Below are positions 1 to 64,000 of a stretch of DNA of 64,000 nucleotides, piece after piece. The stretch covers positions 27,639 to 91,638 of the forward strand of contig CAZJYD010000005.1 in NCBI GenBank assembly GCA_964550205.1. Reading direction: 5' to 3'. Made by a program: the position numbers and the translations under genes. Source of the stretch: an uncultured Bacteroidales bacterium. Its GTDB lineage: Bacteria > Bacteroidota > Bacteroidia > Bacteroidales > JAIOZK01. Position 1 is the stretch's first letter. Every line of letters begins with the position of its first letter. Below the pieces are notes generated by a model. The model had not been told where the DNA came from, made no database searches, and saw only the letters and a program-made list of their open reading frames with translations.

Positions 1-90
1 AATAGAGATTTGTCTTAGCATAGGTGAAAAATAATAACAAGAACTTAAAAAAAGCAAATTTTTACAAAGAAATTTCTCAACACTTTTTAA

Positions 91-987
91 TTATTTAAGA
101 ACATTTTGGTATTCGGAAGAATGTGAAGGATCTATTTCTTTAAGGATATTAACAGCTCTGGTTTTCTCAGTCGGAGAGCCTTCCGAATAAATATTTATTA
201 GCTCATCCCTTTTGGCATCCAATAATAGTTGAATCAGGAACAACCCAGGTCTGTCTTCATGAACTTTTTTGAGGTTTGTTAATGTTTGGGTTATAACCGA
301 TCTTCCTGCATCAGCATTATCATGCATTTTGTCCAGCCCTTTTCGGTGATACTCATAAAGGAATTTCCTTAAGGGTTTGAATCTAGGATTCAGCATATTT
401 TCTACCAGCCAGTAACGGTTATTATTATCTTCAAATGCTTTCCAGCCTGGATAACCTGAATTTTGCGCTGCACTTACAATAGCCTCCGCTTTTTCATAAT
501 AAGGAGATCCTCCATATAATACAAATGAATCAAAATCAAGCCCAAGCATGAAATATAAATAAAAAGCTATTACTGACGTTATTTCAGAGGTGTAAGTGTT
601 TTCAGAAAAATCAAGCGGTTGATTTAATACATATTTGAACTGGAAATCATCATCAACATAGTTAAAGATTATTGAATTGTATGATGAATTGAATACAGGT
701 CTTCTCAAAGCTATATTTAAACTACCTTTAAATTCATCACTTGATACCCTCTGGGTAATTGTTAGCAATATTGAACACTCAATACGTTCTACATTCTCAT
801 ATTGGAAGTTTGTCCATTTTCTGTTGTTTATAAACTCAAAGAGTGCGCTTTGAAGGTCCTCAAAAACTCTTTTCTCTGTACCCTCTACTTGCCTTGAATT
901 TATTTTAACATTGCAATAAAATTCCTGTGAAAATATTGGTAATGCGCTTATAAGAAGTAAAACAATTATAATTAATTTCTTTATCAT
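91..987 (-). CDS. DUF4835-family protein (PorD-like, T9SS-associated), secreted
   Basis: 298 aa ORF with a signal peptide (MIKKLIIIVLLLISALPIFSQ). The sequence pattern and its position next to coaBC match my recollection of the Bacteroidota DUF4835 family. Not verified by search. Confidence 0.55.
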   Translation of the reverse strand: MIKKLIIIVLLLISALPIFSQEFYCNVKINSRQVEGTEKRVFEDLQSALFEFINNRKWTNFQYENVERIECSILLTITQRVSSDEFKGSLNIALRRPVFNSSYNSIIFNYVDDDFQFKYVLNQPLDFSENTYTSEITSVIAFYLYFMLGLDFDSFVLYGGSPYYEKAEAIVSAAQNSGYPGWKAFEDNNNRYWLVENMLNPRFKPLRKFLYEYHRKGLDKMHDNADAGRSVITQTLTNLKKVHEDRPGLFLIQLLLDAKRDELINIYSEGSPTEKTRAVNILKEIDPSHSSEYQNVLK

Positions 988-998
988 TATAAAATTAT

Positions 999-2198
999 TT
1001 AAGACATTAAATCAAAAATCCTGTCTATAATATCTTCAGCAACTTTTTCTTTGTGTTTCAACTCGTATTTTTTTGTTTTACCTTGTTTGTCTATTAATGT
1101 AATTTTATTTGTGTCTGTTCCAAAACCCGCTCCTTTATCCTTTAATGAATTCAAAACGACTATATCAAGATTTTTATTTTTAAGTTTCTTTCTGGCGTTA
1201 TCTAATTCGCTATCTGTTTCAAGGGCAAAACCTACAAGAAATTGTTTTTTTGATTTCCTTTTGCCGAGTTCTTCCAAAATATCTTTTGTAGGTTTAAGTT
1301 TTATTTCTTTAAAATTTTTTTCTTTTTTAATTTTACTACTTTCTTTATTATAGGGTGTGAAATCAGCTACCGCTGCAGACATAATAGTAATATCAGTTTT
1401 ATCATATATTTCAGTAACTGCATTATACATTTCTTCTGCTGATACTACGTCAATTCTGTATATATTAGGATGATCTATATTAAGATGTGTAGGTCCTGCA
1501 ATAAGGTATACTTCAGCTCCTGACTCAGCAGCCTTACCGGCAATCTCAAATCCCATCATACCTGATGAATAATTACCTATGAAGCGCACAGGATCAATAG
1601 CTTCAAATGTAGGACCTGCTGTAACCATCACCTTTTTATTTTTAAATCTTTTGCTTTTTTCAAAATGGTTTTTAATGATAGTTAAAATATTATCCGGCTC
1701 ATTCATACGACCTTCTCCACAAAGACCACTTGCAAGCTCACCTTTAGCAGGGGCGATTAGATGATTTCCTTTTTTTGTGAGCTTTTTTATATTTTCCTGT
1801 GTTGTAAAATGTTGATAAATATACTTATCCATGGCGGGAGCGAAATAAACCGGACATCTTGCAGAGAGATATGTGGCTAAAAGCAGATTATCTGCTATAC
1901 CCTGTACCATTTTAGCAATTGTGTTGGCTGTAACTGGGGCAATCAGAAACAGATCCGCCCAAAGGCCAAGTTCAACATGGCTGTTCCATTCCCCGGCATC
2001 TTTCTTAAAAAAGTCAATATAAACGGGATTATCAGATAAAGCGGATAATGTTAAAGGAGTAACAAAATCTTTTGCATTTCGAGTTAACAGAACTTTTACT
2101 TCAGCTTCCTCTTTTTTCAATAAACGAATTAAATAAGGAATTTTATAAGCAGCTATGCTACCTGTAATGCCAAGCAGAATTTTTTTCCCTTTTAACAT
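999..2198 (-). CDS. coaBC: bifunctional phosphopantothenoylcysteine decarboxylase / phosphopantothenate-cysteine ligase
   Basis: The N-terminal flavoprotein half has GITGSIAAYK and SHVELGLWADLFLIAPVTANTIAKM. The C-terminal synthetase half has VTAGPTFEAIDPVRFIGNYSSGMMG. Length is 399 aa. Confidence 0.9.
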   Translation of the reverse strand: MLKGKKILLGITGSIAAYKIPYLIRLLKKEEAEVKVLLTRNAKDFVTPLTLSALSDNPVYIDFFKKDAGEWNSHVELGLWADLFLIAPVTANTIAKMVQGIADNLLLATYLSARCPVYFAPAMDKYIYQHFTTQENIKKLTKKGNHLIAPAKGELASGLCGEGRMNEPDNILTIIKNHFEKSKRFKNKKVMVTAGPTFEAIDPVRFIGNYSSGMMGFEIAGKAAESGAEVYLIAGPTHLNIDHPNIYRIDVVSAEEMYNAVTEIYDKTDITIMSAAVADFTPYNKESSKIKKEKNFKEIKLKPTKDILEELGKRKSKKQFLVGFALETDSELDNARKKLKNKNLDIVVLNSLKDKGAGFGTDTNKITLIDKQGKTKKYELKHKEKVAEDIIDRIFDLMS

Positions 2199-2207
2199 CG
2201 AATTGAT

Positions 2208-2552
2208 TTAGGTAATTTCTTTATCGTCATTATTTTCTTTCAAGGGATTCCTGAAATAAATTTTCTTATTCAGAAATTCGTAAACAGTAATTAAGGTTGG
2301 TTTTGGAAGGCTCTCGTAAAATTTTGCTATTTCTATCTGTTCTCTGTTTTCAAAGATTTCCTCAAGGTTATCTGTAGTACTTGCAAACTCAGAAATCTTT
2401 TGTTCCAGCTCTGTCTTCATTTCCAAAGCTATTTGATTGGCTCTTTTTGATAATATTACCACTGTTTCATAAATGTTTCCGGATTGCTCGTAAAAATCAG
2501 CTTTGTTTCTTGTAACTGCTTCGTTTTCAGTTTTTATTTTTTTATAATCCAT
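2208..2552 (-). CDS. rpoZ: DNA-directed RNA polymerase subunit omega (Bacteroidota type)
   Basis: 114 aa with NIYETVVILSKRANQI and LEEIFENREQIEIAKFYESLPKP, blocks I recognise from Bacteroidota omega subunits. It lies between bamD and coaBC. Confidence 0.7.
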   Translation of the reverse strand: MDYKKIKTENEAVTRNKADFYEQSGNIYETVVILSKRANQIALEMKTELEQKISEFASTTDNLEEIFENREQIEIAKFYESLPKPTLITVYEFLNKKIYFRNPLKENNDDKEIT

Positions 2553-2565
2553 GTTGTTATAATAA

Positions 2566-3354
2566 TTAAAAATTATCCATTCTTATAAGTGAATTCTCGT
2601 GAAATCTTTTTGCTTCTTTTAAATAATCAGTTTCGGGATATTTATATACTAAATTTTCATATGCTTCAATGGCTTCAGAAAATCTTTCTTCTTGTTTATC
2701 CTTAATACTGTTTGAAGCGTAATGATAATATGATTTAAGAATATGAAAATATATCTGTTCCCTGTATTTTGTATCAGGATATTCTTTCAAGATGTTTTCA
2801 AATGATGTTATTGCAGCCTGATAGTCTTCCATTCTGTAGTATAACTCGGCGATTTCAAATGCTTTTTTCTCAAGCTTTGCCCTTAATTTATCTATTAATT
2901 CATTTGCTTTTTCCACTCTGTCACTTTTTGGATACAGGTCAATAAATAATTGTAATTCTTTAATGGCTGTATAAGTATTTGACTGATCAAGACTGTATTT
3001 TGGTGAATTAAGATAATAACAATAGGCATTCATATATAAGCACTCTTCTGCCCTGTCGGTATTAGGAAAACTTTTTGCATAACGTTTAAAATAATAACTT
3101 GCTAATACATAGTCTTTTTGCTCATAATAACAATACGCCATATAATAGTTCAGCTTTTCAGCTTTACTTGTTCCACGGTAGATCATATTAAGCTGTTCAA
3201 AAAGCATTAATGCCCTGTAATAATCAGCCTCTTCAAAATACTCAATAGCTTTTTCATATTTCAACTCATTATCACTGCTTTTTGCCAGCCTTTGAAATTT
3301 ACATGATACTGAAATGAATAAAACCAATAATATGATTAGGCCTTTTTTAAACAT
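2566..3354 (-). CDS. bamD: outer membrane protein assembly factor BamD (TPR lipoprotein)
   Basis: Lipoprotein signal (LVLFISVSC), TPR-like Y/A-rich repeats throughout, and a conserved position upstream of rpoZ-coaBC. Confidence 0.8.
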   Translation of the reverse strand: MFKKGLIILLVLFISVSCKFQRLAKSSDNELKYEKAIEYFEEADYYRALMLFEQLNMIYRGTSKAEKLNYYMAYCYYEQKDYVLASYYFKRYAKSFPNTDRAEECLYMNAYCYYLNSPKYSLDQSNTYTAIKELQLFIDLYPKSDRVEKANELIDKLRAKLEKKAFEIAELYYRMEDYQAAITSFENILKEYPDTKYREQIYFHILKSYYHYASNSIKDKQEERFSEAIEAYENLVYKYPETDYLKEAKRFHENSLIRMDNF

Positions 3355-3359
3355 GGTGC

Positions 3360-3455
3360 AAAATTAATCTATTTAGTTGAATTGTGAAAACGTATATGTT
3401 ATTTATTTATTTTATTTTAAGCAAGTTGGCATGTAGCATTAAAATTAATCTATTT
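3360..3455. repeat. 15-nt exact direct repeat in the bamD / AOS divergent intergenic region
   Basis: AAAATTAATCTATTT occurs at 3360-3374 and again at 3441-3455. Confidence 0.6.
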
Positions 3456-3505
3456 TATTCTTTTCTAAATAAATAGCTTATCTTTTTATAATAAGATTAA
3501 AATTA

Positions 3506-3513
3506 TAATTTTG
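3506..3513 (+). promoter_or_regulatory. -7 box (TAATTTTG) for the alpha-oxoamine synthase gene
   Basis: Matches TAnnTTTG, 39 nt upstream of the start at 3552. Confidence 0.45.
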
Positions 3514-3551
3514 TTGCCGTTTTAATTAGGAATATTAAAAACTATTTTACT

Positions 3552-4805
3552 GTGGATATATTTAATAAGTTTCAAGAGAATATGGGCCCTTTGGGGCAAT
3601 ATTTTAAACAAGGACACGGATACTACATGTTTCCAAAACTCGAGGGAGATCTCGGTCCCAGAATGCATTTTAGGGGAAAAGAAAGATTAGTTTGGAGTTT
3701 AAACAATTATCTTGGATTAGGTAACCATCCCGAAGTAAGAAAAGCAGATACTGAAGCCACGAAAGAATGGGGCCTTGCCTACCCAATGGGAGCAAGAATG
3801 ATGTCAGGACAAACTAAGTACCATGAGAAACTTGAGAAAGAACTTGCTGAATTCACAGGCCGTGAAGCATCTTACTTATTGAATTACGGTTATCAGGGTA
3901 TGTTATCAATTATTGATGCGCTTGTTGACAGGAAAGACATCATTATTTACGATTCAGAAGCGCATGCATGCATAATTGATGGGATGAGGCTTCATTTCGG
4001 TAAAAGATTTGTATATCCTCATAATAATATGCAAAACCTTGAAAAAGATCTCGAAAGAGCAACAAAGTTAACAGAAAAAACAGGTGGAGGCATACTGGTC
4101 ATCACTGAAGGTGTTTATGGTATGTCGGGGGATTTAGGAAAGCTTAAAGAAATAACTGCATTAAAGAAAAAATTCAATTTCAGATTATTGGTTGATGATG
4201 CCCATGGATTCGGAACAATGGGAAAAACAGGAGCAGGTACTGACGAACATTTAAATGTACAAAAGGAAGTAGATCTTTACTTTGGAACTTTTGCCAAAGC
4301 CATGGCGGGTATTGGTGCTTTCGTAGCAGGAGATAAAAACGTAATAATTTATCTGATGTATAATATGCGTTCCCAGATATTTGCCAAATCATTACCAATG
4401 CCAATGGTTATTGGAGCTCTGAAAAGACTTGAAATGCTCAGAACAAAACCTGAACTAAAAGATAATCTTTGGAAAATCGTAAAAATTTTACAAAACGGTT
4501 TAAAAAAACAGGGCTTTAGTCTTGGAAACACTGAATCGCCTGTTACGCCTGTATTTCTTAATGGTGGTGTTCCTGAAGCAACTCAAATAACATATGACTT
4601 AAGAGAAAACCATAATATATTTTGTTCAATAGTAACATATCCTGTGGTTCCAAAGGGTGTTATCTTAATACGCCTGATCCCAACAGCAGTCCACACAGTA
4701 GAAGATGTAGAATACACTATTAAAGCATTTTCTGAAATAAGGGATAATCTGAAAAATGGTAAATATTCAGAAGGTAAAATACCCGATATTGTGGGAAAGA
4801 AGTAA
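3552..4805 (+). CDS. PLP-dependent alpha-oxoamine synthase family acyltransferase (Kbl/BioF/Spt-like)
   Basis: 417 aa with DDAHGFG and the PLP-lysine block GTFAKAM, plus an LNNYLGLG N-terminal block. GTG start; an ATG 10 codons downstream is an alternative. Confidence 0.8.
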   Translation: MDIFNKFQENMGPLGQYFKQGHGYYMFPKLEGDLGPRMHFRGKERLVWSLNNYLGLGNHPEVRKADTEATKEWGLAYPMGARMMSGQTKYHEKLEKELAEFTGREASYLLNYGYQGMLSIIDALVDRKDIIIYDSEAHACIIDGMRLHFGKRFVYPHNNMQNLEKDLERATKLTEKTGGGILVITEGVYGMSGDLGKLKEITALKKKFNFRLLVDDAHGFGTMGKTGAGTDEHLNVQKEVDLYFGTFAKAMAGIGAFVAGDKNVIIYLMYNMRSQIFAKSLPMPMVIGALKRLEMLRTKPELKDNLWKIVKILQNGLKKQGFSLGNTESPVTPVFLNGGVPEATQITYDLRENHNIFCSIVTYPVVPKGVILIRLIPTAVHTVEDVEYTIKAFSEIRDNLKNGKYSEGKIPDIVGKK

Positions 4806-4885
4806 TTATATACACTCGGTGATAGTTAGGAAGCAATAAAACGATTTCTTATATATATTCCCGTTGTACTGTTGAAAAATAAATT

Positions 4886-5713
4886 ATGCTCAATAGTAAT
4901 AAATATTGGATAATTTCACTGAATGCATTGGTATATTTTTTATTGGCTTATTTATTTATTACAGTGGTTCAGCAATTTTCCACTGCTTTAATAGCCTCCC
5001 TGTTCGATTATAAAATAACTATTTATCATGACTTTATTGCTTATCATGTTAAAAGGAATGAATGGTATCATGATGCTGTAAAACTGATTTTTAGCACCAA
5101 ACCGTTTATTGCAGCTTTTTTCGGTATTGTTTTCTACCTTATTTACCTGAGTGTAAGAACAACCAATGGATTACTGAAACAATTCTTTATGTGGGGATAC
5201 CTGTATGGACTTACTTACTTTTTTGGTTCAATTTTATTTGGAGGAATAATAAATACAGGTTTTGGAAATGTATTAAGCTGGGCATACATTAGAGATACAG
5301 GAAAATTAATTCATACACTTGTTGCAATTGCAGGATTAATAGCAATTGGCCTGAATAGCCCCAGATCGGTTTTGCTTTCTGCTAATACATATTTCAATAA
5401 TCTTAAGGATGAATTAAGACCTAAATTCATGCTATACCAACTAATTATTCCTTTAATAATTGGGCTTTTTATAATTATTTTATTAAAAATCCCCCTGGAA
5501 TATAAAACAGAAACATATGAAATAATAATAGCCCTATGTTTGATAGTTCCTGTATTAATAACTATATTGCGATCAATTCATTATCAGGAATTATTTTTTG
5601 ATGAAAATCCCAGAACTATAAAAGCAGGTAAAATCTCAATAATTGTTCTTATTATTTTTTTTTCAGCTTACCGTTTAATCTTAGGATATGGAATATTTAT
5701 AATTGAGCAATGA
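4886..5713 (+). CDS. polytopic membrane protein, unknown function
   Basis: 275 aa made of consecutive hydrophobic helices. I recognise no motif. Confidence 0.5.
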   Translation: MLNSNKYWIISLNALVYFLLAYLFITVVQQFSTALIASLFDYKITIYHDFIAYHVKRNEWYHDAVKLIFSTKPFIAAFFGIVFYLIYLSVRTTNGLLKQFFMWGYLYGLTYFFGSILFGGIINTGFGNVLSWAYIRDTGKLIHTLVAIAGLIAIGLNSPRSVLLSANTYFNNLKDELRPKFMLYQLIIPLIIGLFIIILLKIPLEYKTETYEIIIALCLIVPVLITILRSIHYQELFFDENPRTIKAGKISIIVLIIFFSAYRLILGYGIFIIEQ

Positions 5714-5761
5714 ATTGATGAAGACTAAGAAAGTTTTTTTACTTTAATCATAAAATAGTTG

Positions 5762-7501
5762 TTAATAAATTAAGAGTTTCTGTGAGGTAAATAGCCTGCC
5801 GGATTGAATACTAATTATGTATCCACCTGGAATAAAATGAGAAATGTCAATAGTTAATTCTTTTTTATTAACCTTTTCTTCATAAACCATATTGCCGGCT
5901 CTATCATATATAAGTATATTATTTATGTTTTTATCTACTTTAACAAAAAGTTTTCCATTATAGCATGGATTGGGAAAGATCTCAAAATTTATTTTATTGT
6001 TGGTTTTAAGATCAGGAATTGATGTTCCCTGTACAAGCTGAATATTATATAAACATGATTCATAATTATTGATGGCTATATTATTAATTGTTTTTGGATA
6101 GTAACCCGGAGCAGAATATATTACATCGTATGAACCTTTATATAAAGGTCTGTAATAATTACCATACGAAATTGAAGAAAACACCCATGAACTGTCCTCA
6201 TCATGGTCATCAATAAATATTTTAGCTTTTATAGGGTCACCGCTAACAGAGTCTGTTATAACACCCTTTATTCCATATTGAATTTGTTTTATGTAGTTTA
6301 ATAAAGAACGGTAGTTATAATTCCAGAATTCAGGTAATTCATTTGCCGGGGTAATCTTTGTATGTGATAATTCAAGTGTAAACTCACGGCATGAATGAAA
6401 ATAATTCATATAATCTTGTCGTCCCCCACTTATAGAATACCAATCATACCCGTTTGTTACACCATTGTTCATATCTGTTAAATAGCCAAAAGGAGAATAT
6501 TGATGTGCTGTATCTGCATATTCTCTGCAAACAAATTTCCACCACTCATTATCAGCATGTCTTGTAAACCAGGTATCCCAGGGATAATTACATAATTCTG
6601 CGCCGCTATGGATATTACAAGACATAATAAAATTACGTTGTTCAGCGAAATCCATAAATATGATGGTTTCAGGTTGCCAGTCTTTTCCATCAGGATGTGG
6701 CCCGTCATCGGGGTCCGGATAATTTCTGTTCAGATCAACTCCGTTAGCATTGAATCTGGTAGCGCCATTAATTGTATGATTACCTGCAGCATATGTTCCA
6801 TCAGGATTTGCAAGAGGATTTATCCAGATATCAACTTCATTTACCAGTTTATTTATATCAGGTAAGGAATCATAGCATGAAAGAAGGTAATCTATCAATC
6901 TAAGCATTAATATATATCCTAATGTCTCATCACCATGCATGGTTGCAGTATATAAAAACTCAGGTTCAAGCTCATCATCATTTGGGTTATCTGTAATTTT
7001 TGCTGCTAATATTTGTCTTCCACTAGACAAGGTGCCAAGGGTTACAATTTTGCATAATTCAGGATAATCTGCCTCAAATTGATTCATAATAGAAACATAT
7101 CCTTCATAAGTAGGATAAAAATCCCATTCATCAGTTATATTAATTTCCCTGGCATCTTTCATTAAGAGATTCTTAATTTCAAGGCCTGGTGGAGTTAGTA
7201 TTTCATAATCATATCCAAACTTGAGAAACTCTCTAAATCCTTTTTTATCTGCATATGCAATAACAGCATTACCATTAGTATTATCAATTGATATAATACT
7301 TGATAGGTTGTTAATTTCCAGTTTATTATCAACTTCAAATTCAAATACCAATTCGGCCCTTCCTTTGGCAATACTATCCCAGTGATGATTATATCCTTCA
7401 GAAAATTGCTGTGCTTTTATTTGTGTATGAAGTGTAAAGAGCAAAACAAATGCCCATGCATCTAAGAAGCAAAACCAATTAATTCTATTAAAATGATTCA
7501 T
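5762..7501 (-). CDS. M14-family zinc carboxypeptidase with a carboxypeptidase-regulatory-like domain and T9SS C-terminal sorting domain
   Basis: Zinc and catalytic motifs HGDETLG, NANGVDLNRNYP, CNIHSGAE and FTLELSH. The C-terminus FEIFPNPCYNGKLFVKV...GGYIISIQSG...KLLIY is a T9SS type-A CTD. Confidence 0.85.
   Translation of the reverse strand: MNHFNRINWFCFLDAWAFVLLFTLHTQIKAQQFSEGYNHHWDSIAKGRAELVFEFEVDNKLEINNLSSIISIDNTNGNAVIAYADKKGFREFLKFGYDYEILTPPGLEIKNLLMKDAREINITDEWDFYPTYEGYVSIMNQFEADYPELCKIVTLGTLSSGRQILAAKITDNPNDDELEPEFLYTATMHGDETLGYILMLRLIDYLLSCYDSLPDINKLVNEVDIWINPLANPDGTYAAGNHTINGATRFNANGVDLNRNYPDPDDGPHPDGKDWQPETIIFMDFAEQRNFIMSCNIHSGAELCNYPWDTWFTRHADNEWWKFVCREYADTAHQYSPFGYLTDMNNGVTNGYDWYSISGGRQDYMNYFHSCREFTLELSHTKITPANELPEFWNYNYRSLLNYIKQIQYGIKGVITDSVSGDPIKAKIFIDDHDEDSSWVFSSISYGNYYRPLYKGSYDVIYSAPGYYPKTINNIAINNYESCLYNIQLVQGTSIPDLKTNNKINFEIFPNPCYNGKLFVKVDKNINNILIYDRAGNMVYEEKVNKKELTIDISHFIPGGYIISIQSGRLFTSQKLLIY
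5765..5998 (-). other. T9SS C-terminal sorting domain of the M14 peptidase
   Basis: The last ~78 aa carry the FPNP...G.Y......K pattern typical of type-A Por secretion tails. Confidence 0.7.
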
Positions 7502-7515
7502 GTTGGATTATTTCT

Positions 7516-8421
7516 TCAGGCCGTTATTTTTTTTAAAGGAGAAATTTTTTCTATTTCTGTTTTAAGATTATACAATACTGATTTCTTTATTTTGGTAAGA
7601 GGTAGTCTGAGATCATTATTGCACAAATCAAGGTAGTTTAGCATAGATTTTATACCAGCAACACTACAATCTTTATCTAAATTATCAATTAACGGTAAAA
7701 ATCTATAATGAATATCCTTTGCTATTTCATAGTTTCCATTTAGTGCGTTTGTTACAAGGCTGGAATACATTTTGGGAAAAACATTTGCCAGGGCCGAAAC
7801 ACCTCCATCTGCGCCAAGCACAATTGAGGAAAATGTATTATAATCACTTCCTTCGATTACAAGAAAATCATCAGGTTTGTAATTTAGAATTAACATGGTT
7901 TTTTGAATTAGTCCTGTAAAATCACAAATACCGTAAATATTTTTATAATCGTTTGCTAATCTTATCAGAGTTTCAGTTTGTATGTGAACACCAAATTCTT
8001 CGGGAGCATTATAAATAAACACCGGCACTTCACTAACAGTTGCTATTTCTTTAAAATGTGCATATACTCCTTTTTGCTTTATTTTTAGATTATAGGTAGG
8101 ACATCCGGATAAAATAGCATCTACCTGATTAAAATCAAGGTTCTTTATCTTGTTAATGGATTCCTGAGTGTTATCAGCCCTGATACCTATTATAACAGGG
8201 ATACGTTTTTGAACAATATCATTAACAAAGTTCATTATTGCGAATTTTTCATCCTTTGAAAGTGAGGCAGGCTCTCCAACAGGAGACATGATCACAAGGT
8301 ACTTAATACCATTAGAAATCACATGTTCAATCAGTCGCTCAAAGGAATTGAAATCTACTGTACCGTATCTATGAAATGGGGTGATCATTGCTACCCCGGG
8401 ACCTTTAAATTTTTGTAACAT
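7516..8421 (-). CDS. dihydrodipicolinate synthase/NAL-family protein, active-site-divergent (Schiff-base Lys replaced by Cys)
   Basis: Collinear with DapA over 301 aa (GVAMITPF, IPVIIGI, VFIYNAP, LANV). However GTTGE is SPVGE, and the IGIKE lysine is Cys166 (NIYGICDFTG; codon TGT at 7926-7924, minus strand). Confidence 0.75.
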   Translation of the reverse strand: MLQKFKGPGVAMITPFHRYGTVDFNSFERLIEHVISNGIKYLVIMSPVGEPASLSKDEKFAIMNFVNDIVQKRIPVIIGIRADNTQESINKIKNLDFNQVDAILSGCPTYNLKIKQKGVYAHFKEIATVSEVPVFIYNAPEEFGVHIQTETLIRLANDYKNIYGICDFTGLIQKTMLILNYKPDDFLVIEGSDYNTFSSIVLGADGGVSALANVFPKMYSSLVTNALNGNYEIAKDIHYRFLPLIDNLDKDCSVAGIKSMLNYLDLCNNDLRLPLTKIKKSVLYNLKTEIEKISPLKKITA

Positions 8422-8423
8422 TT

Positions 8424-8972
8424 TTACTTGTTTATTATTTTAAGATAATGATATACGTTTTCAATATGTGAATCCAGGTTTGTATTATCCTTTTTGCTGA
8501 TTATTACATCGTAAAACTCATTGATTTTACTACTATTACCGCCGATTTTCATTTTTGCCCTCGACAATGCCAAAATAAACAAAACAGGTGTAAGATCATC
8601 ATTGGTACAATCAATAAGTATATCGAAATCCTTTTTAACAAAATTATTATAATATTTACCAAAGGGCTTTCCTGACAAATTTACATTTTTTGGATAAATA
8701 TAATCAAATGAAAGTTTCGGAAGATATTGTTTAGTATCTTTTTTACTTTTTACAATACCTAAAGCTTTGACTTCTTTATTTTCACTTTTCAATTTATTTA
8801 CCAATCTAGTTATACTTCGTTGTACTTCATATGAATCCAAGACATATACTATTCCTATTGTTTTTGCCATATTTAGATTAAAGAACTTCTTATTTCTGTA
8901 TTTCCCTCTAGCGCACCTTATCAATATAAAATGCACAACCCGATATCTGAGCTTTTTGAAAAAATTCTTCAT
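8424..8972 (-). CDS. hypothetical protein (possibly the DUF6913 family that precedes dapA in Bacteroidota)
   Basis: 182 aa ORF that ends 2 nt before the start of the DapA-like gene. The true start may be the internal MAKTIGIVYV. The family name is recollection only. Confidence 0.4.
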   Translation of the reverse strand: MKNFFKKLRYRVVHFILIRCARGKYRNKKFFNLNMAKTIGIVYVLDSYEVQRSITRLVNKLKSENKEVKALGIVKSKKDTKQYLPKLSFDYIYPKNVNLSGKPFGKYYNNFVKKDFDILIDCTNDDLTPVLFILALSRAKMKIGGNSSKINEFYDVIISKKDNTNLDSHIENVYHYLKIINK

Positions 8973-9030
8973 ATTGTATTTGGTTAATAAAGATAGTCAA
9001 GTTTTATTACTTTTCAGTACAAAAAAAATA

Positions 9031-9546
9031 TTATGTTCTATTTACAAAACTACCGGTTATTTCACCAAAATATATTCTATGAAAATCATCCTTATAAAAT
9101 TTTGTAAGGAAATTTTTATCAATAAAATTTTCCTGCTTTATATCTTCAAAATAAATTTTTCTGCATTCAATTATTAATCTTGCTTCTTTAAAGTAAACAC
9201 ATGAATTATTTGTTTGAAGAACCGTTAAGTTGCATTCTTTTGCTTTGTTTACATCTTTGCCTGAGTGGGTTCCACAATAGTTTAAAATGTCCTTATATTT
9301 ATTATCAAAGAAATTAAGGGTATAGAAATCATATTTTTCTGTGAATTGGTATGTAAACCTTTCAGGCCGCACAAATATAAAGGTAACAGGAGTATTCCAT
9401 AAAAACCCGGCTCCTCCCCATGCTGCTGTCATTGTATTATGATTATCCTTATGTCCCGATGCAATCAGCATCCAATCTAAACCGATCAACTTGATAAAGT
9501 TCTCATCAATTTTCGCAGGATTGATTCTTTTAAATTCTTTTTCCAT
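9031..9546 (-). CDS. flavin reductase-like (FMN-binding split-barrel) protein
   Basis: 171 aa. The blocks NTMTAAWGG and FVRPERFTY resemble the flavin reductase domain family. Confidence 0.6.
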   Translation of the reverse strand: MEKEFKRINPAKIDENFIKLIGLDWMLIASGHKDNHNTMTAAWGGAGFLWNTPVTFIFVRPERFTYQFTEKYDFYTLNFFDNKYKDILNYCGTHSGKDVNKAKECNLTVLQTNNSCVYFKEARLIIECRKIYFEDIKQENFIDKNFLTKFYKDDFHRIYFGEITGSFVNRT

Positions 9547-9561
9547 AAAACTATTTTTTAT

Positions 9562-11199
9562 TTAATCATTAATTATTTTTACATATCTTAAATCAAGTAA
9601 ATTAACGGGATTAATACCCAGATCCTTTACATTATATTGAATAAATCTAAGTACTTGATCATAATATAAAATCACAACAGGTGATTTCTGCATAACTAAA
9701 TTGTTCATTTGACTGTATAAATCAAATTTTTGCTTATCATCAATTGTTTCTTGGACTTTGAGAAACAGTTTGTCAAACTTCTTTAATTTAAAATGTGTAT
9801 AATTAGGTCCCGCAGGACAAAAATTTTCACCATAAAATAAAGATAAATAATTTTCTGCATCAGGATAATCAGCAATCCATGAAGCACGGAAAAAATTAAG
9901 TTTTGCTTGTGCTTTCATTTCTTTCAAGGCTCCTGGTGGATTTACGTTAATGGCAATATCAATTCCTAGTTCGGATAACTGATGCTGAATATATTTACAA
10001 AGGTCAAGATACTCAGCAGTTGTATTAAGTGTTATTTCAGGTAATCCTTCACCATCAGAATAACTTGCAAGGCTAAGATAATGACGTGCTTTTCCCGGAT
10101 TATAATAATAACCTTTCATTTTAGCAGAATCAAAAGAAGGTAACCCCGGAGGAATAATACCATAATTTCCCGGTATTCCTATATTATTACGCAGGTATCT
10201 TATCATTTTTTTTCTGTTAAAACCATAGTTGATAGCTTTCCTGATATACTTATTTTGTAAAGGGCTGGCTTTTACTTCTTCCAATGTAGTATCTATCAAA
10301 ATACCGAGATATTCGGTGTTTAAATATGGAGCAGTCAGCAGTTTAAAACGACCTTTATATTTTGGATTTAGTTTACCGTTTTTTGTCAGCAGCTCATCTT
10401 TATAATTAGGATCAATACCGGACATAAATTCCAGATTCCCTTTTATGAATTCTAAAAAAGCGGATTGTTTATCTTTAAGAAAGCTAATAGCCACAGCATC
10501 TATAAATGGCAACCTTTTATTATTATGATATTCAAAATAGTTTTTGTTTTTCACAAAAACCAGTTTATTGTCTTCTTTCCATATCTTAAATTTAAAAGGG
10601 CCTGTGCCTAAAGGATTTCTACGAAAATCACTACCATAATATTCTACAATTTCTTTTGGAACGACAGAAGAATATTTCATAGTCAGCATACTGAGAAAAG
10701 GAGGAAAAGATTGCTTGAGCCTGATCTCGAATATTGAATCGTTAATAGCATTAAAGGCAGGAACACCATTATTTTCTTCCACATAATTGAAAATCCAAGC
10801 TCCCGGTGATACCGTATTTCCGCTTAAGATACGTTTAAAACTGTATTCGAAATCTTTTGCATTAACTTTTCTTCCATTAGAATCAGGAAAAATCGGGTGA
10901 TCGTGAAAGAACACATCATCCCGCAAATTAAAAATATATGTTAGTCCATCATCAGAAATAGTCCATGATTTGGCAATTGCAGGTTTAATTTTAAGATTGC
11001 TGTCCAATTCAACTAAACCGTTGAATAATTGATTACAAGCCCATATATTAGCGAGATTTTTAGCGTATGCAGGATCAAGGGAACTTATTCCTGAAGCTTC
11101 ATTATATCTGAATACGGTTTTGTTATTATTTATATCTTTGTTTTGACAGGCATTAATTAAAACAATAGCAAATAGTAACAAAAGTCCGTATGTCTTCAT
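9562..11199 (-). CDS. ABC transporter substrate-binding lipoprotein, family 5 (peptide/nickel type)
   Basis: 545 aa with lipobox LINAC. Shows the SBP_bac_5 pattern (SLDPA, GTGPFKF, WIADYPDAENYL). Confidence 0.85.
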   Translation of the reverse strand: MKTYGLLLLFAIVLINACQNKDINNNKTVFRYNEASGISSLDPAYAKNLANIWACNQLFNGLVELDSNLKIKPAIAKSWTISDDGLTYIFNLRDDVFFHDHPIFPDSNGRKVNAKDFEYSFKRILSGNTVSPGAWIFNYVEENNGVPAFNAINDSIFEIRLKQSFPPFLSMLTMKYSSVVPKEIVEYYGSDFRRNPLGTGPFKFKIWKEDNKLVFVKNKNYFEYHNNKRLPFIDAVAISFLKDKQSAFLEFIKGNLEFMSGIDPNYKDELLTKNGKLNPKYKGRFKLLTAPYLNTEYLGILIDTTLEEVKASPLQNKYIRKAINYGFNRKKMIRYLRNNIGIPGNYGIIPPGLPSFDSAKMKGYYYNPGKARHYLSLASYSDGEGLPEITLNTTAEYLDLCKYIQHQLSELGIDIAINVNPPGALKEMKAQAKLNFFRASWIADYPDAENYLSLFYGENFCPAGPNYTHFKLKKFDKLFLKVQETIDDKQKFDLYSQMNNLVMQKSPVVILYYDQVLRFIQYNVKDLGINPVNLLDLRYVKIIND

Positions 11200-11218
11200 A
11201 ATATTTTTTTTATAAAAT

Positions 11219-11226
11219 CAAAATTA
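11219..11226 (-). promoter_or_regulatory. Bacteroidota -7 box (TAATTTTG) for the SBP gene
   Basis: The + strand reads CAAAATTA, so the minus strand reads TAATTTTG. It lies 20 nt upstream of the start codon at 11199. Confidence 0.45.
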
Positions 11227-11279
11227 CGATTTCATTCTGATTGAAGAATGTAATATTTTTATTTATCTATTTATTTTAT

Positions 11280-11287
11280 TATATTTG
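11280..11287 (+). promoter_or_regulatory. Bacteroidota -7 box (TATATTTG)
   Basis: Matches TAnnTTTG, 27 nt upstream of the ATG at 11314. Confidence 0.45.
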
Positions 11288-11313
11288 TATTATATGAAAA
11301 GATAAATGCTTGT

Positions 11314-12030
11314 ATGGAAGATGTTTTTCTAAAATATATGGGAGAACGGTTTAAGCTTGATAAAATTACTGATATTACAACAGAAGATTTATCAACATCA
11401 GCAAAAGGCCCTGTTATAACTATATCAAGACAGGCTGGTTGTTCTGCAGAATTATTTGCGAGGAAACTTGCTGAAAAATTAACAATATATAACCGCGAAC
11501 GTAACAGGAAATTCAAGTGGCATTGGGTAAATAAAGAAATAATTAACGAATCGGCTGACCATTTAAATATTCATCCTTCTAAAGTAAAATATGTTTTTAA
11601 AGCTGAAAAAAGAAAACCGATGGATGAATTCTTTGGCTCAATGTATTCAAGTTATCATAAAAATGAGAAGGCAATTATAAAAGGAATAATTAAGGTAGTA
11701 AAAAATATTGCTGCCAGGGGCAATATAATTATAGTTGGCCGTGGCGGAGTAGTTCTTACCAGGGATATAAAAAAAACTCTTCATATCAAGCTAATTGCTC
11801 CTTTGGAATGGCGAATAGATTTTATCAGTAAAAAACATCAGGTAAACACACAAGAAGCTGCAGAATACATTAATGAAGTAGATAAAAAACGTTCTCAATT
11901 AATTGATAATTTTATGGGAAAAGCTACTGATGACTCTATTTTTGACATGATTATTAATTCCCGCAGTTTTACTAATGATGAAATAATTGATGTTGTAATG
12001 CGATCACTTATATCAAGAAGAGTAATTTGA
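11314..12030 (+). CDS. cytidylate kinase-like family protein
   Basis: 238 aa. VITISRQAGCSAELFARKLAEKL and NIIIVGRGG are typical of the cytidylate-kinase-like (AAA_28-type) family. Confidence 0.65.
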   Translation: MEDVFLKYMGERFKLDKITDITTEDLSTSAKGPVITISRQAGCSAELFARKLAEKLTIYNRERNRKFKWHWVNKEIINESADHLNIHPSKVKYVFKAEKRKPMDEFFGSMYSSYHKNEKAIIKGIIKVVKNIAARGNIIIVGRGGVVLTRDIKKTLHIKLIAPLEWRIDFISKKHQVNTQEAAEYINEVDKKRSQLIDNFMGKATDDSIFDMIINSRSFTNDEIIDVVMRSLISRRVI

Positions 12031-12245
12031 TTCCGGATTCTTTACCTTTCGAGTTTGAGTTTTAGTTAGAGGAAGACTGTCAGATTTCAAATTTTATTAC
12101 TGATCACCGATAACTGATTAATGCCATTAAGAATTTCAAGAAATTAAAATGATGTTAATTAGTGCCTGTCCATAATGTTGACCGATAAGCTATAATAAGG
12201 AGATATCTATCAACATAAATCTCTATACTACTTTATAGACAGGCA

Positions 12246-14714
12246 TTAATTAAGCTTTAGCGAGTTTTTAACTCTCTCATTAAGAAGTGCAATATCCACT
12301 GATTCGATCATTTCATCAATATAATGAAAACGCAAGCCTGTTATATATTCTTTTTTAATATCCTCAATGTCTTTTTTATTTTCTGAAGAAACTATAATAT
12401 CTTTTATTTTGGCTCTTTTAGCTGCAAGTATTTTTTCCTTAATACCGCCTACAGGTAAGACTTTTCCACGTAAAGTTATTTCACCGGTCATAGCCAGTTT
12501 TGATTTTATCTTACGCCGAGTGAAAGCAGAAGCCAAAGCAGTAAAGATGGTAATTCCTGCCGATGGACCATCCTTAGGTGTTGCACCTTCCGGAATATGT
12601 ATATGTACATTCCATTTTTTAAAAATATCAGGATCAATTTTAAGAATATTAGAATGGGCTTTTAGATATTCAAAAGCAATTGCTGCAGATTCTTTCATAA
12701 CATCTCCCAGGTTACCTGTCATAGTTAATTCTCCTTTGCCCGGGCTTAAACTGACTTCAACGAAGAGAATATCTCCCCCAATAACCGTCCATGCAAGGCC
12801 TGTTACAACACCTGCAATATTATTATTCAACTCTTTATCTTTTTGATAATGCGGCGGACCTAAAATATTAAGTAAATCCTTTTCGTCAATATATTTATTA
12901 TACGACTCATTCATAGCTATGTATCTGGCATTACTACGGATGGTCTTGGCAATGTTCTTTTCCAGTGTCCTTACGCCTGCTTCCCGTGTATAATCCTCAA
13001 TGATCTTTTCAAGTATTTTTTTTCGAAAGACCAGTTGATTTCTTTTAACACCATGTTCCTTAAATTGCTTGGGTAACAGATGTCGTTTTGCAATTTCAAT
13101 TTTTTCTTCAAGCAAATAGCCGTTAAGGCCTATTACCTCCATTCTGTCTCTCAATGCCGGGTGGACTGTTGCAAGAGTATTTGCTGTGCCAATAAACATT
13201 ACTTTTGACAGGTTATATTCCATTTCAAGGTAGTTATCGTAAAAAGTGGAATTTTGTTCGGGATCAAGTATTTCAAGTAATGCCGCCTGTGGGTCACCAC
13301 TGATATTAGCACCGGTTACTTTATCAATTTCATCAAGTACAAAAACAGGATTTGATGATTTTGCTTTACTTATTCTTTGTATTACTCTTCCCGGCATAGC
13401 TCCAACATAAGTTTTTCGGTGTCCCCGTAATTCAGCTTCATCCCTCACTCCACCAAGTGACATCCTTATATAATTACGCCCTAATGCTCTGGCTATGGAA
13501 CGGCCTAAGGATGTTTTACCAACACCGGGAGGACCAACAAGACATAATATGGGCGACTTCATATCATCTTTGAGTTTTATTACAGCCAGGTATTCAATAA
13601 TACGTTCTTTTACTTTTTCTAGTCCGTAATGATCCTCATCCAAAATTTTTTGTGCATGGTTAAGATCGAGGTTATCCTTTGTGTATTTCTGCCATGGGAG
13701 ATCTACCAGAGTCTCAAGATAATTGATCTGTATTGAATATTCAGCAGCCTGGGGATTCATCCTTTGCAATTTATTTAACTCTTTTTTAAAAGTCTCGGCA
13801 GTTTCTTTTGGCCATTTTTTTGATTTAGACTTGTTCTTAAGCTCGTTAATTTCCTGTTCGTTAGGGCTGCCACCCAGTTCTTCCTGTATTGTTTTCAACT
13901 GCTGATTAAGCAAATAATCCCGTTGTTGCTTATCCAGATCATTTTTTACCTTATTTTGGATCTGGGCCTTAAGCTCAATCATTTGGAGCTCTTTGGTGAG
14001 TAATGATAATACCTGGTTTGCTCTTTTACGGAGATCGGATATCTCAAGTAGTTTCTGTTTTTCTAAAACATCTATATTTAAATTTGATGAAATGAAATTC
14101 ACGAGAAAAACAGGACTTTCAATGTTTTTTATAGCAAATGATGCCTCGGAAGGAATATTGGGAGATTTTTTAATTATTTGCATTGACAGATCCTTAAGGG
14201 AGTCAATTAAAGCATTTAAATTAGTGTCATAATCATATTTTTCAGTCTTGTCGAAAGGTTTTACTTCTGCCCTGAAATAAGGTTCCGATTGGATCATTTT
14301 TATCAACTCAAATCTTTTCTTCCCCTGAATAATAGCAGTAGTAGATCCATCAGGCATATTTAGCAGCTTTATGATATTTGCTACAGTTCCAACTTTATTA
14401 AGATCTTCAAATCCTGGATCTTCTACTTCAACATCCTTCTGTGCTATAACTCCTACCACATTCCTTTTTTTATATGCCTCTCTGATAAGCATAATAGACT
14501 TATCACGTCCAACAGTTATTGGGATTACCACACCAGGGAACAATACCGTATTTCTTAAAGGTAAAATAGGAAGGGATGCGGGTATATCTTCTGCATTAAT
14601 TTGTTCTTCATCTTCAGATGACAAAAGCGGTATAAATTCCGTTTCGGCATCAATTATATCTGATAGTCTTAAGCTTTCTTCATTAAATAATTTATCCATA
14701 TGCAAATAAGTCAA
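12246..14714 (-). CDS. lon: ATP-dependent endopeptidase La (Lon protease)
   Basis: 822 aa with an N-terminal LON domain, Walker [10 protein letters not shown], and proteolytic Ser/Lys context PKDGPSAG and [10 protein letters not shown]. Confidence 0.95.
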
Positions 14715-14863
14715 ATTGTCAGTTTATGTATTCAATTTGTTTAAAAACAAGGTTCTCTCAAAGAATTTATAAAGTTAATAATACTATCGTTATTTTTCTC
14801 ATTAACTGTGACAATATATATGCCAAAGATTTATCAGTTAAATATCAAATTGGTATACAAGTA

Positions 14864-16051
14864 TTAGAAGCTTTTATTTTGGAGTGTTAAATTATAAACC
14901 TGTTTAAGTATATGTTCCTCTGTTTCGTCAAATACTCTATTTCTTCTTTGATAAACTACTTTTGCAACCTCAACTGCCTTATTAAAATCAAATTGTGTGA
15001 AGCCGCCTGTACCACCCCAGGTAAATGAAGGAATAAAATTCCTGTGAAATCCTGAACCATATAAATTAACATTAACTCCAACTACTGTTCCTGTATTAAA
15101 AGTGGTATTAATAGCGCATTTTGTATGATCGCCCATTATCAATCCGCAAAAAATTTTTCCGGTTCTAATAAATGTTTTTTCCGGATAACACCATAAACGT
15201 ACTTCATCATATGTATTTCTCAGGTTAGAATTATTGGTTCCTGCTCCCAAATTGCACCACTCCCCTATCACAGAGTTACCAATGAATCCGTCATGTGCTT
15301 TATTTGAATATCCAAAAAAAACTGAATTGTTTACTTCCCCACCAACTTTTGAATGCGGACCAATAGTGGTTGCCCCATAAATTTTGGAACCCATTTTTAA
15401 AACAGCATTATTACATATTGCAACTGGACCTCTTATCATGCATCCTTCCATAATTTCAGCATCTTTGCCAATATAGATCGGACCATTTGAAGCATTTAAA
15501 ATTGAATTCTCAATCTTGGCTCCCTTTTCAATAAAGATATTTTCTTTATTAACATAATGATTTGAAGAATTAAGAGGTTCTGATTTTCTGTTTTTTGTTA
15601 TCAATGCGAAGTCATTCCGTAATGCTTCATCATTTCCTGCAAAAATATCCCATGTGTTATCCAACTTAATGTAATCTAAATTTGTTTTTATCTCATTTAT
15701 TCCATGAGTATCCCCTTCTTCTACCTTTTCAAGGTCATCGGCATCCACATGTAATGCAATAATTGAATTACCTGTGGTTAAGGCCTGTTTAGGTTGAAGA
15801 TCCATTACTAGCCTTGTTATATCTTTGTTTGGACAAATAGATCCATTAATGAGAATATTATCCTTTTCTTTTAGTATTGGATATTTTTCTCTAAGATAAT
15901 CTTCTGTTAATGTTGATGTTTTGACCTTAAGATATTTTTCCCACTTCTCTCTGATCGTTAGTATTCCTATCCTCATATCGGCTACCGGACGGGTGAAGGA
16001 AAGCGGTAGTAAATAATTACGCCGGAAATTATCAAATAATATATAATTCAT
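14864..16051 (-). CDS. GlmU-family putative sugar-phosphate nucleotidyltransferase/acyltransferase (left-handed beta-helix)
   Basis: 395 aa. The N-terminus NYILFDNFRRNYLLPLSFTRPVADMRIGILTIREKWE and the C-terminal hexapeptide repeats match the Bacteroidota GlmU-family protein type. Confidence 0.65.
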   Translation of the reverse strand: MNYILFDNFRRNYLLPLSFTRPVADMRIGILTIREKWEKYLKVKTSTLTEDYLREKYPILKEKDNILINGSICPNKDITRLVMDLQPKQALTTGNSIIALHVDADDLEKVEEGDTHGINEIKTNLDYIKLDNTWDIFAGNDEALRNDFALITKNRKSEPLNSSNHYVNKENIFIEKGAKIENSILNASNGPIYIGKDAEIMEGCMIRGPVAICNNAVLKMGSKIYGATTIGPHSKVGGEVNNSVFFGYSNKAHDGFIGNSVIGEWCNLGAGTNNSNLRNTYDEVRLWCYPEKTFIRTGKIFCGLIMGDHTKCAINTTFNTGTVVGVNVNLYGSGFHRNFIPSFTWGGTGGFTQFDFNKAVEVAKVVYQRRNRVFDETEEHILKQVYNLTLQNKSF

Positions 16052-16165
16052 ACCATAAATTAATTTATAATAAATTGATATCTCACAAGCTTAAACAAAT
16101 CACAAAAATAATTTAATAAGATAAGATAACTATGTTATTTCTTAATTTAATAGTTTATAAATTAA

Positions 16166-16192
16166 AAAAGCCCTTTGGATTTAAGGGCTTTT
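16166..16192 (-). terminator. rho-independent terminator downstream of rpmE2
   Basis: Hairpin AAAGCCCTT-loop-AAGGGCTTT. On the minus strand it is followed by TTTTTAATTT. It lies 15 nt past the stop codon. Confidence 0.6.
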
Positions 16193-16206
16193 AAGAAATA
16201 TAAAAA

Positions 16207-16479
16207 TTACTTTTTACTATTTTTATTTTCGTAATGCTTCTTGTAACGGCTTTTGAATTTATCCACACGACCTGCAGTATCTACAAGTTTCATCTTACCT
16301 GTAAAGAATGGATGGGATGTATGGGAAATTTCAAGCTTAATCAATGGATATTCCTTTCCATCCTCCCACTTTACTTTTTCTTTTGATGCTGCTGTTGACT
16401 TTGTAAGGAATGAATAGTTATTCGACATATCCTTAAATACAACTAATCTGTAATTTTTAGGATGAATACCTTTTTTCAT
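16207..16479 (-). CDS. rpmE2: 50S ribosomal protein L31, type B (zinc-independent)
   Basis: [10 protein letters not shown] start, HPFFTGK block, 90 aa, and no CxxC zinc motif. Confidence 0.9.
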
Positions 16480-16507
16480 TTTATCTCCATAATAATTTTA
16501 AAGGGTG

Positions 16508-16515
16508 CAAAAGTA
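16508..16515 (-). promoter_or_regulatory. Bacteroidota -7 box (TACTTTTG) for rpmE2
   Basis: The + strand reads CAAAAGTA. It lies 29 nt upstream of the start codon at 16479. Confidence 0.5.
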
Positions 16516-16556
16516 GTTATTATCTGTTTAATATCAAAGTAATGTATAAGAATATT

Positions 16557-17615
16557 TCACAAATCCAGCAAGAAATTCATAGTATCAGTATTATCAGCAT
16601 AATCCCATAATTCCGGAGATTGTGATCTTCCGAACGAAACAGTATTATTGATATCAGGAATATTTGAAACTATGCATTGAATTTTTTCTTCTTCCCTGTT
16701 CAATTTATTTGTAAGATTTATGATGTCAGTGTAATATTCATAATGGATAACTGAAACAGGAGAACTAATCAATTTATGTTTCTTTAATATTACAAAATCA
16801 TTATCCATGAAGTCATCACGATTAAGTAAATATATTGATTTATAATAATCGTAATTATTCCTGTATTTATGGTTGTCTATAACATAATGGTAATCTTTGA
16901 TATTATCAAACAACTTATTAAATGAATAATTTTCAGGAACGTATATCTTAGAAACGCTTCTGCAACCCAAACCAAAATGCATAAAAATATCAATACCGAG
17001 TTTTCCAAGCTCATCATTGTTTTCTTTTCCATTAAGAACTGCAACCGCATTTTTGTTCTTTCTGATTATATTGGGATATTTCCCAAAATAGTAATTAAAA
17101 TATCTTGCAGTATTATTAGTACCTGTTGCAATAATTGCATCAAATCCTCTTATTCTCTCTTCTGTAAATATAATTTGTTGTTTGAATTTATTATCGATTT
17201 CTATTAATATATCTGCAATTGCAGGAAGTAATTTGTTATCCTGAGTAGATAACTTGCCAATGAATTTATTACCGGAAATCAAAACACACAAAAAGTCATG
17301 GAATCCCACTACAGGAATATTACCAGCCATCACAACGCCAATTTTTTTCTCTGCAGGTTCTTTACTTAGTTTATCACGATAATTGTAAAGCCATTTTTCA
17401 AGCTTGTTTTTTTGCAAACTTTCAGCAATAGATTCAATGGCAAATAATACATGATCCTTTATAAACCACGGATTTTCATTTTCAATAGTATTAATAACTT
17501 TAATCAAATCACTATTCTTATCATAATTGCTTTTATGATTCTTAACACATTCAACAGTATTCTTTAAATTCCTGCCTAGTTCGGCAAAAACCACTATTAG
17601 TCTATCTATATTCAT
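16557..17615 (-). CDS. acyl-CoA reductase (LuxC-like) family protein
   Basis: 352 aa. Its size, its divergent position from serC, and the block GVVMAGNIPVVGFHDFLCVL match my recollection of Bacteroidota LuxC-like proteins. Not verified. Confidence 0.55.
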   Translation of the reverse strand: MNIDRLIVVFAELGRNLKNTVECVKNHKSNYDKNSDLIKVINTIENENPWFIKDHVLFAIESIAESLQKNKLEKWLYNYRDKLSKEPAEKKIGVVMAGNIPVVGFHDFLCVLISGNKFIGKLSTQDNKLLPAIADILIEIDNKFKQQIIFTEERIRGFDAIIATGTNNTARYFNYYFGKYPNIIRKNKNAVAVLNGKENNDELGKLGIDIFMHFGLGCRSVSKIYVPENYSFNKLFDNIKDYHYVIDNHKYRNNYDYYKSIYLLNRDDFMDNDFVILKKHKLISSPVSVIHYEYYTDIINLTNKLNREEEKIQCIVSNIPDINNTVSFGRSQSPELWDYADNTDTMNFLLDL

Positions 17616-17684
17616 TAACTTTTACAATAATAATTTAACCTATAATTAATATCGGAAATTAAGTTATATTATTATTAATTATTT

Positions 17685-17692
17685 TACCTTTG
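17685..17692 (+). promoter_or_regulatory. Bacteroidota -7 box (TACCTTTG) for serC
   Basis: Matches TAnnTTTG, 58 nt upstream of the ATG at 17750. Confidence 0.4.
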
Positions 17693-17749
17693 CTGTGAAA
17701 TTTACAATGAAAAAACTAAATAATAAACAAATCAAAATTATCTTGTAAA

Positions 17750-18820
17750 ATGAAAAAACATAATTTTTATGCTGGTCCTTCAATTTTATCACAATACACA
17801 ATAGATAATACTGCTAAGGCTGTACAGGACCTTGACGGAATAGGTCTGTCAATAATGGAGATTTCACACAGAAGCAAAGAATTTAAGGCCATAATGGAGG
17901 AAGCTCAATCACTGTTTAAAGAATTGCTTGATATTCCTGATGGTTATTCGGTACTTTTTCTGGGAGGCGGAGCAAGCACTCAGTTCCTGATGGTTCCATA
18001 TAACCTGATGAATAAAAAGTCTGCATACCTGAATACCGGATCATGGGCAAAGAAAGCAATTAAAGAAGCAAAATATTTTGGCGAAGTTGATGTAGTGGCT
18101 TCTTCTGAGGATAAGAATTTCGCATATATTCCAAAAGGCTGGAAAGTGCCAGATGATGCAGAATACTTTCATATAACTTCAAACAACACGATTTACGGAA
18201 CAGAGATCAAGGAAGATTTTAATCTAAAGATTCCTCTCGTAGCCGATATGTCATCAGATATTTTCAGCCGCCCTGTTGATGTTTCAAAATATGCCATAAT
18301 ATACGGTGGTGCCCAGAAAAATCTTGGTCCTGCAGGAGTTACTTTCGTAATCATTAAAAATGATATTCTTGGTAAAGTTGATCGCCAGATACCTACAATG
18401 ATGAATTATCAAACACACATTGACAAAGATTCAATGTTCAATACACCCCCCTGTTTATGTATTTATTCGTCGCTTCAGACATTAAAATGGATAAAAGATA
18501 ATGGTGGCGTTGCAGAAATGCAAAAACTAAATAATAAAAAAGCCGGGCGCATGTATGAAGAAATAAACAGGAACAAGCTGTTCAAAGCCACAGTTGAAAG
18601 TGATGAAGACCGTTCAATTATGAATGTTTGTTTTGTTATGGATGATAACTACGCCAACCTGGAATCAGAGTTTTTTGAATTTGCTACCTCCAGGGGAATG
18701 ATTGGAATTAAAGGACATCGTTCGGTAGGTGGTTTCAGGGCATCTCTCTATAACGCATTGCCTTATGAAAGTGTAGAAGCCCTTATTGAAGTAATGCAGG
18801 AATTTGAAAAAAATCACTGA
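17750..18820 (+). CDS. serC: 3-phosphoserine/phosphohydroxythreonine aminotransferase
   Basis: 356 aa with NFYAGPS, HRSKEF, and the PLP-lysine block [13 protein letters not shown]. Confidence 0.92.
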
Positions 18821-18828
18821 TAATTTTG
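18821..18828 (+). promoter_or_regulatory. possible internal -7 box (TAATTTTG) ahead of serA
   Basis: Immediately follows the serC stop, 41 nt upstream of the ATG at 18869. Confidence 0.35.
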
Positions 18829-18868
18829 ATAATACAATTTTTTTTTTAATATTTAAAATCCATATATC

Positions 18869-19786
18869 ATGACAAAAATATTAGTTGCAACAATAAAACC
18901 TTTTGCTCCTGCTGCTGTTGAAGAAATTAAGAATATTTCTGAAAAAGCAGGATACGATATACAGGTTTTGGAAAAATATGCCGATAAATCGGAAATGATA
19001 AAAGCGGTTGAAGATGCTACCGCTCTTATTGTCAGATCAGATGCAGTTGACCAGGAGGTAATTGATGCCGGTAAAAACCTGAAGATTATTGTCAGGGCAG
19101 GTGCAGGTTACGATAATATTGACTTAAAGGCCGCTTCAGATAAAGACATTGTAGTAATGAACACTCCCGGTCAGAATGCGAATGCAGTTGCAGAACTGGC
19201 TCTTGGCATGATGGTATATCTTGCCAGAAATTTGTATAATGGTAAACCTGGTACGGAATTACGCGGCAAAAAGCTTGGTGTATTTGCATTTGGTAATGTT
19301 GGCAAATGTGTTGCGGAAATTGCATTGGGCTTAAAAATGGATGTCTACGCCTATAGTTCTAAACCGAAAGAAACTATTGAAAAAGCATGTGTAAAACCAT
19401 TAGGTAGTGCAGAAGAGCTTTTTAAAACATGCCAGTATATATCTCTCCATATTCCGGCTAATGAAAAAACAATAAAATCCATCAATTATGAATTGATGTC
19501 AAAAATGCCTGAAAACGCAGTACTGGTGAATACAGCCAGAAAAGAAATAATTGATGAGGAAGGATTACTAAAAATGTTTGCAGAGAGACCGGATTTTAAA
19601 TATATCTCTGATATTGCCCCGGATTGTTGTGATGAGATTGAAAAAGAGTATCCTGGCAGATTCTTTTTCACACCCAAGAAAATGGGAGCGCAAACCTCAG
19701 AAGCTAATATAAATGCTGGTATTGCGGCTGCCAACCAAATTGTTAATTATCTAAAAAAAGGTGATACAACCTTTAAGGTTAATTGA
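18869..19786 (+). CDS. serA: D-3-phosphoglycerate dehydrogenase, short type III (Lys-type active site)
   Basis: 305 aa D-2-hydroxyacid dehydrogenase fold with NAD motif GVFAFGNVG and no ACT/ASB domains. It has TPKKMGAQT where His-type enzymes have TPHxG. It is adjacent to serC. Confidence 0.8.
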   Translation: MTKILVATIKPFAPAAVEEIKNISEKAGYDIQVLEKYADKSEMIKAVEDATALIVRSDAVDQEVIDAGKNLKIIVRAGAGYDNIDLKAASDKDIVVMNTPGQNANAVAELALGMMVYLARNLYNGKPGTELRGKKLGVFAFGNVGKCVAEIALGLKMDVYAYSSKPKETIEKACVKPLGSAEELFKTCQYISLHIPANEKTIKSINYELMSKMPENAVLVNTARKEIIDEEGLLKMFAERPDFKYISDIAPDCCDEIEKEYPGRFFFTPKKMGAQTSEANINAGIAAANQIVNYLKKGDTTFKVN

Positions 19787-19901
19787 TCTGAATAACTATA
19801 TATTAGAATTAAACTACTAATTGGTTTGGTAGATTAATTAGTTGGAAATAATTATATTTTTCCGGATAAAAACGATGAATTAAATAATTAAATACTTAGT
19901 C

Positions 19902-20330
19902 ATGGAACAATTAACAGAAAAAAAAGTAACTTTTTTCAGGTTTGAAGATCTGAGAATCTATCACAAAGCATTGGACTATGCAACATGGGTTTTTAACATG
20001 TTCAACGAGGATAAAGAAAACCAGGATAGCAGTATTATCGAAAAATTTAAAAACTCTTCCCAGTCCATTGCTTTAAACATAGCAGAAGGATCAGCAAGAA
20101 ACAAAAGTCAATTCATTTATTACCTTAAAATGGCTAAAAGCGCATTAAGAGAATGCATTGTGATCACAACAATCTTAAAGAATCTCGAATATATCGATGA
20201 AATGCAGGAAGAAGAATCAAGAACCCATTTAATGGAAATGACAAAAATGTTGGGCGCATTAATATCATCATTGCAAAGAAATAGTAACAATAACAATAAT
20301 AACAATAATTATAATAACGAAAATCAGTAA
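19902..20330 (+). CDS. four-helix-bundle protein (23S rRNA intervening-sequence protein family) with an Asn-rich tail
   Basis: FEDLRIYHKALDY...ALNIAEGSAR...LKMAKSALREC match the TIGR02436-type pattern. The C-terminus is NSNNNNNNNNYNNENQ. Confidence 0.75.
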   Translation: MEQLTEKKVTFFRFEDLRIYHKALDYATWVFNMFNEDKENQDSSIIEKFKNSSQSIALNIAEGSARNKSQFIYYLKMAKSALRECIVITTILKNLEYIDEMQEEESRTHLMEMTKMLGALISSLQRNSNNNNNNNNYNNENQ

Positions 20331-20338
20331 AAACAACT

Positions 20339-21586
20339 ATGGCAGTATTAAAAGCATTTAAAGGAATAAGACCAATAAAATATAAAGCAAAGGATATTGC
20401 TTCAAAACCTTATGACGTATTAAACAAAGAAGAAGCGAGAGAAGAAGCTAAAGGTAACGAATTATCGTTCCTTCATGTAGTTAAGCCTGAAATTGATCTT
20501 TCCGATGATGTTGATCCATACAGTCCGGAAGTTTATAAAAAGGGTAAAGAAAATTTCGATAAATTAAAGGATGAAGATATTCTGTTTCAGGACGATGATA
20601 AATATCTATACATATATGCCCAAACGATGGAAGGTAAAACACAATACGGAATTGTCGGATGTGCCAGTGTTGAAGATTATATGAACAATGTTATTAAAAA
20701 ACATGAATTAACCCGCCCTGATAAGGAAGAAGACAGAAAAAACCATGTAAGAATAAGTAAATTGAATTATGAACCGGTGTTCTTTACCTATCCTGCAGTA
20801 GATGAAATTGATGAGATAGTTGCAGAAATAGTAAAAAAAGAACCCGAATATGATTTTACTACCAATGACGGAGTAGGACATCATTTTTGGGTAATCCGTG
20901 ATCAAAAAGTAATTAAAAAGATCATTGAGTTATTTAATCAGATCTCCTCAACTTATGTAGCTGATGGTCATCACAGAACAGCTGCCGCTGCGCTTATAGG
21001 AAACGAACTAAAGGAAAATAATCCCAATCATACCGTTAAGGAAGAATACAATTATTTTCTTGCTGTTCACTTTCCTGATGATCAGCTTACAATTATAGAT
21101 TATAACAGAGTGGTGAAGGACCTTAACGGACTTTCTGAGGAAGATTTCCTGGAAAAACTAAATAAAAGCTTCATAATAGAAAATAAAGGTGAACAAATAT
21201 ACAAGCCAAAGGAGTTACATGAATTTAGCATATACTTAAATGGTGAATGGTACTCAATGATAGCCAAAGAAGGAACATATGATGATAACGATCCTATCGG
21301 CGTTCTTGATGTGACTATTCTTAATAATCAAGTGCTTAAGCCGGTTCTTGGAATTGAAGACCTGCGCCGCTCCAAACGAATTGATTTTGTTGGTGGAATA
21401 AGGGGATTAGGAGAATTGAAAAAAAGAGTGGATAGCGGAGAGATGAAAGTTGCTTTTGCTCTTTACCCTGTTACTATGGACCAATTAATCAATATTGCCG
21501 ATACAGGTAATATTATGCCTCCAAAAACAACCTGGTTCGAACCCAAACTTAGAAGCGGTTTGATAATGCATTCCCTTGAAGACTAG
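20339..21586 (+). CDS. DUF1015 domain-containing protein
   Basis: 415 aa. It shows the N-terminal LKAFKGIRP...PYDVL..EEAREEA...SFLHVVKPE pattern and ADGHHRTAAA. Confidence 0.8.
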   Translation: MAVLKAFKGIRPIKYKAKDIASKPYDVLNKEEAREEAKGNELSFLHVVKPEIDLSDDVDPYSPEVYKKGKENFDKLKDEDILFQDDDKYLYIYAQTMEGKTQYGIVGCASVEDYMNNVIKKHELTRPDKEEDRKNHVRISKLNYEPVFFTYPAVDEIDEIVAEIVKKEPEYDFTTNDGVGHHFWVIRDQKVIKKIIELFNQISSTYVADGHHRTAAAALIGNELKENNPNHTVKEEYNYFLAVHFPDDQLTIIDYNRVVKDLNGLSEEDFLEKLNKSFIIENKGEQIYKPKELHEFSIYLNGEWYSMIAKEGTYDDNDPIGVLDVTILNNQVLKPVLGIEDLRRSKRIDFVGGIRGLGELKKRVDSGEMKVAFALYPVTMDQLINIADTGNIMPPKTTWFEPKLRSGLIMHSLED

Positions 21587-21622
21587 TGTTAAGTTAATAG
21601 TAAATTTGCAATTATCGTTTAT

Positions 21623-21691
21623 TTTACCCCCTCTTTTTCTCCCCCTGCGAGCAGGGGGAGATGTCGAGTGTAGCGAGACAGAGGGGGTAAA
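21623..21691. repeat. GC-rich nested palindrome
   Basis: The outer stem TTTACCCCCTCT (21623-21634) pairs with AGAGGGGGTAAA (21680-21691). The inner hairpin is TCTCCCCCTG-CGAG-CAGGGGGAGA (21638-21661). Confidence 0.8.
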
Positions 21692-21745
21692 TAACCGTCA
21701 CATTATACTTGACATTACACTAGTTAAAAAAACAAAAAAATAAAA

Positions 21746-21788
21746 GCACCGGATTTTTGTTGGATGAAAAGAATAATAAATCCGGTGC
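21746..21788 (+). terminator. stem-loop downstream of the DUF1015 gene (possible terminator)
   Basis: GCACCGGATTT pairs with AAATCCGGTGC (11 bp) around a 21-nt loop, followed by ATTTTAT. The large loop weakens the call. Confidence 0.35.
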
Positions 21789-21942
21789 ATTTTATAACCA
21801 AGCGCGAATTAGAATAAGAAAGTCATCCTCAAATTTATTATCAATAAATTTATTTCGTTTATCTATTAATGTCATTGGATATAGAATTGTTCCGATTATA
21901 ATATTTAAAAACTAACAGGTTTGTTAAGTGCTTCGTTAATTG

Positions 21943-21950
21943 TAATTTTG
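21943..21950 (+). promoter_or_regulatory. Bacteroidota promoter for yggS: -7 box TAATTTTG with a -33 TTTG at 21920-21923
   Basis: Both consensus elements are present with 19 nt between them. The ATG is at 21967. Confidence 0.55.
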
Positions 21951-21966
21951 AAAAAAAGATAAGATA

Positions 21967-22632
21967 ATGGATATAAAGAAGAATCTTAACGAATTAAAGG
22001 ATAAATTACCTGATAATGTGAAGCTTGTAGCAATATCCAAAACAAAATCAGCAGAAGAGATAATGCAAGCCTATGAATCGGGGCATAAAATATTTGGTGA
22101 AAATAAAGCCCAGGAACTAATCAGTAAACAACCTCAATTGCCTGAAGATATTGAATGGCATTTTGTTGGTCATATGCAAAGAAATAAGGTGAAATATCTT
22201 ATACCTTTTGTTAAATTAATTCATTCGATCGACAGTCTGAAACTATTAAAGGAAGTTAATAAAAGAGCCAAAAATATTGACTGCACAATCAGTTGCTTAT
22301 TACAATTTCATATAGCAGAAGAAGAAACCAAATTCGGATTGAACCTCGAAGAAGCTAAAGAACTTTTACAAAGTGATGCTTATCAGGAAATGCAAAACAT
22401 AAGTATCAAAGGTGTTATGGGTATGGCAACATTAACTGATGACAAAGTCCAGGTGCGGAAAGAATTTAAAATGCTCAGGCATATCTTTGAATTTCTCAAA
22501 AATGAATATTTCAGTGATAAAGATCACTTTAAAGAAATTTCTTCCGGTATGACTGCCGATTACGAAATAGCTATTGAAGAAGGCTCTACCATGGTACGCA
22601 TTGGTTCCCTGATTTTTGGACCGAGAAATTAA
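21967..22632 (+). CDS. yggS: YggS-family pyridoxal-phosphate homeostasis protein
   Basis: 221 aa with the PLP-lysine context VKLVAISKTK, HFVGHMQRNK, and C-terminal MVRIGSLIFG. Confidence 0.9.
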   Translation: MDIKKNLNELKDKLPDNVKLVAISKTKSAEEIMQAYESGHKIFGENKAQELISKQPQLPEDIEWHFVGHMQRNKVKYLIPFVKLIHSIDSLKLLKEVNKRAKNIDCTISCLLQFHIAEEETKFGLNLEEAKELLQSDAYQEMQNISIKGVMGMATLTDDKVQVRKEFKMLRHIFEFLKNEYFSDKDHFKEISSGMTADYEIAIEEGSTMVRIGSLIFGPRN

Positions 22633-22656
22633 AAATAAAAAATCGTGATTTTTTAG

Positions 22657-22664
22657 TAACTTTG
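22657..22664 (+). promoter_or_regulatory. -7 box (TAACTTTG) for tRNA-Arg
   Basis: Matches TAnnTTTG and ends 11 nt before the tRNA 5' end. Confidence 0.5.
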
Positions 22665-22675
22665 CAACCTCAAAT

Positions 22676-22749
22676 GGCTCCGTAGCTTAACTGGATAGAG
22701 CATCTGACTACGGATCAGAAGGTTCGGGGTTCGAATCCCTGCGGAGTCA
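22676..22749 (+). tRNA. tRNA-Arg (anticodon ACG)
   Basis: Hand-folded cloverleaf of 74 nt. Acceptor stem GGCTCCG/CGGAGTC, D stem GCTT/GAGC, anticodon stem TCTGA/TCAGA with loop CTACGGA, and T arm CGGGG-TTCGAAT-CCCTG. No CCA is encoded. Confidence 0.9.
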
Positions 22750-22772
22750 CACTTATAGTGGAAAAGAATGAG

Positions 22773-22822
22773 GTTACCAATAAAAACGGTTTCAACCGTT
22801 TGGGGAACCTTTTATTGGTTAC
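22773..22822 (+). other. nested stem-loop immediately 3' of tRNA-Arg
   Basis: TACCAATAAAA pairs with TTTTATTGGT around an inner AAACGG-TTTCAA-CCGTTT hairpin. There is no clear T tract. Confidence 0.3.
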
Positions 22823-22840
22823 AAGCCTAAACCTGCATTA

Positions 22841-22928
22841 CAGTATGCCCACAGATTCCTCCTTTCGCAGCTTCGCAAAATTTATTCTGCAATAGGCGTG
22901 AGTCAATAATTACGGAATGACATTGGGT
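22841..22928 (+). repeat. GC-rich repeat unit A1 (AGATTCCTC ... CGGAATGACA family)
   Basis: Starts CAGTATGCCCACAGATTCCTCCTTTCGC and ends CGGAATGACATTGGG. It shares both termini with A2. Confidence 0.75.
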
Positions 22929-22958
22929 ATCATTGCTGTAAAGGAGAGGCTTGAGTAA

Positions 22959-23029
22959 CAGTACGCTCACAGATTCCTCCTTTCGCGGTCTCGCTGCGCT
23001 CGACCGCTCAAGTCGGAATGACAATGGGC
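22959..23029 (+). repeat. GC-rich repeat unit A2
   Basis: Starts CAGTACGCTCACAGATTCCTCCTTTCGC and ends CGGAATGACAATGGG. It has an internal GCGGTC/GACCGC stem. Confidence 0.75.
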
Positions 23030-23041
23030 CTTTATAATACA

Positions 23042-23082
23042 GGAGGGGGCTGGATGGCGCTATGCGCCATCCAGCCCCCTCC
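23042..23082. repeat. perfect GC-rich palindrome P1
   Basis: GGAGGGGGCTGGATGGCGC-TAT-GCGCCATCCAGCCCCCTCC, a 19-bp stem. Confidence 0.85.
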
Positions 23083-23098
23083 CACTCCCAAAAAAAGC

Positions 23099-23185
23099 GC
23101 CTGTCATTCCGTAAACCTCTCGCCGTTTAGCCGATTGCGAAAAACCATAAAAGTCAGCAGCGAGAGGTTGAGGAATCTCCCGGCT
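23099..23185 (-). repeat. GC-rich repeat unit A3 (inverted orientation)
   Basis: The reverse complement reads ...GGGAGATTCCTC...CGGAATGACAGGC. It has an internal ACCTCTCGC/GCGAGAGGT stem. Confidence 0.7.
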
Positions 23186-23207
23186 CATTATATTCTCTCC
23201 TTTATAA

Positions 23208-23227
23208 CCCACAGCTAAAGCTGTGGG
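23208..23227. repeat. short GC hairpin
   Basis: CCCACAGC-TAAA-GCTGTGGG. Confidence 0.6.
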
Positions 23228-23382
23228 CTGATATTCAAAATTTACACCTGCTTCGTTGCCTACAACAGATGCATTGGGACTGGGATGTTTGATTACCTTT
23301 GAGAGATAAAGTCTACTGATTAAAAAATATATAACATATTTTTATACTTTAGTCACTTAAAAAGTAATAAGCATCTTACATC

Positions 23383-23849
23383 ATGATTATCTCTGTTGTA
23401 ATCCCTGTTCACAATGAATCCGGTAACATACCTGTTTTATATCAGGAACTAAAGGACATACTCTCCACTTATGAGGAAAAAGAAATAATTATTGTTAATG
23501 ACGGATCAACGGATAATACATTTGAAATATGTAAACGAATACATCAAAAGGATTCCTCGACCTGTTGATAATTTTTTTCCAGCAGAGATATGCATCAAGA
23601 CCTGCACATCTGTTTGGTGGTATAGGTCTGATAGCAATGTTTATCGGATTTGGGTTAGGTATCTATCTTGTGATTGTAAAATATGCCTACAGACAGGATA
23701 TAGCCGACCGCCCACTTCTTTTACTTGCTATCTTGTTGTTGATCATGGGACTTCAATTCATCATTTTTGGAATAATATCGGATATACTGATCAGGATTTA
23801 TTACCGTGATGGCAGAAAAGGATATAAGATAGCAAAGATACTGGAATAA
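23383..23849 (+). pseudogene. remnant of a GT2 (dolichyl-phosphate-mannose-synthase-like) glycosyltransferase with its catalytic core deleted
   Basis: The 61-aa N-terminal fragment MIISVVIPVHNESGNIPVLYQELK...IIIVNDGSTDNT stops at 23568. A second frame (23565-23849) encodes only the C-terminal membrane part, QQRYASRPAHLFGGIGLIAMF...LQFIIFGIISD. My recollection is that intact family members are roughly 300 aa or more, so most of the central region, including the DxD region, is absent. Confidence 0.6.
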
Positions 23850-23862
23850 CGGGTTATTTTAA

Positions 23863-25524
23863 TTAATATCTTATTTCCGGATTCCTGTATACATCTTCAC
23901 CATTTATATATGTTCTGACAATACGTACTTCAGGTATATCCTCTTCATCAACGGTCATAATGTCTTTTTCGAGTATCACAAAATCGGCATCTTTTCCTGG
24001 TTGCAGACTTCCTTTCCTGTCTTCCTCAAAACTCCCCTTTGCTGCCCATATAGTCATAGATTTTAATGTTTCCTCACGGCTAAGGGCATTGCTTTTCAAA
24101 AACCCACCTTCAGGATATCCTTCATGATCTTTTCGGGCAACTGTTGAATAAAATGTATACAAAGGATCAATTTCCTCAACAGGGAAATCAGTACCGTTAA
24201 TTATCCAACCATTTTGCTCTAACAAATCCTTAAAAGCATATGACCATTTAATGCGCTTCTTTCCTAATCTATCTTCAGCCCAGTACATATCCGAGGTTGC
24301 GTGTGTACCCTGTAATGATGGAATAACCGAATATTTACCAAATTTATCAATGTCTTTAGGATTGATTATCTGGGCGTGTTCAATCCTCCATCTTCTGTCG
24401 TTGGTATCTTTAAGAAACTCACCATAAATATCCAGCATCAAACCAGCTGCAGAATCACCTATTGCATGAGTATTTACCTGAAATCCTGCATCGTAAGCTC
24501 TTTTGCATATTTTTCTGTAATAATTGGGTTGGTTTATAAGTATACCATAATTTTCGGGGTCATCAGAATAGGGTTCTGTCAGAAGTGCTCCTCTGGAACC
24601 AAGCGCTCCATCAGCAAATAATTTAACCGCAGTTATGGTTAACCTTTCTGTATGATATGGCTCTTTTTTAAGGAAGTAATTTAAATTTTTTTCAGTAGGG
24701 CTTAGCATTGCATTGATCTTAATTTTCAGGTTCTCCTCTCTTTGCAAGGAATCAAGTAATAAGATATCATCCTTGTCAAGTCCGGCATCAACAACGGAAG
24801 TCAAACCAACGGCAAAGCAGTTTTTTTGAGCACTTAACAGCGCTTCCGTTTTTTCCTTCCTGTTCAATTCGGGTATCAGATATTTCATTCTATCGGCAGC
24901 ATTATCAATAAGTATACCGGTTGGCTCACCCTGTTCATCTATAAATATTTCACCTCCTGTAATTTTGGTATCAGCATTGATTCCGGCTTCACGTAGTGCC
25001 AGGCTATTAGCTAATACGGCATGTCCATCAATACGTGTTAATACAACCGGAACATCGGGGAAAAGTTCGTCAAGACGGTCTTTAACCGGCCATTCTTTTA
25101 CTTTCCAGTCGTTCTGGTCCCATCCGCGTCCTGTTAACCATTCAGGTTCATATTTATTGTAATGTGCTCTCAGAGTATCCAAGACCTCATCAAATGAACC
25201 TGTACCAACCAGATCAGCATTACTTACTAATCCTTTGGCATACGAAACAAAATGACAATGACCATCAATAAATCCAGGATAAATTGTTTTGCCAAAAGCA
25301 TTATAAACCTTAGGTGCGCTGTATTTATTAAATATTGCCTCTGTAGTACCCAATTCTACAATTTTTCCATCTTTAACTGCAAAGCTTTCAGCAGTTGAAA
25401 AACAGGAATCTACCGTATATACTTTTGAGCTATATATTATTAAATCAACTTTCTTTTTCATTTGTGAACAGGAAAAAAAAGTTATAATTAATGCAATTAA
25501 ACTTATTAACGAAATCTTTTTCAT
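23863..25524 (-). CDS. amidohydrolase-family (YtcJ-like metal-dependent hydrolase) lipoprotein
   Basis: 553 aa with lipobox ITFFSC, the metal site GFIDGHCHF, and later HAIGD and EHAQ blocks. Confidence 0.8.
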   Translation of the reverse strand: MKKISLISLIALIITFFSCSQMKKKVDLIIYSSKVYTVDSCFSTAESFAVKDGKIVELGTTEAIFNKYSAPKVYNAFGKTIYPGFIDGHCHFVSYAKGLVSNADLVGTGSFDEVLDTLRAHYNKYEPEWLTGRGWDQNDWKVKEWPVKDRLDELFPDVPVVLTRIDGHAVLANSLALREAGINADTKITGGEIFIDEQGEPTGILIDNAADRMKYLIPELNRKEKTEALLSAQKNCFAVGLTSVVDAGLDKDDILLLDSLQREENLKIKINAMLSPTEKNLNYFLKKEPYHTERLTITAVKLFADGALGSRGALLTEPYSDDPENYGILINQPNYYRKICKRAYDAGFQVNTHAIGDSAAGLMLDIYGEFLKDTNDRRWRIEHAQIINPKDIDKFGKYSVIPSLQGTHATSDMYWAEDRLGKKRIKWSYAFKDLLEQNGWIINGTDFPVEEIDPLYTFYSTVARKDHEGYPEGGFLKSNALSREETLKSMTIWAAKGSFEEDRKGSLQPGKDADFVILEKDIMTVDEEDIPEVRIVRTYINGEDVYRNPEIRY

Positions 25525-25601
25525 TTTTATATATGTTTATGGTGTATAATTCAAATATCTTAAAAAGCCTGAATAGTGACTGTATATAAATTACTTATTA
25601 A

Positions 25602-25660
25602 GGAGATTTCTCCTTCAAAAACTTCGCTTTGCTCAGTTTTTCTAGTCGAAATGACAGTGG
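25602..25660 (+). repeat. GC-rich repeat unit B1 (same family as A1-A3)
   Basis: GGAGATTTCTCC...GTCGAAATGACAGTGG. The termini match the A units apart from a C/T and a G/A change. Confidence 0.65.
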
Positions 25661-25672
25661 TTCATTTATTTT

Positions 25673-25719
25673 GGGGGAGCGCTGCGGAGGACGCTCTGCG
25701 CCCTCCGCAGCCCTCCCCT
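25673..25719. repeat. GC-rich imperfect palindrome P2
   Basis: GGGGGAGCGCTGCGGAGGACGC pairs with GCGCCCTCCGCAGCCCTCCCC. It has the same position relative to B1 as P1 has relative to A2. Confidence 0.7.
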
Positions 25720-25853
25720 CTCTATGTCATAACTGCTGTCATGTTGAGGCTATCCAAAAATTTAAGAACTTTCTCCATTAAAGACAAAATTATTAAAATA
25801 AGGTTTGTCGAAAAAAAAATATTTTTACCCTTATAAATTTTAAATGAATTTTC

Positions 25854-25861
25854 TATTTTTG
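25854..25861 (+). promoter_or_regulatory. -7 box (TATTTTTG)
   Basis: Matches TAnnTTTG, 24 nt upstream of the ATG at 25885. Confidence 0.45.
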
Positions 25862-25884
25862 CTGAAATTATAAAACCAAATGTC

Positions 25885-26439
25885 ATGAAGGATAAAATAT
25901 TGTCGACAAGATTCATTTTCATCTTAACCATAATACTATTCGGTGCTTTTATGAGACTGATCCCCCATTGGCCCAATTTTACACCAATTGCTGCAATAGC
26001 GTTATTCGGCGGGACTTATTTCTCAAGAAAATATCTGGCCTTCCTCATTCCATTGATCGCCATGTTTGTGAGCGATCTTATCATAGGATTTCACAGTAAT
26101 ATGATCGCAGTTTATATTGCTTTTGCTATTACGGTTATGATAGGCTTTATACTAAATAAGAAGATCAATATTGCAACAATTGCGGGTGCTTCAATAACTG
26201 CATCCATTATATTTTTCCTTGTAACCAATTTTGCCGCATGGATCGCATTGCCTATTTACCCAAAGAATTTTGCAGGATTGATGGAAAGCTACCTTGCCGC
26301 ATTGGTATTTTTTAATGACGGATCATATGGAGTTTCCTTTTTCCTGAATAATGTACTAAGCGGTCTGTTTTATAATGGTATTTTCTTCGGGGTGTTTTAC
26401 CTTGCTCAGCAAAGAATTCCTGCTTTGGCAAGGGCATGA
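25885..26439 (+). CDS. small polytopic membrane protein (DUF6580-like putative transporter component)
   Basis: 184 aa with ~5 TM helices. The N-terminal RLIPHWPNFTPIAAIALFGG block is as I recall for DUF6580. Not verified. Confidence 0.5.
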   Translation: MKDKILSTRFIFILTIILFGAFMRLIPHWPNFTPIAAIALFGGTYFSRKYLAFLIPLIAMFVSDLIIGFHSNMIAVYIAFAITVMIGFILNKKINIATIAGASITASIIFFLVTNFAAWIALPIYPKNFAGLMESYLAALVFFNDGSYGVSFFLNNVLSGLFYNGIFFGVFYLAQQRIPALARA

Positions 26440-26631
26440 TTTTTTTTCGTTCTATTGACGTTTTTAAGAAATCCTTTGTCATTGCATTATCTGAATAATT
26501 ATATTTCGATAAAAACCTTATTTTTTGAAATTAAACCTTATTAGAAAAAAATGGAATTTGGATCGGAACAGAAGAGGAGAAGTCAGTTTAAGACGTAATT
26601 CATAACTTATTGATTTTAAAATCTTTCTTTA

Positions 26632-27015
26632 TCAATCAAACAGCTCCTCATCCCTCTCCAGCAGCAGAACGGAATACTGGGGTACTATAAAATATTTTTC
26701 ATTTCCGAATCGTATTTCAACTGCGCCTTTTTGCATAAAAACTGCCAGGTCGCCTTCTTTGGCCTGCAGTGGTATGTATTTTATCTTTTCATCAACATTT
26801 TTCCAGGGCTGATCATCTTCTTCCACAGGTAATGGAATCGGGTAACCGGGGCCAACCTTTACTACATAACCATACCTTACTTCTTCCTGTTCCTTATAAC
26901 CGGGAGGCAAATAAAGGCCTCCTTTTGTTTTTGACTGTGGTGTTTTTGGTTTTATCAGCATCCTGTCCCCTACCACTATTAGTTTTTCTAAATGATCTTT
27001 GTTTTTTATCTCCAT
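26632..27015 (-). CDS. GroES-family (Cpn10-like) protein
   Basis: 127 aa with the GDRMLIKPK...TKGGLYLP mobile-loop-like pattern and a C-terminal Y.IVP...VLLL block. Confidence 0.55.
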   Translation of the reverse strand: MEIKNKDHLEKLIVVGDRMLIKPKTPQSKTKGGLYLPPGYKEQEEVRYGYVVKVGPGYPIPLPVEEDDQPWKNVDEKIKYIPLQAKEGDLAVFMQKGAVEIRFGNEKYFIVPQYSVLLLERDEELFD

Positions 27016-27089
27016 TACATCAGATTTTATAAGATTTCAAAATTATACAATGTTAACAATAAACATACTCCATCATAAAAAATAATGGG

Positions 27090-27097
27090 TATTTTTG
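27090..27097 (+). promoter_or_regulatory. -7 box (TATTTTTG) for the mutL operon
   Basis: Matches TAnnTTTG, 22 nt upstream of the ATG at 27119. Confidence 0.45.
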
Positions 27098-27118
27098 TAG
27101 TTACAAACCCAGTTTAAC

Positions 27119-27421
27119 ATGAAATTAGTTTTTTTCAGAAGACCCAAGCCACGGCAATTTGATTATAAACCGAGGTATTATGACAAAGAAAAAGATGAAA
27201 GAGAACAGCGAAAAAAAGAATTGGGCATTACAGATAGTGATGATCATATTGAACAGTTCAGGTCGCAGCTAAGAAGAAAATGGAAATATGACCGGGAAGC
27301 CAAAAAAAGAAAAACTTCCGATCTTAAAACAATTGTTTATTTATTGATAGTGTTTTTATTCGTTTATTTAATTTTCTTTTCAGACTTTGTTCATAATATA
27401 GTAACCTTTTTTACACATTAA
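27119..27421 (+). CDS. small basic tail-anchored membrane protein, unknown function
   Basis: 100 aa with a Lys/Arg/Glu-rich N-terminal 70 aa and one C-terminal TM (IVYLLIVFLFVYLIFF). Its TAA overlaps the mutL ATG (TAATG). Confidence 0.45.
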   Translation: MKLVFFRRPKPRQFDYKPRYYDKEKDEREQRKKELGITDSDDHIEQFRSQLRRKWKYDREAKKRKTSDLKTIVYLLIVFLFVYLIFFSDFVHNIVTFFTH

Positions 27422-29265
27422 TGTCGGATTTGATCAAACTATTACCGGATTCTGTTGCCAATCAGATTGCTGCAGGTGAAGTTATTCAACGTCCTGCCTC
27501 TGCAGTTAAAGAACTGCTTGAAAACTCCATAGATGCCGGAGCAGATGATATTACACTTGTGATAAAGGATGCAGGCAAAACCTCCATTCAGGTAACCGAT
27601 AACGGATGCGGTATGTCGGAAAGAGATGCCAGGATGAGCTTTGAAAGACATGCAACATCAAAAATACACAAAGCCGATGATCTTTTTGCCATACGCACCA
27701 TGGGCTTTAGAGGTGAGGCACTGGCTTCGATAGCCGCCATTTCATTAACTGAAATAAAAACAAAAACGACCGAAGACGAAATAGGAATCCAAATTAAAAT
27801 TGAAGGATCTAAACTAATTGATCAGCAACCTGTCTCCTGTCCCACAGGTACAACTATTATCGTGAAAAATCTTTTTTTTAATGTCCCCGCCAGAAGAAAA
27901 TTCCTGAAGTCAAATACAGCAGAATTCCGTCATATAATCGAAGAGTTTCAGCGTATTGCCATTCCAAATTCTGATAAATCATTAAGTCTGACACATAATG
28001 GCAAAACCATATTCAAATTACCAAAATCTTCTTTAAAGGAACGTATAGTAAATATAATGGGTTCATACTATAATGAGCGCATTATAAAAGTAGAACAAAC
28101 CACCAACCAGGTGCATATTTTTGGCTATATAGGAAAACCCCAATATGCAAAAAAAACAAGGGGGGAGCAATATTTCTTTGTCAATAAGAGGTTTATAAAG
28201 CATCCTTATCTTCATCACGCCGTGGATAATGCTTTTGAGGAATTACTGCCAAATGATACTTATCCTTCATACTTCATTTTCATTGAAATATATCCTGATA
28301 AAATTGATATCAATATTCACCCTACAAAAACAGAAGTAAACTTTGAGAATTATCAATTGATATATGCAATAATAAAATCTGCCATCAGACAATCACTGGG
28401 AAAATTCAACATTATCCCCAGTATGGATTTTGAAGTTGAACAAAGTCTGGATTTAAGAGAACGGGATAAGGACCAGCCTGTCAGAAATCCTTTTTATCAA
28501 AAAGAAACACAATATAATCCATTTGAATCAGGCAACAGGCAAAAGCGTTCAAAGGATCATGCACGATACGGTACATCATCGAAACATGACTGGGAAAACC
28601 TTTATGAAATAACCAAAAGTTCCGGAATACAGGATGATAAGGATAAAACGGAACAATTAAGCCAGTCTCATTCCGAAAGTTCTAAATTATTTGATATTAG
28701 TGCTTCACGAAAATTCTTTCAGGTTCAAAACCGCCTTATTATTACTTTCATTAAATCGGGTATTATGATCATTGACCAGCACAATGCTCATCTGAGGATA
28801 CTTTATGAAAAATACCTCGATCAACTTAAGCGGAAAAAAACCACTACCCAAAAGGAATTATTTCCACAGCATATTAACTTTTCACAGGAAAACAGTGAAA
28901 TACTCAGAGAAATTAAAAACGAATTGAAAATCATTGGTTTCAGCATCAACGAATTTGGTAAAAACACTTTTGTCCTCGACGGTTCCCCGTCAAATTGTAT
29001 TAATATGAATATAAGTGATATTTTAGAAGAAATCATTGAAAATTTCAGAAATAACATTTCAGAATATAACCTAAGCACTACAATTAGCCTTGCCAGAGCT
29101 TTAGCTGCCGGGCTGGCAATACGCCATGGTAAAAAGCTACAACCTGAGGAAATGGAAGAACTGAATGACCAATTATTTTCATGTTCTATTCCTGATAAGA
29201 CGCCTGATGGCAGGTTAACCTTTGAGATCATTCCTTTCGAGAGTATCGACAAAAAATTTAAATAA
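27421..29265 (+). CDS. mutL: DNA mismatch repair endonuclease MutL
   Basis: GHKL N-terminus VANQIAAGEVIQRPASAVKELLENSIDAGA, DNGCGM and GFRGEAL. Length is 614 aa. Confidence 0.95.
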   Translation: MSDLIKLLPDSVANQIAAGEVIQRPASAVKELLENSIDAGADDITLVIKDAGKTSIQVTDNGCGMSERDARMSFERHATSKIHKADDLFAIRTMGFRGEALASIAAISLTEIKTKTTEDEIGIQIKIEGSKLIDQQPVSCPTGTTIIVKNLFFNVPARRKFLKSNTAEFRHIIEEFQRIAIPNSDKSLSLTHNGKTIFKLPKSSLKERIVNIMGSYYNERIIKVEQTTNQVHIFGYIGKPQYAKKTRGEQYFFVNKRFIKHPYLHHAVDNAFEELLPNDTYPSYFIFIEIYPDKIDINIHPTKTEVNFENYQLIYAIIKSAIRQSLGKFNIIPSMDFEVEQSLDLRERDKDQPVRNPFYQKETQYNPFESGNRQKRSKDHARYGTSSKHDWENLYEITKSSGIQDDKDKTEQLSQSHSESSKLFDISASRKFFQVQNRLIITFIKSGIMIIDQHNAHLRILYEKYLDQLKRKKTTTQKELFPQHINFSQENSEILREIKNELKIIGFSINEFGKNTFVLDGSPSNCINMNISDILEEIIENFRNNISEYNLSTTISLARALAAGLAIRHGKKLQPEEMEELNDQLFSCSIPDKTPDGRLTFEIIPFESIDKKFK

Positions 29266-29293
29266 TAAAACAACAATAAACCAGTCAGGTTGT

Positions 29294-29301
29294 TAATTTT
29301 G
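29294..29301 (+). promoter_or_regulatory. possible internal -7 box (TAATTTTG) ahead of the rhomboid genes
   Basis: Matches TAnnTTTG, 28 nt upstream of the ATG at 29329. Confidence 0.4.
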
Positions 29302-29328
29302 CAGCAGAAACAAAAATAAATCATACAG

Positions 29329-30177
29329 ATGGAGCAACAGATCAGACCGCGAGGATTCAGGATATTACCACCTGTAGTAAAGAATTTATTAATTTTAAAC
29401 GGAATATTTTTTCTTGCAACCATTGTTCTTGAAAGTGTTTATGGTATTGATTTGATCGATTACCTTGGTCTGCATTATTTGCCTTCAGAAAAATTCCAGC
29501 CTTACCAGTTTATCACATATATGTTCATGCATGCCGGCTTTGCACATATACTATTTAATATGTTTGCACTATGGATGTTTGGTAATGCACTGGAAAACTT
29601 ATGGGGGCCTAAGCGCTTTTTATTTTATTATTTTGTGACAGGTATCGGGGCTGCTCTGGTTCATTATATCGTTTATTTCTTCCAGATAAATCCAACCTTA
29701 CAGGCGATGAATGCATTTTTGTCAGATCCGAGTTTTGCAAGTCTGCAATCGTTTGTTCAGTCACATGAATTTCATGTTAGTGAATACTCAGGACAAATAT
29801 GGCGTCAGTTCCTTGAATTCAAGCAAGATTATAGCACACTGGCTTTTAATGAAGATAACCACCATGCCCTGCAAAATGCTGTTACATTCATTTCCAAATA
29901 TAAAGAATATTATCTTAATCTTCCTAATGTTGTAGGAGCTTCCGGAGCAGTATTCGGTATATTACTCGCTTTTGGAATGTTGTTTCCCAACGCAATAATA
30001 TATCTTTATTTTGCTATTCCTATTAAAGCAAAATGGTTTGTTATTATTTACGGTGCTATTGAATTATATGCAGGTATTGCGAATACCGGAGATAATGTGG
30101 CCCATTTTGCGCATCTGGGTGGTATGATTTTTGGGTTCTTCCTTATTAAATACTGGAAAAAACGAAATCGAAGATAA
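29329..30177 (+). CDS. rhomboid-family intramembrane serine protease (with an ~85-aa TM3-TM4 insertion)
   Basis: HAGFAHILFNMFALWMFG (HxxxN), the catalytic block GASGAVFG, and AHFAHLGG. Confidence 0.85.
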   Translation: MEQQIRPRGFRILPPVVKNLLILNGIFFLATIVLESVYGIDLIDYLGLHYLPSEKFQPYQFITYMFMHAGFAHILFNMFALWMFGNALENLWGPKRFLFYYFVTGIGAALVHYIVYFFQINPTLQAMNAFLSDPSFASLQSFVQSHEFHVSEYSGQIWRQFLEFKQDYSTLAFNEDNHHALQNAVTFISKYKEYYLNLPNVVGASGAVFGILLAFGMLFPNAIIYLYFAIPIKAKWFVIIYGAIELYAGIANTGDNVAHFAHLGGMIFGFFLIKYWKKRNRR

Positions 30178-31112
30178 TGAATCCATATTACAGAAATCCG
30201 CTTGATGAAGTTAAAGCATTTTTTAAAAGAAAAACCATACTATCCAGACTGATACTTATCAATTTAGGGGTGTTCATTTTTGTTAATCTTGTTAGCCTGT
30301 TTTTATGGCTTTTTCAGGTAAACTCCCAAACTATGGAACAATTTAATATTTCTCCGCTGGTATACTGGTTATCTGTTCCTGCCGATGTTAACAACTTAAT
30401 AACAAGACCTTGGAGTATTATTACCTATATGTTCCTTCAGCAAAATTTCTTTCATTTATTTTTCAACATGTTTGTATTATACTTTGGCGGTCGTATTTTT
30501 ATGGAATATCTCAGTCAAAAGAAATTACTCAGTACATATATATGGGGCGGTATTCTAGGAGCATTATTCTTTATTATTTCTTTTAATCTTTTTCCAGTGT
30601 TTGAAAGCTATACTTCTTTAGCTATTGCACTGGGTGCTTCAGCCTCTGTGCTTGCAATACTTGTAGCCATTTCAACATATGTTCCGAATTATACCGTAAA
30701 CTTATTGTTATTCGGAAGGGTGAAGCTAAAATATATTGCCATAGTACTTGTTGTTATAGATGTATTAAGCATACAGAGAGAAAATCCCGGAGGACATATA
30801 GCACACCTGGGAGGTGCATTCTGGGGCTTCATTTACATATTGATGTTAAAAAAAGGTTATAATATGAGCTTTTTCAGTAACATATTTGATTTTAAAAAAT
30901 TATTTCAACCTTTCTTAAAACCCAAAAAACCGAAACAAAGCACAACAGCAAATTACAATGAAAGACCTATTACTGATGATGAATATAACTATAAACGTGT
31001 TCAAAAACAGAAAAGAATTGATAACATACTTGAGAAGATATCCAAATCTGGTTACGAAAGCCTGACAAAGGAAGAGAAAGAATTTCTCTTCAGAATGAGT
31101 AACAAAAAATAA
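30177..31112 (+). CDS. rhomboid-family intramembrane serine protease with a basic/acidic C-terminal tail
   Basis: FFHLFFNMFVLYFGG, GASASVLA and HIAHLGGAFWG. The start overlaps the previous stop (ATAATG). Confidence 0.8.
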   Translation: MNPYYRNPLDEVKAFFKRKTILSRLILINLGVFIFVNLVSLFLWLFQVNSQTMEQFNISPLVYWLSVPADVNNLITRPWSIITYMFLQQNFFHLFFNMFVLYFGGRIFMEYLSQKKLLSTYIWGGILGALFFIISFNLFPVFESYTSLAIALGASASVLAILVAISTYVPNYTVNLLLFGRVKLKYIAIVLVVIDVLSIQRENPGGHIAHLGGAFWGFIYILMLKKGYNMSFFSNIFDFKKLFQPFLKPKKPKQSTTANYNERPITDDEYNYKRVQKQKRIDNILEKISKSGYESLTKEEKEFLFRMSNKK

Positions 31113-31113
31113 G

Positions 31114-32223
31114 GTGCAAAATAAAAAACGGCTAAAAAAGGTTTCATTTACAACAAAAATATTATTGTTGATAAATCTGATAGTAATCATCGCATTATTA
31201 CTATCCTATTTATCCAATTATATATCGCCGGCAAAATGGGCTTTCCCTGCATTTTTCGGAATAACATATCCAATTATTCTATTAATAAATATATTCTTTG
31301 TAATACTTTGGCTACTGCTATGGAAAAAATATTTATTTCTATCATTAATTGTCATTTTGTCAGGAGCAGGATTTATAGGCAAATATTTACAATTTAATAA
31401 GCAGGAAGAAATACCTGACAAAAACAAAGTTTTAAAAATACTAACATTCAATGTGCATAATCTGACCGAGAACAATTTTAAAAAGCTGGATCAAAAACAA
31501 AATCAGATCTTTGAATACCTGGTTGAGCAATATGCTGATATCACCTGTCTTCAGGAATTCTTTTCTTTCGGGGAGAATTACTATTATCCACTTGTGTTTC
31601 TTCAACGAAAGCTTAACGCTGATAACTATTATTTTCAAAGCTACTATAATCCTTACAGCGAAAAAATAGTTGGTATGGCAATATTCAGCAAACTAAAACG
31701 AATTAATAGTGGAACACTATTCCATGATTCCACAAGAAATTTCGGTATTTATGGTGATTATATATTCATTAATGACACATTCCGGGTTTACAATATTCAT
31801 CTGGAATCGCTTTATCTGGGAAAAGATGATTACGATATGATTACAGGAAATCAATTAAACAAAATCGACAGGAAAAAATCATCCGAACTTATGAGTAAAT
31901 TAAATATCGCTTTCAGAAACAGAGCCATGCAGGTTAATTCTATTGCAGAACATATGAATACAAGTCCTTATCCTGTTATTTTATGTGGCGATTTTAATGA
32001 TATACCAACATCATATGCATATCATCGTCTCACATCAGGCTTAAAAGATGCTTTTGTTGAACGTGGTTATGGCATGAATAAAACATTCAGAGGCAAATTA
32101 CCGTACTTCAGAATAGACTATATCTGTTACGATCCGGTTTTTAAGGCAAAGAAATTTAATTCAACCGCCGTTGGGATTTCGGATCATTTTCCTGTTTCCT
32201 GTTATCTGGAGAAAACGAATTAG
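31114..32223 (+). CDS. membrane-anchored endonuclease/exonuclease/phosphatase (EEP) family protein
   Basis: Three N-terminal TM helices, then ILTFNVHN, LQEF, GDFND and SDHFPV, which are EEP motifs. Confidence 0.8.
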   Translation: MQNKKRLKKVSFTTKILLLINLIVIIALLLSYLSNYISPAKWAFPAFFGITYPIILLINIFFVILWLLLWKKYLFLSLIVILSGAGFIGKYLQFNKQEEIPDKNKVLKILTFNVHNLTENNFKKLDQKQNQIFEYLVEQYADITCLQEFFSFGENYYYPLVFLQRKLNADNYYFQSYYNPYSEKIVGMAIFSKLKRINSGTLFHDSTRNFGIYGDYIFINDTFRVYNIHLESLYLGKDDYDMITGNQLNKIDRKKSSELMSKLNIAFRNRAMQVNSIAEHMNTSPYPVILCGDFNDIPTSYAYHRLTSGLKDAFVERGYGMNKTFRGKLPYFRIDYICYDPVFKAKKFNSTAVGISDHFPVSCYLEKTN

Positions 32224-32243
32224 TAAACAAACTATCAATATCT

Positions 32244-34280
32244 ATGAAATTTAATCTGGTGTCTGATTTTAAACCCACCGGTGACCAGCCTGAGGCAATT
32301 AAACAATTGTCGGAAGGCATAATCAGGGGGGATGAAGCTCAAACCCTTCTCGGTGTTACAGGTTCGGGAAAAACATTTACCATTGCCAATGTTTTGCAGG
32401 AGATTAACAGACCCACATTAGTACTTAGTCATAATAAAACGCTTGCTGCCCAATTATATGGGGAGTTCAAATATTTTTTCCCTGATAATGCGATTGAATA
32501 TTTTGTTTCGTACTACGATTATTACCAGCCGGAAGCATACATACCATCAACAAATACTTACATAGAAAAGGACCTTTCTATTAATGATGAAATAGAGAAG
32601 TTACGATTAAGTGCAACTTCGGCACTTCTTTCCGGGAGAAGGGATGTTGTTGTTGTTTCTTCGGTATCCTGTATATATGGTATAGGCAATCCTGATGATT
32701 TTACAAATAACATAATACAGGTAACAACAGGTGATTATATCAAAAGAAACAAATTATTACATGATCTTGTTTCCAGTTTATATTCGCGTGACGAAATTGA
32801 ATTCGGCCGTGGAAAATTCAGGGTCAGAGGTGATACTGTTGACATTTTTCCGGCATATTCTGATTTTGCTTACAGGATTTATTTCTGGGGAGATGAGATA
32901 GAAGCTATAGAATCATTTAATGCATACGATGGCCAAAAATTAAATGATCATGAAAAAATTATTATTTACCCTGCTAATGTTTTTATTACCTCTCAGGATA
33001 AGATGAAACAGGCACTAAATGAGATCAGGGATGACCTTACAAAGCAAATAACATATTTTAAAGAAAATAGCCTGCAGCTTGAGGCCAATCGACTTGAAGA
33101 CAGAGTATTATATGATGTAGAGATGATGCAGGAGCTTGGATACTGTTCGGGAATTGAGAATTATTCCAGGTATTTTGACGGTCGTAAACCGGGCACAAGA
33201 CCATTTTGTTTGTTAGACTATTTTCCTGATGATTATTTAATTGTTATTGATGAAAGTCATGTTACCATACCCCAGATAAGGGCTATGTACGGTGGGGACA
33301 GATCAAGGAAACAAACACTTGTAGAGCATGGCTTCAGGCTTCCTTCTGCTATGGATAACAGACCATTGAAATTTGATGAGTTTGAGTCTATGATCAATCA
33401 GGCAGTTTTTGTAAGCGCCACTCCATCGGATTATGAGTTGCAAAAATCAGAAGGGGTTGTCGTTGAACAATTAATCAGACCTACCGGATTATTGGATCCT
33501 GTTATTGAGGTCAGACCTAGCGAGAATCAAATTGACGACCTGCTCGACGAAATTAATAAAACCGTTGAACTGGATAACAGGGCTCTTGTAACCACTCTGA
33601 CAAAAAGGATGGCTGAAGAACTGACAAAATACATGACAAAACTAAACATTAAATGCCGTTACATACACAGCGAAGTTGGCACTATTGAAAGGGTTGAGAT
33701 AATGAGAGATCTTCGTTTTGGCGAATTTGATGTGCTTGTTGGTGTGAACCTTCTGCGTGAAGGTTTGGATTTACCTGAAGTTGCTCTCGTAGCAATTCTT
33801 GATGCTGATAAAGAAGGTTTTTTAAGATCAGAAAAATCATTAACACAAACAGCCGGAAGGGCTGCAAGAAACTTAAACAGTAAAGTATTAATGTATGCTG
33901 ACACTATAACTTTGTCAATGCAAAAATCTATTGATGAGACCAACCGTAGAAGAGAAAAACAAATTCTTTATAATCAAAAGCATAATATCACTCCTGCCCC
34001 AATCCAAAAATCCAGGGAGTCTATTATGAGCCAGACTAGTGTTGCGGATTCCAGAAAAAAAGAACCACAGCCATACATAGAAAATGATAAAACTAATGTT
34101 GCAGCCGATCCTGTTGTTCAATATATGAATGCAGATCAAATTAAACGGTTGATATCAGAAAACAAAAATGCTATGCAAAAAGCTGTTAAAAAACTCGATT
34201 TTATAGAAGCAGCAAGAATAAGAGATGAAATATACGCATTAGACGAATTGCTTAAAAATAAAGCTAATAATTTTTCATGA
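32244..34280 (+). CDS. uvrB: excinuclease ABC subunit B
   Basis: GVTGSGKT, IDESHVT, the YVSYYDYYQPEAY beta-hairpin region, and a C-terminal UVR motif (FIEAARIRDEI). Confidence 0.97.
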   Translation: MKFNLVSDFKPTGDQPEAIKQLSEGIIRGDEAQTLLGVTGSGKTFTIANVLQEINRPTLVLSHNKTLAAQLYGEFKYFFPDNAIEYFVSYYDYYQPEAYIPSTNTYIEKDLSINDEIEKLRLSATSALLSGRRDVVVVSSVSCIYGIGNPDDFTNNIIQVTTGDYIKRNKLLHDLVSSLYSRDEIEFGRGKFRVRGDTVDIFPAYSDFAYRIYFWGDEIEAIESFNAYDGQKLNDHEKIIIYPANVFITSQDKMKQALNEIRDDLTKQITYFKENSLQLEANRLEDRVLYDVEMMQELGYCSGIENYSRYFDGRKPGTRPFCLLDYFPDDYLIVIDESHVTIPQIRAMYGGDRSRKQTLVEHGFRLPSAMDNRPLKFDEFESMINQAVFVSATPSDYELQKSEGVVVEQLIRPTGLLDPVIEVRPSENQIDDLLDEINKTVELDNRALVTTLTKRMAEELTKYMTKLNIKCRYIHSEVGTIERVEIMRDLRFGEFDVLVGVNLLREGLDLPEVALVAILDADKEGFLRSEKSLTQTAGRAARNLNSKVLMYADTITLSMQKSIDETNRRREKQILYNQKHNITPAPIQKSRESIMSQTSVADSRKKEPQPYIENDKTNVAADPVVQYMNADQIKRLISENKNAMQKAVKKLDFIEAARIRDEIYALDELLKNKANNFS

Positions 34281-34377
34281 TAGTTAATTATAAGTCCATA
34301 TCCATTTCAGATACATTTATTAACCTAAGTTTGCAAATAACTTTACAATGTATTTGGGTTTAATACTTAAAATTGTA

Positions 34378-34385
34378 TATATTTG
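34378..34385 (+). promoter_or_regulatory. -7 box (TATATTTG) at the head of the EPS locus
   Basis: Matches TAnnTTTG, 40 nt upstream of the ATG at 34425. Confidence 0.45.
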
Positions 34386-34424
34386 TTTTTTTAAAAATCG
34401 TTTTTTTTGTAAAAAATTAGTTCG

Positions 34425-34796
34425 ATGAAGAAGAAAATTCTAATTATTGATGATGAATTAAGCATCAGAATGTTGCTTGAAAATTTCCTTAAAAAGGATT
34501 ACCAGGTTATCACAAAAAATGATGGACTTGATGGGCTCAAGTGGATGGAAGAAGGTAATATTCCTGATTTAATAGTAGCAGATATTCAGATGCCAAATCT
34601 CGACGGTTATGAATTCATTAAGAATGTTCGAGCGAGTGGCTATTTCAAGGACATACCTCTCATAATGCTTTCGGGTATTGAAAGTAGTTCAGAAAAGGTA
34701 AAATGCCTTAAATTGGGCGCCAATGATTATATTGTTAAACCATTTAACCCGGAAGAATTATCAATAAGAATCGAATTACTACTCAGCAGAAAATAG
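34425..34796 (+). CDS. single-domain (CheY-like) response regulator, canonical
   Basis: All receiver signature residues are present: ILIIDDE, LIVADIQMPNLDG, LIMLSG and YIVKPF. There is no output domain. Confidence 0.9.
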   Translation: MKKKILIIDDELSIRMLLENFLKKDYQVITKNDGLDGLKWMEEGNIPDLIVADIQMPNLDGYEFIKNVRASGYFKDIPLIMLSGIESSSEKVKCLKLGANDYIVKPFNPEELSIRIELLLSRK

Positions 34797-34814
34797 TCCT
34801 CACTACCTTGCTAA

Positions 34815-36035
34815 ATGATCAACCAGATGGAAATTAATACTGATAAAGAATATCAAATACTTTATGTAGGCGGGGATACCAAACTTATAAGTAGTTTTAA
34901 AAAAGAATCTCCTTTTTTTATAATTAACCTGGTTGAAAATGGTTTAGAGGCAATTCAATTTCTGAAAAATAATCCGGGAAAGATAGATACCATTATATGC
35001 GAAGATAATCTTCCAGGTGTTAATGGAATTGAACTCTTCAGAATGATCAGGCAAAAATTTTCTTTACAAACAATACCTTTTATAATTATTGCACACGATA
35101 AACCTCAGGAACTGGTAAATAAAGCTATCAAAGAAAAGATTGACGATGTATACTCAGTACCGCTCTCGGTAGAAAAGGTTTTTGAACGCATAAAGTTTGT
35201 TACAAAATATAAAACTGAATATCAAACAGAAGAAAAAGAAAAACAAACTTCACCTGAATATAAAATACCAATTATTAAGAGGGCTTTTGATATAATAGTA
35301 TCAGGTTTTACTTTGATTCTTTTATCTCCTCTTTTTTTTATAATAACCCTGGCAATAAAGATAGAATCTAAAGGCGGTGTTTTTTATACTTCAAAAAGAG
35401 TTGGTACAGGCTATAAGATATTTGATTTCTATAAGTTCAGATCAATGTATACTGGTGCTGACGCTAAACTTAAGGAGCTAGCTCATCTCGATAAATACAG
35501 CAGAAATAAAAAGGAAGAAAAAGAAGAAGAAGAAAAAAAATATTTTGAACAATGCCCCCGTTGTGCAAAGTTACCTGACGGCGAATATTGCTCCCCAACA
35601 CTTTATACAGGTGGACAAAAGATTTGTGAATACTGGTACAATGAAATAACAAAACATAAAGTACAATCGACATTTAAAAAAATTAAGGACGATCCCCGTG
35701 TTACTAAAATCGGAAGAATAATCAGAAATACAAGTATTGATGAATTGCCTCAATTATTTAATGTTTTAAAAGGAGATATGTCTATCGTTGGTAACCGGCC
35801 TCTTCCTCTTTATGAAGCTGAATTGCTAACATCAGACGACTGGAGTGAAAGATTTTTAGGTCCTGCAGGTATAACAGGTTTGTGGCAAGTGGAATTACGT
35901 GGGAAAAAAGGCGAAATGTTGGAAGATGAACGAAAAGCACTGGATAATCAATATGCAAGGACCTATTCTTTCTGGGGTGATATTAAGCTGATTTTACGTA
36001 CTATCCCTGCCTTGCTACAGAAAGAAAATGTATAA
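34815..36035 (+). CDS. undecaprenyl-phosphate sugar-phosphotransferase (monotopic PGT, Bac_transf family) fused to an N-terminal degenerate receiver domain
   Basis: The C-terminal half has the re-entrant helix FDIIVSGFTLILLSPLFFI, then YKFRSM, DDPRVTKIGRIIR, SIDELPQLFNVLKGDMSIVGNRP and GLWQV. The N-terminal ~125 aa has receiver topology, but Glu63 sits at the phospho-Asp position. Confidence 0.85.
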   Translation: MINQMEINTDKEYQILYVGGDTKLISSFKKESPFFIINLVENGLEAIQFLKNNPGKIDTIICEDNLPGVNGIELFRMIRQKFSLQTIPFIIIAHDKPQELVNKAIKEKIDDVYSVPLSVEKVFERIKFVTKYKTEYQTEEKEKQTSPEYKIPIIKRAFDIIVSGFTLILLSPLFFIITLAIKIESKGGVFYTSKRVGTGYKIFDFYKFRSMYTGADAKLKELAHLDKYSRNKKEEKEEEEKKYFEQCPRCAKLPDGEYCSPTLYTGGQKICEYWYNEITKHKVQSTFKKIKDDPRVTKIGRIIRNTSIDELPQLFNVLKGDMSIVGNRPLPLYEAELLTSDDWSERFLGPAGITGLWQVELRGKKGEMLEDERKALDNQYARTYSFWGDIKLILRTIPALLQKENV

Positions 36036-36228
36036 TATTTTACTGTATCACAGACGATTAACAAATGAATTACATTTAATATGCTTTTAACCAAATAATT
36101 ATTAGTGCTCGAATTGTTAAAAACTATTGGATAAATTTTTAAACAAATTTTTCAAATCATATAAAAAATGATGTAGCTTGCTGCTTTATTTCGTAAGTAT
36201 AATATTATTAGGTAAAATACGATTTTGT

Positions 36229-37014
36229 ATGAGATGTATTATGAATAACTTATTATATATCTTAATAATAATAACTTGTTTATCAATCAATAAAGAATCT
36301 TTTCCCCAGATCTATACTGACAAAACAGAAATTGATAGCTCAAGATATTTTAATCCCTTAACTGATGATGTTGCAAAAAAATTACCACCGCTTCAGGCAC
36401 TAATCGATTCTGCAATAGCCAACTCTCCAAATGTTAAAATCCAGGAATTGGAAGCACAGTACAACAGCTATGAAATTAAATCTGAAAAACTCAATTGGTG
36501 GCGAAACATATATCTCGATGCAGAATTAGATGCAGGTAACTGGTTATACAGAGACCGCAACGAATTAGCCGGTAATATTCCTTATGATTATGAATCAAGA
36601 AGATTTTCCTATTACGGTGGTTTTTCTATTCGTTTTCCTCTTATTGATATTTTTAACAGAAGGAATCAAATCAATATGAAAAAGAAATTAAAAGAAATTT
36701 CTCTGGTCAGAAGAGAGTTGAGAATTCGTGAAATACGGGAATTGGTTGTTACAACTTATAATGAACTTATTCAGCAACAAAGATTACTTAGAATAAGTAA
36801 TGAATATCAACAATATGCTAATATTTATATGCCTATCGCAGAAATGGAATTCAAGAACGGTGAAATACCGGCCTCAGAATTACAAAGGTTGAAGGACTAC
36901 CAAACCAGAGGTGCAATTATGTTTGCTGATATTGTAAAGGCATTTAATGAGGCATACTGGAAATTAGAAGAGATTGTTGGTATGAAGTTCAATTTAATAA
37001 ATGTAATGAAGTAA
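36229..37014 (+). CDS. single-repeat TolC/OEP-like outer-membrane protein
   Basis: Signal-like N-terminus followed by one OEP-type unit: LQALIDSAIANSPNVK..., two strands, and long helices. The ORF track opens at a TTG (36178); the ATGs at 36229 or 36241 are more likely starts. Its stop overlaps the next ATG. Confidence 0.6.
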   Translation: MRCIMNNLLYILIIITCLSINKESFPQIYTDKTEIDSSRYFNPLTDDVAKKLPPLQALIDSAIANSPNVKIQELEAQYNSYEIKSEKLNWWRNIYLDAELDAGNWLYRDRNELAGNIPYDYESRRFSYYGGFSIRFPLIDIFNRRNQINMKKKLKEISLVRRELRIREIRELVVTTYNELIQQQRLLRISNEYQQYANIYMPIAEMEFKNGEIPASELQRLKDYQTRGAIMFADIVKAFNEAYWKLEEIVGMKFNLINVMK

Positions 37015-39920
37015 TGGATTTTTACCAGTTTTATCAACTGTTTAGAAGACATCTGTTATTATTAATTTTAGTGCCTTTTGTGTTGGCGTTGACTGTTTAT
37101 TTGTTTACCCGTAAACAATCAAAAACATATTCTTCAGAAGCTATTATTTACTCAGGTATTGCAACAGGTTATTCAATTGAAACGATGGAAAGTGCTTACC
37201 TTGATTATTATGGTACCAATGTTCAATTTGATAATCTGATAAATCTTTTCTTTTCAAGACAAACAATTGAACAAACTGCTATCAAGTTGCTTGCCCAGGA
37301 TTTATGCCTGGAACAATACAATCCTCAATATATTTCAAAGCAGCATTTTGATGAACTACAAGCATTGGTATCAAAAGAAGTGAAAAACCTTGTAGTTAAA
37401 CATGGAAAAATGGGCCTTGAAAGAGAAAGAGAAGAACAAATACTAAAGCTTGAAGAAGAAATACAATCATTGGAACAAGAAATTACACGTAAAAAAGACT
37501 ATGCAAAACAAGCAATTGAAGGCAACGAACCTGTAAATACAGAACAATATTATCAACAAAAAAAAGAAACAACCTCTGATGCTGAGCAATATGAAAAACC
37601 GATCTTTCACAGGGTAAGTTCCGGTGAATCCATTTACTCAATTGCCAGCATGTACGGATTATCTGTAGGAGAATTAATAGAAATAAATAATCTAAGTACT
37701 AACAGGGTAGAACCAGGGCAAATACTTATAGTTGAAAAAGCTGATATAGCTACAAAGAACCAATATCATATTGTCGAGCCAGGTGAAACATTATATTCAA
37801 TTGCAAGAAAAAATGATGTTAGCATAAGTAAACTGAGGCAACTTAATAATCTTAAAACTGATAAATTAAAAGTAGGTCAGCGTTTGATAGTCAGCAGGGT
37901 AATACCTGTTGACAATTCTTCAACCGATTACTCAAATGAAACATCTTCATACTATGATCAGTCACAACAAAAAAGTCTTAAAACAACAAAACAAAGGAGG
38001 GAATTATTCCAGGTTCCACGCATGAATCAATCACAACCTCCGAAAGATCCGATTATTCCTCCCGGTGTTATACCTGAAGATTATTATGCAACAGTAGATA
38101 ATTTCAATGAATACTATCGTTCGAGCGATACCAATTTTATTTACGAATTATTGCATTATGCTCATAAGCATTACAGTATCAGAGCAATTACATTGAATTC
38201 TAACATCAACAGGGTCAAGAACAGCGACCTTATTAAAATAACTTATCAGAGCGACGATCCGGGTATATGTCAGCAAACATTGAAAATTCTCGCTCAGGTG
38301 TTTATCAGAAACTATAAACTATTGAGAGTTAACCAAACCGATGCAGTTGTTAATTATTTCCAGGAACAGGTGGATTCAGCAAATGCAAAACTTCAGAGGG
38401 CTGAGGACAGATTATTACAATTCAATAAGAGGAATAACATAATTAATTATTACGAACAAAGTAAATATATAGCAGCTCAAAAAGAAGACCTTGATCTTTA
38501 TGTTCAAAACGAACAGATAAGACTTGCCTCGGCTGCTGCCGCATTAAATGAGCTTGAAACAAAACTTGCTTCAAAGGACAGTATATATCTTGCTTCAGAT
38601 GAAATTCAAAAGGTCCGTCAAAAGTTATCTGAAGTTGAAGAAAAAATATTTATTAATGAACTTGACGCAGAAAATGATCCAAGGATCGGCAACAAGCTCG
38701 AAGAATTAAAACTTGTTGCCAAGCAATACAGAAACCAGTTAAAATATCTTGTCGATAAATATTATATGTACAGTCATTCGCCTGAGGGAATACCGATAAA
38801 AGAATTATTAACAGAATGGCTGGATAATGTACTTGCTTTTGAGGAATCAAAAGCTGCAATGAGAGTATTAAGACAAAGAAAAGATGAATTCAGGGCAGTT
38901 TATCAGGTAATGGCTCCTTTAGGTGCTATGTTAAAACGTATTGAAAGGGAAATAGATGTTGCAGAAGAATCATATCTTGAACTCTTACGCAACCTTAATA
39001 TGGCTAAAATGAAACAGCAAAATATTGAAATGGCAACAAATATTAAAATTGTTGATGAGCCATTCTTTCCCATTGCACCCAATCCTTCAAGAGCAAAATT
39101 GCTCGTTATCGTCGCTGCTGTTATTGGTTTTATTTTGGTTGCTTTCCTCATACTAATGCTTGAGTTTTTTGATACATCAGTTAAGTCATCTGATAGAGTC
39201 CAGAAAGTTACTAAATTGAAACTGGCCGGGGCGTATCCAAAATACGGCTCTGGTGCCCAATCGCAAGAATTTAAAGACGCATCGGAAAGATTACTTGAGA
39301 TCATGATCCAAAATATTAAGCTTGCAATCGGTCACCATTCACTATACACTTCAGAAAAGCCTTATTTCATTCTGATTTTTAGTACCCAGCCCGGTACCGG
39401 TAAAACGACAATAGCCACAAATCTGATCAGAAAACTAAGATCATACGGCGAAAAAGTGCTATACCTTAATTACACAAGAGAAGATAAAAGTAAAATTGAT
39501 GACGACTATAACTATACTATACAATATAAAATAGATAACAAATTTGTAGAAATAAAACATTTAAAAGACCTATTAAAAAATAATTATATCAGACAAGAAA
39601 ACTATACTTATGACTACATCTTTCTTGAAATCCCATCAATAATATTCAATTCCTTTCCTCTTGATCTTATTGAAACAGTTGACTTTTCATTAATTGTGAT
39701 AAGAGCCAAAGATTACTGGAAAAAGGCTGATATGACTGCCCTTAACACAATGCTGGAAGTATCAAGGGAAAAACCAATGATCATACTCAATCAGGCCGAA
39801 GTTTATGCATTGGAAGACATTTTGCATAGCGTTCCGAAACATAAACCTTCGATCAGAAAAAAAATAAAAAAAATACTGATGTATCCTTTTAAATTCAGGA
39901 TTCGAGTAAAAGTAGATTAA
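37014..39920 (+). CDS. polysaccharide co-polymerase (Wzz/GumC-type chain-length/export protein) with two inserted LysM domains and a degenerate C-terminal BY-kinase-like P-loop domain
   Basis: TM1 (aa ~14-32), a Wzz-like periplasmic region (LIKITYQSDDPGICQQTL, long coiled coils), TM2 (LLVIVAAVIGFILVAFLILML), then the cytoplasmic block ILIFSTQPGTGKTTIATNL. Confidence 0.8.
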   Translation: MDFYQFYQLFRRHLLLLILVPFVLALTVYLFTRKQSKTYSSEAIIYSGIATGYSIETMESAYLDYYGTNVQFDNLINLFFSRQTIEQTAIKLLAQDLCLEQYNPQYISKQHFDELQALVSKEVKNLVVKHGKMGLEREREEQILKLEEEIQSLEQEITRKKDYAKQAIEGNEPVNTEQYYQQKKETTSDAEQYEKPIFHRVSSGESIYSIASMYGLSVGELIEINNLSTNRVEPGQILIVEKADIATKNQYHIVEPGETLYSIARKNDVSISKLRQLNNLKTDKLKVGQRLIVSRVIPVDNSSTDYSNETSSYYDQSQQKSLKTTKQRRELFQVPRMNQSQPPKDPIIPPGVIPEDYYATVDNFNEYYRSSDTNFIYELLHYAHKHYSIRAITLNSNINRVKNSDLIKITYQSDDPGICQQTLKILAQVFIRNYKLLRVNQTDAVVNYFQEQVDSANAKLQRAEDRLLQFNKRNNIINYYEQSKYIAAQKEDLDLYVQNEQIRLASAAAALNELETKLASKDSIYLASDEIQKVRQKLSEVEEKIFINELDAENDPRIGNKLEELKLVAKQYRNQLKYLVDKYYMYSHSPEGIPIKELLTEWLDNVLAFEESKAAMRVLRQRKDEFRAVYQVMAPLGAMLKRIEREIDVAEESYLELLRNLNMAKMKQQNIEMATNIKIVDEPFFPIAPNPSRAKLLVIVAAVIGFILVAFLILMLEFFDTSVKSSDRVQKVTKLKLAGAYPKYGSGAQSQEFKDASERLLEIMIQNIKLAIGHHSLYTSEKPYFILIFSTQPGTGKTTIATNLIRKLRSYGEKVLYLNYTREDKSKIDDDYNYTIQYKIDNKFVEIKHLKDLLKNNYIRQENYTYDYIFLEIPSIIFNSFPLDLIETVDFSLIVIRAKDYWKKADMTALNTMLEVSREKPMIILNQAEVYALEDILHSVPKHKPSIRKKIKKILMYPFKFRIRVKVD
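37608..37892 (+). other. tandem LysM domains inside the PCP periplasmic region
   Basis: HRVSSGESIYSIASMYGLSVGELIEINNLSTNRVEPGQILIV and YHIVEPGETLYSIARKNDVSISKLRQLNNLKTDKLKVGQRLIV both fit the LysM consensus. Confidence 0.85.
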
Positions 39921-39929
39921 TGAAATCAG

Positions 39930-41372
39930 GTGAAGAAACAATTAGTAAATCTATTAAGAAACCGTAATTTTCTTTCATTATCCAGCAATCTTGCTGTTGC
40001 TGTTTTTGGCTTTCTCAGCTTTATTATTCTTGTCCGTACTCTTAAACCCGATCTTTTTGGAGAATGGGTTCTCTATATTACAGCGGGAAATTTTGTTGAG
40101 ATGCTCCGCTTCGGTATAACAAGAACTGCAATTATAAGATTCCTTTCCGGTGCAAAGGAAAGTGAACGAAAGGAACTGATCGGTTCTAATTGGATAATCG
40201 GGTTATTTGCTACAATTATAATTGCAATTATTTTATGGTCGGTTTATTTATTATTTCCAATAAAGATAGCAGATTCAGGATTTTCATTATTCTTTATATG
40301 GTACCCAATTCTTGGTTTTTTGAATCTGCCATTCAATAACGCATTATCAATATTACAGGCAGATCAAAAGTTTGACAGGATTCTATTTATAAGAGTAATA
40401 AATGTAGGAAGTTTCTTAGTATTTTTAATCATTAATCTGTTTGTGATCAGATGGGGATTGATGAATATCTTATATACTCACCTTTTTATTAATTTCTTAA
40501 CATCAATACTAGCTATGTTTTTAAAATGGGATGGTTTAAAGTATATTTTTAAAGCAACCAGAAAAACAAATAATATCATACTTAACTTTGGAAAATATAC
40601 GACCGGAACTTTAATAGGAAGTAACTTACTTAAAAGTTCGGATACCTTTATAATTGGTCTGAGCCCCTTTCTCGGCACCGCAGGTGTTGCTTTTTACAGT
40701 GTGCCTTTAAAACTGACAGAGATACTGGAAATTCCCTTACGGAGCTTTGTTGCCACAGCTTTTCCCAGAATGTCAAAAGAAAGCATTAAGAACAATTTAA
40801 AGGAAGTAAAAAACATCTACTATGCATACACCGGATCAATGATTTATCTTCTCTTTCCTATAATTGTAATTTGTTTCATCTTTGCTGAAGAATTCGTTAT
40901 TATTCTCGGTGGACAAGAATATGCAGGCACTGCCAACATATTCAGGATATTTTGTATTTATGGACTCTTCATACCTATTGATAAATTTACAGGTGTTGCA
41001 CTCGATAGTATTAATATGCCCAAGAAAAACTTCTATAAAGTTTTATATATGGCAATAGCAAATATTGTAGGTGATTCGGTTGTTATTTTCATACTTTCGA
41101 AATTCCTTCTTGGTTTATCATTATCTGCACTTATTATTTTCACAAGTACTGATATTACATTAATACCGGCAATCAGTTCTGAATTTGCTTTAATGAAAAC
41201 ACTGGAAATGGTTGCTATAGTAACTATTCTTTTTACATTAATAGGTATTGCTGTTGGTTTGTACTACTTAAATAAAGAAATAAAAATTCAGTTTAAATTT
41301 GTATTTATAATCGGATGGGGATTTTTCTGGTATTTTATAAAAAGCACAATAACAGGATTAAAAAAGACTTAA
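39930..41372 (+). CDS. Wzx-type oligosaccharide flippase (MOP superfamily)
   Basis: 480 aa with ~12-14 TM helices and the typical polysaccharide-biosynthesis-protein N-terminus. GTG start. Confidence 0.7.
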   Translation: MKKQLVNLLRNRNFLSLSSNLAVAVFGFLSFIILVRTLKPDLFGEWVLYITAGNFVEMLRFGITRTAIIRFLSGAKESERKELIGSNWIIGLFATIIIAIILWSVYLLFPIKIADSGFSLFFIWYPILGFLNLPFNNALSILQADQKFDRILFIRVINVGSFLVFLIINLFVIRWGLMNILYTHLFINFLTSILAMFLKWDGLKYIFKATRKTNNIILNFGKYTTGTLIGSNLLKSSDTFIIGLSPFLGTAGVAFYSVPLKLTEILEIPLRSFVATAFPRMSKESIKNNLKEVKNIYYAYTGSMIYLLFPIIVICFIFAEEFVIILGGQEYAGTANIFRIFCIYGLFIPIDKFTGVALDSINMPKKNFYKVLYMAIANIVGDSVVIFILSKFLLGLSLSALIIFTSTDITLIPAISSEFALMKTLEMVAIVTILFTLIGIAVGLYYLNKEIKIQFKFVFIIGWGFFWYFIKSTITGLKKT

Positions 41373-41410
41373 AAAGTATAACATTATATTTGTTATAAAA
41401 TTTAATATAT

Positions 41411-42865
41411 ATGGGTATCAATAACAGAACCGGATCGGCCAAATTAGAAAATCCCTGGATAATGGCTCTTTTAATAGGCTCAATGGTTCTTATCGGTTAC
41501 CTGATATCCGTTGGTGGATTAATGGCAGCTATGGGCATACTAGCCTTACCACCTGTTCTATTCTATCTTAACAGGCTTTTTGTTAATCCGAGAATTGGTC
41601 TTTTTACAGTTATTATCCTTGCATTCACAGCAATAGGATTAAACCGGTATATTACCGGCTTACCATTGGGTTTGAGTGTGGATATGATGCTTGTTCTTAC
41701 ATATATAGCTCTTTTCTTCAAACACTTTTATAAAAAGTTGGATCTTAGCACAATTAAAACCGATCTAACATTATTAGCCCTTATATGGTTTTTATATACG
41801 GTGATGGAATTTTTCAATCCAGAAGCTCTTAGCAAAAAGGCCTGGTTTTATGCAATGCGCGGAATATCTCTTTATATGTTTCTTACCATACCATTAACAT
41901 ACTTATTATTCAACAAGATTAAATATTTAAATTATTTACTTTATATATGGGCAGTATTTTCAATTCTGGCAACTATTAAAGGATGGATGCAAATAACAAT
42001 AGGCCCTGACTATGCAGAACAACGTTGGTTGGATCAGGGAGGTGCGGTAACACACTTACTTTTTGGTCAGCTAAGAGTATTTTCATTTTATTCAGATGCT
42101 GGTCAGTTTGGTGCTGCCCAGGCCTCAGCTGGAGTAGCCGGTACTGTTTTAGCATTAAATGCAAAAAATATGAAGGAGAGAATTCTGTTTGCCTTAATGG
42201 CACTGGCAGGGTATTGGGGGATGATGATCTCAGGTACACGCGGTGCAATGATTGTACCCTTGATCGGAGGATTTGTTTATATAATTCTTAGAAAAAATAT
42301 ACGCGTTATAGTATTGGGGGCATTATTATTAATAACTATGTATGCATTCTTCCGCTACACTTATTTGGGCCAGGGTAACCAATATATCAGACGAATGCGA
42401 ACGGCATTTCGTCCGGAAGATGCTGCATCATTACAGGTACGCCTGGAAAACAGAAGGATACTTAAAGGTTATCTCAGATCAAGACCCTTTGGAGGTGGTA
42501 TAGGTAGCGCCGGAACTTGGGGTCAAAGATTCTCACCAAATGGTTTTCTTGCTCAAATACCCACAGATAGCTGGTACGTTCAAATTTGGGCAGAACAGGG
42601 TATTATAGGATTAATGTTGCACTTAATAATATTATCTTATATTGTTGTTAAAGGATCATACATAATTATGTTCAAGCTAAAAGACCCGGTGCTACGTGGC
42701 AAAATAAGCGCCCTGATGGCTGCTTTTACCGGCATCATGGGCGCAAGCTATGGAAATGGGGTACTGGGACAAATGCCTACAGGCATTATTACATACATGA
42801 GTTGGGTTTATCTTTTTATAGCTCCCCAACTTGATGAGGAAATAAGAAAATTGAAAAACAGGTAA
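41411..42865 (+). CDS. O-antigen ligase/Wzy-type polymerase family membrane protein
   Basis: 484 aa polytopic protein with a Wzy_C-like block (MISGTRGAMIVPLIGG) and a large loop carrying RxxxxRP-type basic residues. Confidence 0.65.
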   Translation: MGINNRTGSAKLENPWIMALLIGSMVLIGYLISVGGLMAAMGILALPPVLFYLNRLFVNPRIGLFTVIILAFTAIGLNRYITGLPLGLSVDMMLVLTYIALFFKHFYKKLDLSTIKTDLTLLALIWFLYTVMEFFNPEALSKKAWFYAMRGISLYMFLTIPLTYLLFNKIKYLNYLLYIWAVFSILATIKGWMQITIGPDYAEQRWLDQGGAVTHLLFGQLRVFSFYSDAGQFGAAQASAGVAGTVLALNAKNMKERILFALMALAGYWGMMISGTRGAMIVPLIGGFVYIILRKNIRVIVLGALLLITMYAFFRYTYLGQGNQYIRRMRTAFRPEDAASLQVRLENRRILKGYLRSRPFGGGIGSAGTWGQRFSPNGFLAQIPTDSWYVQIWAEQGIIGLMLHLIILSYIVVKGSYIIMFKLKDPVLRGKISALMAAFTGIMGASYGNGVLGQMPTGIITYMSWVYLFIAPQLDEEIRKLKNR

Positions 42866-42873
42866 ATAAAAAA

Positions 42874-43686
42874 ATGATGAAAAATAACACTATAGACCTG
42901 GTAAAAATAATTCATACCACAATTGAGGCAGGTACCACAGTTAAAGAAGTTTATAATACAAAATTTACGATCGAAAAAAAAGAGGACAAAAGCCCTCTAA
43001 CTATTGCTGATACTATGTCGCATAAAATAATAACTTACGATTTAAAAAAATTAGAACTGCCAATAATGAGTGAGGAAGGAAAAAAAGTTTCTTACAATAA
43101 AAGAAAAAACTGGACAGATTATTGGTTGGTTGATCCTTTAGACGGAACGAAAGAATTTATTAAAAGAAATGATGAGTTTACAATTAACATTGCACTGATA
43201 AACAACCAATTACCTGTGTTAGGTATAATCTATGTACCTGTTCTGGATTTATTATACTGGGCGCAAAAAGAAATTGCTTCATTTAAGTTGGAAAATGTTT
43301 CTGATAAATTGAACAAAATAAAAGATAAAGATAACTTGATTGAATTAAGCACTAAGCTGCCGATTCAGGATAAACCCGAAGTTTTCACCATAGTTGCCAG
43401 TCGCTCACATATGTCTGACGAAACACAGGAATACATTGAAAAAATGAAAAAGAAACACAAAAATGTCACAATAATGTCCAAGGGATCTTCACTTAAATTA
43501 TGCATGATTGCTGAAGGACTTGCAAATGCTTATCCCAGGTTTGCCCCTACTTATGAATGGGATACTGCAGCAGGCCAGGCTATAGTTGAATACGCAGGAG
43601 GAAAAGTTTTACAGATAAACGAAAGGGATAAACTAATATATAATAAAAAGAATTTGATTAATCCCTGGTTTATTGCTAAGAGATAA
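42874..43686 (+). CDS. cysQ: 3'(2'),5'-bisphosphate nucleotidase (CysQ) / inositol-monophosphatase-family phosphatase
   Basis: SPLTIAD, WLVDPLDGTKEFI and EWDTAAGQAIV motifs. Length is 270 aa. Confidence 0.75.
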   Translation: MMKNNTIDLVKIIHTTIEAGTTVKEVYNTKFTIEKKEDKSPLTIADTMSHKIITYDLKKLELPIMSEEGKKVSYNKRKNWTDYWLVDPLDGTKEFIKRNDEFTINIALINNQLPVLGIIYVPVLDLLYWAQKEIASFKLENVSDKLNKIKDKDNLIELSTKLPIQDKPEVFTIVASRSHMSDETQEYIEKMKKKHKNVTIMSKGSSLKLCMIAEGLANAYPRFAPTYEWDTAAGQAIVEYAGGKVLQINERDKLIYNKKNLINPWFIAKR

Positions 43687-43689
43687 TTT

Positions 43690-44637
43690 ATGCAAAAAAC
43701 CCTTTATAAAAAAAAGCCTTTAAGTGAATATCCACTGGTATCAATAGTTACTGTTAATTACGACCACCCGGAAGTAACATGTGATATGATCGATTCATTA
43801 AACAAAATCACATATCCTAATATTGAGATTATTGTGGTTGATAATAATTCCCCAAATGATGATCCACGTATTATTAAAAAAAAATTTCCAAATATTGTAT
43901 TTGTTGAAAATCCAATAAATTATGGATTTGCCGCAGGTAACAATTTCGGAATAATGAGAGCAAGAGGTAAATATGTTCTTCTATTAAATAATGACACTAT
44001 TGTTGACAGACAATTTATGGAACCTTTGGTTAATACTTTGGAAAATAATCCGGATATCGGAGCCGTCAGCCCCAAAATAAGGTTTTTTCATACTCCTGAT
44101 ACAATACAATATGCAGGATATACACCAATTAACTATTACACCATGCGTAACTTCGCTATTGGATATAATAAGGTTGATCAAGGTCAGTATGACAAAAACT
44201 ACGAAACAGCATATGGTCATGGGGCAGCATTAATGGTGCCGGTTAAAGTTATAAAAGAAATCGGTTTAATGTCTTATATCTTTTTTCTTTATTATGAAGA
44301 AGCCGACTGGTGTGCACGTATTAAAAAAGCCGGATATAAAATATTTTATGTTCACAATTCACTTGTTTTTCACAAAGAATCAATCTCAACAGGTAAATTA
44401 AGCCCTATGAAAATATACTACCTCAACAGAAACAGAATTGTATTTATGAGGAGAAATATTTTTGGTAAATCATTTTTAATAGGTATTCTATATCAACTTT
44501 TTATTGCTATTCCAAAAAATGCATTGAAATTCTTATTAAAAGGCAAAATCAAATTATTTTATGCTTATTACAGAGCTATCGGATGGCATTTAAAAAATAT
44601 TTTCAGTAAAGAAATTTATGAAAATCCCAGATTATAA
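43690..44637 (+). CDS. glycosyltransferase family 2
   Basis: VSIVTVNYD...IIVVDNNSPNDD, GFAAGNN, LLLNNDT and the YEEADWC pattern. Confidence 0.85.
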   Translation: MQKTLYKKKPLSEYPLVSIVTVNYDHPEVTCDMIDSLNKITYPNIEIIVVDNNSPNDDPRIIKKKFPNIVFVENPINYGFAAGNNFGIMRARGKYVLLLNNDTIVDRQFMEPLVNTLENNPDIGAVSPKIRFFHTPDTIQYAGYTPINYYTMRNFAIGYNKVDQGQYDKNYETAYGHGAALMVPVKVIKEIGLMSYIFFLYYEEADWCARIKKAGYKIFYVHNSLVFHKESISTGKLSPMKIYYLNRNRIVFMRRNIFGKSFLIGILYQLFIAIPKNALKFLLKGKIKLFYAYYRAIGWHLKNIFSKEIYENPRL

Positions 44638-44658
44638 GTCTATCATTTTGAAATTTCA

Positions 44659-44666
44659 TATTTTTG
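44659..44666 (+). promoter_or_regulatory. possible internal -7 box (TATTTTTG)
   Basis: Matches TAnnTTTG, 39 nt upstream of the ATG at 44705, in a 67-nt gap. Confidence 0.35.
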
Positions 44667-44704
44667 ATATATATTGCCTTTATATAGATAAATAAGTTTA
44701 AGTT

Positions 44705-45892
44705 ATGAGCATCTATGTGCAAATAATGATTATTATTCAGTTAATATTGCTTATCTATATTGGGGTATCCTCAATTTACTATTTCACATATGCTGTCGGC
44801 GGATTATTCTACAAACCACCCAAATTTATAAAGGATAGAAATATAAGAAAATTTTGTGTTTTATTACCTGGTTATAAGGAAGATAAGGTTATTATTAATG
44901 CAACCGAAGATGCCTTAAAACAGGAATATCCCCGTAATAAATACGATATATACGTAATTGCAGATTCATTTAAACAGCAAACATTGGATAAGCTAAAGCA
45001 ATTACCTGTTAACGTTATTGAAGTTGAATTTAAAATAAGCACAAAGGCAAAAGCCCTTAATAAGGCGATGGAACTAATTGAAAATAATTACGACAGTGTA
45101 CTGGTTCTTGATGCCGATAATATTATTGACAGAGATTTCCTGAATAAGGTTAATAATGCTTTTGGGCAAGGATACAAGGCTATACAAGGACACCGGACAG
45201 CTAAAAATATGAATACATCATTTGCAGTGCTCGATGCAATCAGTGAGGAAATTAATAATCATATATTCAGAAGAGGACACCGGGCATTGGGAATATCTTC
45301 AGCTCTGATTGGTTCCGGAATGGCTTTCGATTTTAAATTATACAAAAACTATATGTCTAGAATAGATTCTCATGCCGAAGATAAAGAATTGGAATTAAAA
45401 CTTTTTAAGGATCATTATAAAATAGAATTCCTCGATACTGCCTATGTATTGGATGAAAAGGTAAGTAAATCAGGTGTTTTCCTGAAACAACGAAGTAGAT
45501 GGATAGCTAACCAGATGCTGTATGCCAGAAAGTATTTTGTAGATTCTATTGTTGCTTTATTCAATGGCAATTTTGACTTGTTTGACAAGGTTTTTCAATA
45601 TTTCCTTCCACCTAGAATATTATTACTGGGATCTGTTTATATTATTCTTGTGCTTTCGCTGATATTCAATCCTATAACCTATTCAATCGCATGGATTGTT
45701 ATATTTGCCTTTGTTAACCTTGCTATTTTAATATCAGTTCCACGGAAATTTTATAATTTTAAAATATTTAAACACCTTTTAAAACTTCCATATGGGTTTA
45801 TATTAATGATTTTTTCAATTTTGAATTTTCAGAGAGCCCTGAAAAGTTTTAATCCAACTCCTCATTCAGGTGATGATGAATCAAATAAATAA
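44705..45892 (+). CDS. membrane-integrated synthase-type GT2 glycosyltransferase (QxxRW class), paralog 1
   Basis: N-terminal TM, GT-A core (LLPGYKED, LDADN, GSGMAF), QRSRW, and C-terminal TM helices. Confidence 0.8.
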   Translation: MSIYVQIMIIIQLILLIYIGVSSIYYFTYAVGGLFYKPPKFIKDRNIRKFCVLLPGYKEDKVIINATEDALKQEYPRNKYDIYVIADSFKQQTLDKLKQLPVNVIEVEFKISTKAKALNKAMELIENNYDSVLVLDADNIIDRDFLNKVNNAFGQGYKAIQGHRTAKNMNTSFAVLDAISEEINNHIFRRGHRALGISSALIGSGMAFDFKLYKNYMSRIDSHAEDKELELKLFKDHYKIEFLDTAYVLDEKVSKSGVFLKQRSRWIANQMLYARKYFVDSIVALFNGNFDLFDKVFQYFLPPRILLLGSVYIILVLSLIFNPITYSIAWIVIFAFVNLAILISVPRKFYNFKIFKHLLKLPYGFILMIFSILNFQRALKSFNPTPHSGDDESNK

Positions 45893-45908
45893 TAAATAAA
45901 TAATAGAT

Positions 45909-47087
45909 ATGATTGTTCTGAAAATTATAGAGTGGATACTTTTAGCTTACTTAGGTTTTGCAACAATATATATTTTTGTATTTGGTTTTGCAGGATTATT
46001 TAAGCTTAAGCAAAAACAAATTAAGGTTACAAAGCAAAGAAAATTTGCCATATTAATACCCGGATATAAAGAAGATGAAGTGATTATTGATGTTGCAAAC
46101 CAGGCTACAAGGCAAAATTATCCGAAAGAACTTTTTGATGTCATAATAATTGCAGATTCCTTTCAAAAGGAAACACTCAACGAACTTAGAAATTTACCCC
46201 TAAAAGTAATTGAAGTATCTTTTAAATCAAGCACCAAATCGAAAGCACTGAACAAAGCAATGGAACAATTGCCTGAAGATTATGATGTTGCTGTAGTTCT
46301 TGATGCCGATAATATTATGGAGGATGATTTTTTGACTAAAATGAATATGGCATTCGAAAATAACTATATAGCTGTTCAGGGACACCGTACTGCCAAAAAC
46401 ACAAATACTACTTTTGCAATACTTGATGCCGTAAGTGAAGAAATTAATAATAATATTTTTAGAAAAGGTCACAGGGTGTTGGGTCTTTCAGCAGCAATAA
46501 TTGGTTCAGGAATGGGAGTTAAATATAAATATTTTAAATCACTTATGAAATCAATTCAGGCTGTAGGGGGTTTTGATAAAGAAATTGAACTTAAAATACT
46601 TAAGCAAAAAAAGACAATACATTATCATAATGACGCATACGTGTTGGACGAAAAAGTGCAGAAAGCCGATGTTTTCACAAATCAAAGAAGAAGATGGTTA
46701 TCTGCACAACTACATTATTTTAGTAAGGATTTTCTTACAGCATTGAGACATCTGATTACCAAAGGAAATATAGATTATTTTGATAAAGCAATTCAATTTA
46801 TTCAACCTCCCAGAATTATGTTACTTGGTATATTAATAATAATTAATATTATTTCATTATTTTTTAATCCTGATGTATATATTTATGCATGGCTAACTGT
46901 ATTGGTTTTGTGTATTTTAGCTTTTATGTTTTCTATCCCGCTTAAGTTTTACAACCTAAAAACACTAAATGCCATAGGTACGTTGCCCCGTGGTTTCTTT
47001 CTAATGTTTCTCTCATTGCTTAAGATCAAGGGAGCCAATAAAAAATTCATTCATACTAAACATACTTCTTCTGTTAATAAACCATAA
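45909..47087 (+). CDS. membrane-integrated synthase-type GT2 glycosyltransferase (QxxRW class), paralog 2
   Basis: Collinear with the preceding ORF. Shared blocks include PGYKED.VII, IIADSF, TK.KALNKAME, VLDADNI, QGHRTAKN.NT.FA.LDA.SEEINN.IFR.GHR.LG and GSGM; it also has QRRRW. Confidence 0.8.
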   Translation: MIVLKIIEWILLAYLGFATIYIFVFGFAGLFKLKQKQIKVTKQRKFAILIPGYKEDEVIIDVANQATRQNYPKELFDVIIIADSFQKETLNELRNLPLKVIEVSFKSSTKSKALNKAMEQLPEDYDVAVVLDADNIMEDDFLTKMNMAFENNYIAVQGHRTAKNTNTTFAILDAVSEEINNNIFRKGHRVLGLSAAIIGSGMGVKYKYFKSLMKSIQAVGGFDKEIELKILKQKKTIHYHNDAYVLDEKVQKADVFTNQRRRWLSAQLHYFSKDFLTALRHLITKGNIDYFDKAIQFIQPPRIMLLGILIIINIISLFFNPDVYIYAWLTVLVLCILAFMFSIPLKFYNLKTLNAIGTLPRGFFLMFLSLLKIKGANKKFIHTKHTSSVNKP

Positions 47088-47098
47088 AATATTGAAAT

Positions 47099-48256
47099 AT
47101 GAAAATAGGAATTGAAGGTCAGCGGCTGTTTCGCGAAAACAAACATGGAATGGATTTCGTGGCACTTGAGCTTATAAGGAATTTACAAAAAATTGATAAA
47201 GAAAATGACTATGTTATTTTTGTTAATCCTGACAAAGACAAATGCCTTAGCAAGACTAATAATTTTAAAATTGTTGAATTAAGTGGTGGTCTGTATCCAA
47301 CATGGGAACAAATTGCACTTCCTAAAGCCGCCAGAGAAGAAAGCTGTGATATTTTGCATTGTACAAGCAATACCGCACCAGTAAATACAAAAATACCATT
47401 AATTGTTACTCTTCACGATATAATTTATCTTGAAAGTATTGCCATTCTGAAAAAAGCAGGTAGCTGGTATCAGAAATTCGGTAATATGTACCGACGTTTT
47501 GTTGTACCTCGGGTAATAAAAAAATGTAACCGCATAATTACAGTATCAAACTTTGAAAAAAACAGAATACGGAATTTCTTCGGCTGGCCTGAAAGCGATC
47601 CCAAACTTGTTGCCATTTATAATGGAGTTAGTGAACACTTTAAAAGAATTAATAATAAAGAAGAAATAAACAAGGTTAAAAAAAAGTATAATCTGCCTGA
47701 CAGGTTCTTTTTCCATTTAGGGAATACTGATCCAAAGAAAAACACCAAAGGTGTACTTCAGGCTTATTCCTGGTTTATAAAAAAAGCTGATAAAATAATA
47801 CCATTGGTAATGCTTGATTTTGATAAACAGGATCTTATGAGGCTCCTTTCAGAAATTGGAGATAAAGATCTTATAAAACATATTAAACTCACAGGATATG
47901 TACCAAATAAAGATTTACCATCCATTTACAGTCAATGCGATATATTTTTATATCCATCTCTGAGGGAGAGCTTTGGAATACCTATGCTTGAAGCTATGCG
48001 TTGCGGTGCTCCGGTCATAACATCAAATACTTCCTCTATGCCCGAAGTCGCCGGAAAGGCCGCTATAATAATAGATCCTTTTAAACCTGAACAGATCACT
48101 GATGCTATGTTTGATATAATTAATGATAGTGATCTTAGAAATGAGTTAGTGAAAAAAGGCTATCAGCATTCGAAAAAATTTTCATGGAGATCTATGGCTG
48201 AAAATGTTTTAAAACTATACGAAGAAGTTTATTTGTTCAATAAACAATCAAAATAA
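47099..48256 (+). CDS. glycosyltransferase family 4 (GT-B, retaining type)
   Basis: EX7E region RESFGIPMLEAMRCGAPVITS. Length is 385 aa. Confidence 0.85.
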   Translation: MKIGIEGQRLFRENKHGMDFVALELIRNLQKIDKENDYVIFVNPDKDKCLSKTNNFKIVELSGGLYPTWEQIALPKAAREESCDILHCTSNTAPVNTKIPLIVTLHDIIYLESIAILKKAGSWYQKFGNMYRRFVVPRVIKKCNRIITVSNFEKNRIRNFFGWPESDPKLVAIYNGVSEHFKRINNKEEINKVKKKYNLPDRFFFHLGNTDPKKNTKGVLQAYSWFIKKADKIIPLVMLDFDKQDLMRLLSEIGDKDLIKHIKLTGYVPNKDLPSIYSQCDIFLYPSLRESFGIPMLEAMRCGAPVITSNTSSMPEVAGKAAIIIDPFKPEQITDAMFDIINDSDLRNELVKKGYQHSKKFSWRSMAENVLKLYEEVYLFNKQSK

Positions 48257-48262
48257 AACCTT

Positions 48263-49471
48263 ATGGTAAAAAATAGGGACATCATAGTATTTGGCCTTCA
48301 ACCCTGGGATTTGAATATTGCCAGTACATGTAAATATACTGCAATAGAAATGTCGAAAAATAACAGGGTATTGTTTGTTAACCCGCCCCTACAAAGAAGT
48401 CTGGTATTCAGAAAAAGAAATATACCGGAAGTACGAAAACGGTTAAGCATCATAAAAGGTTACGAACCCGATCTTTATCATGAAAAAGACAATCTATGGG
48501 TATTATATCCCAGAACAATTGTTGAATCAATTAATTGGATCAAATCAAAAAAATTATTCGATTGTTTTAATAAGATAAACAATAAACGTTTTGCAAAAAA
48601 AATAAAGGAAGCTGCTGATAAACTGAATTTTAAAAACTATATCCTTTTCGATGATAACTCAATGATAATTGGATTTTATCTTAAAGAATATTTAAGCCCG
48701 GATATATTTGTTTATCTTCTAAGAGATGCTGTTACATTTGTCTCATACCATAAGAGACATGGTTCTCGTTTGCAACCTTTAATTATCAAAAAAGCTGATT
48801 TTGCCGTAACTAATTCCGATTTTTTTGCCCAATACGCAAAAAAAACTAATCCCAGATCTTACATGATTGGTCAGGGTTGTGATTTATCTATGTATAATGA
48901 TGAAGAAGGAAAACTGCAAATCCCCGGTGATCTTAAACCAATAAAAAAACCAATTATCGGATATGTAGGTGCATTAACAAGTATTCGCCTTGATATTAAT
49001 ATTCTTATCCACATTGCAAAACGAAAACCAGAATGGAGTGTTGTACTGGTAGGTCCCGAAGATGAAAAGTTTAAAAACAGTATCCTGCATAAACTTGATA
49101 ATGTATATTTTTTAGGAAGAAAAGATCCAAAAGAACTTGCTGCTTATATTAAAGGATTTGATGTAGCCTTGAATCCTCAGGCAGTGAATGAAATTACAGA
49201 TATAAACTATCCGCTTAAAATAGATGAATATCTGGCTATGGGTAAACCAACCGTAGCTACCAAGACAACTTTTATGAAGTATTTCAAAGATTATACATAC
49301 CAACCAACAAATAAAGAAGAATATGTTGAAGCTATCGAAAAAGCTTTAAAAGAAAATAATTCCCAAATGGAGAAAAAAAGAATTGTATATGCTAAATCAC
49401 ATTCATGGGAGAATTTTGTAAGTAAAATCTATAATCATATTGAGGAAACTGAAAAGATAAAAAAGGCATAA
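48263..49471 (+). CDS. GT-B-fold glycosyltransferase (TuaH-like), paralog 1
   Basis: The C-terminal half has GYVGAL...LVGPED...YFLG...KIDEYLAMGKPTVATKT, typical of GT1/GT4-like C domains. Confidence 0.6.
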   Translation: MVKNRDIIVFGLQPWDLNIASTCKYTAIEMSKNNRVLFVNPPLQRSLVFRKRNIPEVRKRLSIIKGYEPDLYHEKDNLWVLYPRTIVESINWIKSKKLFDCFNKINNKRFAKKIKEAADKLNFKNYILFDDNSMIIGFYLKEYLSPDIFVYLLRDAVTFVSYHKRHGSRLQPLIIKKADFAVTNSDFFAQYAKKTNPRSYMIGQGCDLSMYNDEEGKLQIPGDLKPIKKPIIGYVGALTSIRLDINILIHIAKRKPEWSVVLVGPEDEKFKNSILHKLDNVYFLGRKDPKELAAYIKGFDVALNPQAVNEITDINYPLKIDEYLAMGKPTVATKTTFMKYFKDYTYQPTNKEEYVEAIEKALKENNSQMEKKRIVYAKSHSWENFVSKIYNHIEETEKIKKA

Positions 49472-49479
49472 TTAATATA

Positions 49480-50691
49480 ATGATAAGTAAACGTGATATA
49501 ATTGTAGTAGGTCTTCAAAGTCTTGATAGTGATATCGGAAGTAACTGCGTAAATATTGCAAATGAGTTTGCTAAGAAAAACCGTGTTTTATATGTTAATT
49601 ATGCCCTTGACAGAAAAACTGCTTTAAAAAATACAAATAATCAAAAGATAATAAAAAGAAAAAAAGTAATTAAGGGCCTGGAATCTGACCTGGTAAAAGT
49701 TTCGAATAACCTTTGGAATCTTTTTCCGAAAACAATACTTGAATCCATCAACCAGATCAACTCTAATTTCATTTTTGATAAACTAAATAAAATAAACAAC
49801 AAACGTTTTGCAAACAGCATAAAAACAGCAATTGACAGTCTCGAGTTTAAAAATTACATAATCTTCAACGACAGTGATTTCTACAGAAGTTTTTATCTTA
49901 AGGAATTATTAAATCCTGCCTTGCTTATATATTATACGAGAGACAACATGGTGGCTACCAGCTACTTTAAAAAACATGGCAGAAAATACGAAACCAAATT
50001 GATGCAAAAATCTGATCTGATAACTGCCAATTCCATGTATCTGCAAAAACAAGCTAAAAAATTCAATGATAATGCTTTCTATGTAGGCCAAGGTTGTGAT
50101 CTAAGTCTTTTTGATAAATCTCAAGTTAAAAACATTCCGGATGACATAAAAAAAATAAAAAGTCCACGGGTAGGATACCTTGGAGCTTTGAAAAGCTCAA
50201 GGCTTGATATAGAATTATTGAAACAAATAGCTATTAAAAAACCTGATTTTCAAATTATTCTGGTTGGGCCGGAAGATGATAAATTCATAAGAAGTGATTT
50301 GCATAAAATTGAAAACGTACATTTCCTTGGTTCCAAAAAAATAAGCGAGCTTCCCTCCTACCTGACAGCCTTTGATGTATCTATCAATCCACAGGCAATT
50401 AATGAATTAACCATTGGTAATTATCCAAGGAAGATAGATGAGTACCTTGCTATGGGAAAACCGGTTGTTGCAACCAAAACATCTACTATGTCAGTTTTTT
50501 CCGAATATGTTTATCTTTCAAGAAACGCAGAAGAATATATCCGTAATATCCAAAAAGCAATTACTGATAATTCAGTTGATAAAGAGAAAAAACGAATTGA
50601 ATTTGCCAGGACACACACCTGGGAAAATAGTGTTAACGAAATATATAAAGCTATATCATATACTATGTATCATCAATCATCGGTTAAATGA
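49480..50691 (+). CDS. GT-B-fold glycosyltransferase (TuaH-like), paralog 2
   Basis: Alignable end to end with the preceding ORF. Shared blocks include NKINNKRFA, GQGCDLS, LVGPED, NYP.KIDEYLAMGKP.VATKT and KKRI. Confidence 0.6.
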   Translation: MISKRDIIVVGLQSLDSDIGSNCVNIANEFAKKNRVLYVNYALDRKTALKNTNNQKIIKRKKVIKGLESDLVKVSNNLWNLFPKTILESINQINSNFIFDKLNKINNKRFANSIKTAIDSLEFKNYIIFNDSDFYRSFYLKELLNPALLIYYTRDNMVATSYFKKHGRKYETKLMQKSDLITANSMYLQKQAKKFNDNAFYVGQGCDLSLFDKSQVKNIPDDIKKIKSPRVGYLGALKSSRLDIELLKQIAIKKPDFQIILVGPEDDKFIRSDLHKIENVHFLGSKKISELPSYLTAFDVSINPQAINELTIGNYPRKIDEYLAMGKPVVATKTSTMSVFSEYVYLSRNAEEYIRNIQKAITDNSVDKEKKRIEFARTHTWENSVNEIYKAISYTMYHQSSVK

Positions 50692-51302
50692 CACTGAAAG
50701 AAAAAATAAAAGGAAGCGCAAAACTGAAAAGTTTGGTTATTAGGATACTAACTCCAAAACATCAGGCACGACCGAGATTTTGGGTTAAGTTATTTATAAA
50801 TCCATTTGTTCATAAAAAGAAGAAAGGTTCAAAAATAAGATGCAGAACGCGAATTGACGTTGTACCCTGGAACAAATTTGAACTTGGTAAGTTTTCAACT
50901 ATTGAAGATTTTGCTACCATCAACAATGGCGTTGGAGATGTTATTATCGGAGATAGAACAAGAATAGGCCTGTGCAACACTTTAATCGGTCCGGTTAAAA
51001 TTGGTAGCGATGTTATACTTGCACAAAATATAGTGGTATCGGGCCTGAACCATAGTTATGAAGATGTAGACAAATCAATCCATGATCAGAAGGTTAAAAC
51101 AGCTCAAATAACAATTGATGATGAGGCATGGATAGGTGCTAATTCTGTTGTGGTGCCAGGAGTTTCAATAGGCAAGCATGCTGTAGTAGCCGCCGGTAGT
51201 GTAGTTACAAAAGAAGTACCTCCATATTCTATAGTTGCCGGTAATCCTGCTAAATTAATAAAGAAGTATAACTTTGAAACAAATACATGGGAAAGAGTGT
51301 AG
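50688..51302 (+). CDS. hexapeptide-repeat O-acyltransferase (left-handed beta-helix)
   Basis: IGDRTRIGLCNTLIGPVKIGSDV and WIGANSVVVPGVSIGKHAVVAAGSVVTKEVPPYSIVAGNPAK. There is an ATGA overlap with the upstream gene. Confidence 0.8.
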   Translation: MTLKEKIKGSAKLKSLVIRILTPKHQARPRFWVKLFINPFVHKKKKGSKIRCRTRIDVVPWNKFELGKFSTIEDFATINNGVGDVIIGDRTRIGLCNTLIGPVKIGSDVILAQNIVVSGLNHSYEDVDKSIHDQKVKTAQITIDDEAWIGANSVVVPGVSIGKHAVVAAGSVVTKEVPPYSIVAGNPAKLIKKYNFETNTWERV

Positions 51303-51328
51303 AAGTATTAACGTAACAAATATCTCTA

Positions 51329-52111
51329 ATGAAAAAGATCATTACTTTTTATCGATACTTATGTGATTTTATTAAACATCGTGAATTCCTGTTTATCTTC
51401 ACCGCTATTAAATACATTCTTTTTAAAATACCTCCACATAAGACCAGGATCATTAGAACTAAACTGGGAAATATTCTTTCAAGAAAAGGAACAATTGATT
51501 TTCAATTTAGTAATTATGCTTATGAATGGAATGTTAAGAGTTATATTCTAAAAAGACTTAAGGATTATAATGTATTTTTTGATGTTGGTGCTAATATCGG
51601 AACATACAGTATTCTGTTAGCCAATAAAGGGTTAAAATGTTTTGCTTTTGAACCTATCAAGGATAATTTCCGCTCATTGCAAATTAATATTTTTCTAAAC
51701 AAGCACGAACAAAACATAAGAGCTTTTAATTGCGGACTTGGTAAAGATAAATATAAAGCAGATTTCATATATAATACGGTTAACACAGGAGCATCTCATA
51801 TTTATAATCCTCCTGAAAAAGATGGTATCCCTGAAACTGTTAATATTAAACCTCTCGATTCCATATACAAATCATTAAAACTGAAAAAGGATGATAAGAT
51901 ACTTATGAAGGTGGATGTTGAAGGCATGGAACCCAATGTTTTTGATGGTGCCAGGGAGTTTTTATCTTGTTTTCCATACATATTGATAATATTTGAGAGC
52001 AAGCATTCCGATCTTCATCGGGTAAAAGAAATACTTGAGGAAATCGATGATTTCGAATATACAAAAGTTGACCATTATAATATGGCAACGAAAAAATTAA
52101 ATGATAATTAA
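51329..52111 (+). CDS. FkbM-family methyltransferase
   Basis: The FFDVGANIGTYSILLA motif and ~260 aa size. Confidence 0.7.
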   Translation: MKKIITFYRYLCDFIKHREFLFIFTAIKYILFKIPPHKTRIIRTKLGNILSRKGTIDFQFSNYAYEWNVKSYILKRLKDYNVFFDVGANIGTYSILLANKGLKCFAFEPIKDNFRSLQINIFLNKHEQNIRAFNCGLGKDKYKADFIYNTVNTGASHIYNPPEKDGIPETVNIKPLDSIYKSLKLKKDDKILMKVDVEGMEPNVFDGAREFLSCFPYILIIFESKHSDLHRVKEILEEIDDFEYTKVDHYNMATKKLNDN

Positions 52112-52123
52112 TAAATAGAAATA

Positions 52124-53323
52124 ATGCTAACACTGAAAATACTTTTCTGGATATTTTTATTCATCATTTTTTATGCTTACATGGGTTATGGGATTCTTTT
52201 ATATTTAATGGTTAAAATCAAGAGATCCTTTGGATTGGAAAAGAAAATACAGAATAAAGAAGATTACGAACCGGAAGTAACATTATTCGTAGCTGCATAC
52301 AACGAAAAAGAATACGTAGATCAAAAAGTGCAGAACTCTCTTGAGCTGGATTACCCCAATGAAAAAATAAAACAGGTCTGGATAACTGATGGTTCTGATG
52401 ACGGCACTCCTGAACTCCTAAAGAAATATAAGGATAAAGGAGTTGAAGTATATCATAAACCTGAACGTGGTGGCAAAATTGGTGCAATAAACAGAGGTAT
52501 GCAATTTGTAAAAACACCGATTGTGATCTTTTCAGACGGTAATACAATGCTAGGAAAAAAATCCATAAAAAAAATTGTTGATCTATTTAAAAATGAAAAG
52601 GTCGGTTGCGTCTCAGGTGAGAAAAGAATTTATGATAAAGAAAAAGACACTGCTGCAGGTACAGAAGGAATTTACTGGAAATACGAATCAACACTCAAAA
52701 AATGGGATGCAGAATTATATTCTGTAGTTGGAGCTGCCGGCGAATTGTTTGCCATAAGGACTGAACTGTTCGAAGAAGTTGAAAAGGATACTTTACTCGA
52801 TGATTTTATTATTTCACTTCGAATAGCAATGAAAGGCTATACAATACAGTATGATCCTGAAGCATATGCTGTTGAGACATCTTCAGAAACGGTAAGCGAA
52901 GAATTAAAAAGAAAAATAAGAATTTCTGCAGGAGGACTCCAATCAATATACCGGCTTAGAAAACTACTCAATATATTCAAATATGGTGTATTATCTTTTC
53001 AGTATATATCACACAGAGTATTAAGGTGGACATTGGCACCACTTTCCTTGCCTGTAATATTGATTATTAATTTAGTAATTTCTTTAAAAATTGGTATTTT
53101 TAATTTCACAAGTATATATACCTGGCTTTTCTGGTTACAGGTTCTATTTTACATAACTGCCCTAATGGGATGGTATCTTGAAAATAGAGAAATTAAGATA
53201 AAAGTATTATTTGTCCCTTACTACTTTTTCATAATGAATTTATCTGTTTATCTTGGTATTAGAAGACTAATAAAGGGTAAACAAACAGTTCAGTGGGAAA
53301 GAGCTAAAAGGCGAAAACAATAA
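52124..53323 (+). CDS. membrane-integrated GT2 glycosyltransferase (COG1215-like, synthase architecture)
   Basis: N-terminal TM, then LFVAAYNE, ITDGSDDGT, FSDGNT, GAAGELFAIR and DDFIISL, followed by C-terminal TM helices. Confidence 0.8.
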   Translation: MLTLKILFWIFLFIIFYAYMGYGILLYLMVKIKRSFGLEKKIQNKEDYEPEVTLFVAAYNEKEYVDQKVQNSLELDYPNEKIKQVWITDGSDDGTPELLKKYKDKGVEVYHKPERGGKIGAINRGMQFVKTPIVIFSDGNTMLGKKSIKKIVDLFKNEKVGCVSGEKRIYDKEKDTAAGTEGIYWKYESTLKKWDAELYSVVGAAGELFAIRTELFEEVEKDTLLDDFIISLRIAMKGYTIQYDPEAYAVETSSETVSEELKRKIRISAGGLQSIYRLRKLLNIFKYGVLSFQYISHRVLRWTLAPLSLPVILIINLVISLKIGIFNFTSIYTWLFWLQVLFYITALMGWYLENREIKIKVLFVPYYFFIMNLSVYLGIRRLIKGKQTVQWERAKRRKQ

Positions 53324-53328
53324 ATATA

Positions 53329-55023
53329 ATGAATAACCTGATCAGTAAAATAATTACTGTAAGCTTGATATGCAATGTTTTTACATTTTCCAATGCACAA
53401 AACATATTTTGCGATCATGAAATATCTAATGATCAGCAACTTTTTGATGGTATATCAAACAATGTATTACCGGGAGATACAATATGTGTGTTGGCAGGAA
53501 ATAGAAATTATTTAGAACTCAGAAATATTCAGGGATCGGAGGGCTCCCCTGTCACCGTTATTAATAAAGGTGGAGTTGTATTAATTAATTCTGATTGGTC
53601 ATACGGAATTAAGCTTAATGATTGTTCTCATACAAAGTTTACTGGCTGTGGATTTGATCAAATTCCTTATGGTTTTATTATTCAGGAAGTTACTATCGGT
53701 TCAGGTATTTCGGTTGATAATAAAAGTACTGACATTGAAATAGAAAAAACCGAAATAGGAAATGTAGCAATTGGTGGGATTTATGCAAAGACAGAGCCTG
53801 ATTATACCGGAGATTGCACATTTCCCGCTGTACGGGATAGTTTTACTATGTATAATACAGTTATTCATGATTGCTATCTGCATGATATCGGAAATGAAGG
53901 AATGTACATCGGCAGCTCAAAATATATGGGACAATCAATATACCATTGTAACGATACGGTTGTATTACCTCATGTTCTTGTTGGCGTAAAAGTATATGAT
54001 AATATTCTTGAAAATACAGCATGGGACGCTATTCAGGTTAGTTCGGCTGTATCTGACTGTGAAATACATGATAATATTATAATTAATGACAGTTATGCAG
54101 AATACCCTCATCAAATGAGTGGTATTCTTATAGGCGGTGGCTCAGAGTGTGATTGTTACAATAATAAGATTATCAATGGAAAAGGCGACGGTATTGATTT
54201 ACTGGGACTGGGTGGTAATAAAATATACAATAATCTTATAGTAAATCCAGGAAAAGATTATCATCCCAATGATCCGCCTATGGATTATCAAAAACATGGT
54301 ATATGGGTTGGTGATATCTTTACCGAACCTTCAAAGAACTTTTATTTTTTTAATAATACGATAATAAGCCCCAGAACATCTGGTATTAAACTCTCAAATG
54401 CAAGTATTACGAATAATTATGTTCAGAATAATATTATAATGGATCCTGGAGCATACCAGGAAATTGGTGAAGATGCATACATATGCATCGGTCATCCTTC
54501 TGTACATTTGATAGTAGATCACAATTACCTGAATACCGATACAAGTCTTGCTCAATTTGTTGATCCATTGAATCTTATTTATGATCTGAAAGCAAAATCG
54601 CCTGCAGTAAATACCGGGATTGACTTATCCGGATCAGGTATTACATTTGATCTGGAAAATCGTATTCGGCCTTTTGATAAGAAGTTTGATATAGGAGCAT
54701 ATGAATGTCAGGACTCTTCATTGCTTTCCATACCTATCAATCAAACAAATACAAATGATATTATTATCAAGTGTTTTCCAAATCCATTTAATAAGTATTT
54801 AAATATCAACTATATATTAAAGGAGGATTATTATGTTGTAGTTTCATTATTAAATACTTTCGGAAAAGAAATTGTAACTTTACTGGATAATAATGAATTA
54901 CAGGGTAAGCATAGACACAGATTTATTCTTGATAAACTTCAAACTGGTGTATACATATTAAAGGTACAAACCAGTGATTTCAATATCACTAAGAAAGTAG
55001 TTAAATTCAACACTAATAAATAA
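53329..55023 (+). CDS. secreted right-handed parallel beta-helix protein with T9SS C-terminal sorting domain (candidate polysaccharide-modifying or -degrading enzyme)
   Basis: Signal peptide and recurrent PbH1-like turns (HDNIIINDS, YNNKIINGKGDGI, IYNNLIVNPG, FFNNTIISP, VQNNIIMDPG). CTD is CFPNPFNKYLNINY...GVYILKVQT. Confidence 0.7.
   Translation: MNNLISKIITVSLICNVFTFSNAQNIFCDHEISNDQQLFDGISNNVLPGDTICVLAGNRNYLELRNIQGSEGSPVTVINKGGVVLINSDWSYGIKLNDCSHTKFTGCGFDQIPYGFIIQEVTIGSGISVDNKSTDIEIEKTEIGNVAIGGIYAKTEPDYTGDCTFPAVRDSFTMYNTVIHDCYLHDIGNEGMYIGSSKYMGQSIYHCNDTVVLPHVLVGVKVYDNILENTAWDAIQVSSAVSDCEIHDNIIINDSYAEYPHQMSGILIGGGSECDCYNNKIINGKGDGIDLLGLGGNKIYNNLIVNPGKDYHPNDPPMDYQKHGIWVGDIFTEPSKNFYFFNNTIISPRTSGIKLSNASITNNYVQNNIIMDPGAYQEIGEDAYICIGHPSVHLIVDHNYLNTDTSLAQFVDPLNLIYDLKAKSPAVNTGIDLSGSGITFDLENRIRPFDKKFDIGAYECQDSSLLSIPINQTNTNDIIIKCFPNPFNKYLNINYILKEDYYVVVSLLNTFGKEIVTLLDNNELQGKHRHRFILDKLQTGVYILKVQTSDFNITKKVVKFNTNK
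54760..55020 (+). other. T9SS C-terminal sorting domain of the beta-helix protein
   Basis: FPNPF...L.I.Y...........L.N..GK.I......G.Y.LKV pattern. Confidence 0.7.
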
Positions 55024-55027
55024 ATAC

Positions 55028-55837
55028 ATGAAATCAGCAATTAAAAAATATATTCCGTTTACAGTTGGTCGGAAGCTCAGAGGACTTTGGCAGAAAACAC
55101 AATCAGTCTATTACAAGGGTAACAATTTATATTGTCCATTTTGTGGTAATAGCTTTCGCAAAATGCTTCCTGGAGGATCAAATTTACCTGTTATCGCTGA
55201 AAAGGAAATAATTGCTGCGGGAAGAAGAAATAATTGTGTTTGCCCGAGATGCTATTCAACAGACAGGGATCGTTTGATATATCTATATATAAAATATAAA
55301 ACAAACTTTTTAAAAAAACATATAAAACTATTACATGTTTCTCCTTCCGGAGCTGTAAGAGCATGGCTATCATCCCAGCCAAATATTGATTATAATACAG
55401 GAACTAAACACCATGAAGGCTTTTACTATTCCAAAAATATTCCGTATATCGATATTACCAAAATTGATTGTGAAGATCAGACATTCGATCTTATTCTTTG
55501 CAATCATGTACTTGAGCATATTAAAGAAGATAAAAAAGCCATATCAGAACTATACAGGATAATAAAACCAGAAGGACAAGCAATTCTGCAAGTACCTATA
55601 TCAAAGAAACTCAAAAACACATATGAGGATCCTGATATTACCAGTCCATCCGATAGAGAAAAATATTTCGGACAATTTGATCATGTAAGAATATATGGTC
55701 AGGATTATACAAGTCGATTAGAAATAGCTGGTTTTAAGGTAAATATATTAAATCCCTTAAAGAACAACTGGAACGTTGAAAACCTTGATAAATTTGCAAT
55801 CAATTACAATGAAGATCTATATATTGCTTTGAAATAA
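55028..55837 (+). CDS. class I SAM-dependent methyltransferase with an N-terminal Cys4 zinc-ribbon-like motif
   Basis: CPFCGN...CVCPRC, then FDLILCNHVLEHI and LYRIIKPEGQAIL. Confidence 0.7.
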   Translation: MKSAIKKYIPFTVGRKLRGLWQKTQSVYYKGNNLYCPFCGNSFRKMLPGGSNLPVIAEKEIIAAGRRNNCVCPRCYSTDRDRLIYLYIKYKTNFLKKHIKLLHVSPSGAVRAWLSSQPNIDYNTGTKHHEGFYYSKNIPYIDITKIDCEDQTFDLILCNHVLEHIKEDKKAISELYRIIKPEGQAILQVPISKKLKNTYEDPDITSPSDREKYFGQFDHVRIYGQDYTSRLEIAGFKVNILNPLKNNWNVENLDKFAINYNEDLYIALK

Positions 55838-55857
55838 AAATAAAATCATTATTAATA

Positions 55858-58488
55858 ATGCGCATATTATTACAAAAAATCATAATATTTACTTTTATAT
55901 TTTTTGTTGCAGACCATATGTTCGGTAATGAAAATGATACCGTTAATACTAAAATTGACAGCCTCAAAGCTCTTATTGAAAAAACCAGTGGAAAGAAAAA
56001 AGTTAACTGTTACATAGAACTGGCCAAAGCATACCTATCAGAATCACCTGATGAAGTTATTAACCAAGCTAAAAAGGCTTATGAACTTTCAAGGGAAATA
56101 TTATATCGTGAGGGATTAGCCAGGGCTTTAAACAGAATTGGTTCAGGTTTTTATGTTAAAAGCAATTACGATTCGGCAATGTTTTATTATCAAAAATCAC
56201 TTAAACTTTGTCAGGCAATAAAAAATAAGCAGATACAAGCAAAAGTATTAAGTAATATGGGCCTTATATACGATTGTACAGGAAACTACAACAAGGCCTT
56301 GGATTATCATCTTCAATCACTTCAGATTGAGGAAGAATTCGCAAATACAAAAGGAATAGCCAGTACCTTAAATAATATAGGTAATATTTATTATTTCATA
56401 AACGACTATAAAAAATCACTTGAATATTTCAAAAAAGCACTGGAATTATATCAACAACTTGAAGATCAGGAAGGTGTTGCACATTCATTCAATAATATTG
56501 GTATAATATACCAAATCACAAATAAAAAAGAAAAAGCGTTATTATATCTGCAGTCAGCACTCGTCATTTACAATGAGCTCAATAATCATATCGACATGGC
56601 AACATGCTATAACAATATAGGCAATGTATATATGAATCTTAATGATTATGATAACGCAATAAAAAATTATAACGAATCAATAAAAATAAGTAAATCAATT
56701 AATGATCTTTGGTCCTTAGGAAATACTTATAGGAATATTGGCGGGGTTTATTTTGCTTTGAATAATAATATCAAAGCTAAAGAATATTACAACAGAGCAT
56801 TTAAATTAGCAAAAGGAATAAACGCAAATGAATTACTTTCAAATATTTACCAATCATTATATGAACTATATTTTAAAGAAAATAAGTTTAAAAAAGCTCT
56901 TGAATACCATATCAAACATACAGAATTAAAAGATTCCTTATCTGATAATAAAAAGAATATAAAAATTGCAGAACTTGAACTGGGTTATAAGCTTCAGGAA
57001 CGTGAGAAAAAAAATGAAATACAGCAAAAAGAAAATGAAATTCAGCATCTTAATATCGCTAAGTCAAGAAATAATATTTATTTATTCATTTTTTCGGGTA
57101 TAATCATTTTGTTATTGATTATTCTTATATACAGCAAATTAAAACAAAGAAAGAAAACCAATACCCTGCTCGAAGAAAAAGATCATCAAATCGATAAAAT
57201 GAATAAAAAGCTAAAAAATTATAATGAAGACATTGAAGCAAAGGTTAAACAAAGAACCAAAAACCTTGAAGAAGATTTGAAAGAAAGGGAAAGAATAGAT
57301 ATTGAATTAAAAAAGGCATTAAAGCAAGCTGAGGATGCTAATTATTTAAAAAATGCATTTTTAACTAATATGAGTCATGAGATCAGAACTCCGTTAAATG
57401 GTATTATTGGTTTTTCTAATTTGCTTATTACAGAACTTTCATTAATGGAAAATGAAGAGCTTTATGAATATGCAAACGGCATACAACAAAGTGGTGAACG
57501 TTTATTACATCTGCTTGATAATATCATTGATATCAGCAGAATTGAAGCCAATGATATGGATATTGATATTAAGCCATGTTTTATAAATGAAATAGTTAAA
57601 AATGTATCAGAATTATATAGTTTCAAAGCTAACGACAGAGGAATAAAATTTAACACCAAACTAAATGATATACCCAAAGCTATTGCTGATGAACCTATCT
57701 TAACTAAAATAATCAGTGATATAATTGATAATGCTATAAAATATACTGAAAAAGGATTTATCAATGTATTGACCAATTATGATAAAAAAAGGAACAAGGT
57801 CATTGTTACTGTAAAAGACACAGGTATCGGCATTGATAAAGCATACATTGGTCATATCTTTGAGGCTTTCCGACAGGAAAGCCTTGGATATTCAAGAACA
57901 CATCAGGGGGCAGGACTAGGCCTGCCGCTCGCAAAACGCCTGATGGCATTAATGAATGGATCAATAGATATTCAATCAACTAAAGGTGTAGGAACAACAG
58001 TAATTTTGTCTCTTGAGGGTGAGAAAGAAGAAACTGAACAAATTGATGAGAATTTCACAATTAAAGAACTCAAAGACAAAAAGAAACATGAAGACCTGTC
58101 GATATTTATCGTGGAGGATGACCGAATGAACCGTTTGGTATTAACTAAAATGTTATCCAAAACAGGAAAAGTTGTAGCAGCAGTTGATGGCAACGAAACA
58201 ATGCGTATTATTAAGGAAAATTACAAAAAAGGTCTTATCTTTGATGTTATGTTATTCGACATAAACCTTCCGGCACCCTGGGATGGTATTAAACTTATGA
58301 ATGAAATTAAAAAGAACTTTAAAGAATATAAAAATGTACCCTTTATAGCTCAAACAGCTTATGCTATGACTGGTGACAGAGAAAGATTATTGGAAGCTGG
58401 TTTCGATAATTATATTGCTAAACCTATTAATAAAAGGGAAATAATCAACATGATCAACAACCAGTTGAAAATTATTAAAACTCAATAA
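55858..58488 (+). CDS. TPR-repeat hybrid sensor histidine kinase
   Basis: Signal/TM, ~8 TPR units, a TM ([19 protein letters not shown]), a coiled coil, the H-box [11 protein letters not shown], then N/G boxes DNAIKYT, DTGIGI and GAGLGL. The canonical receiver has VEDD, FDINLP, AQTA and AKPI. Confidence 0.9.
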
Positions 58489-58499
58489 TTCCTTTAAAA

Positions 58500-59753
58500 A
58501 TGACAGAAGAATCAAAACTTTCTAAAGATAAACTTATAAAAAGAATTAAAGAGATTGAAACAAAGAATCAAGAGTTGGAGAAACTATATCAAAAAGCCAC
58601 AGAAAATGCTGAAGATGCAAATCATTTGAAAGCTATGTTTCTGAATAATATAAGCCACGAGATCCGTACACCGATGAATGGTATCATAGGAATGTACAAT
58701 GTTCTTAAACAAACAAATCTAACTGACGAACAAAGGGAATTTCTTGATATAATTAATGTTTCCGGTCAGAATTTACTTACAGTTATTGATGATATTATTG
58801 ACCTGTCAAAAATTGAATCCGGTCAACTCAAACTGGAAAAATCTACATTTAGCTTGAGAAAGGAAATAAAAAAGGTTATCGATCTTTTGTCATTAAAGGC
58901 AAAAGGAAAAGGGATAAAATTAAGTTATGAGGTTGATGAGTCTATTTACGACTCTCTGATTGGGGATCCCTCAAGGCTAAGGCAAATCATCACAAACCTT
59001 GCAAATAATGCAATAAAGTACACTAAAGAAGGTAGTGTTTCTATAAACATGGAGCCAATTAGGCAAGATGAAAAAAAATGTGAATTAAAATTCAAAGTTA
59101 TTGATACAGGAATAGGTATTTCAAAAATAGAGCAGGATAAGTTATTTAAAGCCTTTTCACAGATCGATTCGTCTTCAACAAGAAAATATGGCGGTACCGG
59201 TCTCGGACTGGCTATTTCAAAAAACCTATCTAATCTTATGAATGGTGATATAGGTGTTAATAGTGAAGTAGGTAAGGGTTCAACATTTTGGTTTACAGCA
59301 CAATTTTACATATCCACAGAAAAAACGGAAGACATAAAAAAAATAAGCAGTGATAATGTAAATAAGCCCGAAAATTTAAAAGTGCTACTTGTAGAAGATA
59401 ATTTACTGAACCAAAAATTTGCTATGGCCACATTAAAAAAGGAAGGACATGAAGTTACAATTGCTGAGAACGGTAAAATTGCCGTAGAGAAATATTTAAA
59501 AGCAAACCTTGATTTAATATTGATGGATATTCAGATGCCTGTTATGGATGGCATTGAAGCCACTAAAGAAATCAGAAAAATAGAAAAGGAAAACAATGTT
59601 GAAGAACCCATTAAAATCATAGCAATCACTGCTTATGTAATGGAAAGAGATCGTGGCATGTGCCTGAGAGCCGGTATGGATGAATATCTGGCCAAACCAT
59701 TTAAGCCATCTGAACTTATCAATCTTATCAACTATGTGTACTATATCAAATAG
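58500..59753 (+). CDS. cytoplasmic hybrid histidine kinase (coiled coil-HisKA-HATPase-REC, no sensor domain)
   Basis: [24 protein letters not shown] and GTGLGL. The receiver has [21 protein letters not shown] and LAKPF. Confidence 0.9.
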
Positions 59754-59842
59754 TATATATTAATTATTGTGGCTGCCCCAAAATATGCCATACCTGAATT
59801 AATTGTGAGACAGCCTCTTAATTATACTAATATGATTTATTC

Positions 59843-61180
59843 TTATTTGATATCCAATAACTCTACTTCGAATAGTAAGGGTGTATACGGAGGTATTCTT
59901 CTGCCCCTTCCTATATCACCATAAGCAAGTTTTGAAGGTAAAAGTATTTTCGCTTTACCCCCTTCTTTCATCAAAGGAATAGCTTCATTCCAACCCTTTA
60001 TTACACCGTCACTTCCTATTTCAAAAGAATAAGGTTTTCCTGATTGGCGTGAATCTTGTAATAATTCCCCATCCAAAAAATAAAGTTTGTAATTAACCTC
60101 TACCTCATCCCCTTCCTTTGGATAATCTCCGCTTCCTTCTTTTGTTTCAATATAATATAATCCGCTTTCAGTTGGTTCAAAGTCGATATCGTTATCTTCA
60201 AGATAGCTTTCAATTAATTCCGGTTCTTTTTTCTTTAGTTCCTGTTTTTCTTTTTCCCTTTTCGTTTCTTCACGTGCACGTTCTTCCTCCATTTCTTTTC
60301 TGTATTCTTCTTTTGACCTTACATCAAGAACCTCAACTTCATAAATTAATGTTGAGTACGGGGGAATAATTTGTCCTCTGCCCTTTTCCCCAAAACCAAT
60401 GTCGGAAGGCACTATAAATTCAGCCTTACCTCCCTTACGCATTTTGGACAAGCCTTCATTAAAACCATCCGATTCAAAACGTTTTCCTAGTTCAATCTCC
60501 ATTGGCTTGTCCGAATCATAGGTAGAAAAAACTTTTGATCCGTCAAGAAGACGAACTTTATAATGCATTTTTACCATTTTACCTTCTTCCACTTTGGTAC
60601 CTTTTCCACGTTCCTTACTTATAAAATACAGTCCGGATTCCTTAGGTTCTATATTTATTTTATTAATTTCGAGATATTCTCTAAGTCTCTCAGGTTCTTC
60701 TTCTTTTAATTTTTCAAGTTCTTCTTTCTTATGTTCTTCATAAGCCTTTCTCGTTTTGAAATCAACTAACTTAAGATGAAAATATAATTCCTGGCCCGGT
60801 TTTATAAATGGTGGCATTTGTGGTGCCCCTGCTGTTACTAAATAAAATGAATCAGCGCTTACTATAAATGTTGCACTATCACCAACAGACATCATTCTTA
60901 TACCCTCAAATATATCACCCGGATACTTTGATTCACCTATTGGAAATTCAATTGTACCACCTGCAACATCACTTGAAAATATTGTCGAATCCTTTAATCC
61001 GTATTTCATTTTTGCAGTGATGAAATCTCCTATCTTAGGTTTCACTGTATCATTCTGCACATAGAACTTATAACGCAGTCCTGTTTCACTCTGCTTGAAT
61101 CCATTTTTTCCTATATCACATGATGCATAAGTTAAAATTACAGCGATAAATAATAATAATGTTAAATTCTTGATTTTCAT
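59843..61180 (-). CDS. multi-domain FKBP-type peptidyl-prolyl cis-trans isomerase lipoprotein
   Basis: There are three FKBP-like modules. The last two are clear (GLYFISKERGKG...IPPYSTLIYEVEVLDV and GLYYIETKEGSG...IPPYTPLLFEVELLDIK). The ORF track start at 61222 overlaps the upstream gene. Met15 (61180), which precedes lipobox YASC, is the more likely start. Confidence 0.85.
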   Translation of the reverse strand: MKIKNLTLLLFIAVILTYASCDIGKNGFKQSETGLRYKFYVQNDTVKPKIGDFITAKMKYGLKDSTIFSSDVAGGTIEFPIGESKYPGDIFEGIRMMSVGDSATFIVSADSFYLVTAGAPQMPPFIKPGQELYFHLKLVDFKTRKAYEEHKKEELEKLKEEEPERLREYLEINKINIEPKESGLYFISKERGKGTKVEEGKMVKMHYKVRLLDGSKVFSTYDSDKPMEIELGKRFESDGFNEGLSKMRKGGKAEFIVPSDIGFGEKGRGQIIPPYSTLIYEVEVLDVRSKEEYRKEMEEERAREETKREKEKQELKKKEPELIESYLEDNDIDFEPTESGLYYIETKEGSGDYPKEGDEVEVNYKLYFLDGELLQDSRQSGKPYSFEIGSDGVIKGWNEAIPLMKEGGKAKILLPSKLAYGDIGRGRRIPPYTPLLFEVELLDIK

Positions 61181-61193
61181 AACTATTTGATTT

Positions 61194-61745
61194 TTATTTA
61201 ATATCAATGACTTCAATATCATAAACCAGGGTAGTTTTAGGAGGTATCTTTCCAGGTTTTCCTACCAAACCATATGCAAGATGCGAAGGTATAATAAATT
61301 TTGCTTTATCGCCCTCTCTCAGATAAAGAATCCCCTCCTGTAATCCCGCAATTATTTTTTCTTTTCCTATTCTAAAAATTAGTTGGCCTGATTCTTCAGA
61401 TGATTCAATAAGATCACCAGTAAGAAAAAATACTTTATAGTTTAATACTGCGAGTTTTCCTTTTTCTGCTTTTTCTCCCGATCCTTCCTTGTAAATATAA
61501 TACATTAATCCGCTACCTGTTTCTTCAACATTCCATTTATATCTTCTCAAAAAATCTTTTATGTCTTCAGATTCATTAGCCACAAGCTTTTTATTTGCTT
61601 CAATCAATGATTTCTTCAACTTATCCGGCCTCAGGGTTTTTTTCTTTTCGTTGTTTTTATTATTGCATGATAATATGAATATTATCATAATAAACACAAG
61701 TAACGTAAAAGGTATTTGTAATTTTCTTATAGAGAAATTATACAT
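61194..61745 (-). CDS. FKBP-type peptidyl-prolyl cis-trans isomerase lipoprotein
   Basis: Lipobox ILSC, then GLMYYIYKEGSGEKAEKG...GLQEGILYLREGDKAKFIIPSHLAYG...IPPKTTLVYDIEVIDIK. Confidence 0.85.
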   Translation of the reverse strand: MYNFSIRKLQIPFTLLVFIMIIFILSCNNKNNEKKKTLRPDKLKKSLIEANKKLVANESEDIKDFLRRYKWNVEETGSGLMYYIYKEGSGEKAEKGKLAVLNYKVFFLTGDLIESSEESGQLIFRIGKEKIIAGLQEGILYLREGDKAKFIIPSHLAYGLVGKPGKIPPKTTLVYDIEVIDIK

Positions 61746-61755
61746 TAAACCATTT

Positions 61756-62781
61756 TTACTCTCTTATACGATCTAATTGATGTTTATATTGTGGAAGTAT
61801 GCTTTCAAATTTATCAAGAGTTTTTTTCAGGGAAATATCTGAGTCGGCGCCTGCTGCGTTCATGTGGCCTCCGCCATAAAAATGCTTTCCGGCAAACTCG
61901 TTTACCGAAAAATCACCCTTTGAACGGAGCGAAATCCTGACCTTATTGTTTTGTTCTCTAAACAATGCAGCAAATTTTATTTTTTCAATGGAAAGCGGAT
62001 AATTAACAATCCCCTCAGTATCTCCTACTTTGTAGTTAAACTGTTTAATATCCTTGGCTGTTAAATAAATATACGCTGTATGATATTCAGGTAAAACCTT
62101 TAACCGCTCGCTCAGCGAATACCCAAGTAAACGTAATCTTTTCTCTGAAAATGTATCATAAACCAACCCGTGTATGCGTTCACCATTTACTCCTGTTTTA
62201 ATTAATTCAGCAACAATAAGATAAGTTTTTGAATAATTGCATAAATAACTGAAAGAACCTGTATCAGTCATTATACCAGCATAAATACATTCCGCAATTT
62301 CTTTATTTAGTAAATGTTTTCCTCCTGTATTAACAATAAAATCATAGATCATTTCGGCTGTTGATGAAGTATGTATTGTTGAAATAATATAATCAAAATT
62401 TCTTTCAGGCTGTGGATGATGATCAATTAATATTTTTACTGCATTTGATTGCTTTAACTCTTTGGAGAAAGCTTCTATCCTACCTACCGAATTGAAATCA
62501 AGGCAAAAGATAACATCGGCATTTTTCAGAATTTCTTTTCCTTTTTCAGGTTCCTCTTTATGAATTATAATTTCTTTATTCCCTGGCATCCAAGTCAAAA
62601 AAGCAGGATACCTGTTTGGTACCAATACGTTAATATTTTTGCCTTTAGACTGTATGTAATAATTATATAAAGCTAATGACGAACCAATTGCATCACCATC
62701 CGGATTTGTATGTGTGGTAATTAGAATATTACCTGAGTTCTTAATTAGCTTTGATATTTGATTATATTTTTCTTTTTCCAA
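61756..62781 (-). CDS. nrnA: DHH-family phosphoesterase (NrnA-type oligoribonuclease / pAp phosphatase)
   Basis: HTNPDGDAIGS, LIDHHP (DHH) and GGGHMNAAG (DHHA1). Confidence 0.8.
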   Translation of the reverse strand: MEKEKYNQISKLIKNSGNILITTHTNPDGDAIGSSLALYNYYIQSKGKNINVLVPNRYPAFLTWMPGNKEIIIHKEEPEKGKEILKNADVIFCLDFNSVGRIEAFSKELKQSNAVKILIDHHPQPERNFDYIISTIHTSSTAEMIYDFIVNTGGKHLLNKEIAECIYAGIMTDTGSFSYLCNYSKTYLIVAELIKTGVNGERIHGLVYDTFSEKRLRLLGYSLSERLKVLPEYHTAYIYLTAKDIKQFNYKVGDTEGIVNYPLSIEKIKFAALFREQNNKVRISLRSKGDFSVNEFAGKHFYGGGHMNAAGADSDISLKKTLDKFESILPQYKHQLDRIRE

Positions 62782-62815
62782 TACTCTGTTTTTATGGATA
62801 ATAATTAAAAAGAAG

Positions 62816-62823
62816 CAAATGTA
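62816..62823 (-). promoter_or_regulatory. -7 box (TACATTTG) for nrnA
   Basis: The + strand reads CAAATGTA. It lies 35 nt upstream of the start codon at 62781. Confidence 0.4.
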
Positions 62824-62866
62824 TTACAAATTAAAGTAAAATTAATAGCCCAAAAAAATAAAATAT

Positions 62867-62874
62867 TAGTTTTG
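62867..62874 (+). promoter_or_regulatory. -7 box (TAGTTTTG) for ndk
   Basis: Matches TAnnTTTG, 27 nt upstream of the ATG at 62901. Confidence 0.45.
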
Positions 62875-62900
62875 TCAATTAATTATAGAATGATTTAATT

Positions 62901-63320
62901 ATGAGTGGATACAGGACTTTTACAATGATAAAGCCTACAGCTGTTAAAAAAGGCTTTACTGGTTCAATAATCAATGAAATTTCAAAGGAAGGGTTTAAGA
63001 TCATTGCTTTAAAGATGACAAATTTGACAGAGAAGAAGGCCAGCCTTTTTTATTCTGTCCATAAAGGAAAACCTTTTTATGAAAGCCTTTGTAAATTTAT
63101 GTCTTCAGGCCCGGTTGTAGCTATGGTTCTTGAAAAAGAAAATGCTGTGGATTCTTTCAGGAATTTTATAGGAGCAACAGATCCTGAAAAAGCAGAATCC
63201 GGAAGCATCAGAAAATTATACGGTACAGATCTGCAGCAAAATGCAGTACATGGAGCAGATAGCGATGAAAATGCAAAACGCGAAGCGGATTTCTTTTTCT
63301 CAGAACTCGAAAAATATTAA
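62901..63320 (+). CDS. ndk: nucleoside-diphosphate kinase
   Basis: RTFTMIKP, GPVVAMVLE, and the active-site block NAVHGADS. Confidence 0.95.
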   Translation: MSGYRTFTMIKPTAVKKGFTGSIINEISKEGFKIIALKMTNLTEKKASLFYSVHKGKPFYESLCKFMSSGPVVAMVLEKENAVDSFRNFIGATDPEKAESGSIRKLYGTDLQQNAVHGADSDENAKREADFFFSELEKY

Positions 63321-63321
63321 C

Positions 63322-63771
63322 CTAATCTTCCGGATAATACTCCCTGAAGGATTTGTTTTTATAAAATATAACGATCTTATCAATTTGCCTCAATTTTCTA
63401 TTATCACCGTTTTCTTTTTGTTTTTGAGATAAACTGTTATAACTTGCTTCTTCTGAATATTTTATATTTTGAGTACTATTCTCTGATTTAGTTCCTTTGT
63501 TTACTTCCTTTTTGTCTTTAGCTTTAGAAAATAAATCTCTTTTCGTTGTTTCAATGTCTCTATCTTCTATCATCTGGCCTTTCCCCATTAATAACCATTC
63601 AATATTAATTTCCGGGTATCTTTTAATTATCTTCAATATGAAATCCAAACTCGGCTTATTCCTGCCTGATATAACATGCGAAACACTGGATCTTTGAACA
63701 CCTATTTCATCAGCAAACTTAGCTGAAGATATATTCTTCTGATTTAAAATTTTAAATACACGATCGTTCAT
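63322..63771 (-). CDS. XRE-family helix-turn-helix transcriptional regulator
   Basis: N-terminal HTH (ISSAKFADEIGVQRSSVSHVISGRNKPSLDFILKI) and a low-complexity C-terminal half. Confidence 0.75.
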   Translation of the reverse strand: MNDRVFKILNQKNISSAKFADEIGVQRSSVSHVISGRNKPSLDFILKIIKRYPEINIEWLLMGKGQMIEDRDIETTKRDLFSKAKDKKEVNKGTKSENSTQNIKYSEEASYNSLSQKQKENGDNRKLRQIDKIVIFYKNKSFREYYPED

Positions 63772-63782
63772 AAAAATAATTT

Positions 63783-63840
63783 ATTACAAATGTAAATAAT
63801 TGGTAGATTACAAATGTAAATTTATAAATGCACATTTGTG
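63783..63840. promoter_or_regulatory. operator-like palindromes / promoter of the XRE gene
   Basis: ATTACAAATGTAAAT occurs twice (63783-63797 and 63807-63821), with half-sites TTACA-N2-TGTAA. CACATTTGTG lies at 63831-63840. On the minus strand each direct repeat contains TACATTTG, which is a -7 box. Confidence 0.45.
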
Positions 63841-64000
63841 AATCTTTTTATTGCTGCTTATATTTTATAATAATTTAATAATCAATTATATAATTAAAGG
63901 CTTATTTTTTTATTATTTCTAAACCATAGCATTATATGATTACAATATATTGCTGATATACTGATGCTAATAAAAACTACAATTATTTATAAAAATTAAA

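Follow-up and report, generated by a model that had tools for sequence, protein, structure and literature searches.

Described outer-membrane routes of Wzx/Wzy-dependent and ABC-dependent polysaccharide export all use an OPX protein, alone or with a β-barrel porin; many Bacteroidota genomes carry OPX genes, and most OPX proteins have no membrane-spanning part and are paired with a separately encoded porin (10.1101/2022.02.11.480155). In the Wza–Wzc complex of Escherichia coli (group 1 capsule, colanic acid; PDB 9r64/9r68, 7nhr), Wzc forms octamers that dock onto Wza through their helical arms (PMC12881504). The class-3 OPX proteins of Myxococcus xanthus, which act with an 18-stranded β-barrel (WzaX/WzpX), illustrate that a non-Wza pore is possible in Wzx/Wzy pathways and can be encoded beside the pathway genes. 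Export of heterocyst glycolipid by DevBCA–HgdD is TolC-dependent. A previous proposal has cyanobacterial cellulose leaving the cell through a TolC-like polysaccharide exit (PMC8892547). Here we describe a half-size, TolC-like gene in the position of wza, which suggests an undescribed polysaccharide route across the outer membrane.

Gene content of the exopolysaccharide cluster

The window (the whole 64,000-nt stretch of DNA analyzed) contains a co-directional cluster of ~23 kb, with 20 genes between 34.4 and 59.8 kb (Table 1). Its first gene encodes a stand-alone receiver, a homologue of which also precedes the half-size OEP gene in most related loci; promoter-like TAnnTTTG motifs lie ahead of it, at 34326 and 34378. 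The adjacent gene encodes the initiating glycosyl-phosphotransferase (PGT), whose NCBIfam match to EPS_sugtrans (1.1e-69, 235.8 bits) lies below the 295.55-bit cut-off. The flippase that follows the polysaccharide co-polymerase (PCP) is kept in 59 loci, and the polymerase in 60. The remaining genes, separated by gaps of −4 to 67 nt, comprise an inositol-monophosphatase-family gene, four GT2 and three GT4 genes, a hexapeptide acyltransferase, two methyltransferases, a TPR hybrid histidine kinase, a hybrid histidine kinase, and a β-helix protein with a T9SS sorting domain (53329–55023). PGT, Wzx, Wzy and PCP genes occur together, in a block kept in ~60 loci; by gene content, this is a conserved Bacteroidota Wzx/Wzy-dependent exopolysaccharide cluster.

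Table 1 Features of the half-size OEP gene and its cluster, in window coordinates
Feature	Position	Strand	Evidence or detail
Stand-alone response-regulator receiver gene, first in cluster	34425..34796	+	Pfam Response_reg E 1.7e-27
Receiver fused to initiating polyprenyl-phosphate glycosyl-phosphotransferase (PGT)	34815..36035	+	Bac_transf 5.2e-56, Response_reg 5.6e-10
Half-size (single-repeat) TolC/OEP-family gene	36241..37014	+	257 aa; PF02321 match, AF2, Foldseek
Predicted Sec signal peptide of half-size OEP	36241..36306	+	aa 1–22; hydrophobic N-terminus
Predicted transmembrane β-hairpin of half-size OEP	36511..36633	+	aa 91–131; DSSP strands 91–106, 116–131
Predicted long helix and return helix of half-size OEP	36640..36978	+	aa 134–205 (72 residues), aa 211–246; AF2
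TAATG stop/start overlap, half-size OEP gene/PCP gene	37012..37016	+	Sequence
Wzc-like polysaccharide co-polymerase (PCP)	37014..39920	+	968 aa; Pfam, NCBIfam, AF2, Foldseek, hydropathy
Wzx-type flippase	39930..41372	+	Pfam Polysacc_synt_3 1.1e-16
Wzy-type polymerase	41411..42865	+	Pfam Wzy_C 4.2e-10
Rest of co-directional cluster	42874..59753	+	Pfam; genes listed in the text

A predicted single TolC-type repeat

The preliminary description had reported an ORF ending at 37014 with a signal-peptide-like N-terminus, and both were recovered. The open frame spans 36178..37014 (+), and the likely start is ATG 36241 (MNNLLY..., 257 aa) or the alternative ATG 36229 (261 aa), with TTG 36178 as a further candidate. 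An identical database protein (P0001) has 261 aa, the length given by ATG 36229. The mature protein of ~235 residues would begin at Gln23 (codon 36307–36309), which is invariant in 77 of 77 diverse family members and at least 90% conserved in an 86-sequence alignment. This conservation fits the 'Q-rule' of Bacteroidetes SPase I. As far as sequence can show, the half-size protein is Sec-exported; no conserved lipobox Cys was found in the family, and by the same reading it is not a lipoprotein.

Pfam analysis revealed exactly one PF02321 OEP stretch (aa 51–218, E 1.4e-16, 61.3 bits against a curated cut-off of 22 bits), in agreement with the single repeat claimed earlier. In the AF2 monomer model (pLDDT 85.8), DSSP places a helix at aa 63–89 ahead of the hairpin and the two helices listed in Table 1. 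The helix and strand segments named in the preliminary description match these elements, except that 'PLIDIF' is already part of the long helix. In strand 1, L92/A94/L96/A98 alternate with D93/E95/D97, and in strand 2, F122/Y124/G126/F128/I130/F132 alternate with S/Y/G/S/R, the pattern expected for a membrane hairpin; the 9-residue loop is variable, while W86, G99 and P133 at the hairpin ends are conserved. The turn AEMEFKNGEI (aa 200–209), the fourth most conserved 10-residue window in the family alignment (F204, G207 and I209 at least 90%), would be the periplasmic tip in the model.

Comparison with the PDB by Foldseek returned OMF channels for all of the top 39 matches (OprM/TolC/CmeC/VceC/CusC-type chains), with TM scores of 0.51–0.58 on the query and 0.31–0.36 on the target (best match 3.7e-6, ~0.57 and ~0.33, respectively). 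The low target values relative to the query values indicate that the half-size protein covers about half of each TolC/OprM-type chain. An hhalign comparison gave a weak match to TolC residues 227–356, in the second repeat. The order and lengths of the modelled elements match H2-S1-S2-H3-H4 of one TolC repeat, reportedly given as 23/–/–/67/34 residues in the 2000 TolC structure paper. At the level of predicted structure, the half-size protein is thus shown to be a single TolC-type repeat, consisting of a short helix, a membrane β-hairpin, a helix of ~105 Å and a return helix.

With the OMF family (TolC, OprM, CmeC, VceC, CusC; PF02321, TCDB 1.B.17) it shares the repeat unit with its predicted α/β fold (AF2 and Foldseek), a Pro where strand passes into helix, a conserved periplasmic tip with a Gly, and Sec export. 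OMF chains carry two tandem OEP repeats (~430–500 aa), whereas one stretch was found here in 257 aa, or one repeat in ~235 mature residues against two in ~430–480. A trimer of single repeats would contribute only 6 strands, compared with the 12-strand/12-helix TolC duct, so that a trimeric duct would not be possible and a copy number other than three is required. The usual docking partner of a TolC-family duct is an HlyD-type adaptor, whereas the half-size gene is paired with the PCP gene of a Wzx/Wzy cluster; no HlyD/MFP adaptor or ABC, RND or MFS transporter gene was detected among the 44 window ORFs scanned with Pfam.

The unusual length, taken alone, would favour an artefact, either a truncated or pseudogenized full-length tolC or a mis-called ORF. 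The family, however, comprises 71 clusters of 234–287 aa and 1737 representatives at 50% identity, the best 150 of which are all ≤295 aa. Its members, labelled 'TolC family protein' or unnamed in databases, span 28–77% identity across at least 93 species-level genomes, where they are always ~230–270 aa long; lengths of 229–287 aa were recorded for the family. Half-size members score at least 191 bits (229–266 aa) and full-length TolCs at most 86 bits (408–475 aa), leaving a gap of more than 100 bits; judged from these comparisons, the feature is far beyond chance. Length is uniform in hundreds of clusters, the signal peptide is intact, and Gln23 is invariant. There is also no second repeat downstream, where the PCP gene starts at the stop codon, nor upstream, where 205 nt (36036–36240) separate the stop of the receiver–PGT gene from the half-size start; this gap, put at ~190 bp earlier, could not accommodate a lost first repeat, as the preliminary description had argued. 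The conservation data refute an artefact, to which we give practically no credence.

Pairing with the co-polymerase gene

The TAA stop of the half-size gene (37012–37014) overlaps the ATG of the PCP gene (37014–37016), as noted previously, and the two genes are shown by their sequence arrangement to be translationally coupled. In 71 of 71 non-redundant species-level loci with enough sequence, the half-size gene is followed directly by a PCP homologue, which starts −59 to +25 nt from the half-size stop. The same order was found in all six more distant loci (the cultured Mucilaginibacter celer and Marinifilum flexuosum, and four metagenomic loci), with partner homology confirmed in three of them (E 1e-96 to 1e-136). 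In M. celer, the receiver and PGT genes are inverted and the pair is intact. Co-occurrence in relatives, which the preliminary description had proposed to check, is thus without exception, and the one-to-one pairing persists where LysM, P-loop or neighbouring genes are lost or rearranged. In the sequences compared, the half-size gene is shown to be always co-inherited with the Wzc-like co-polymerase gene. A literature search found no description of such a pairing, and none had been known to the preliminary description.

Hydropathy analysis of the PCP revealed TM1 at aa 9–33 and a second segment at 691–723, within a region of Pro-rich motif and TM2 (aa 681–723) where D681, P683, P686 and G705 are conserved. 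The arrangement is that of PCP-2a proteins, in which two TM segments flank a large helical periplasmic domain and a Pro/Gly-rich motif precedes TM2. The periplasmic domain contains a clade-specific insertion of coiled coil and two LysM domains (aa ~133–350) and long helical arms (aa 416–674), with AF2 helices of 59–79 residues and a conserved helix–helix turn, FNKxNNIINYYEQ (residues 470–484, of uncertain membrane-distal placement). Pfam detected LysM (1.4e-28), GNVR (3.6e-6; 27.3 bits, slightly below the cut-off of 27.7) and a weak Wzz match, and NCBIfam detected pepcterm_ChnLen (2.5e-14). With the AF2 model (pLDDT 72.7), Foldseek matched Wzc chains at 5.8e-14 to 1e-6 with probability 1.0, the best being E. 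coli Wzc, as well as kinase domains of CapAB/Wzc/BceF; TM scores to Wzc are low (0.19–0.32) because the multi-domain model is flexible. By its modelled fold, the PCP is Wzc-like.

As in the Wza–Wzc system, PGT, Wzx, Wzy and a Wzc-like PCP are present, the outer-membrane gene lies immediately 5' of the PCP gene in one operon, and the PCP combines long periplasmic helical arms with a BY-kinase-like P-loop domain (aa ~780–968). The position of the half-size gene matches that of wza in the E. coli wza-wzb-wzc operon, and, as is typical of OPX genes, it adjoins and is co-expressed with the PCP gene (TAATG overlap here; adjacency in 71 of 71 testable loci). Given the Wzc-like fold of the partner, the gene order may fairly be described as one in which the half-size gene 'takes the place of Wza'. 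Unlike Wza, the half-size protein has no Poly_export, SLBB or Wza_C domain, and has the TolC-repeat fold rather than the Wza fold. Unlike Wzc, the PCP has two LysM domains in this clade and lacks a C-terminal tyrosine cluster, its C-terminus (...KKILMYPFKFRIRVKVD) containing one Tyr and that of its orthologues ending in a basic KRSWLRRxIKK motif. Walker A is present (STQPGTGKTT), but the canonical Asp residues (A' DxD, B DTPP) are missing from the sequences at A' (VLYLNYTRED) and B (IFLEIPS); in the orthologue from M. celer, the P-loop itself has been lost. Unlike wza-wzb-wzc, the cluster has no Wzb-type phosphatase, and Pfam scans of the cluster genes revealed no cognate phosphatase gene.

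The half-size protein could belong to the pathway without being the polymer conduit, serving instead as an anchor or regulator of the PCP, or as the way out for a small molecule or modifying enzyme, with the polymer leaving otherwise. Its function is read from fold and gene order, the LysM domains of the PCP hint at envelope anchoring, and the T9SS-sorted β-helix protein of the cluster uses a different exporter. This alternative nevertheless appears distinctly improbable: channel-forming ducts, to which all significant Foldseek matches belong, are the only known setting of the TolC repeat fold, the strict pairing outlasts loss of LysM and P-loop and rearrangement of neighbours, and Pfam scans revealed no alternative outer-membrane exporter in the cluster.

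OPX search and proposed export route

No Poly_export, SLBB or Wza_C domain was found by Pfam in the 44 largest ORFs of the window (≥139 aa, 91..63320), a set that includes all 20 cluster genes and leaves aside a few ORFs of 110–370 aa outside the cluster and all shorter ones. The earlier statement that no Wza/OPX protein is encoded between 34.4 and 59.8 kb therefore stands. The half-size protein had no match to PF02563 Poly_export at E ≤ 1. No OPX gene was detected within ~10 kb of the half-size gene in 82 loci, nor by Pfam among recurrent neighbour families and their exported-looking representatives; the related loci cover ~10 kb downstream of the half-size gene, less than the full ~23-kb cluster. 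A phmmer search with E. coli Wza, run without a positive control, gave no match at E ≤ 10 against all ORFs of 86 loci. OPX genes being common in Bacteroidota, one encoded elsewhere could serve the cluster.

A composite translocon, with the half-size protein as membrane pore and a periplasmic requirement for an OPX protein encoded elsewhere in the genome, would resemble the class-3 OPX and separate β-barrel porin of Myxococcus. It would also accord with the prevalence of OPX proteins that have no membrane span and a separate porin, and with the many Bacteroidetes genomes that carry OPX (10.1101/2022.02.11.480155). The M. xanthus systems differ from the half-size protein in needing a Poly_export protein and in using a monomeric PgaA/BcsC-like barrel as pore, rather than a TolC-type α/β duct. 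Against a composite translocon, searches of cluster and flanks in the 82 loci found no OPX although the other core components are all clustered, and a TolC-type helical barrel would, as modelled, already span ~100 Å of periplasm; together with the PCP arms, it would give an OPX ring little left to bridge. We consider a composite translocon unlikely.

We lean, at slightly better than even confidence, towards a reading in which several copies of the half-size protein assemble into a TolC-like duct, docked on the PCP, that replaces Wza, the polymer leaving without OPX. The OPX-independent, TolC-like exit put forward in the preliminary description is thus partly supported; of the three refuting conditions set out there, those on the OEP profile and on conservation of the pairing were checked, and both results favour it. 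In this proposal, the half-size protein would be the outer-membrane component of the Wzx/Wzy-dependent exopolysaccharide pathway. Each protomer would give 2 strands and 2 helical columns, so that a homo-oligomer would be needed to close the barrel and form a channel. Six copies, as suggested by TolC homology, would yield a 12-strand/12-helix duct as in TolC; eight, which equally matches the Wzc-type octamer, would yield a 16-strand duct that shares C8 symmetry with Wzc-type co-polymerases and agrees with coupled expression at 1:1. Gene order and conservation peaks point to docking on the PCP, where the duct tip (FxNGEI turn) may meet the arm turn FNKxNNIINYYEQ to form a continuous trans-envelope conduit, a contact analogous to the engagement of Wza by the Wzc arms. 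Polymer made by Wzy would then exit through the duct without a Poly_export/OPX protein, and we infer that none encoded elsewhere would be needed. DevBCA–HgdD and the HlyD-like/TolC-like cellulose pair of Thermosynechococcus likewise have a TolC-type duct as proposed glycolipid or polysaccharide exit, but differ in using full-length trimeric TolC, HlyD-type adaptors and an ABC transporter or synthase, with no PCP and no Wzx/Wzy.

More tentatively, and at somewhat less than even confidence, the locus may represent a fourth kind of outer-membrane polysaccharide translocon, an OPX-free, homo-oligomeric duct of six or eight single repeats standing tip-to-tip on a Wzc-like PCP. Its protomer would be an extant single-repeat OMF, either a survivor from before the internal duplication that produced TolC or a reduction that freed the duct from three-fold symmetry to match an eight-fold partner. 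A natural single-repeat protomer allows tests of α/β duct assembly, copy number, pore size and the origin of the internal duplication. Environmental Bacteroidota carry the family widely, in at least 93 species-level genomes, and the cultured genera Mucilaginibacter and Marinifilum have it as well. If the proposal is true, direct coupling of a TolC-type duct to a co-polymerase would constitute a new export route, linking the ducts of tripartite efflux and T1SS with PCP-based polysaccharide assembly, hitherto treated separately.

A Sec-exported single TolC-type repeat

The preliminary description had reported an ORF with one OEP-type unit. Pfam analysis bore this out, revealing one OEP stretch (PF02321) at aa 51-218 (E 1.4e-16, 61.3 bits; cut-off 22 bits) and no second stretch in the protein. 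An alternative ATG at 36229 gives a 261-aa form, which is the database protein P0001. The upstream gap had been judged too short for a lost first repeat; it measures 205 nt and begins after the stop of another gene, which excludes a hidden repeat there. The exact Bacteroidetes -7 motif TAnnTTTG is absent from this gap, whereas the first cluster gene has two such motifs upstream. No NCBIfam model exists for the half-size OEP family, the sole match being a 20-bit partial one to type_I_sec_TolC.

The half-size OEP is exported by Sec and consists of a single TolC-type repeat. Its AlphaFold2 model, derived from 42 homologues, was confident (mean pLDDT 85.8); the elements are listed in the table. 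The TolC structure paper of 2000 reportedly describes one repeat as H2 of ~23 residues, S1, S2, H3 of ~67 and H4 of ~34. Compared with these values, the predicted element order is the same as in one TolC repeat and the lengths are near-identical. Foldseek analysis against the PDB returned chains of TolC/OprM-type outer membrane factors (OMFs) for all of the top 39 matches, including OprM (3d5k, 3.7e-6), CmeC, TolC (1ek9), VceC, CusC, SilC, OprN and MtrE. The TM scores of ~0.57 on the query and ~0.33 on the targets indicate that the model spans about half of each OMF chain. A sequence search of PDB chains with the family profile recovered no TolC, the top match being a chance hit to Cas2 (E 0.34), and the solved OMFs are thus tied to the half-size OEP by fold comparison only. 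Alignment of the family with E. coli TolC by hhalign was weak (E 0.016, probability 2.9%) and useful for register only. In strand 1, L92/A94/L96/A98 alternate with D93/E95/D97, and in strand 2, F122/Y124/G126/F128/I130/F132 alternate with polar residues, a pattern read from the sequence that is consistent with alternating lipid-facing and lumen-facing residues.

Conservation was measured over 77-86 diverse family members. The most conserved positions include Gln23, the N-terminal OEP motif D56 S57 A58 ... P63, residues W86, G99 and P133 at the hairpin ends, the H3/H4 turn F204-x-x-G207-x-I209, and the C-terminal segment LEEIVGMKFN. At position 23, which follows the predicted cleavage site, all 77 diverse members (100%) carry Gln. 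Under the Bacteroidetes 'Q-rule', the signal peptidase I site is followed by Gln, and the sequence pattern at Gln23 fits such cleavage. Its invariance also agrees with the formation of N-terminal pyroglutamate in SPase I substrates of Bacteroidetes. A lipoprotein reading, based on Cys13 in 'IITC', was rejected because Cys13 is unconserved and Gln23 invariant.

A word-indexed search yielded 71 half-size OEP clusters of 234-287 aa. An exhaustive profile search covering 1.84 billion representatives recovered 1737 proteins at E≤1e-3, 658 at E≤1e-10 and 139 at E≤1e-30; among the best 150 of the 1737, none exceeds 295 aa, and those below 200 aa are fragments. With a second profile, built from the most distant members, half-size proteins (229-266 aa) scored at least 191 bits and full-length TolC-family proteins (408-475 aa) at most 86 bits. 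This gap of more than 100 bits indicates that lengths are bimodal and that the half-size proteins form a clade of their own. On grounds of conservation, a truncated gene and a pseudogene were both rejected, and the chance that the half-size protein is an artefact is negligible.

At least 93 species-level genomes in the GTDB set encode a member, nearly all of them Bacteroidota MAGs (Bacteroidales, Lentimicrobiaceae, Prolixibacteraceae, Mariniphaga, Paludibacter, Fluviicola), and cultured carriers include Mucilaginibacter celer, M. psychrotolerans, M. frigoritolerans and Marinifilum flexuosum. The source databases label them 'TolC family protein' or leave them unnamed. The same six-gene block occurs at the related locus L016 (CALOBC010000030.1), whose contig bears a Myxococcota MAG label. 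Its half-size protein is ~50% identical to the window protein, as are those of the adjacently listed Bacteroidales MAG loci, and the contig probably belongs to Bacteroidales and was mis-binned.

Features of the exopolysaccharide cluster and of the half-size OEP and PCP
Feature	Position	Strand	Remarks
MutL / rhomboid / rhomboid / unknown 369-aa protein / UvrB	27421-34280		order kept in ~23-32 related loci
Cluster start			receiver; receiver-PGT fusion; half-size OEP; PCP; Wzx; Wzy
Cluster after Wzy			inositol-monophosphatase-family gene; four GT2 and three GT4 glycosyltransferases; acyltransferase
Cluster end			two methyltransferases; beta-helix protein with T9SS sorting domain; two hybrid histidine kinases
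Stand-alone receiver, then initiating PGT	34425-36035		PGT with N-terminal response-regulator receiver
Half-size OEP ORF	36178..37014	+	likeliest start ATG 36241, MNNLLY..., 257 aa
Gln23 codon	36307-36309
Stop/start overlap	TAA 37012-37014, ATG 37014-37016	+	ATG of the 968-aa PCP ORF
Coiled-coil and two-LysM insertion	37410-38063		PCP aa ~133-350; one clade only
BY-kinase-like cytoplasmic domain	39351-39920		PCP aa ~780-968
Inositol-monophosphatase / CysQ-like gene	42874-43686		directly after wzy; recurs in 11 loci
Right-handed beta-helix protein	53329-55023		type IX secretion C-terminal sorting domain; inside the polysaccharide cluster
Two hybrid histidine kinases	55858-59753		at cluster end
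Signal-peptide helix, then conserved extended segment	half-size OEP, N-terminal part		AlphaFold2
Helices	half-size OEP aa 51-61, 63-89		AlphaFold2
Two 16-residue strands	half-size OEP aa 91-106, 116-131		AlphaFold2
72-residue helix, then return helix	half-size OEP aa 134-205, 211-246		AlphaFold2

Obligatory genetic coupling to a Wzc-like co-polymerase

The cluster (34425-59753) consists of 20 co-directional genes separated by -4 to 67 nt, except for the 205-nt gap before the half-size OEP. The TAATG overlap with the polysaccharide co-polymerase (PCP) gene is present at 37012-37016, as first described. For comparison, ORFs were called in 80 loci from species-representative genomes and six others, and searched with six core window proteins. 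The pairing proved to be conserved: a PCP homologue is the next gene in 71/71 non-redundant related loci of sufficient extent, its start lying -59 to +25 nt from the half-size OEP stop, and the ten loci lacking a PCP match all end within ~1.1 kb of the half-size gene. The sole spacing outlier is locus L010 (954 nt), where the PCP is fragmented. The block of receiver, receiver-PGT (initiating glycosyl-phosphotransferase), half-size OEP, PCP, Wzx and Wzy was found in ~60 loci, and the pair is also kept in distant family members. M. celer has inverted receiver and PGT genes, and the half-size OEP and its 726-aa partner still overlap by 4 nt; in locus L092, with a divergent flippase and without an adjacent PGT, the pair and Wzy remain together. 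The half-size OEP is thus obligatorily genetically coupled to a Wzc-like PCP, at the position of wza in wza-wzb-wzc.

In 67/82 loci, the half-size OEP gene is found together with receiver and/or receiver-PGT homologues, which form a single homology cluster. The arrangement suggests protein-level control of the first committed step by a phosphorelay. The T9SS beta-helix protein could be a secreted glycanase, lyase or polymer-modifying enzyme. No sulfotransferase was seen in the window cluster to accompany the CysQ-like gene. Cluster and window are equal in GC content (32.1% and 32.7%), and the conserved MutL-UvrB flank places the cluster at a fixed chromosomal site in the clade rather than on a mobile island.

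The PCP has two hydrophobic segments (9-33 and 691-723) and two LysM domains (E 1.4e-28); its GNVR match is near threshold, and its Wzz and chain-length-determinant matches are weak. D681, P683, P686 and G705 in the Pro-rich motif ahead of TM2 are conserved. The AlphaFold2 model (pLDDT 72.7) contains long periplasmic helices (416-474, 479-520, 529-552, 557-585 and 596-674) and a C-terminal alpha/beta domain. The best Foldseek matches were Wzc chains of E. coli, among them those of 2026 Wza-Wzc complex entries (5.8e-14), and the C-terminal domain matched the BY-kinase domains of CapAB, Wzc and BceF. With low full-length TM scores to Wzc (0.19-0.32), the case for similarity depends mainly on Foldseek probability and E-values. 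The PCP retains Walker A (STQPGTGKTT); because Walker A' and B lack the canonical aspartates, the C-terminal tyrosine cluster is missing, and Pfam detected no phosphatase gene in the window cluster, it has a Wzc-like architecture but probably does not act as an autokinase. The M. celer orthologue has lost the P-loop altogether, and a basic motif, KRSWLRRxIKK, is conserved at the C-terminal end of PCP orthologues. The short partners (726-736 aa) are homologous to the N-terminal, periplasmic, TM2 and cytoplasmic parts of the window PCP (E 1e-96 to 1e-136) and lack the 220-residue coiled-coil and LysM insertion, as do PCP orthologues of 705-825 aa. The insertion may tether the machine to peptidoglycan.

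Search for OPX genes

No Wza/OPX (Poly_export/Wza outer-membrane exporter family) protein had been recognised among the ORFs between 34.4 and 59.8 kb, in agreement with Pfam: Poly_export, SLBB and Wza_C are absent from the 44 largest window ORFs (≥139 aa), including all 20 cluster genes; beyond the cluster, the scan excluded some ORFs of 110-370 aa, the two rhomboid-like genes among them. A phmmer search with E. coli Wza (NC_000913.3), run with no positive control, gave no match at E≤10 in any ORF of the 86 loci and the window, and was therefore backed by Pfam scans of neighbour families; E. coli Wzc gave weak matches to the PCPs. After clustering of ~1000 neighbour genes, Pfam was run on representatives of ten recurrent clusters that the window lacks (peptidases, AnmK, GT8, GT2, acyltransferase) and on 20 further representatives picked as exported-looking (binding proteins, esterases, peptidases, T9SS cargo, unknowns). 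No Poly_export or SLBB was found in these representatives, ~40 low-frequency ones judged not exported-looking having been left out. The search in related loci extended over 10-kb flanks, and OPX genes are frequent in Bacteroidetes genomes (10.1101/2022.02.11.480155); a duct working together with an OPX encoded at an unlinked site is, in our assessment, rather unlikely.

Proposed exit route and known systems

An outer-membrane duct that replaces Wza has, in our judgement, a slightly better than even chance of being correct. Each chain would give two strands and two helical columns, so the half-size OEP would have to oligomerise to close a barrel. Six copies would equal TolC's 12+12 duct, and eight would form a wider 16+16 duct, in line with a Wzc-type octamer and with coupled expression at 1:1. 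In the Wzc octamer, helical arms recruit the Wza octamer to form a 360-Å C8 channel, with a Wza-Wzc periplasmic span of ~250 Å (PMC12881504). The 72-residue helix of the half-size OEP would span ~105 Å and the PCP arms ~90-120 Å, together comparable to that distance. On the duct side, the candidate contact is the conserved periplasmic turn AEMEFKNGEI; on the PCP side, it is FNKRNNIINYYEQSK (aa 470-484), the second most conserved PCP segment, which in the model forms the turn between helices 416-474 and 479-520 and is a putative membrane-distal contact site.

By position and coupling the half-size OEP resembles OPX proteins, without any OPX domain. That it is a pathway component other than the polymer conduit is, in our view, improbable. 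Profile and fold place it in the OMF superfamily. It departs from the OMFs in having one repeat per chain, where two give a trimeric duct, and in lacking the HlyD-type adaptor and the efflux or T1SS transporter with which OMFs work. A review, the consulted part of which makes no mention of half-size members, ascribes the repeats of OMFs to gene duplication (PMC8277102). The single-repeat form may be a relic from before that duplication or the product of secondary reduction. Neither a half-size TolC protein nor a TolC-PCP pairing is described in the literature searched, which excluded most subscription journals. Glycoconjugate export through a TolC-type exit has precedents. Heterocyst glycolipid is exported by DevBCA-HgdD. 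For cyanobacterial cellulose, an HlyD-like/TolC-like pair is proposed (PMC8892547). Both of these systems use a full-length TolC with adaptors, not a PCP.

Every detail observed in the preliminary description is confirmed. Its interpretation, in which the polymer may leave independently of OPX through a TolC-like channel of six half-protomers docked on the PCP, is supported in part: the genomic predictions hold strongly, and channel formation, copy number, docking and independence from OPX are putative. The half-size OEP is a natural single-repeat TolC. Widespread, unannotated and open to experiment, it is a candidate for a new way out for polysaccharide across the outer membrane.
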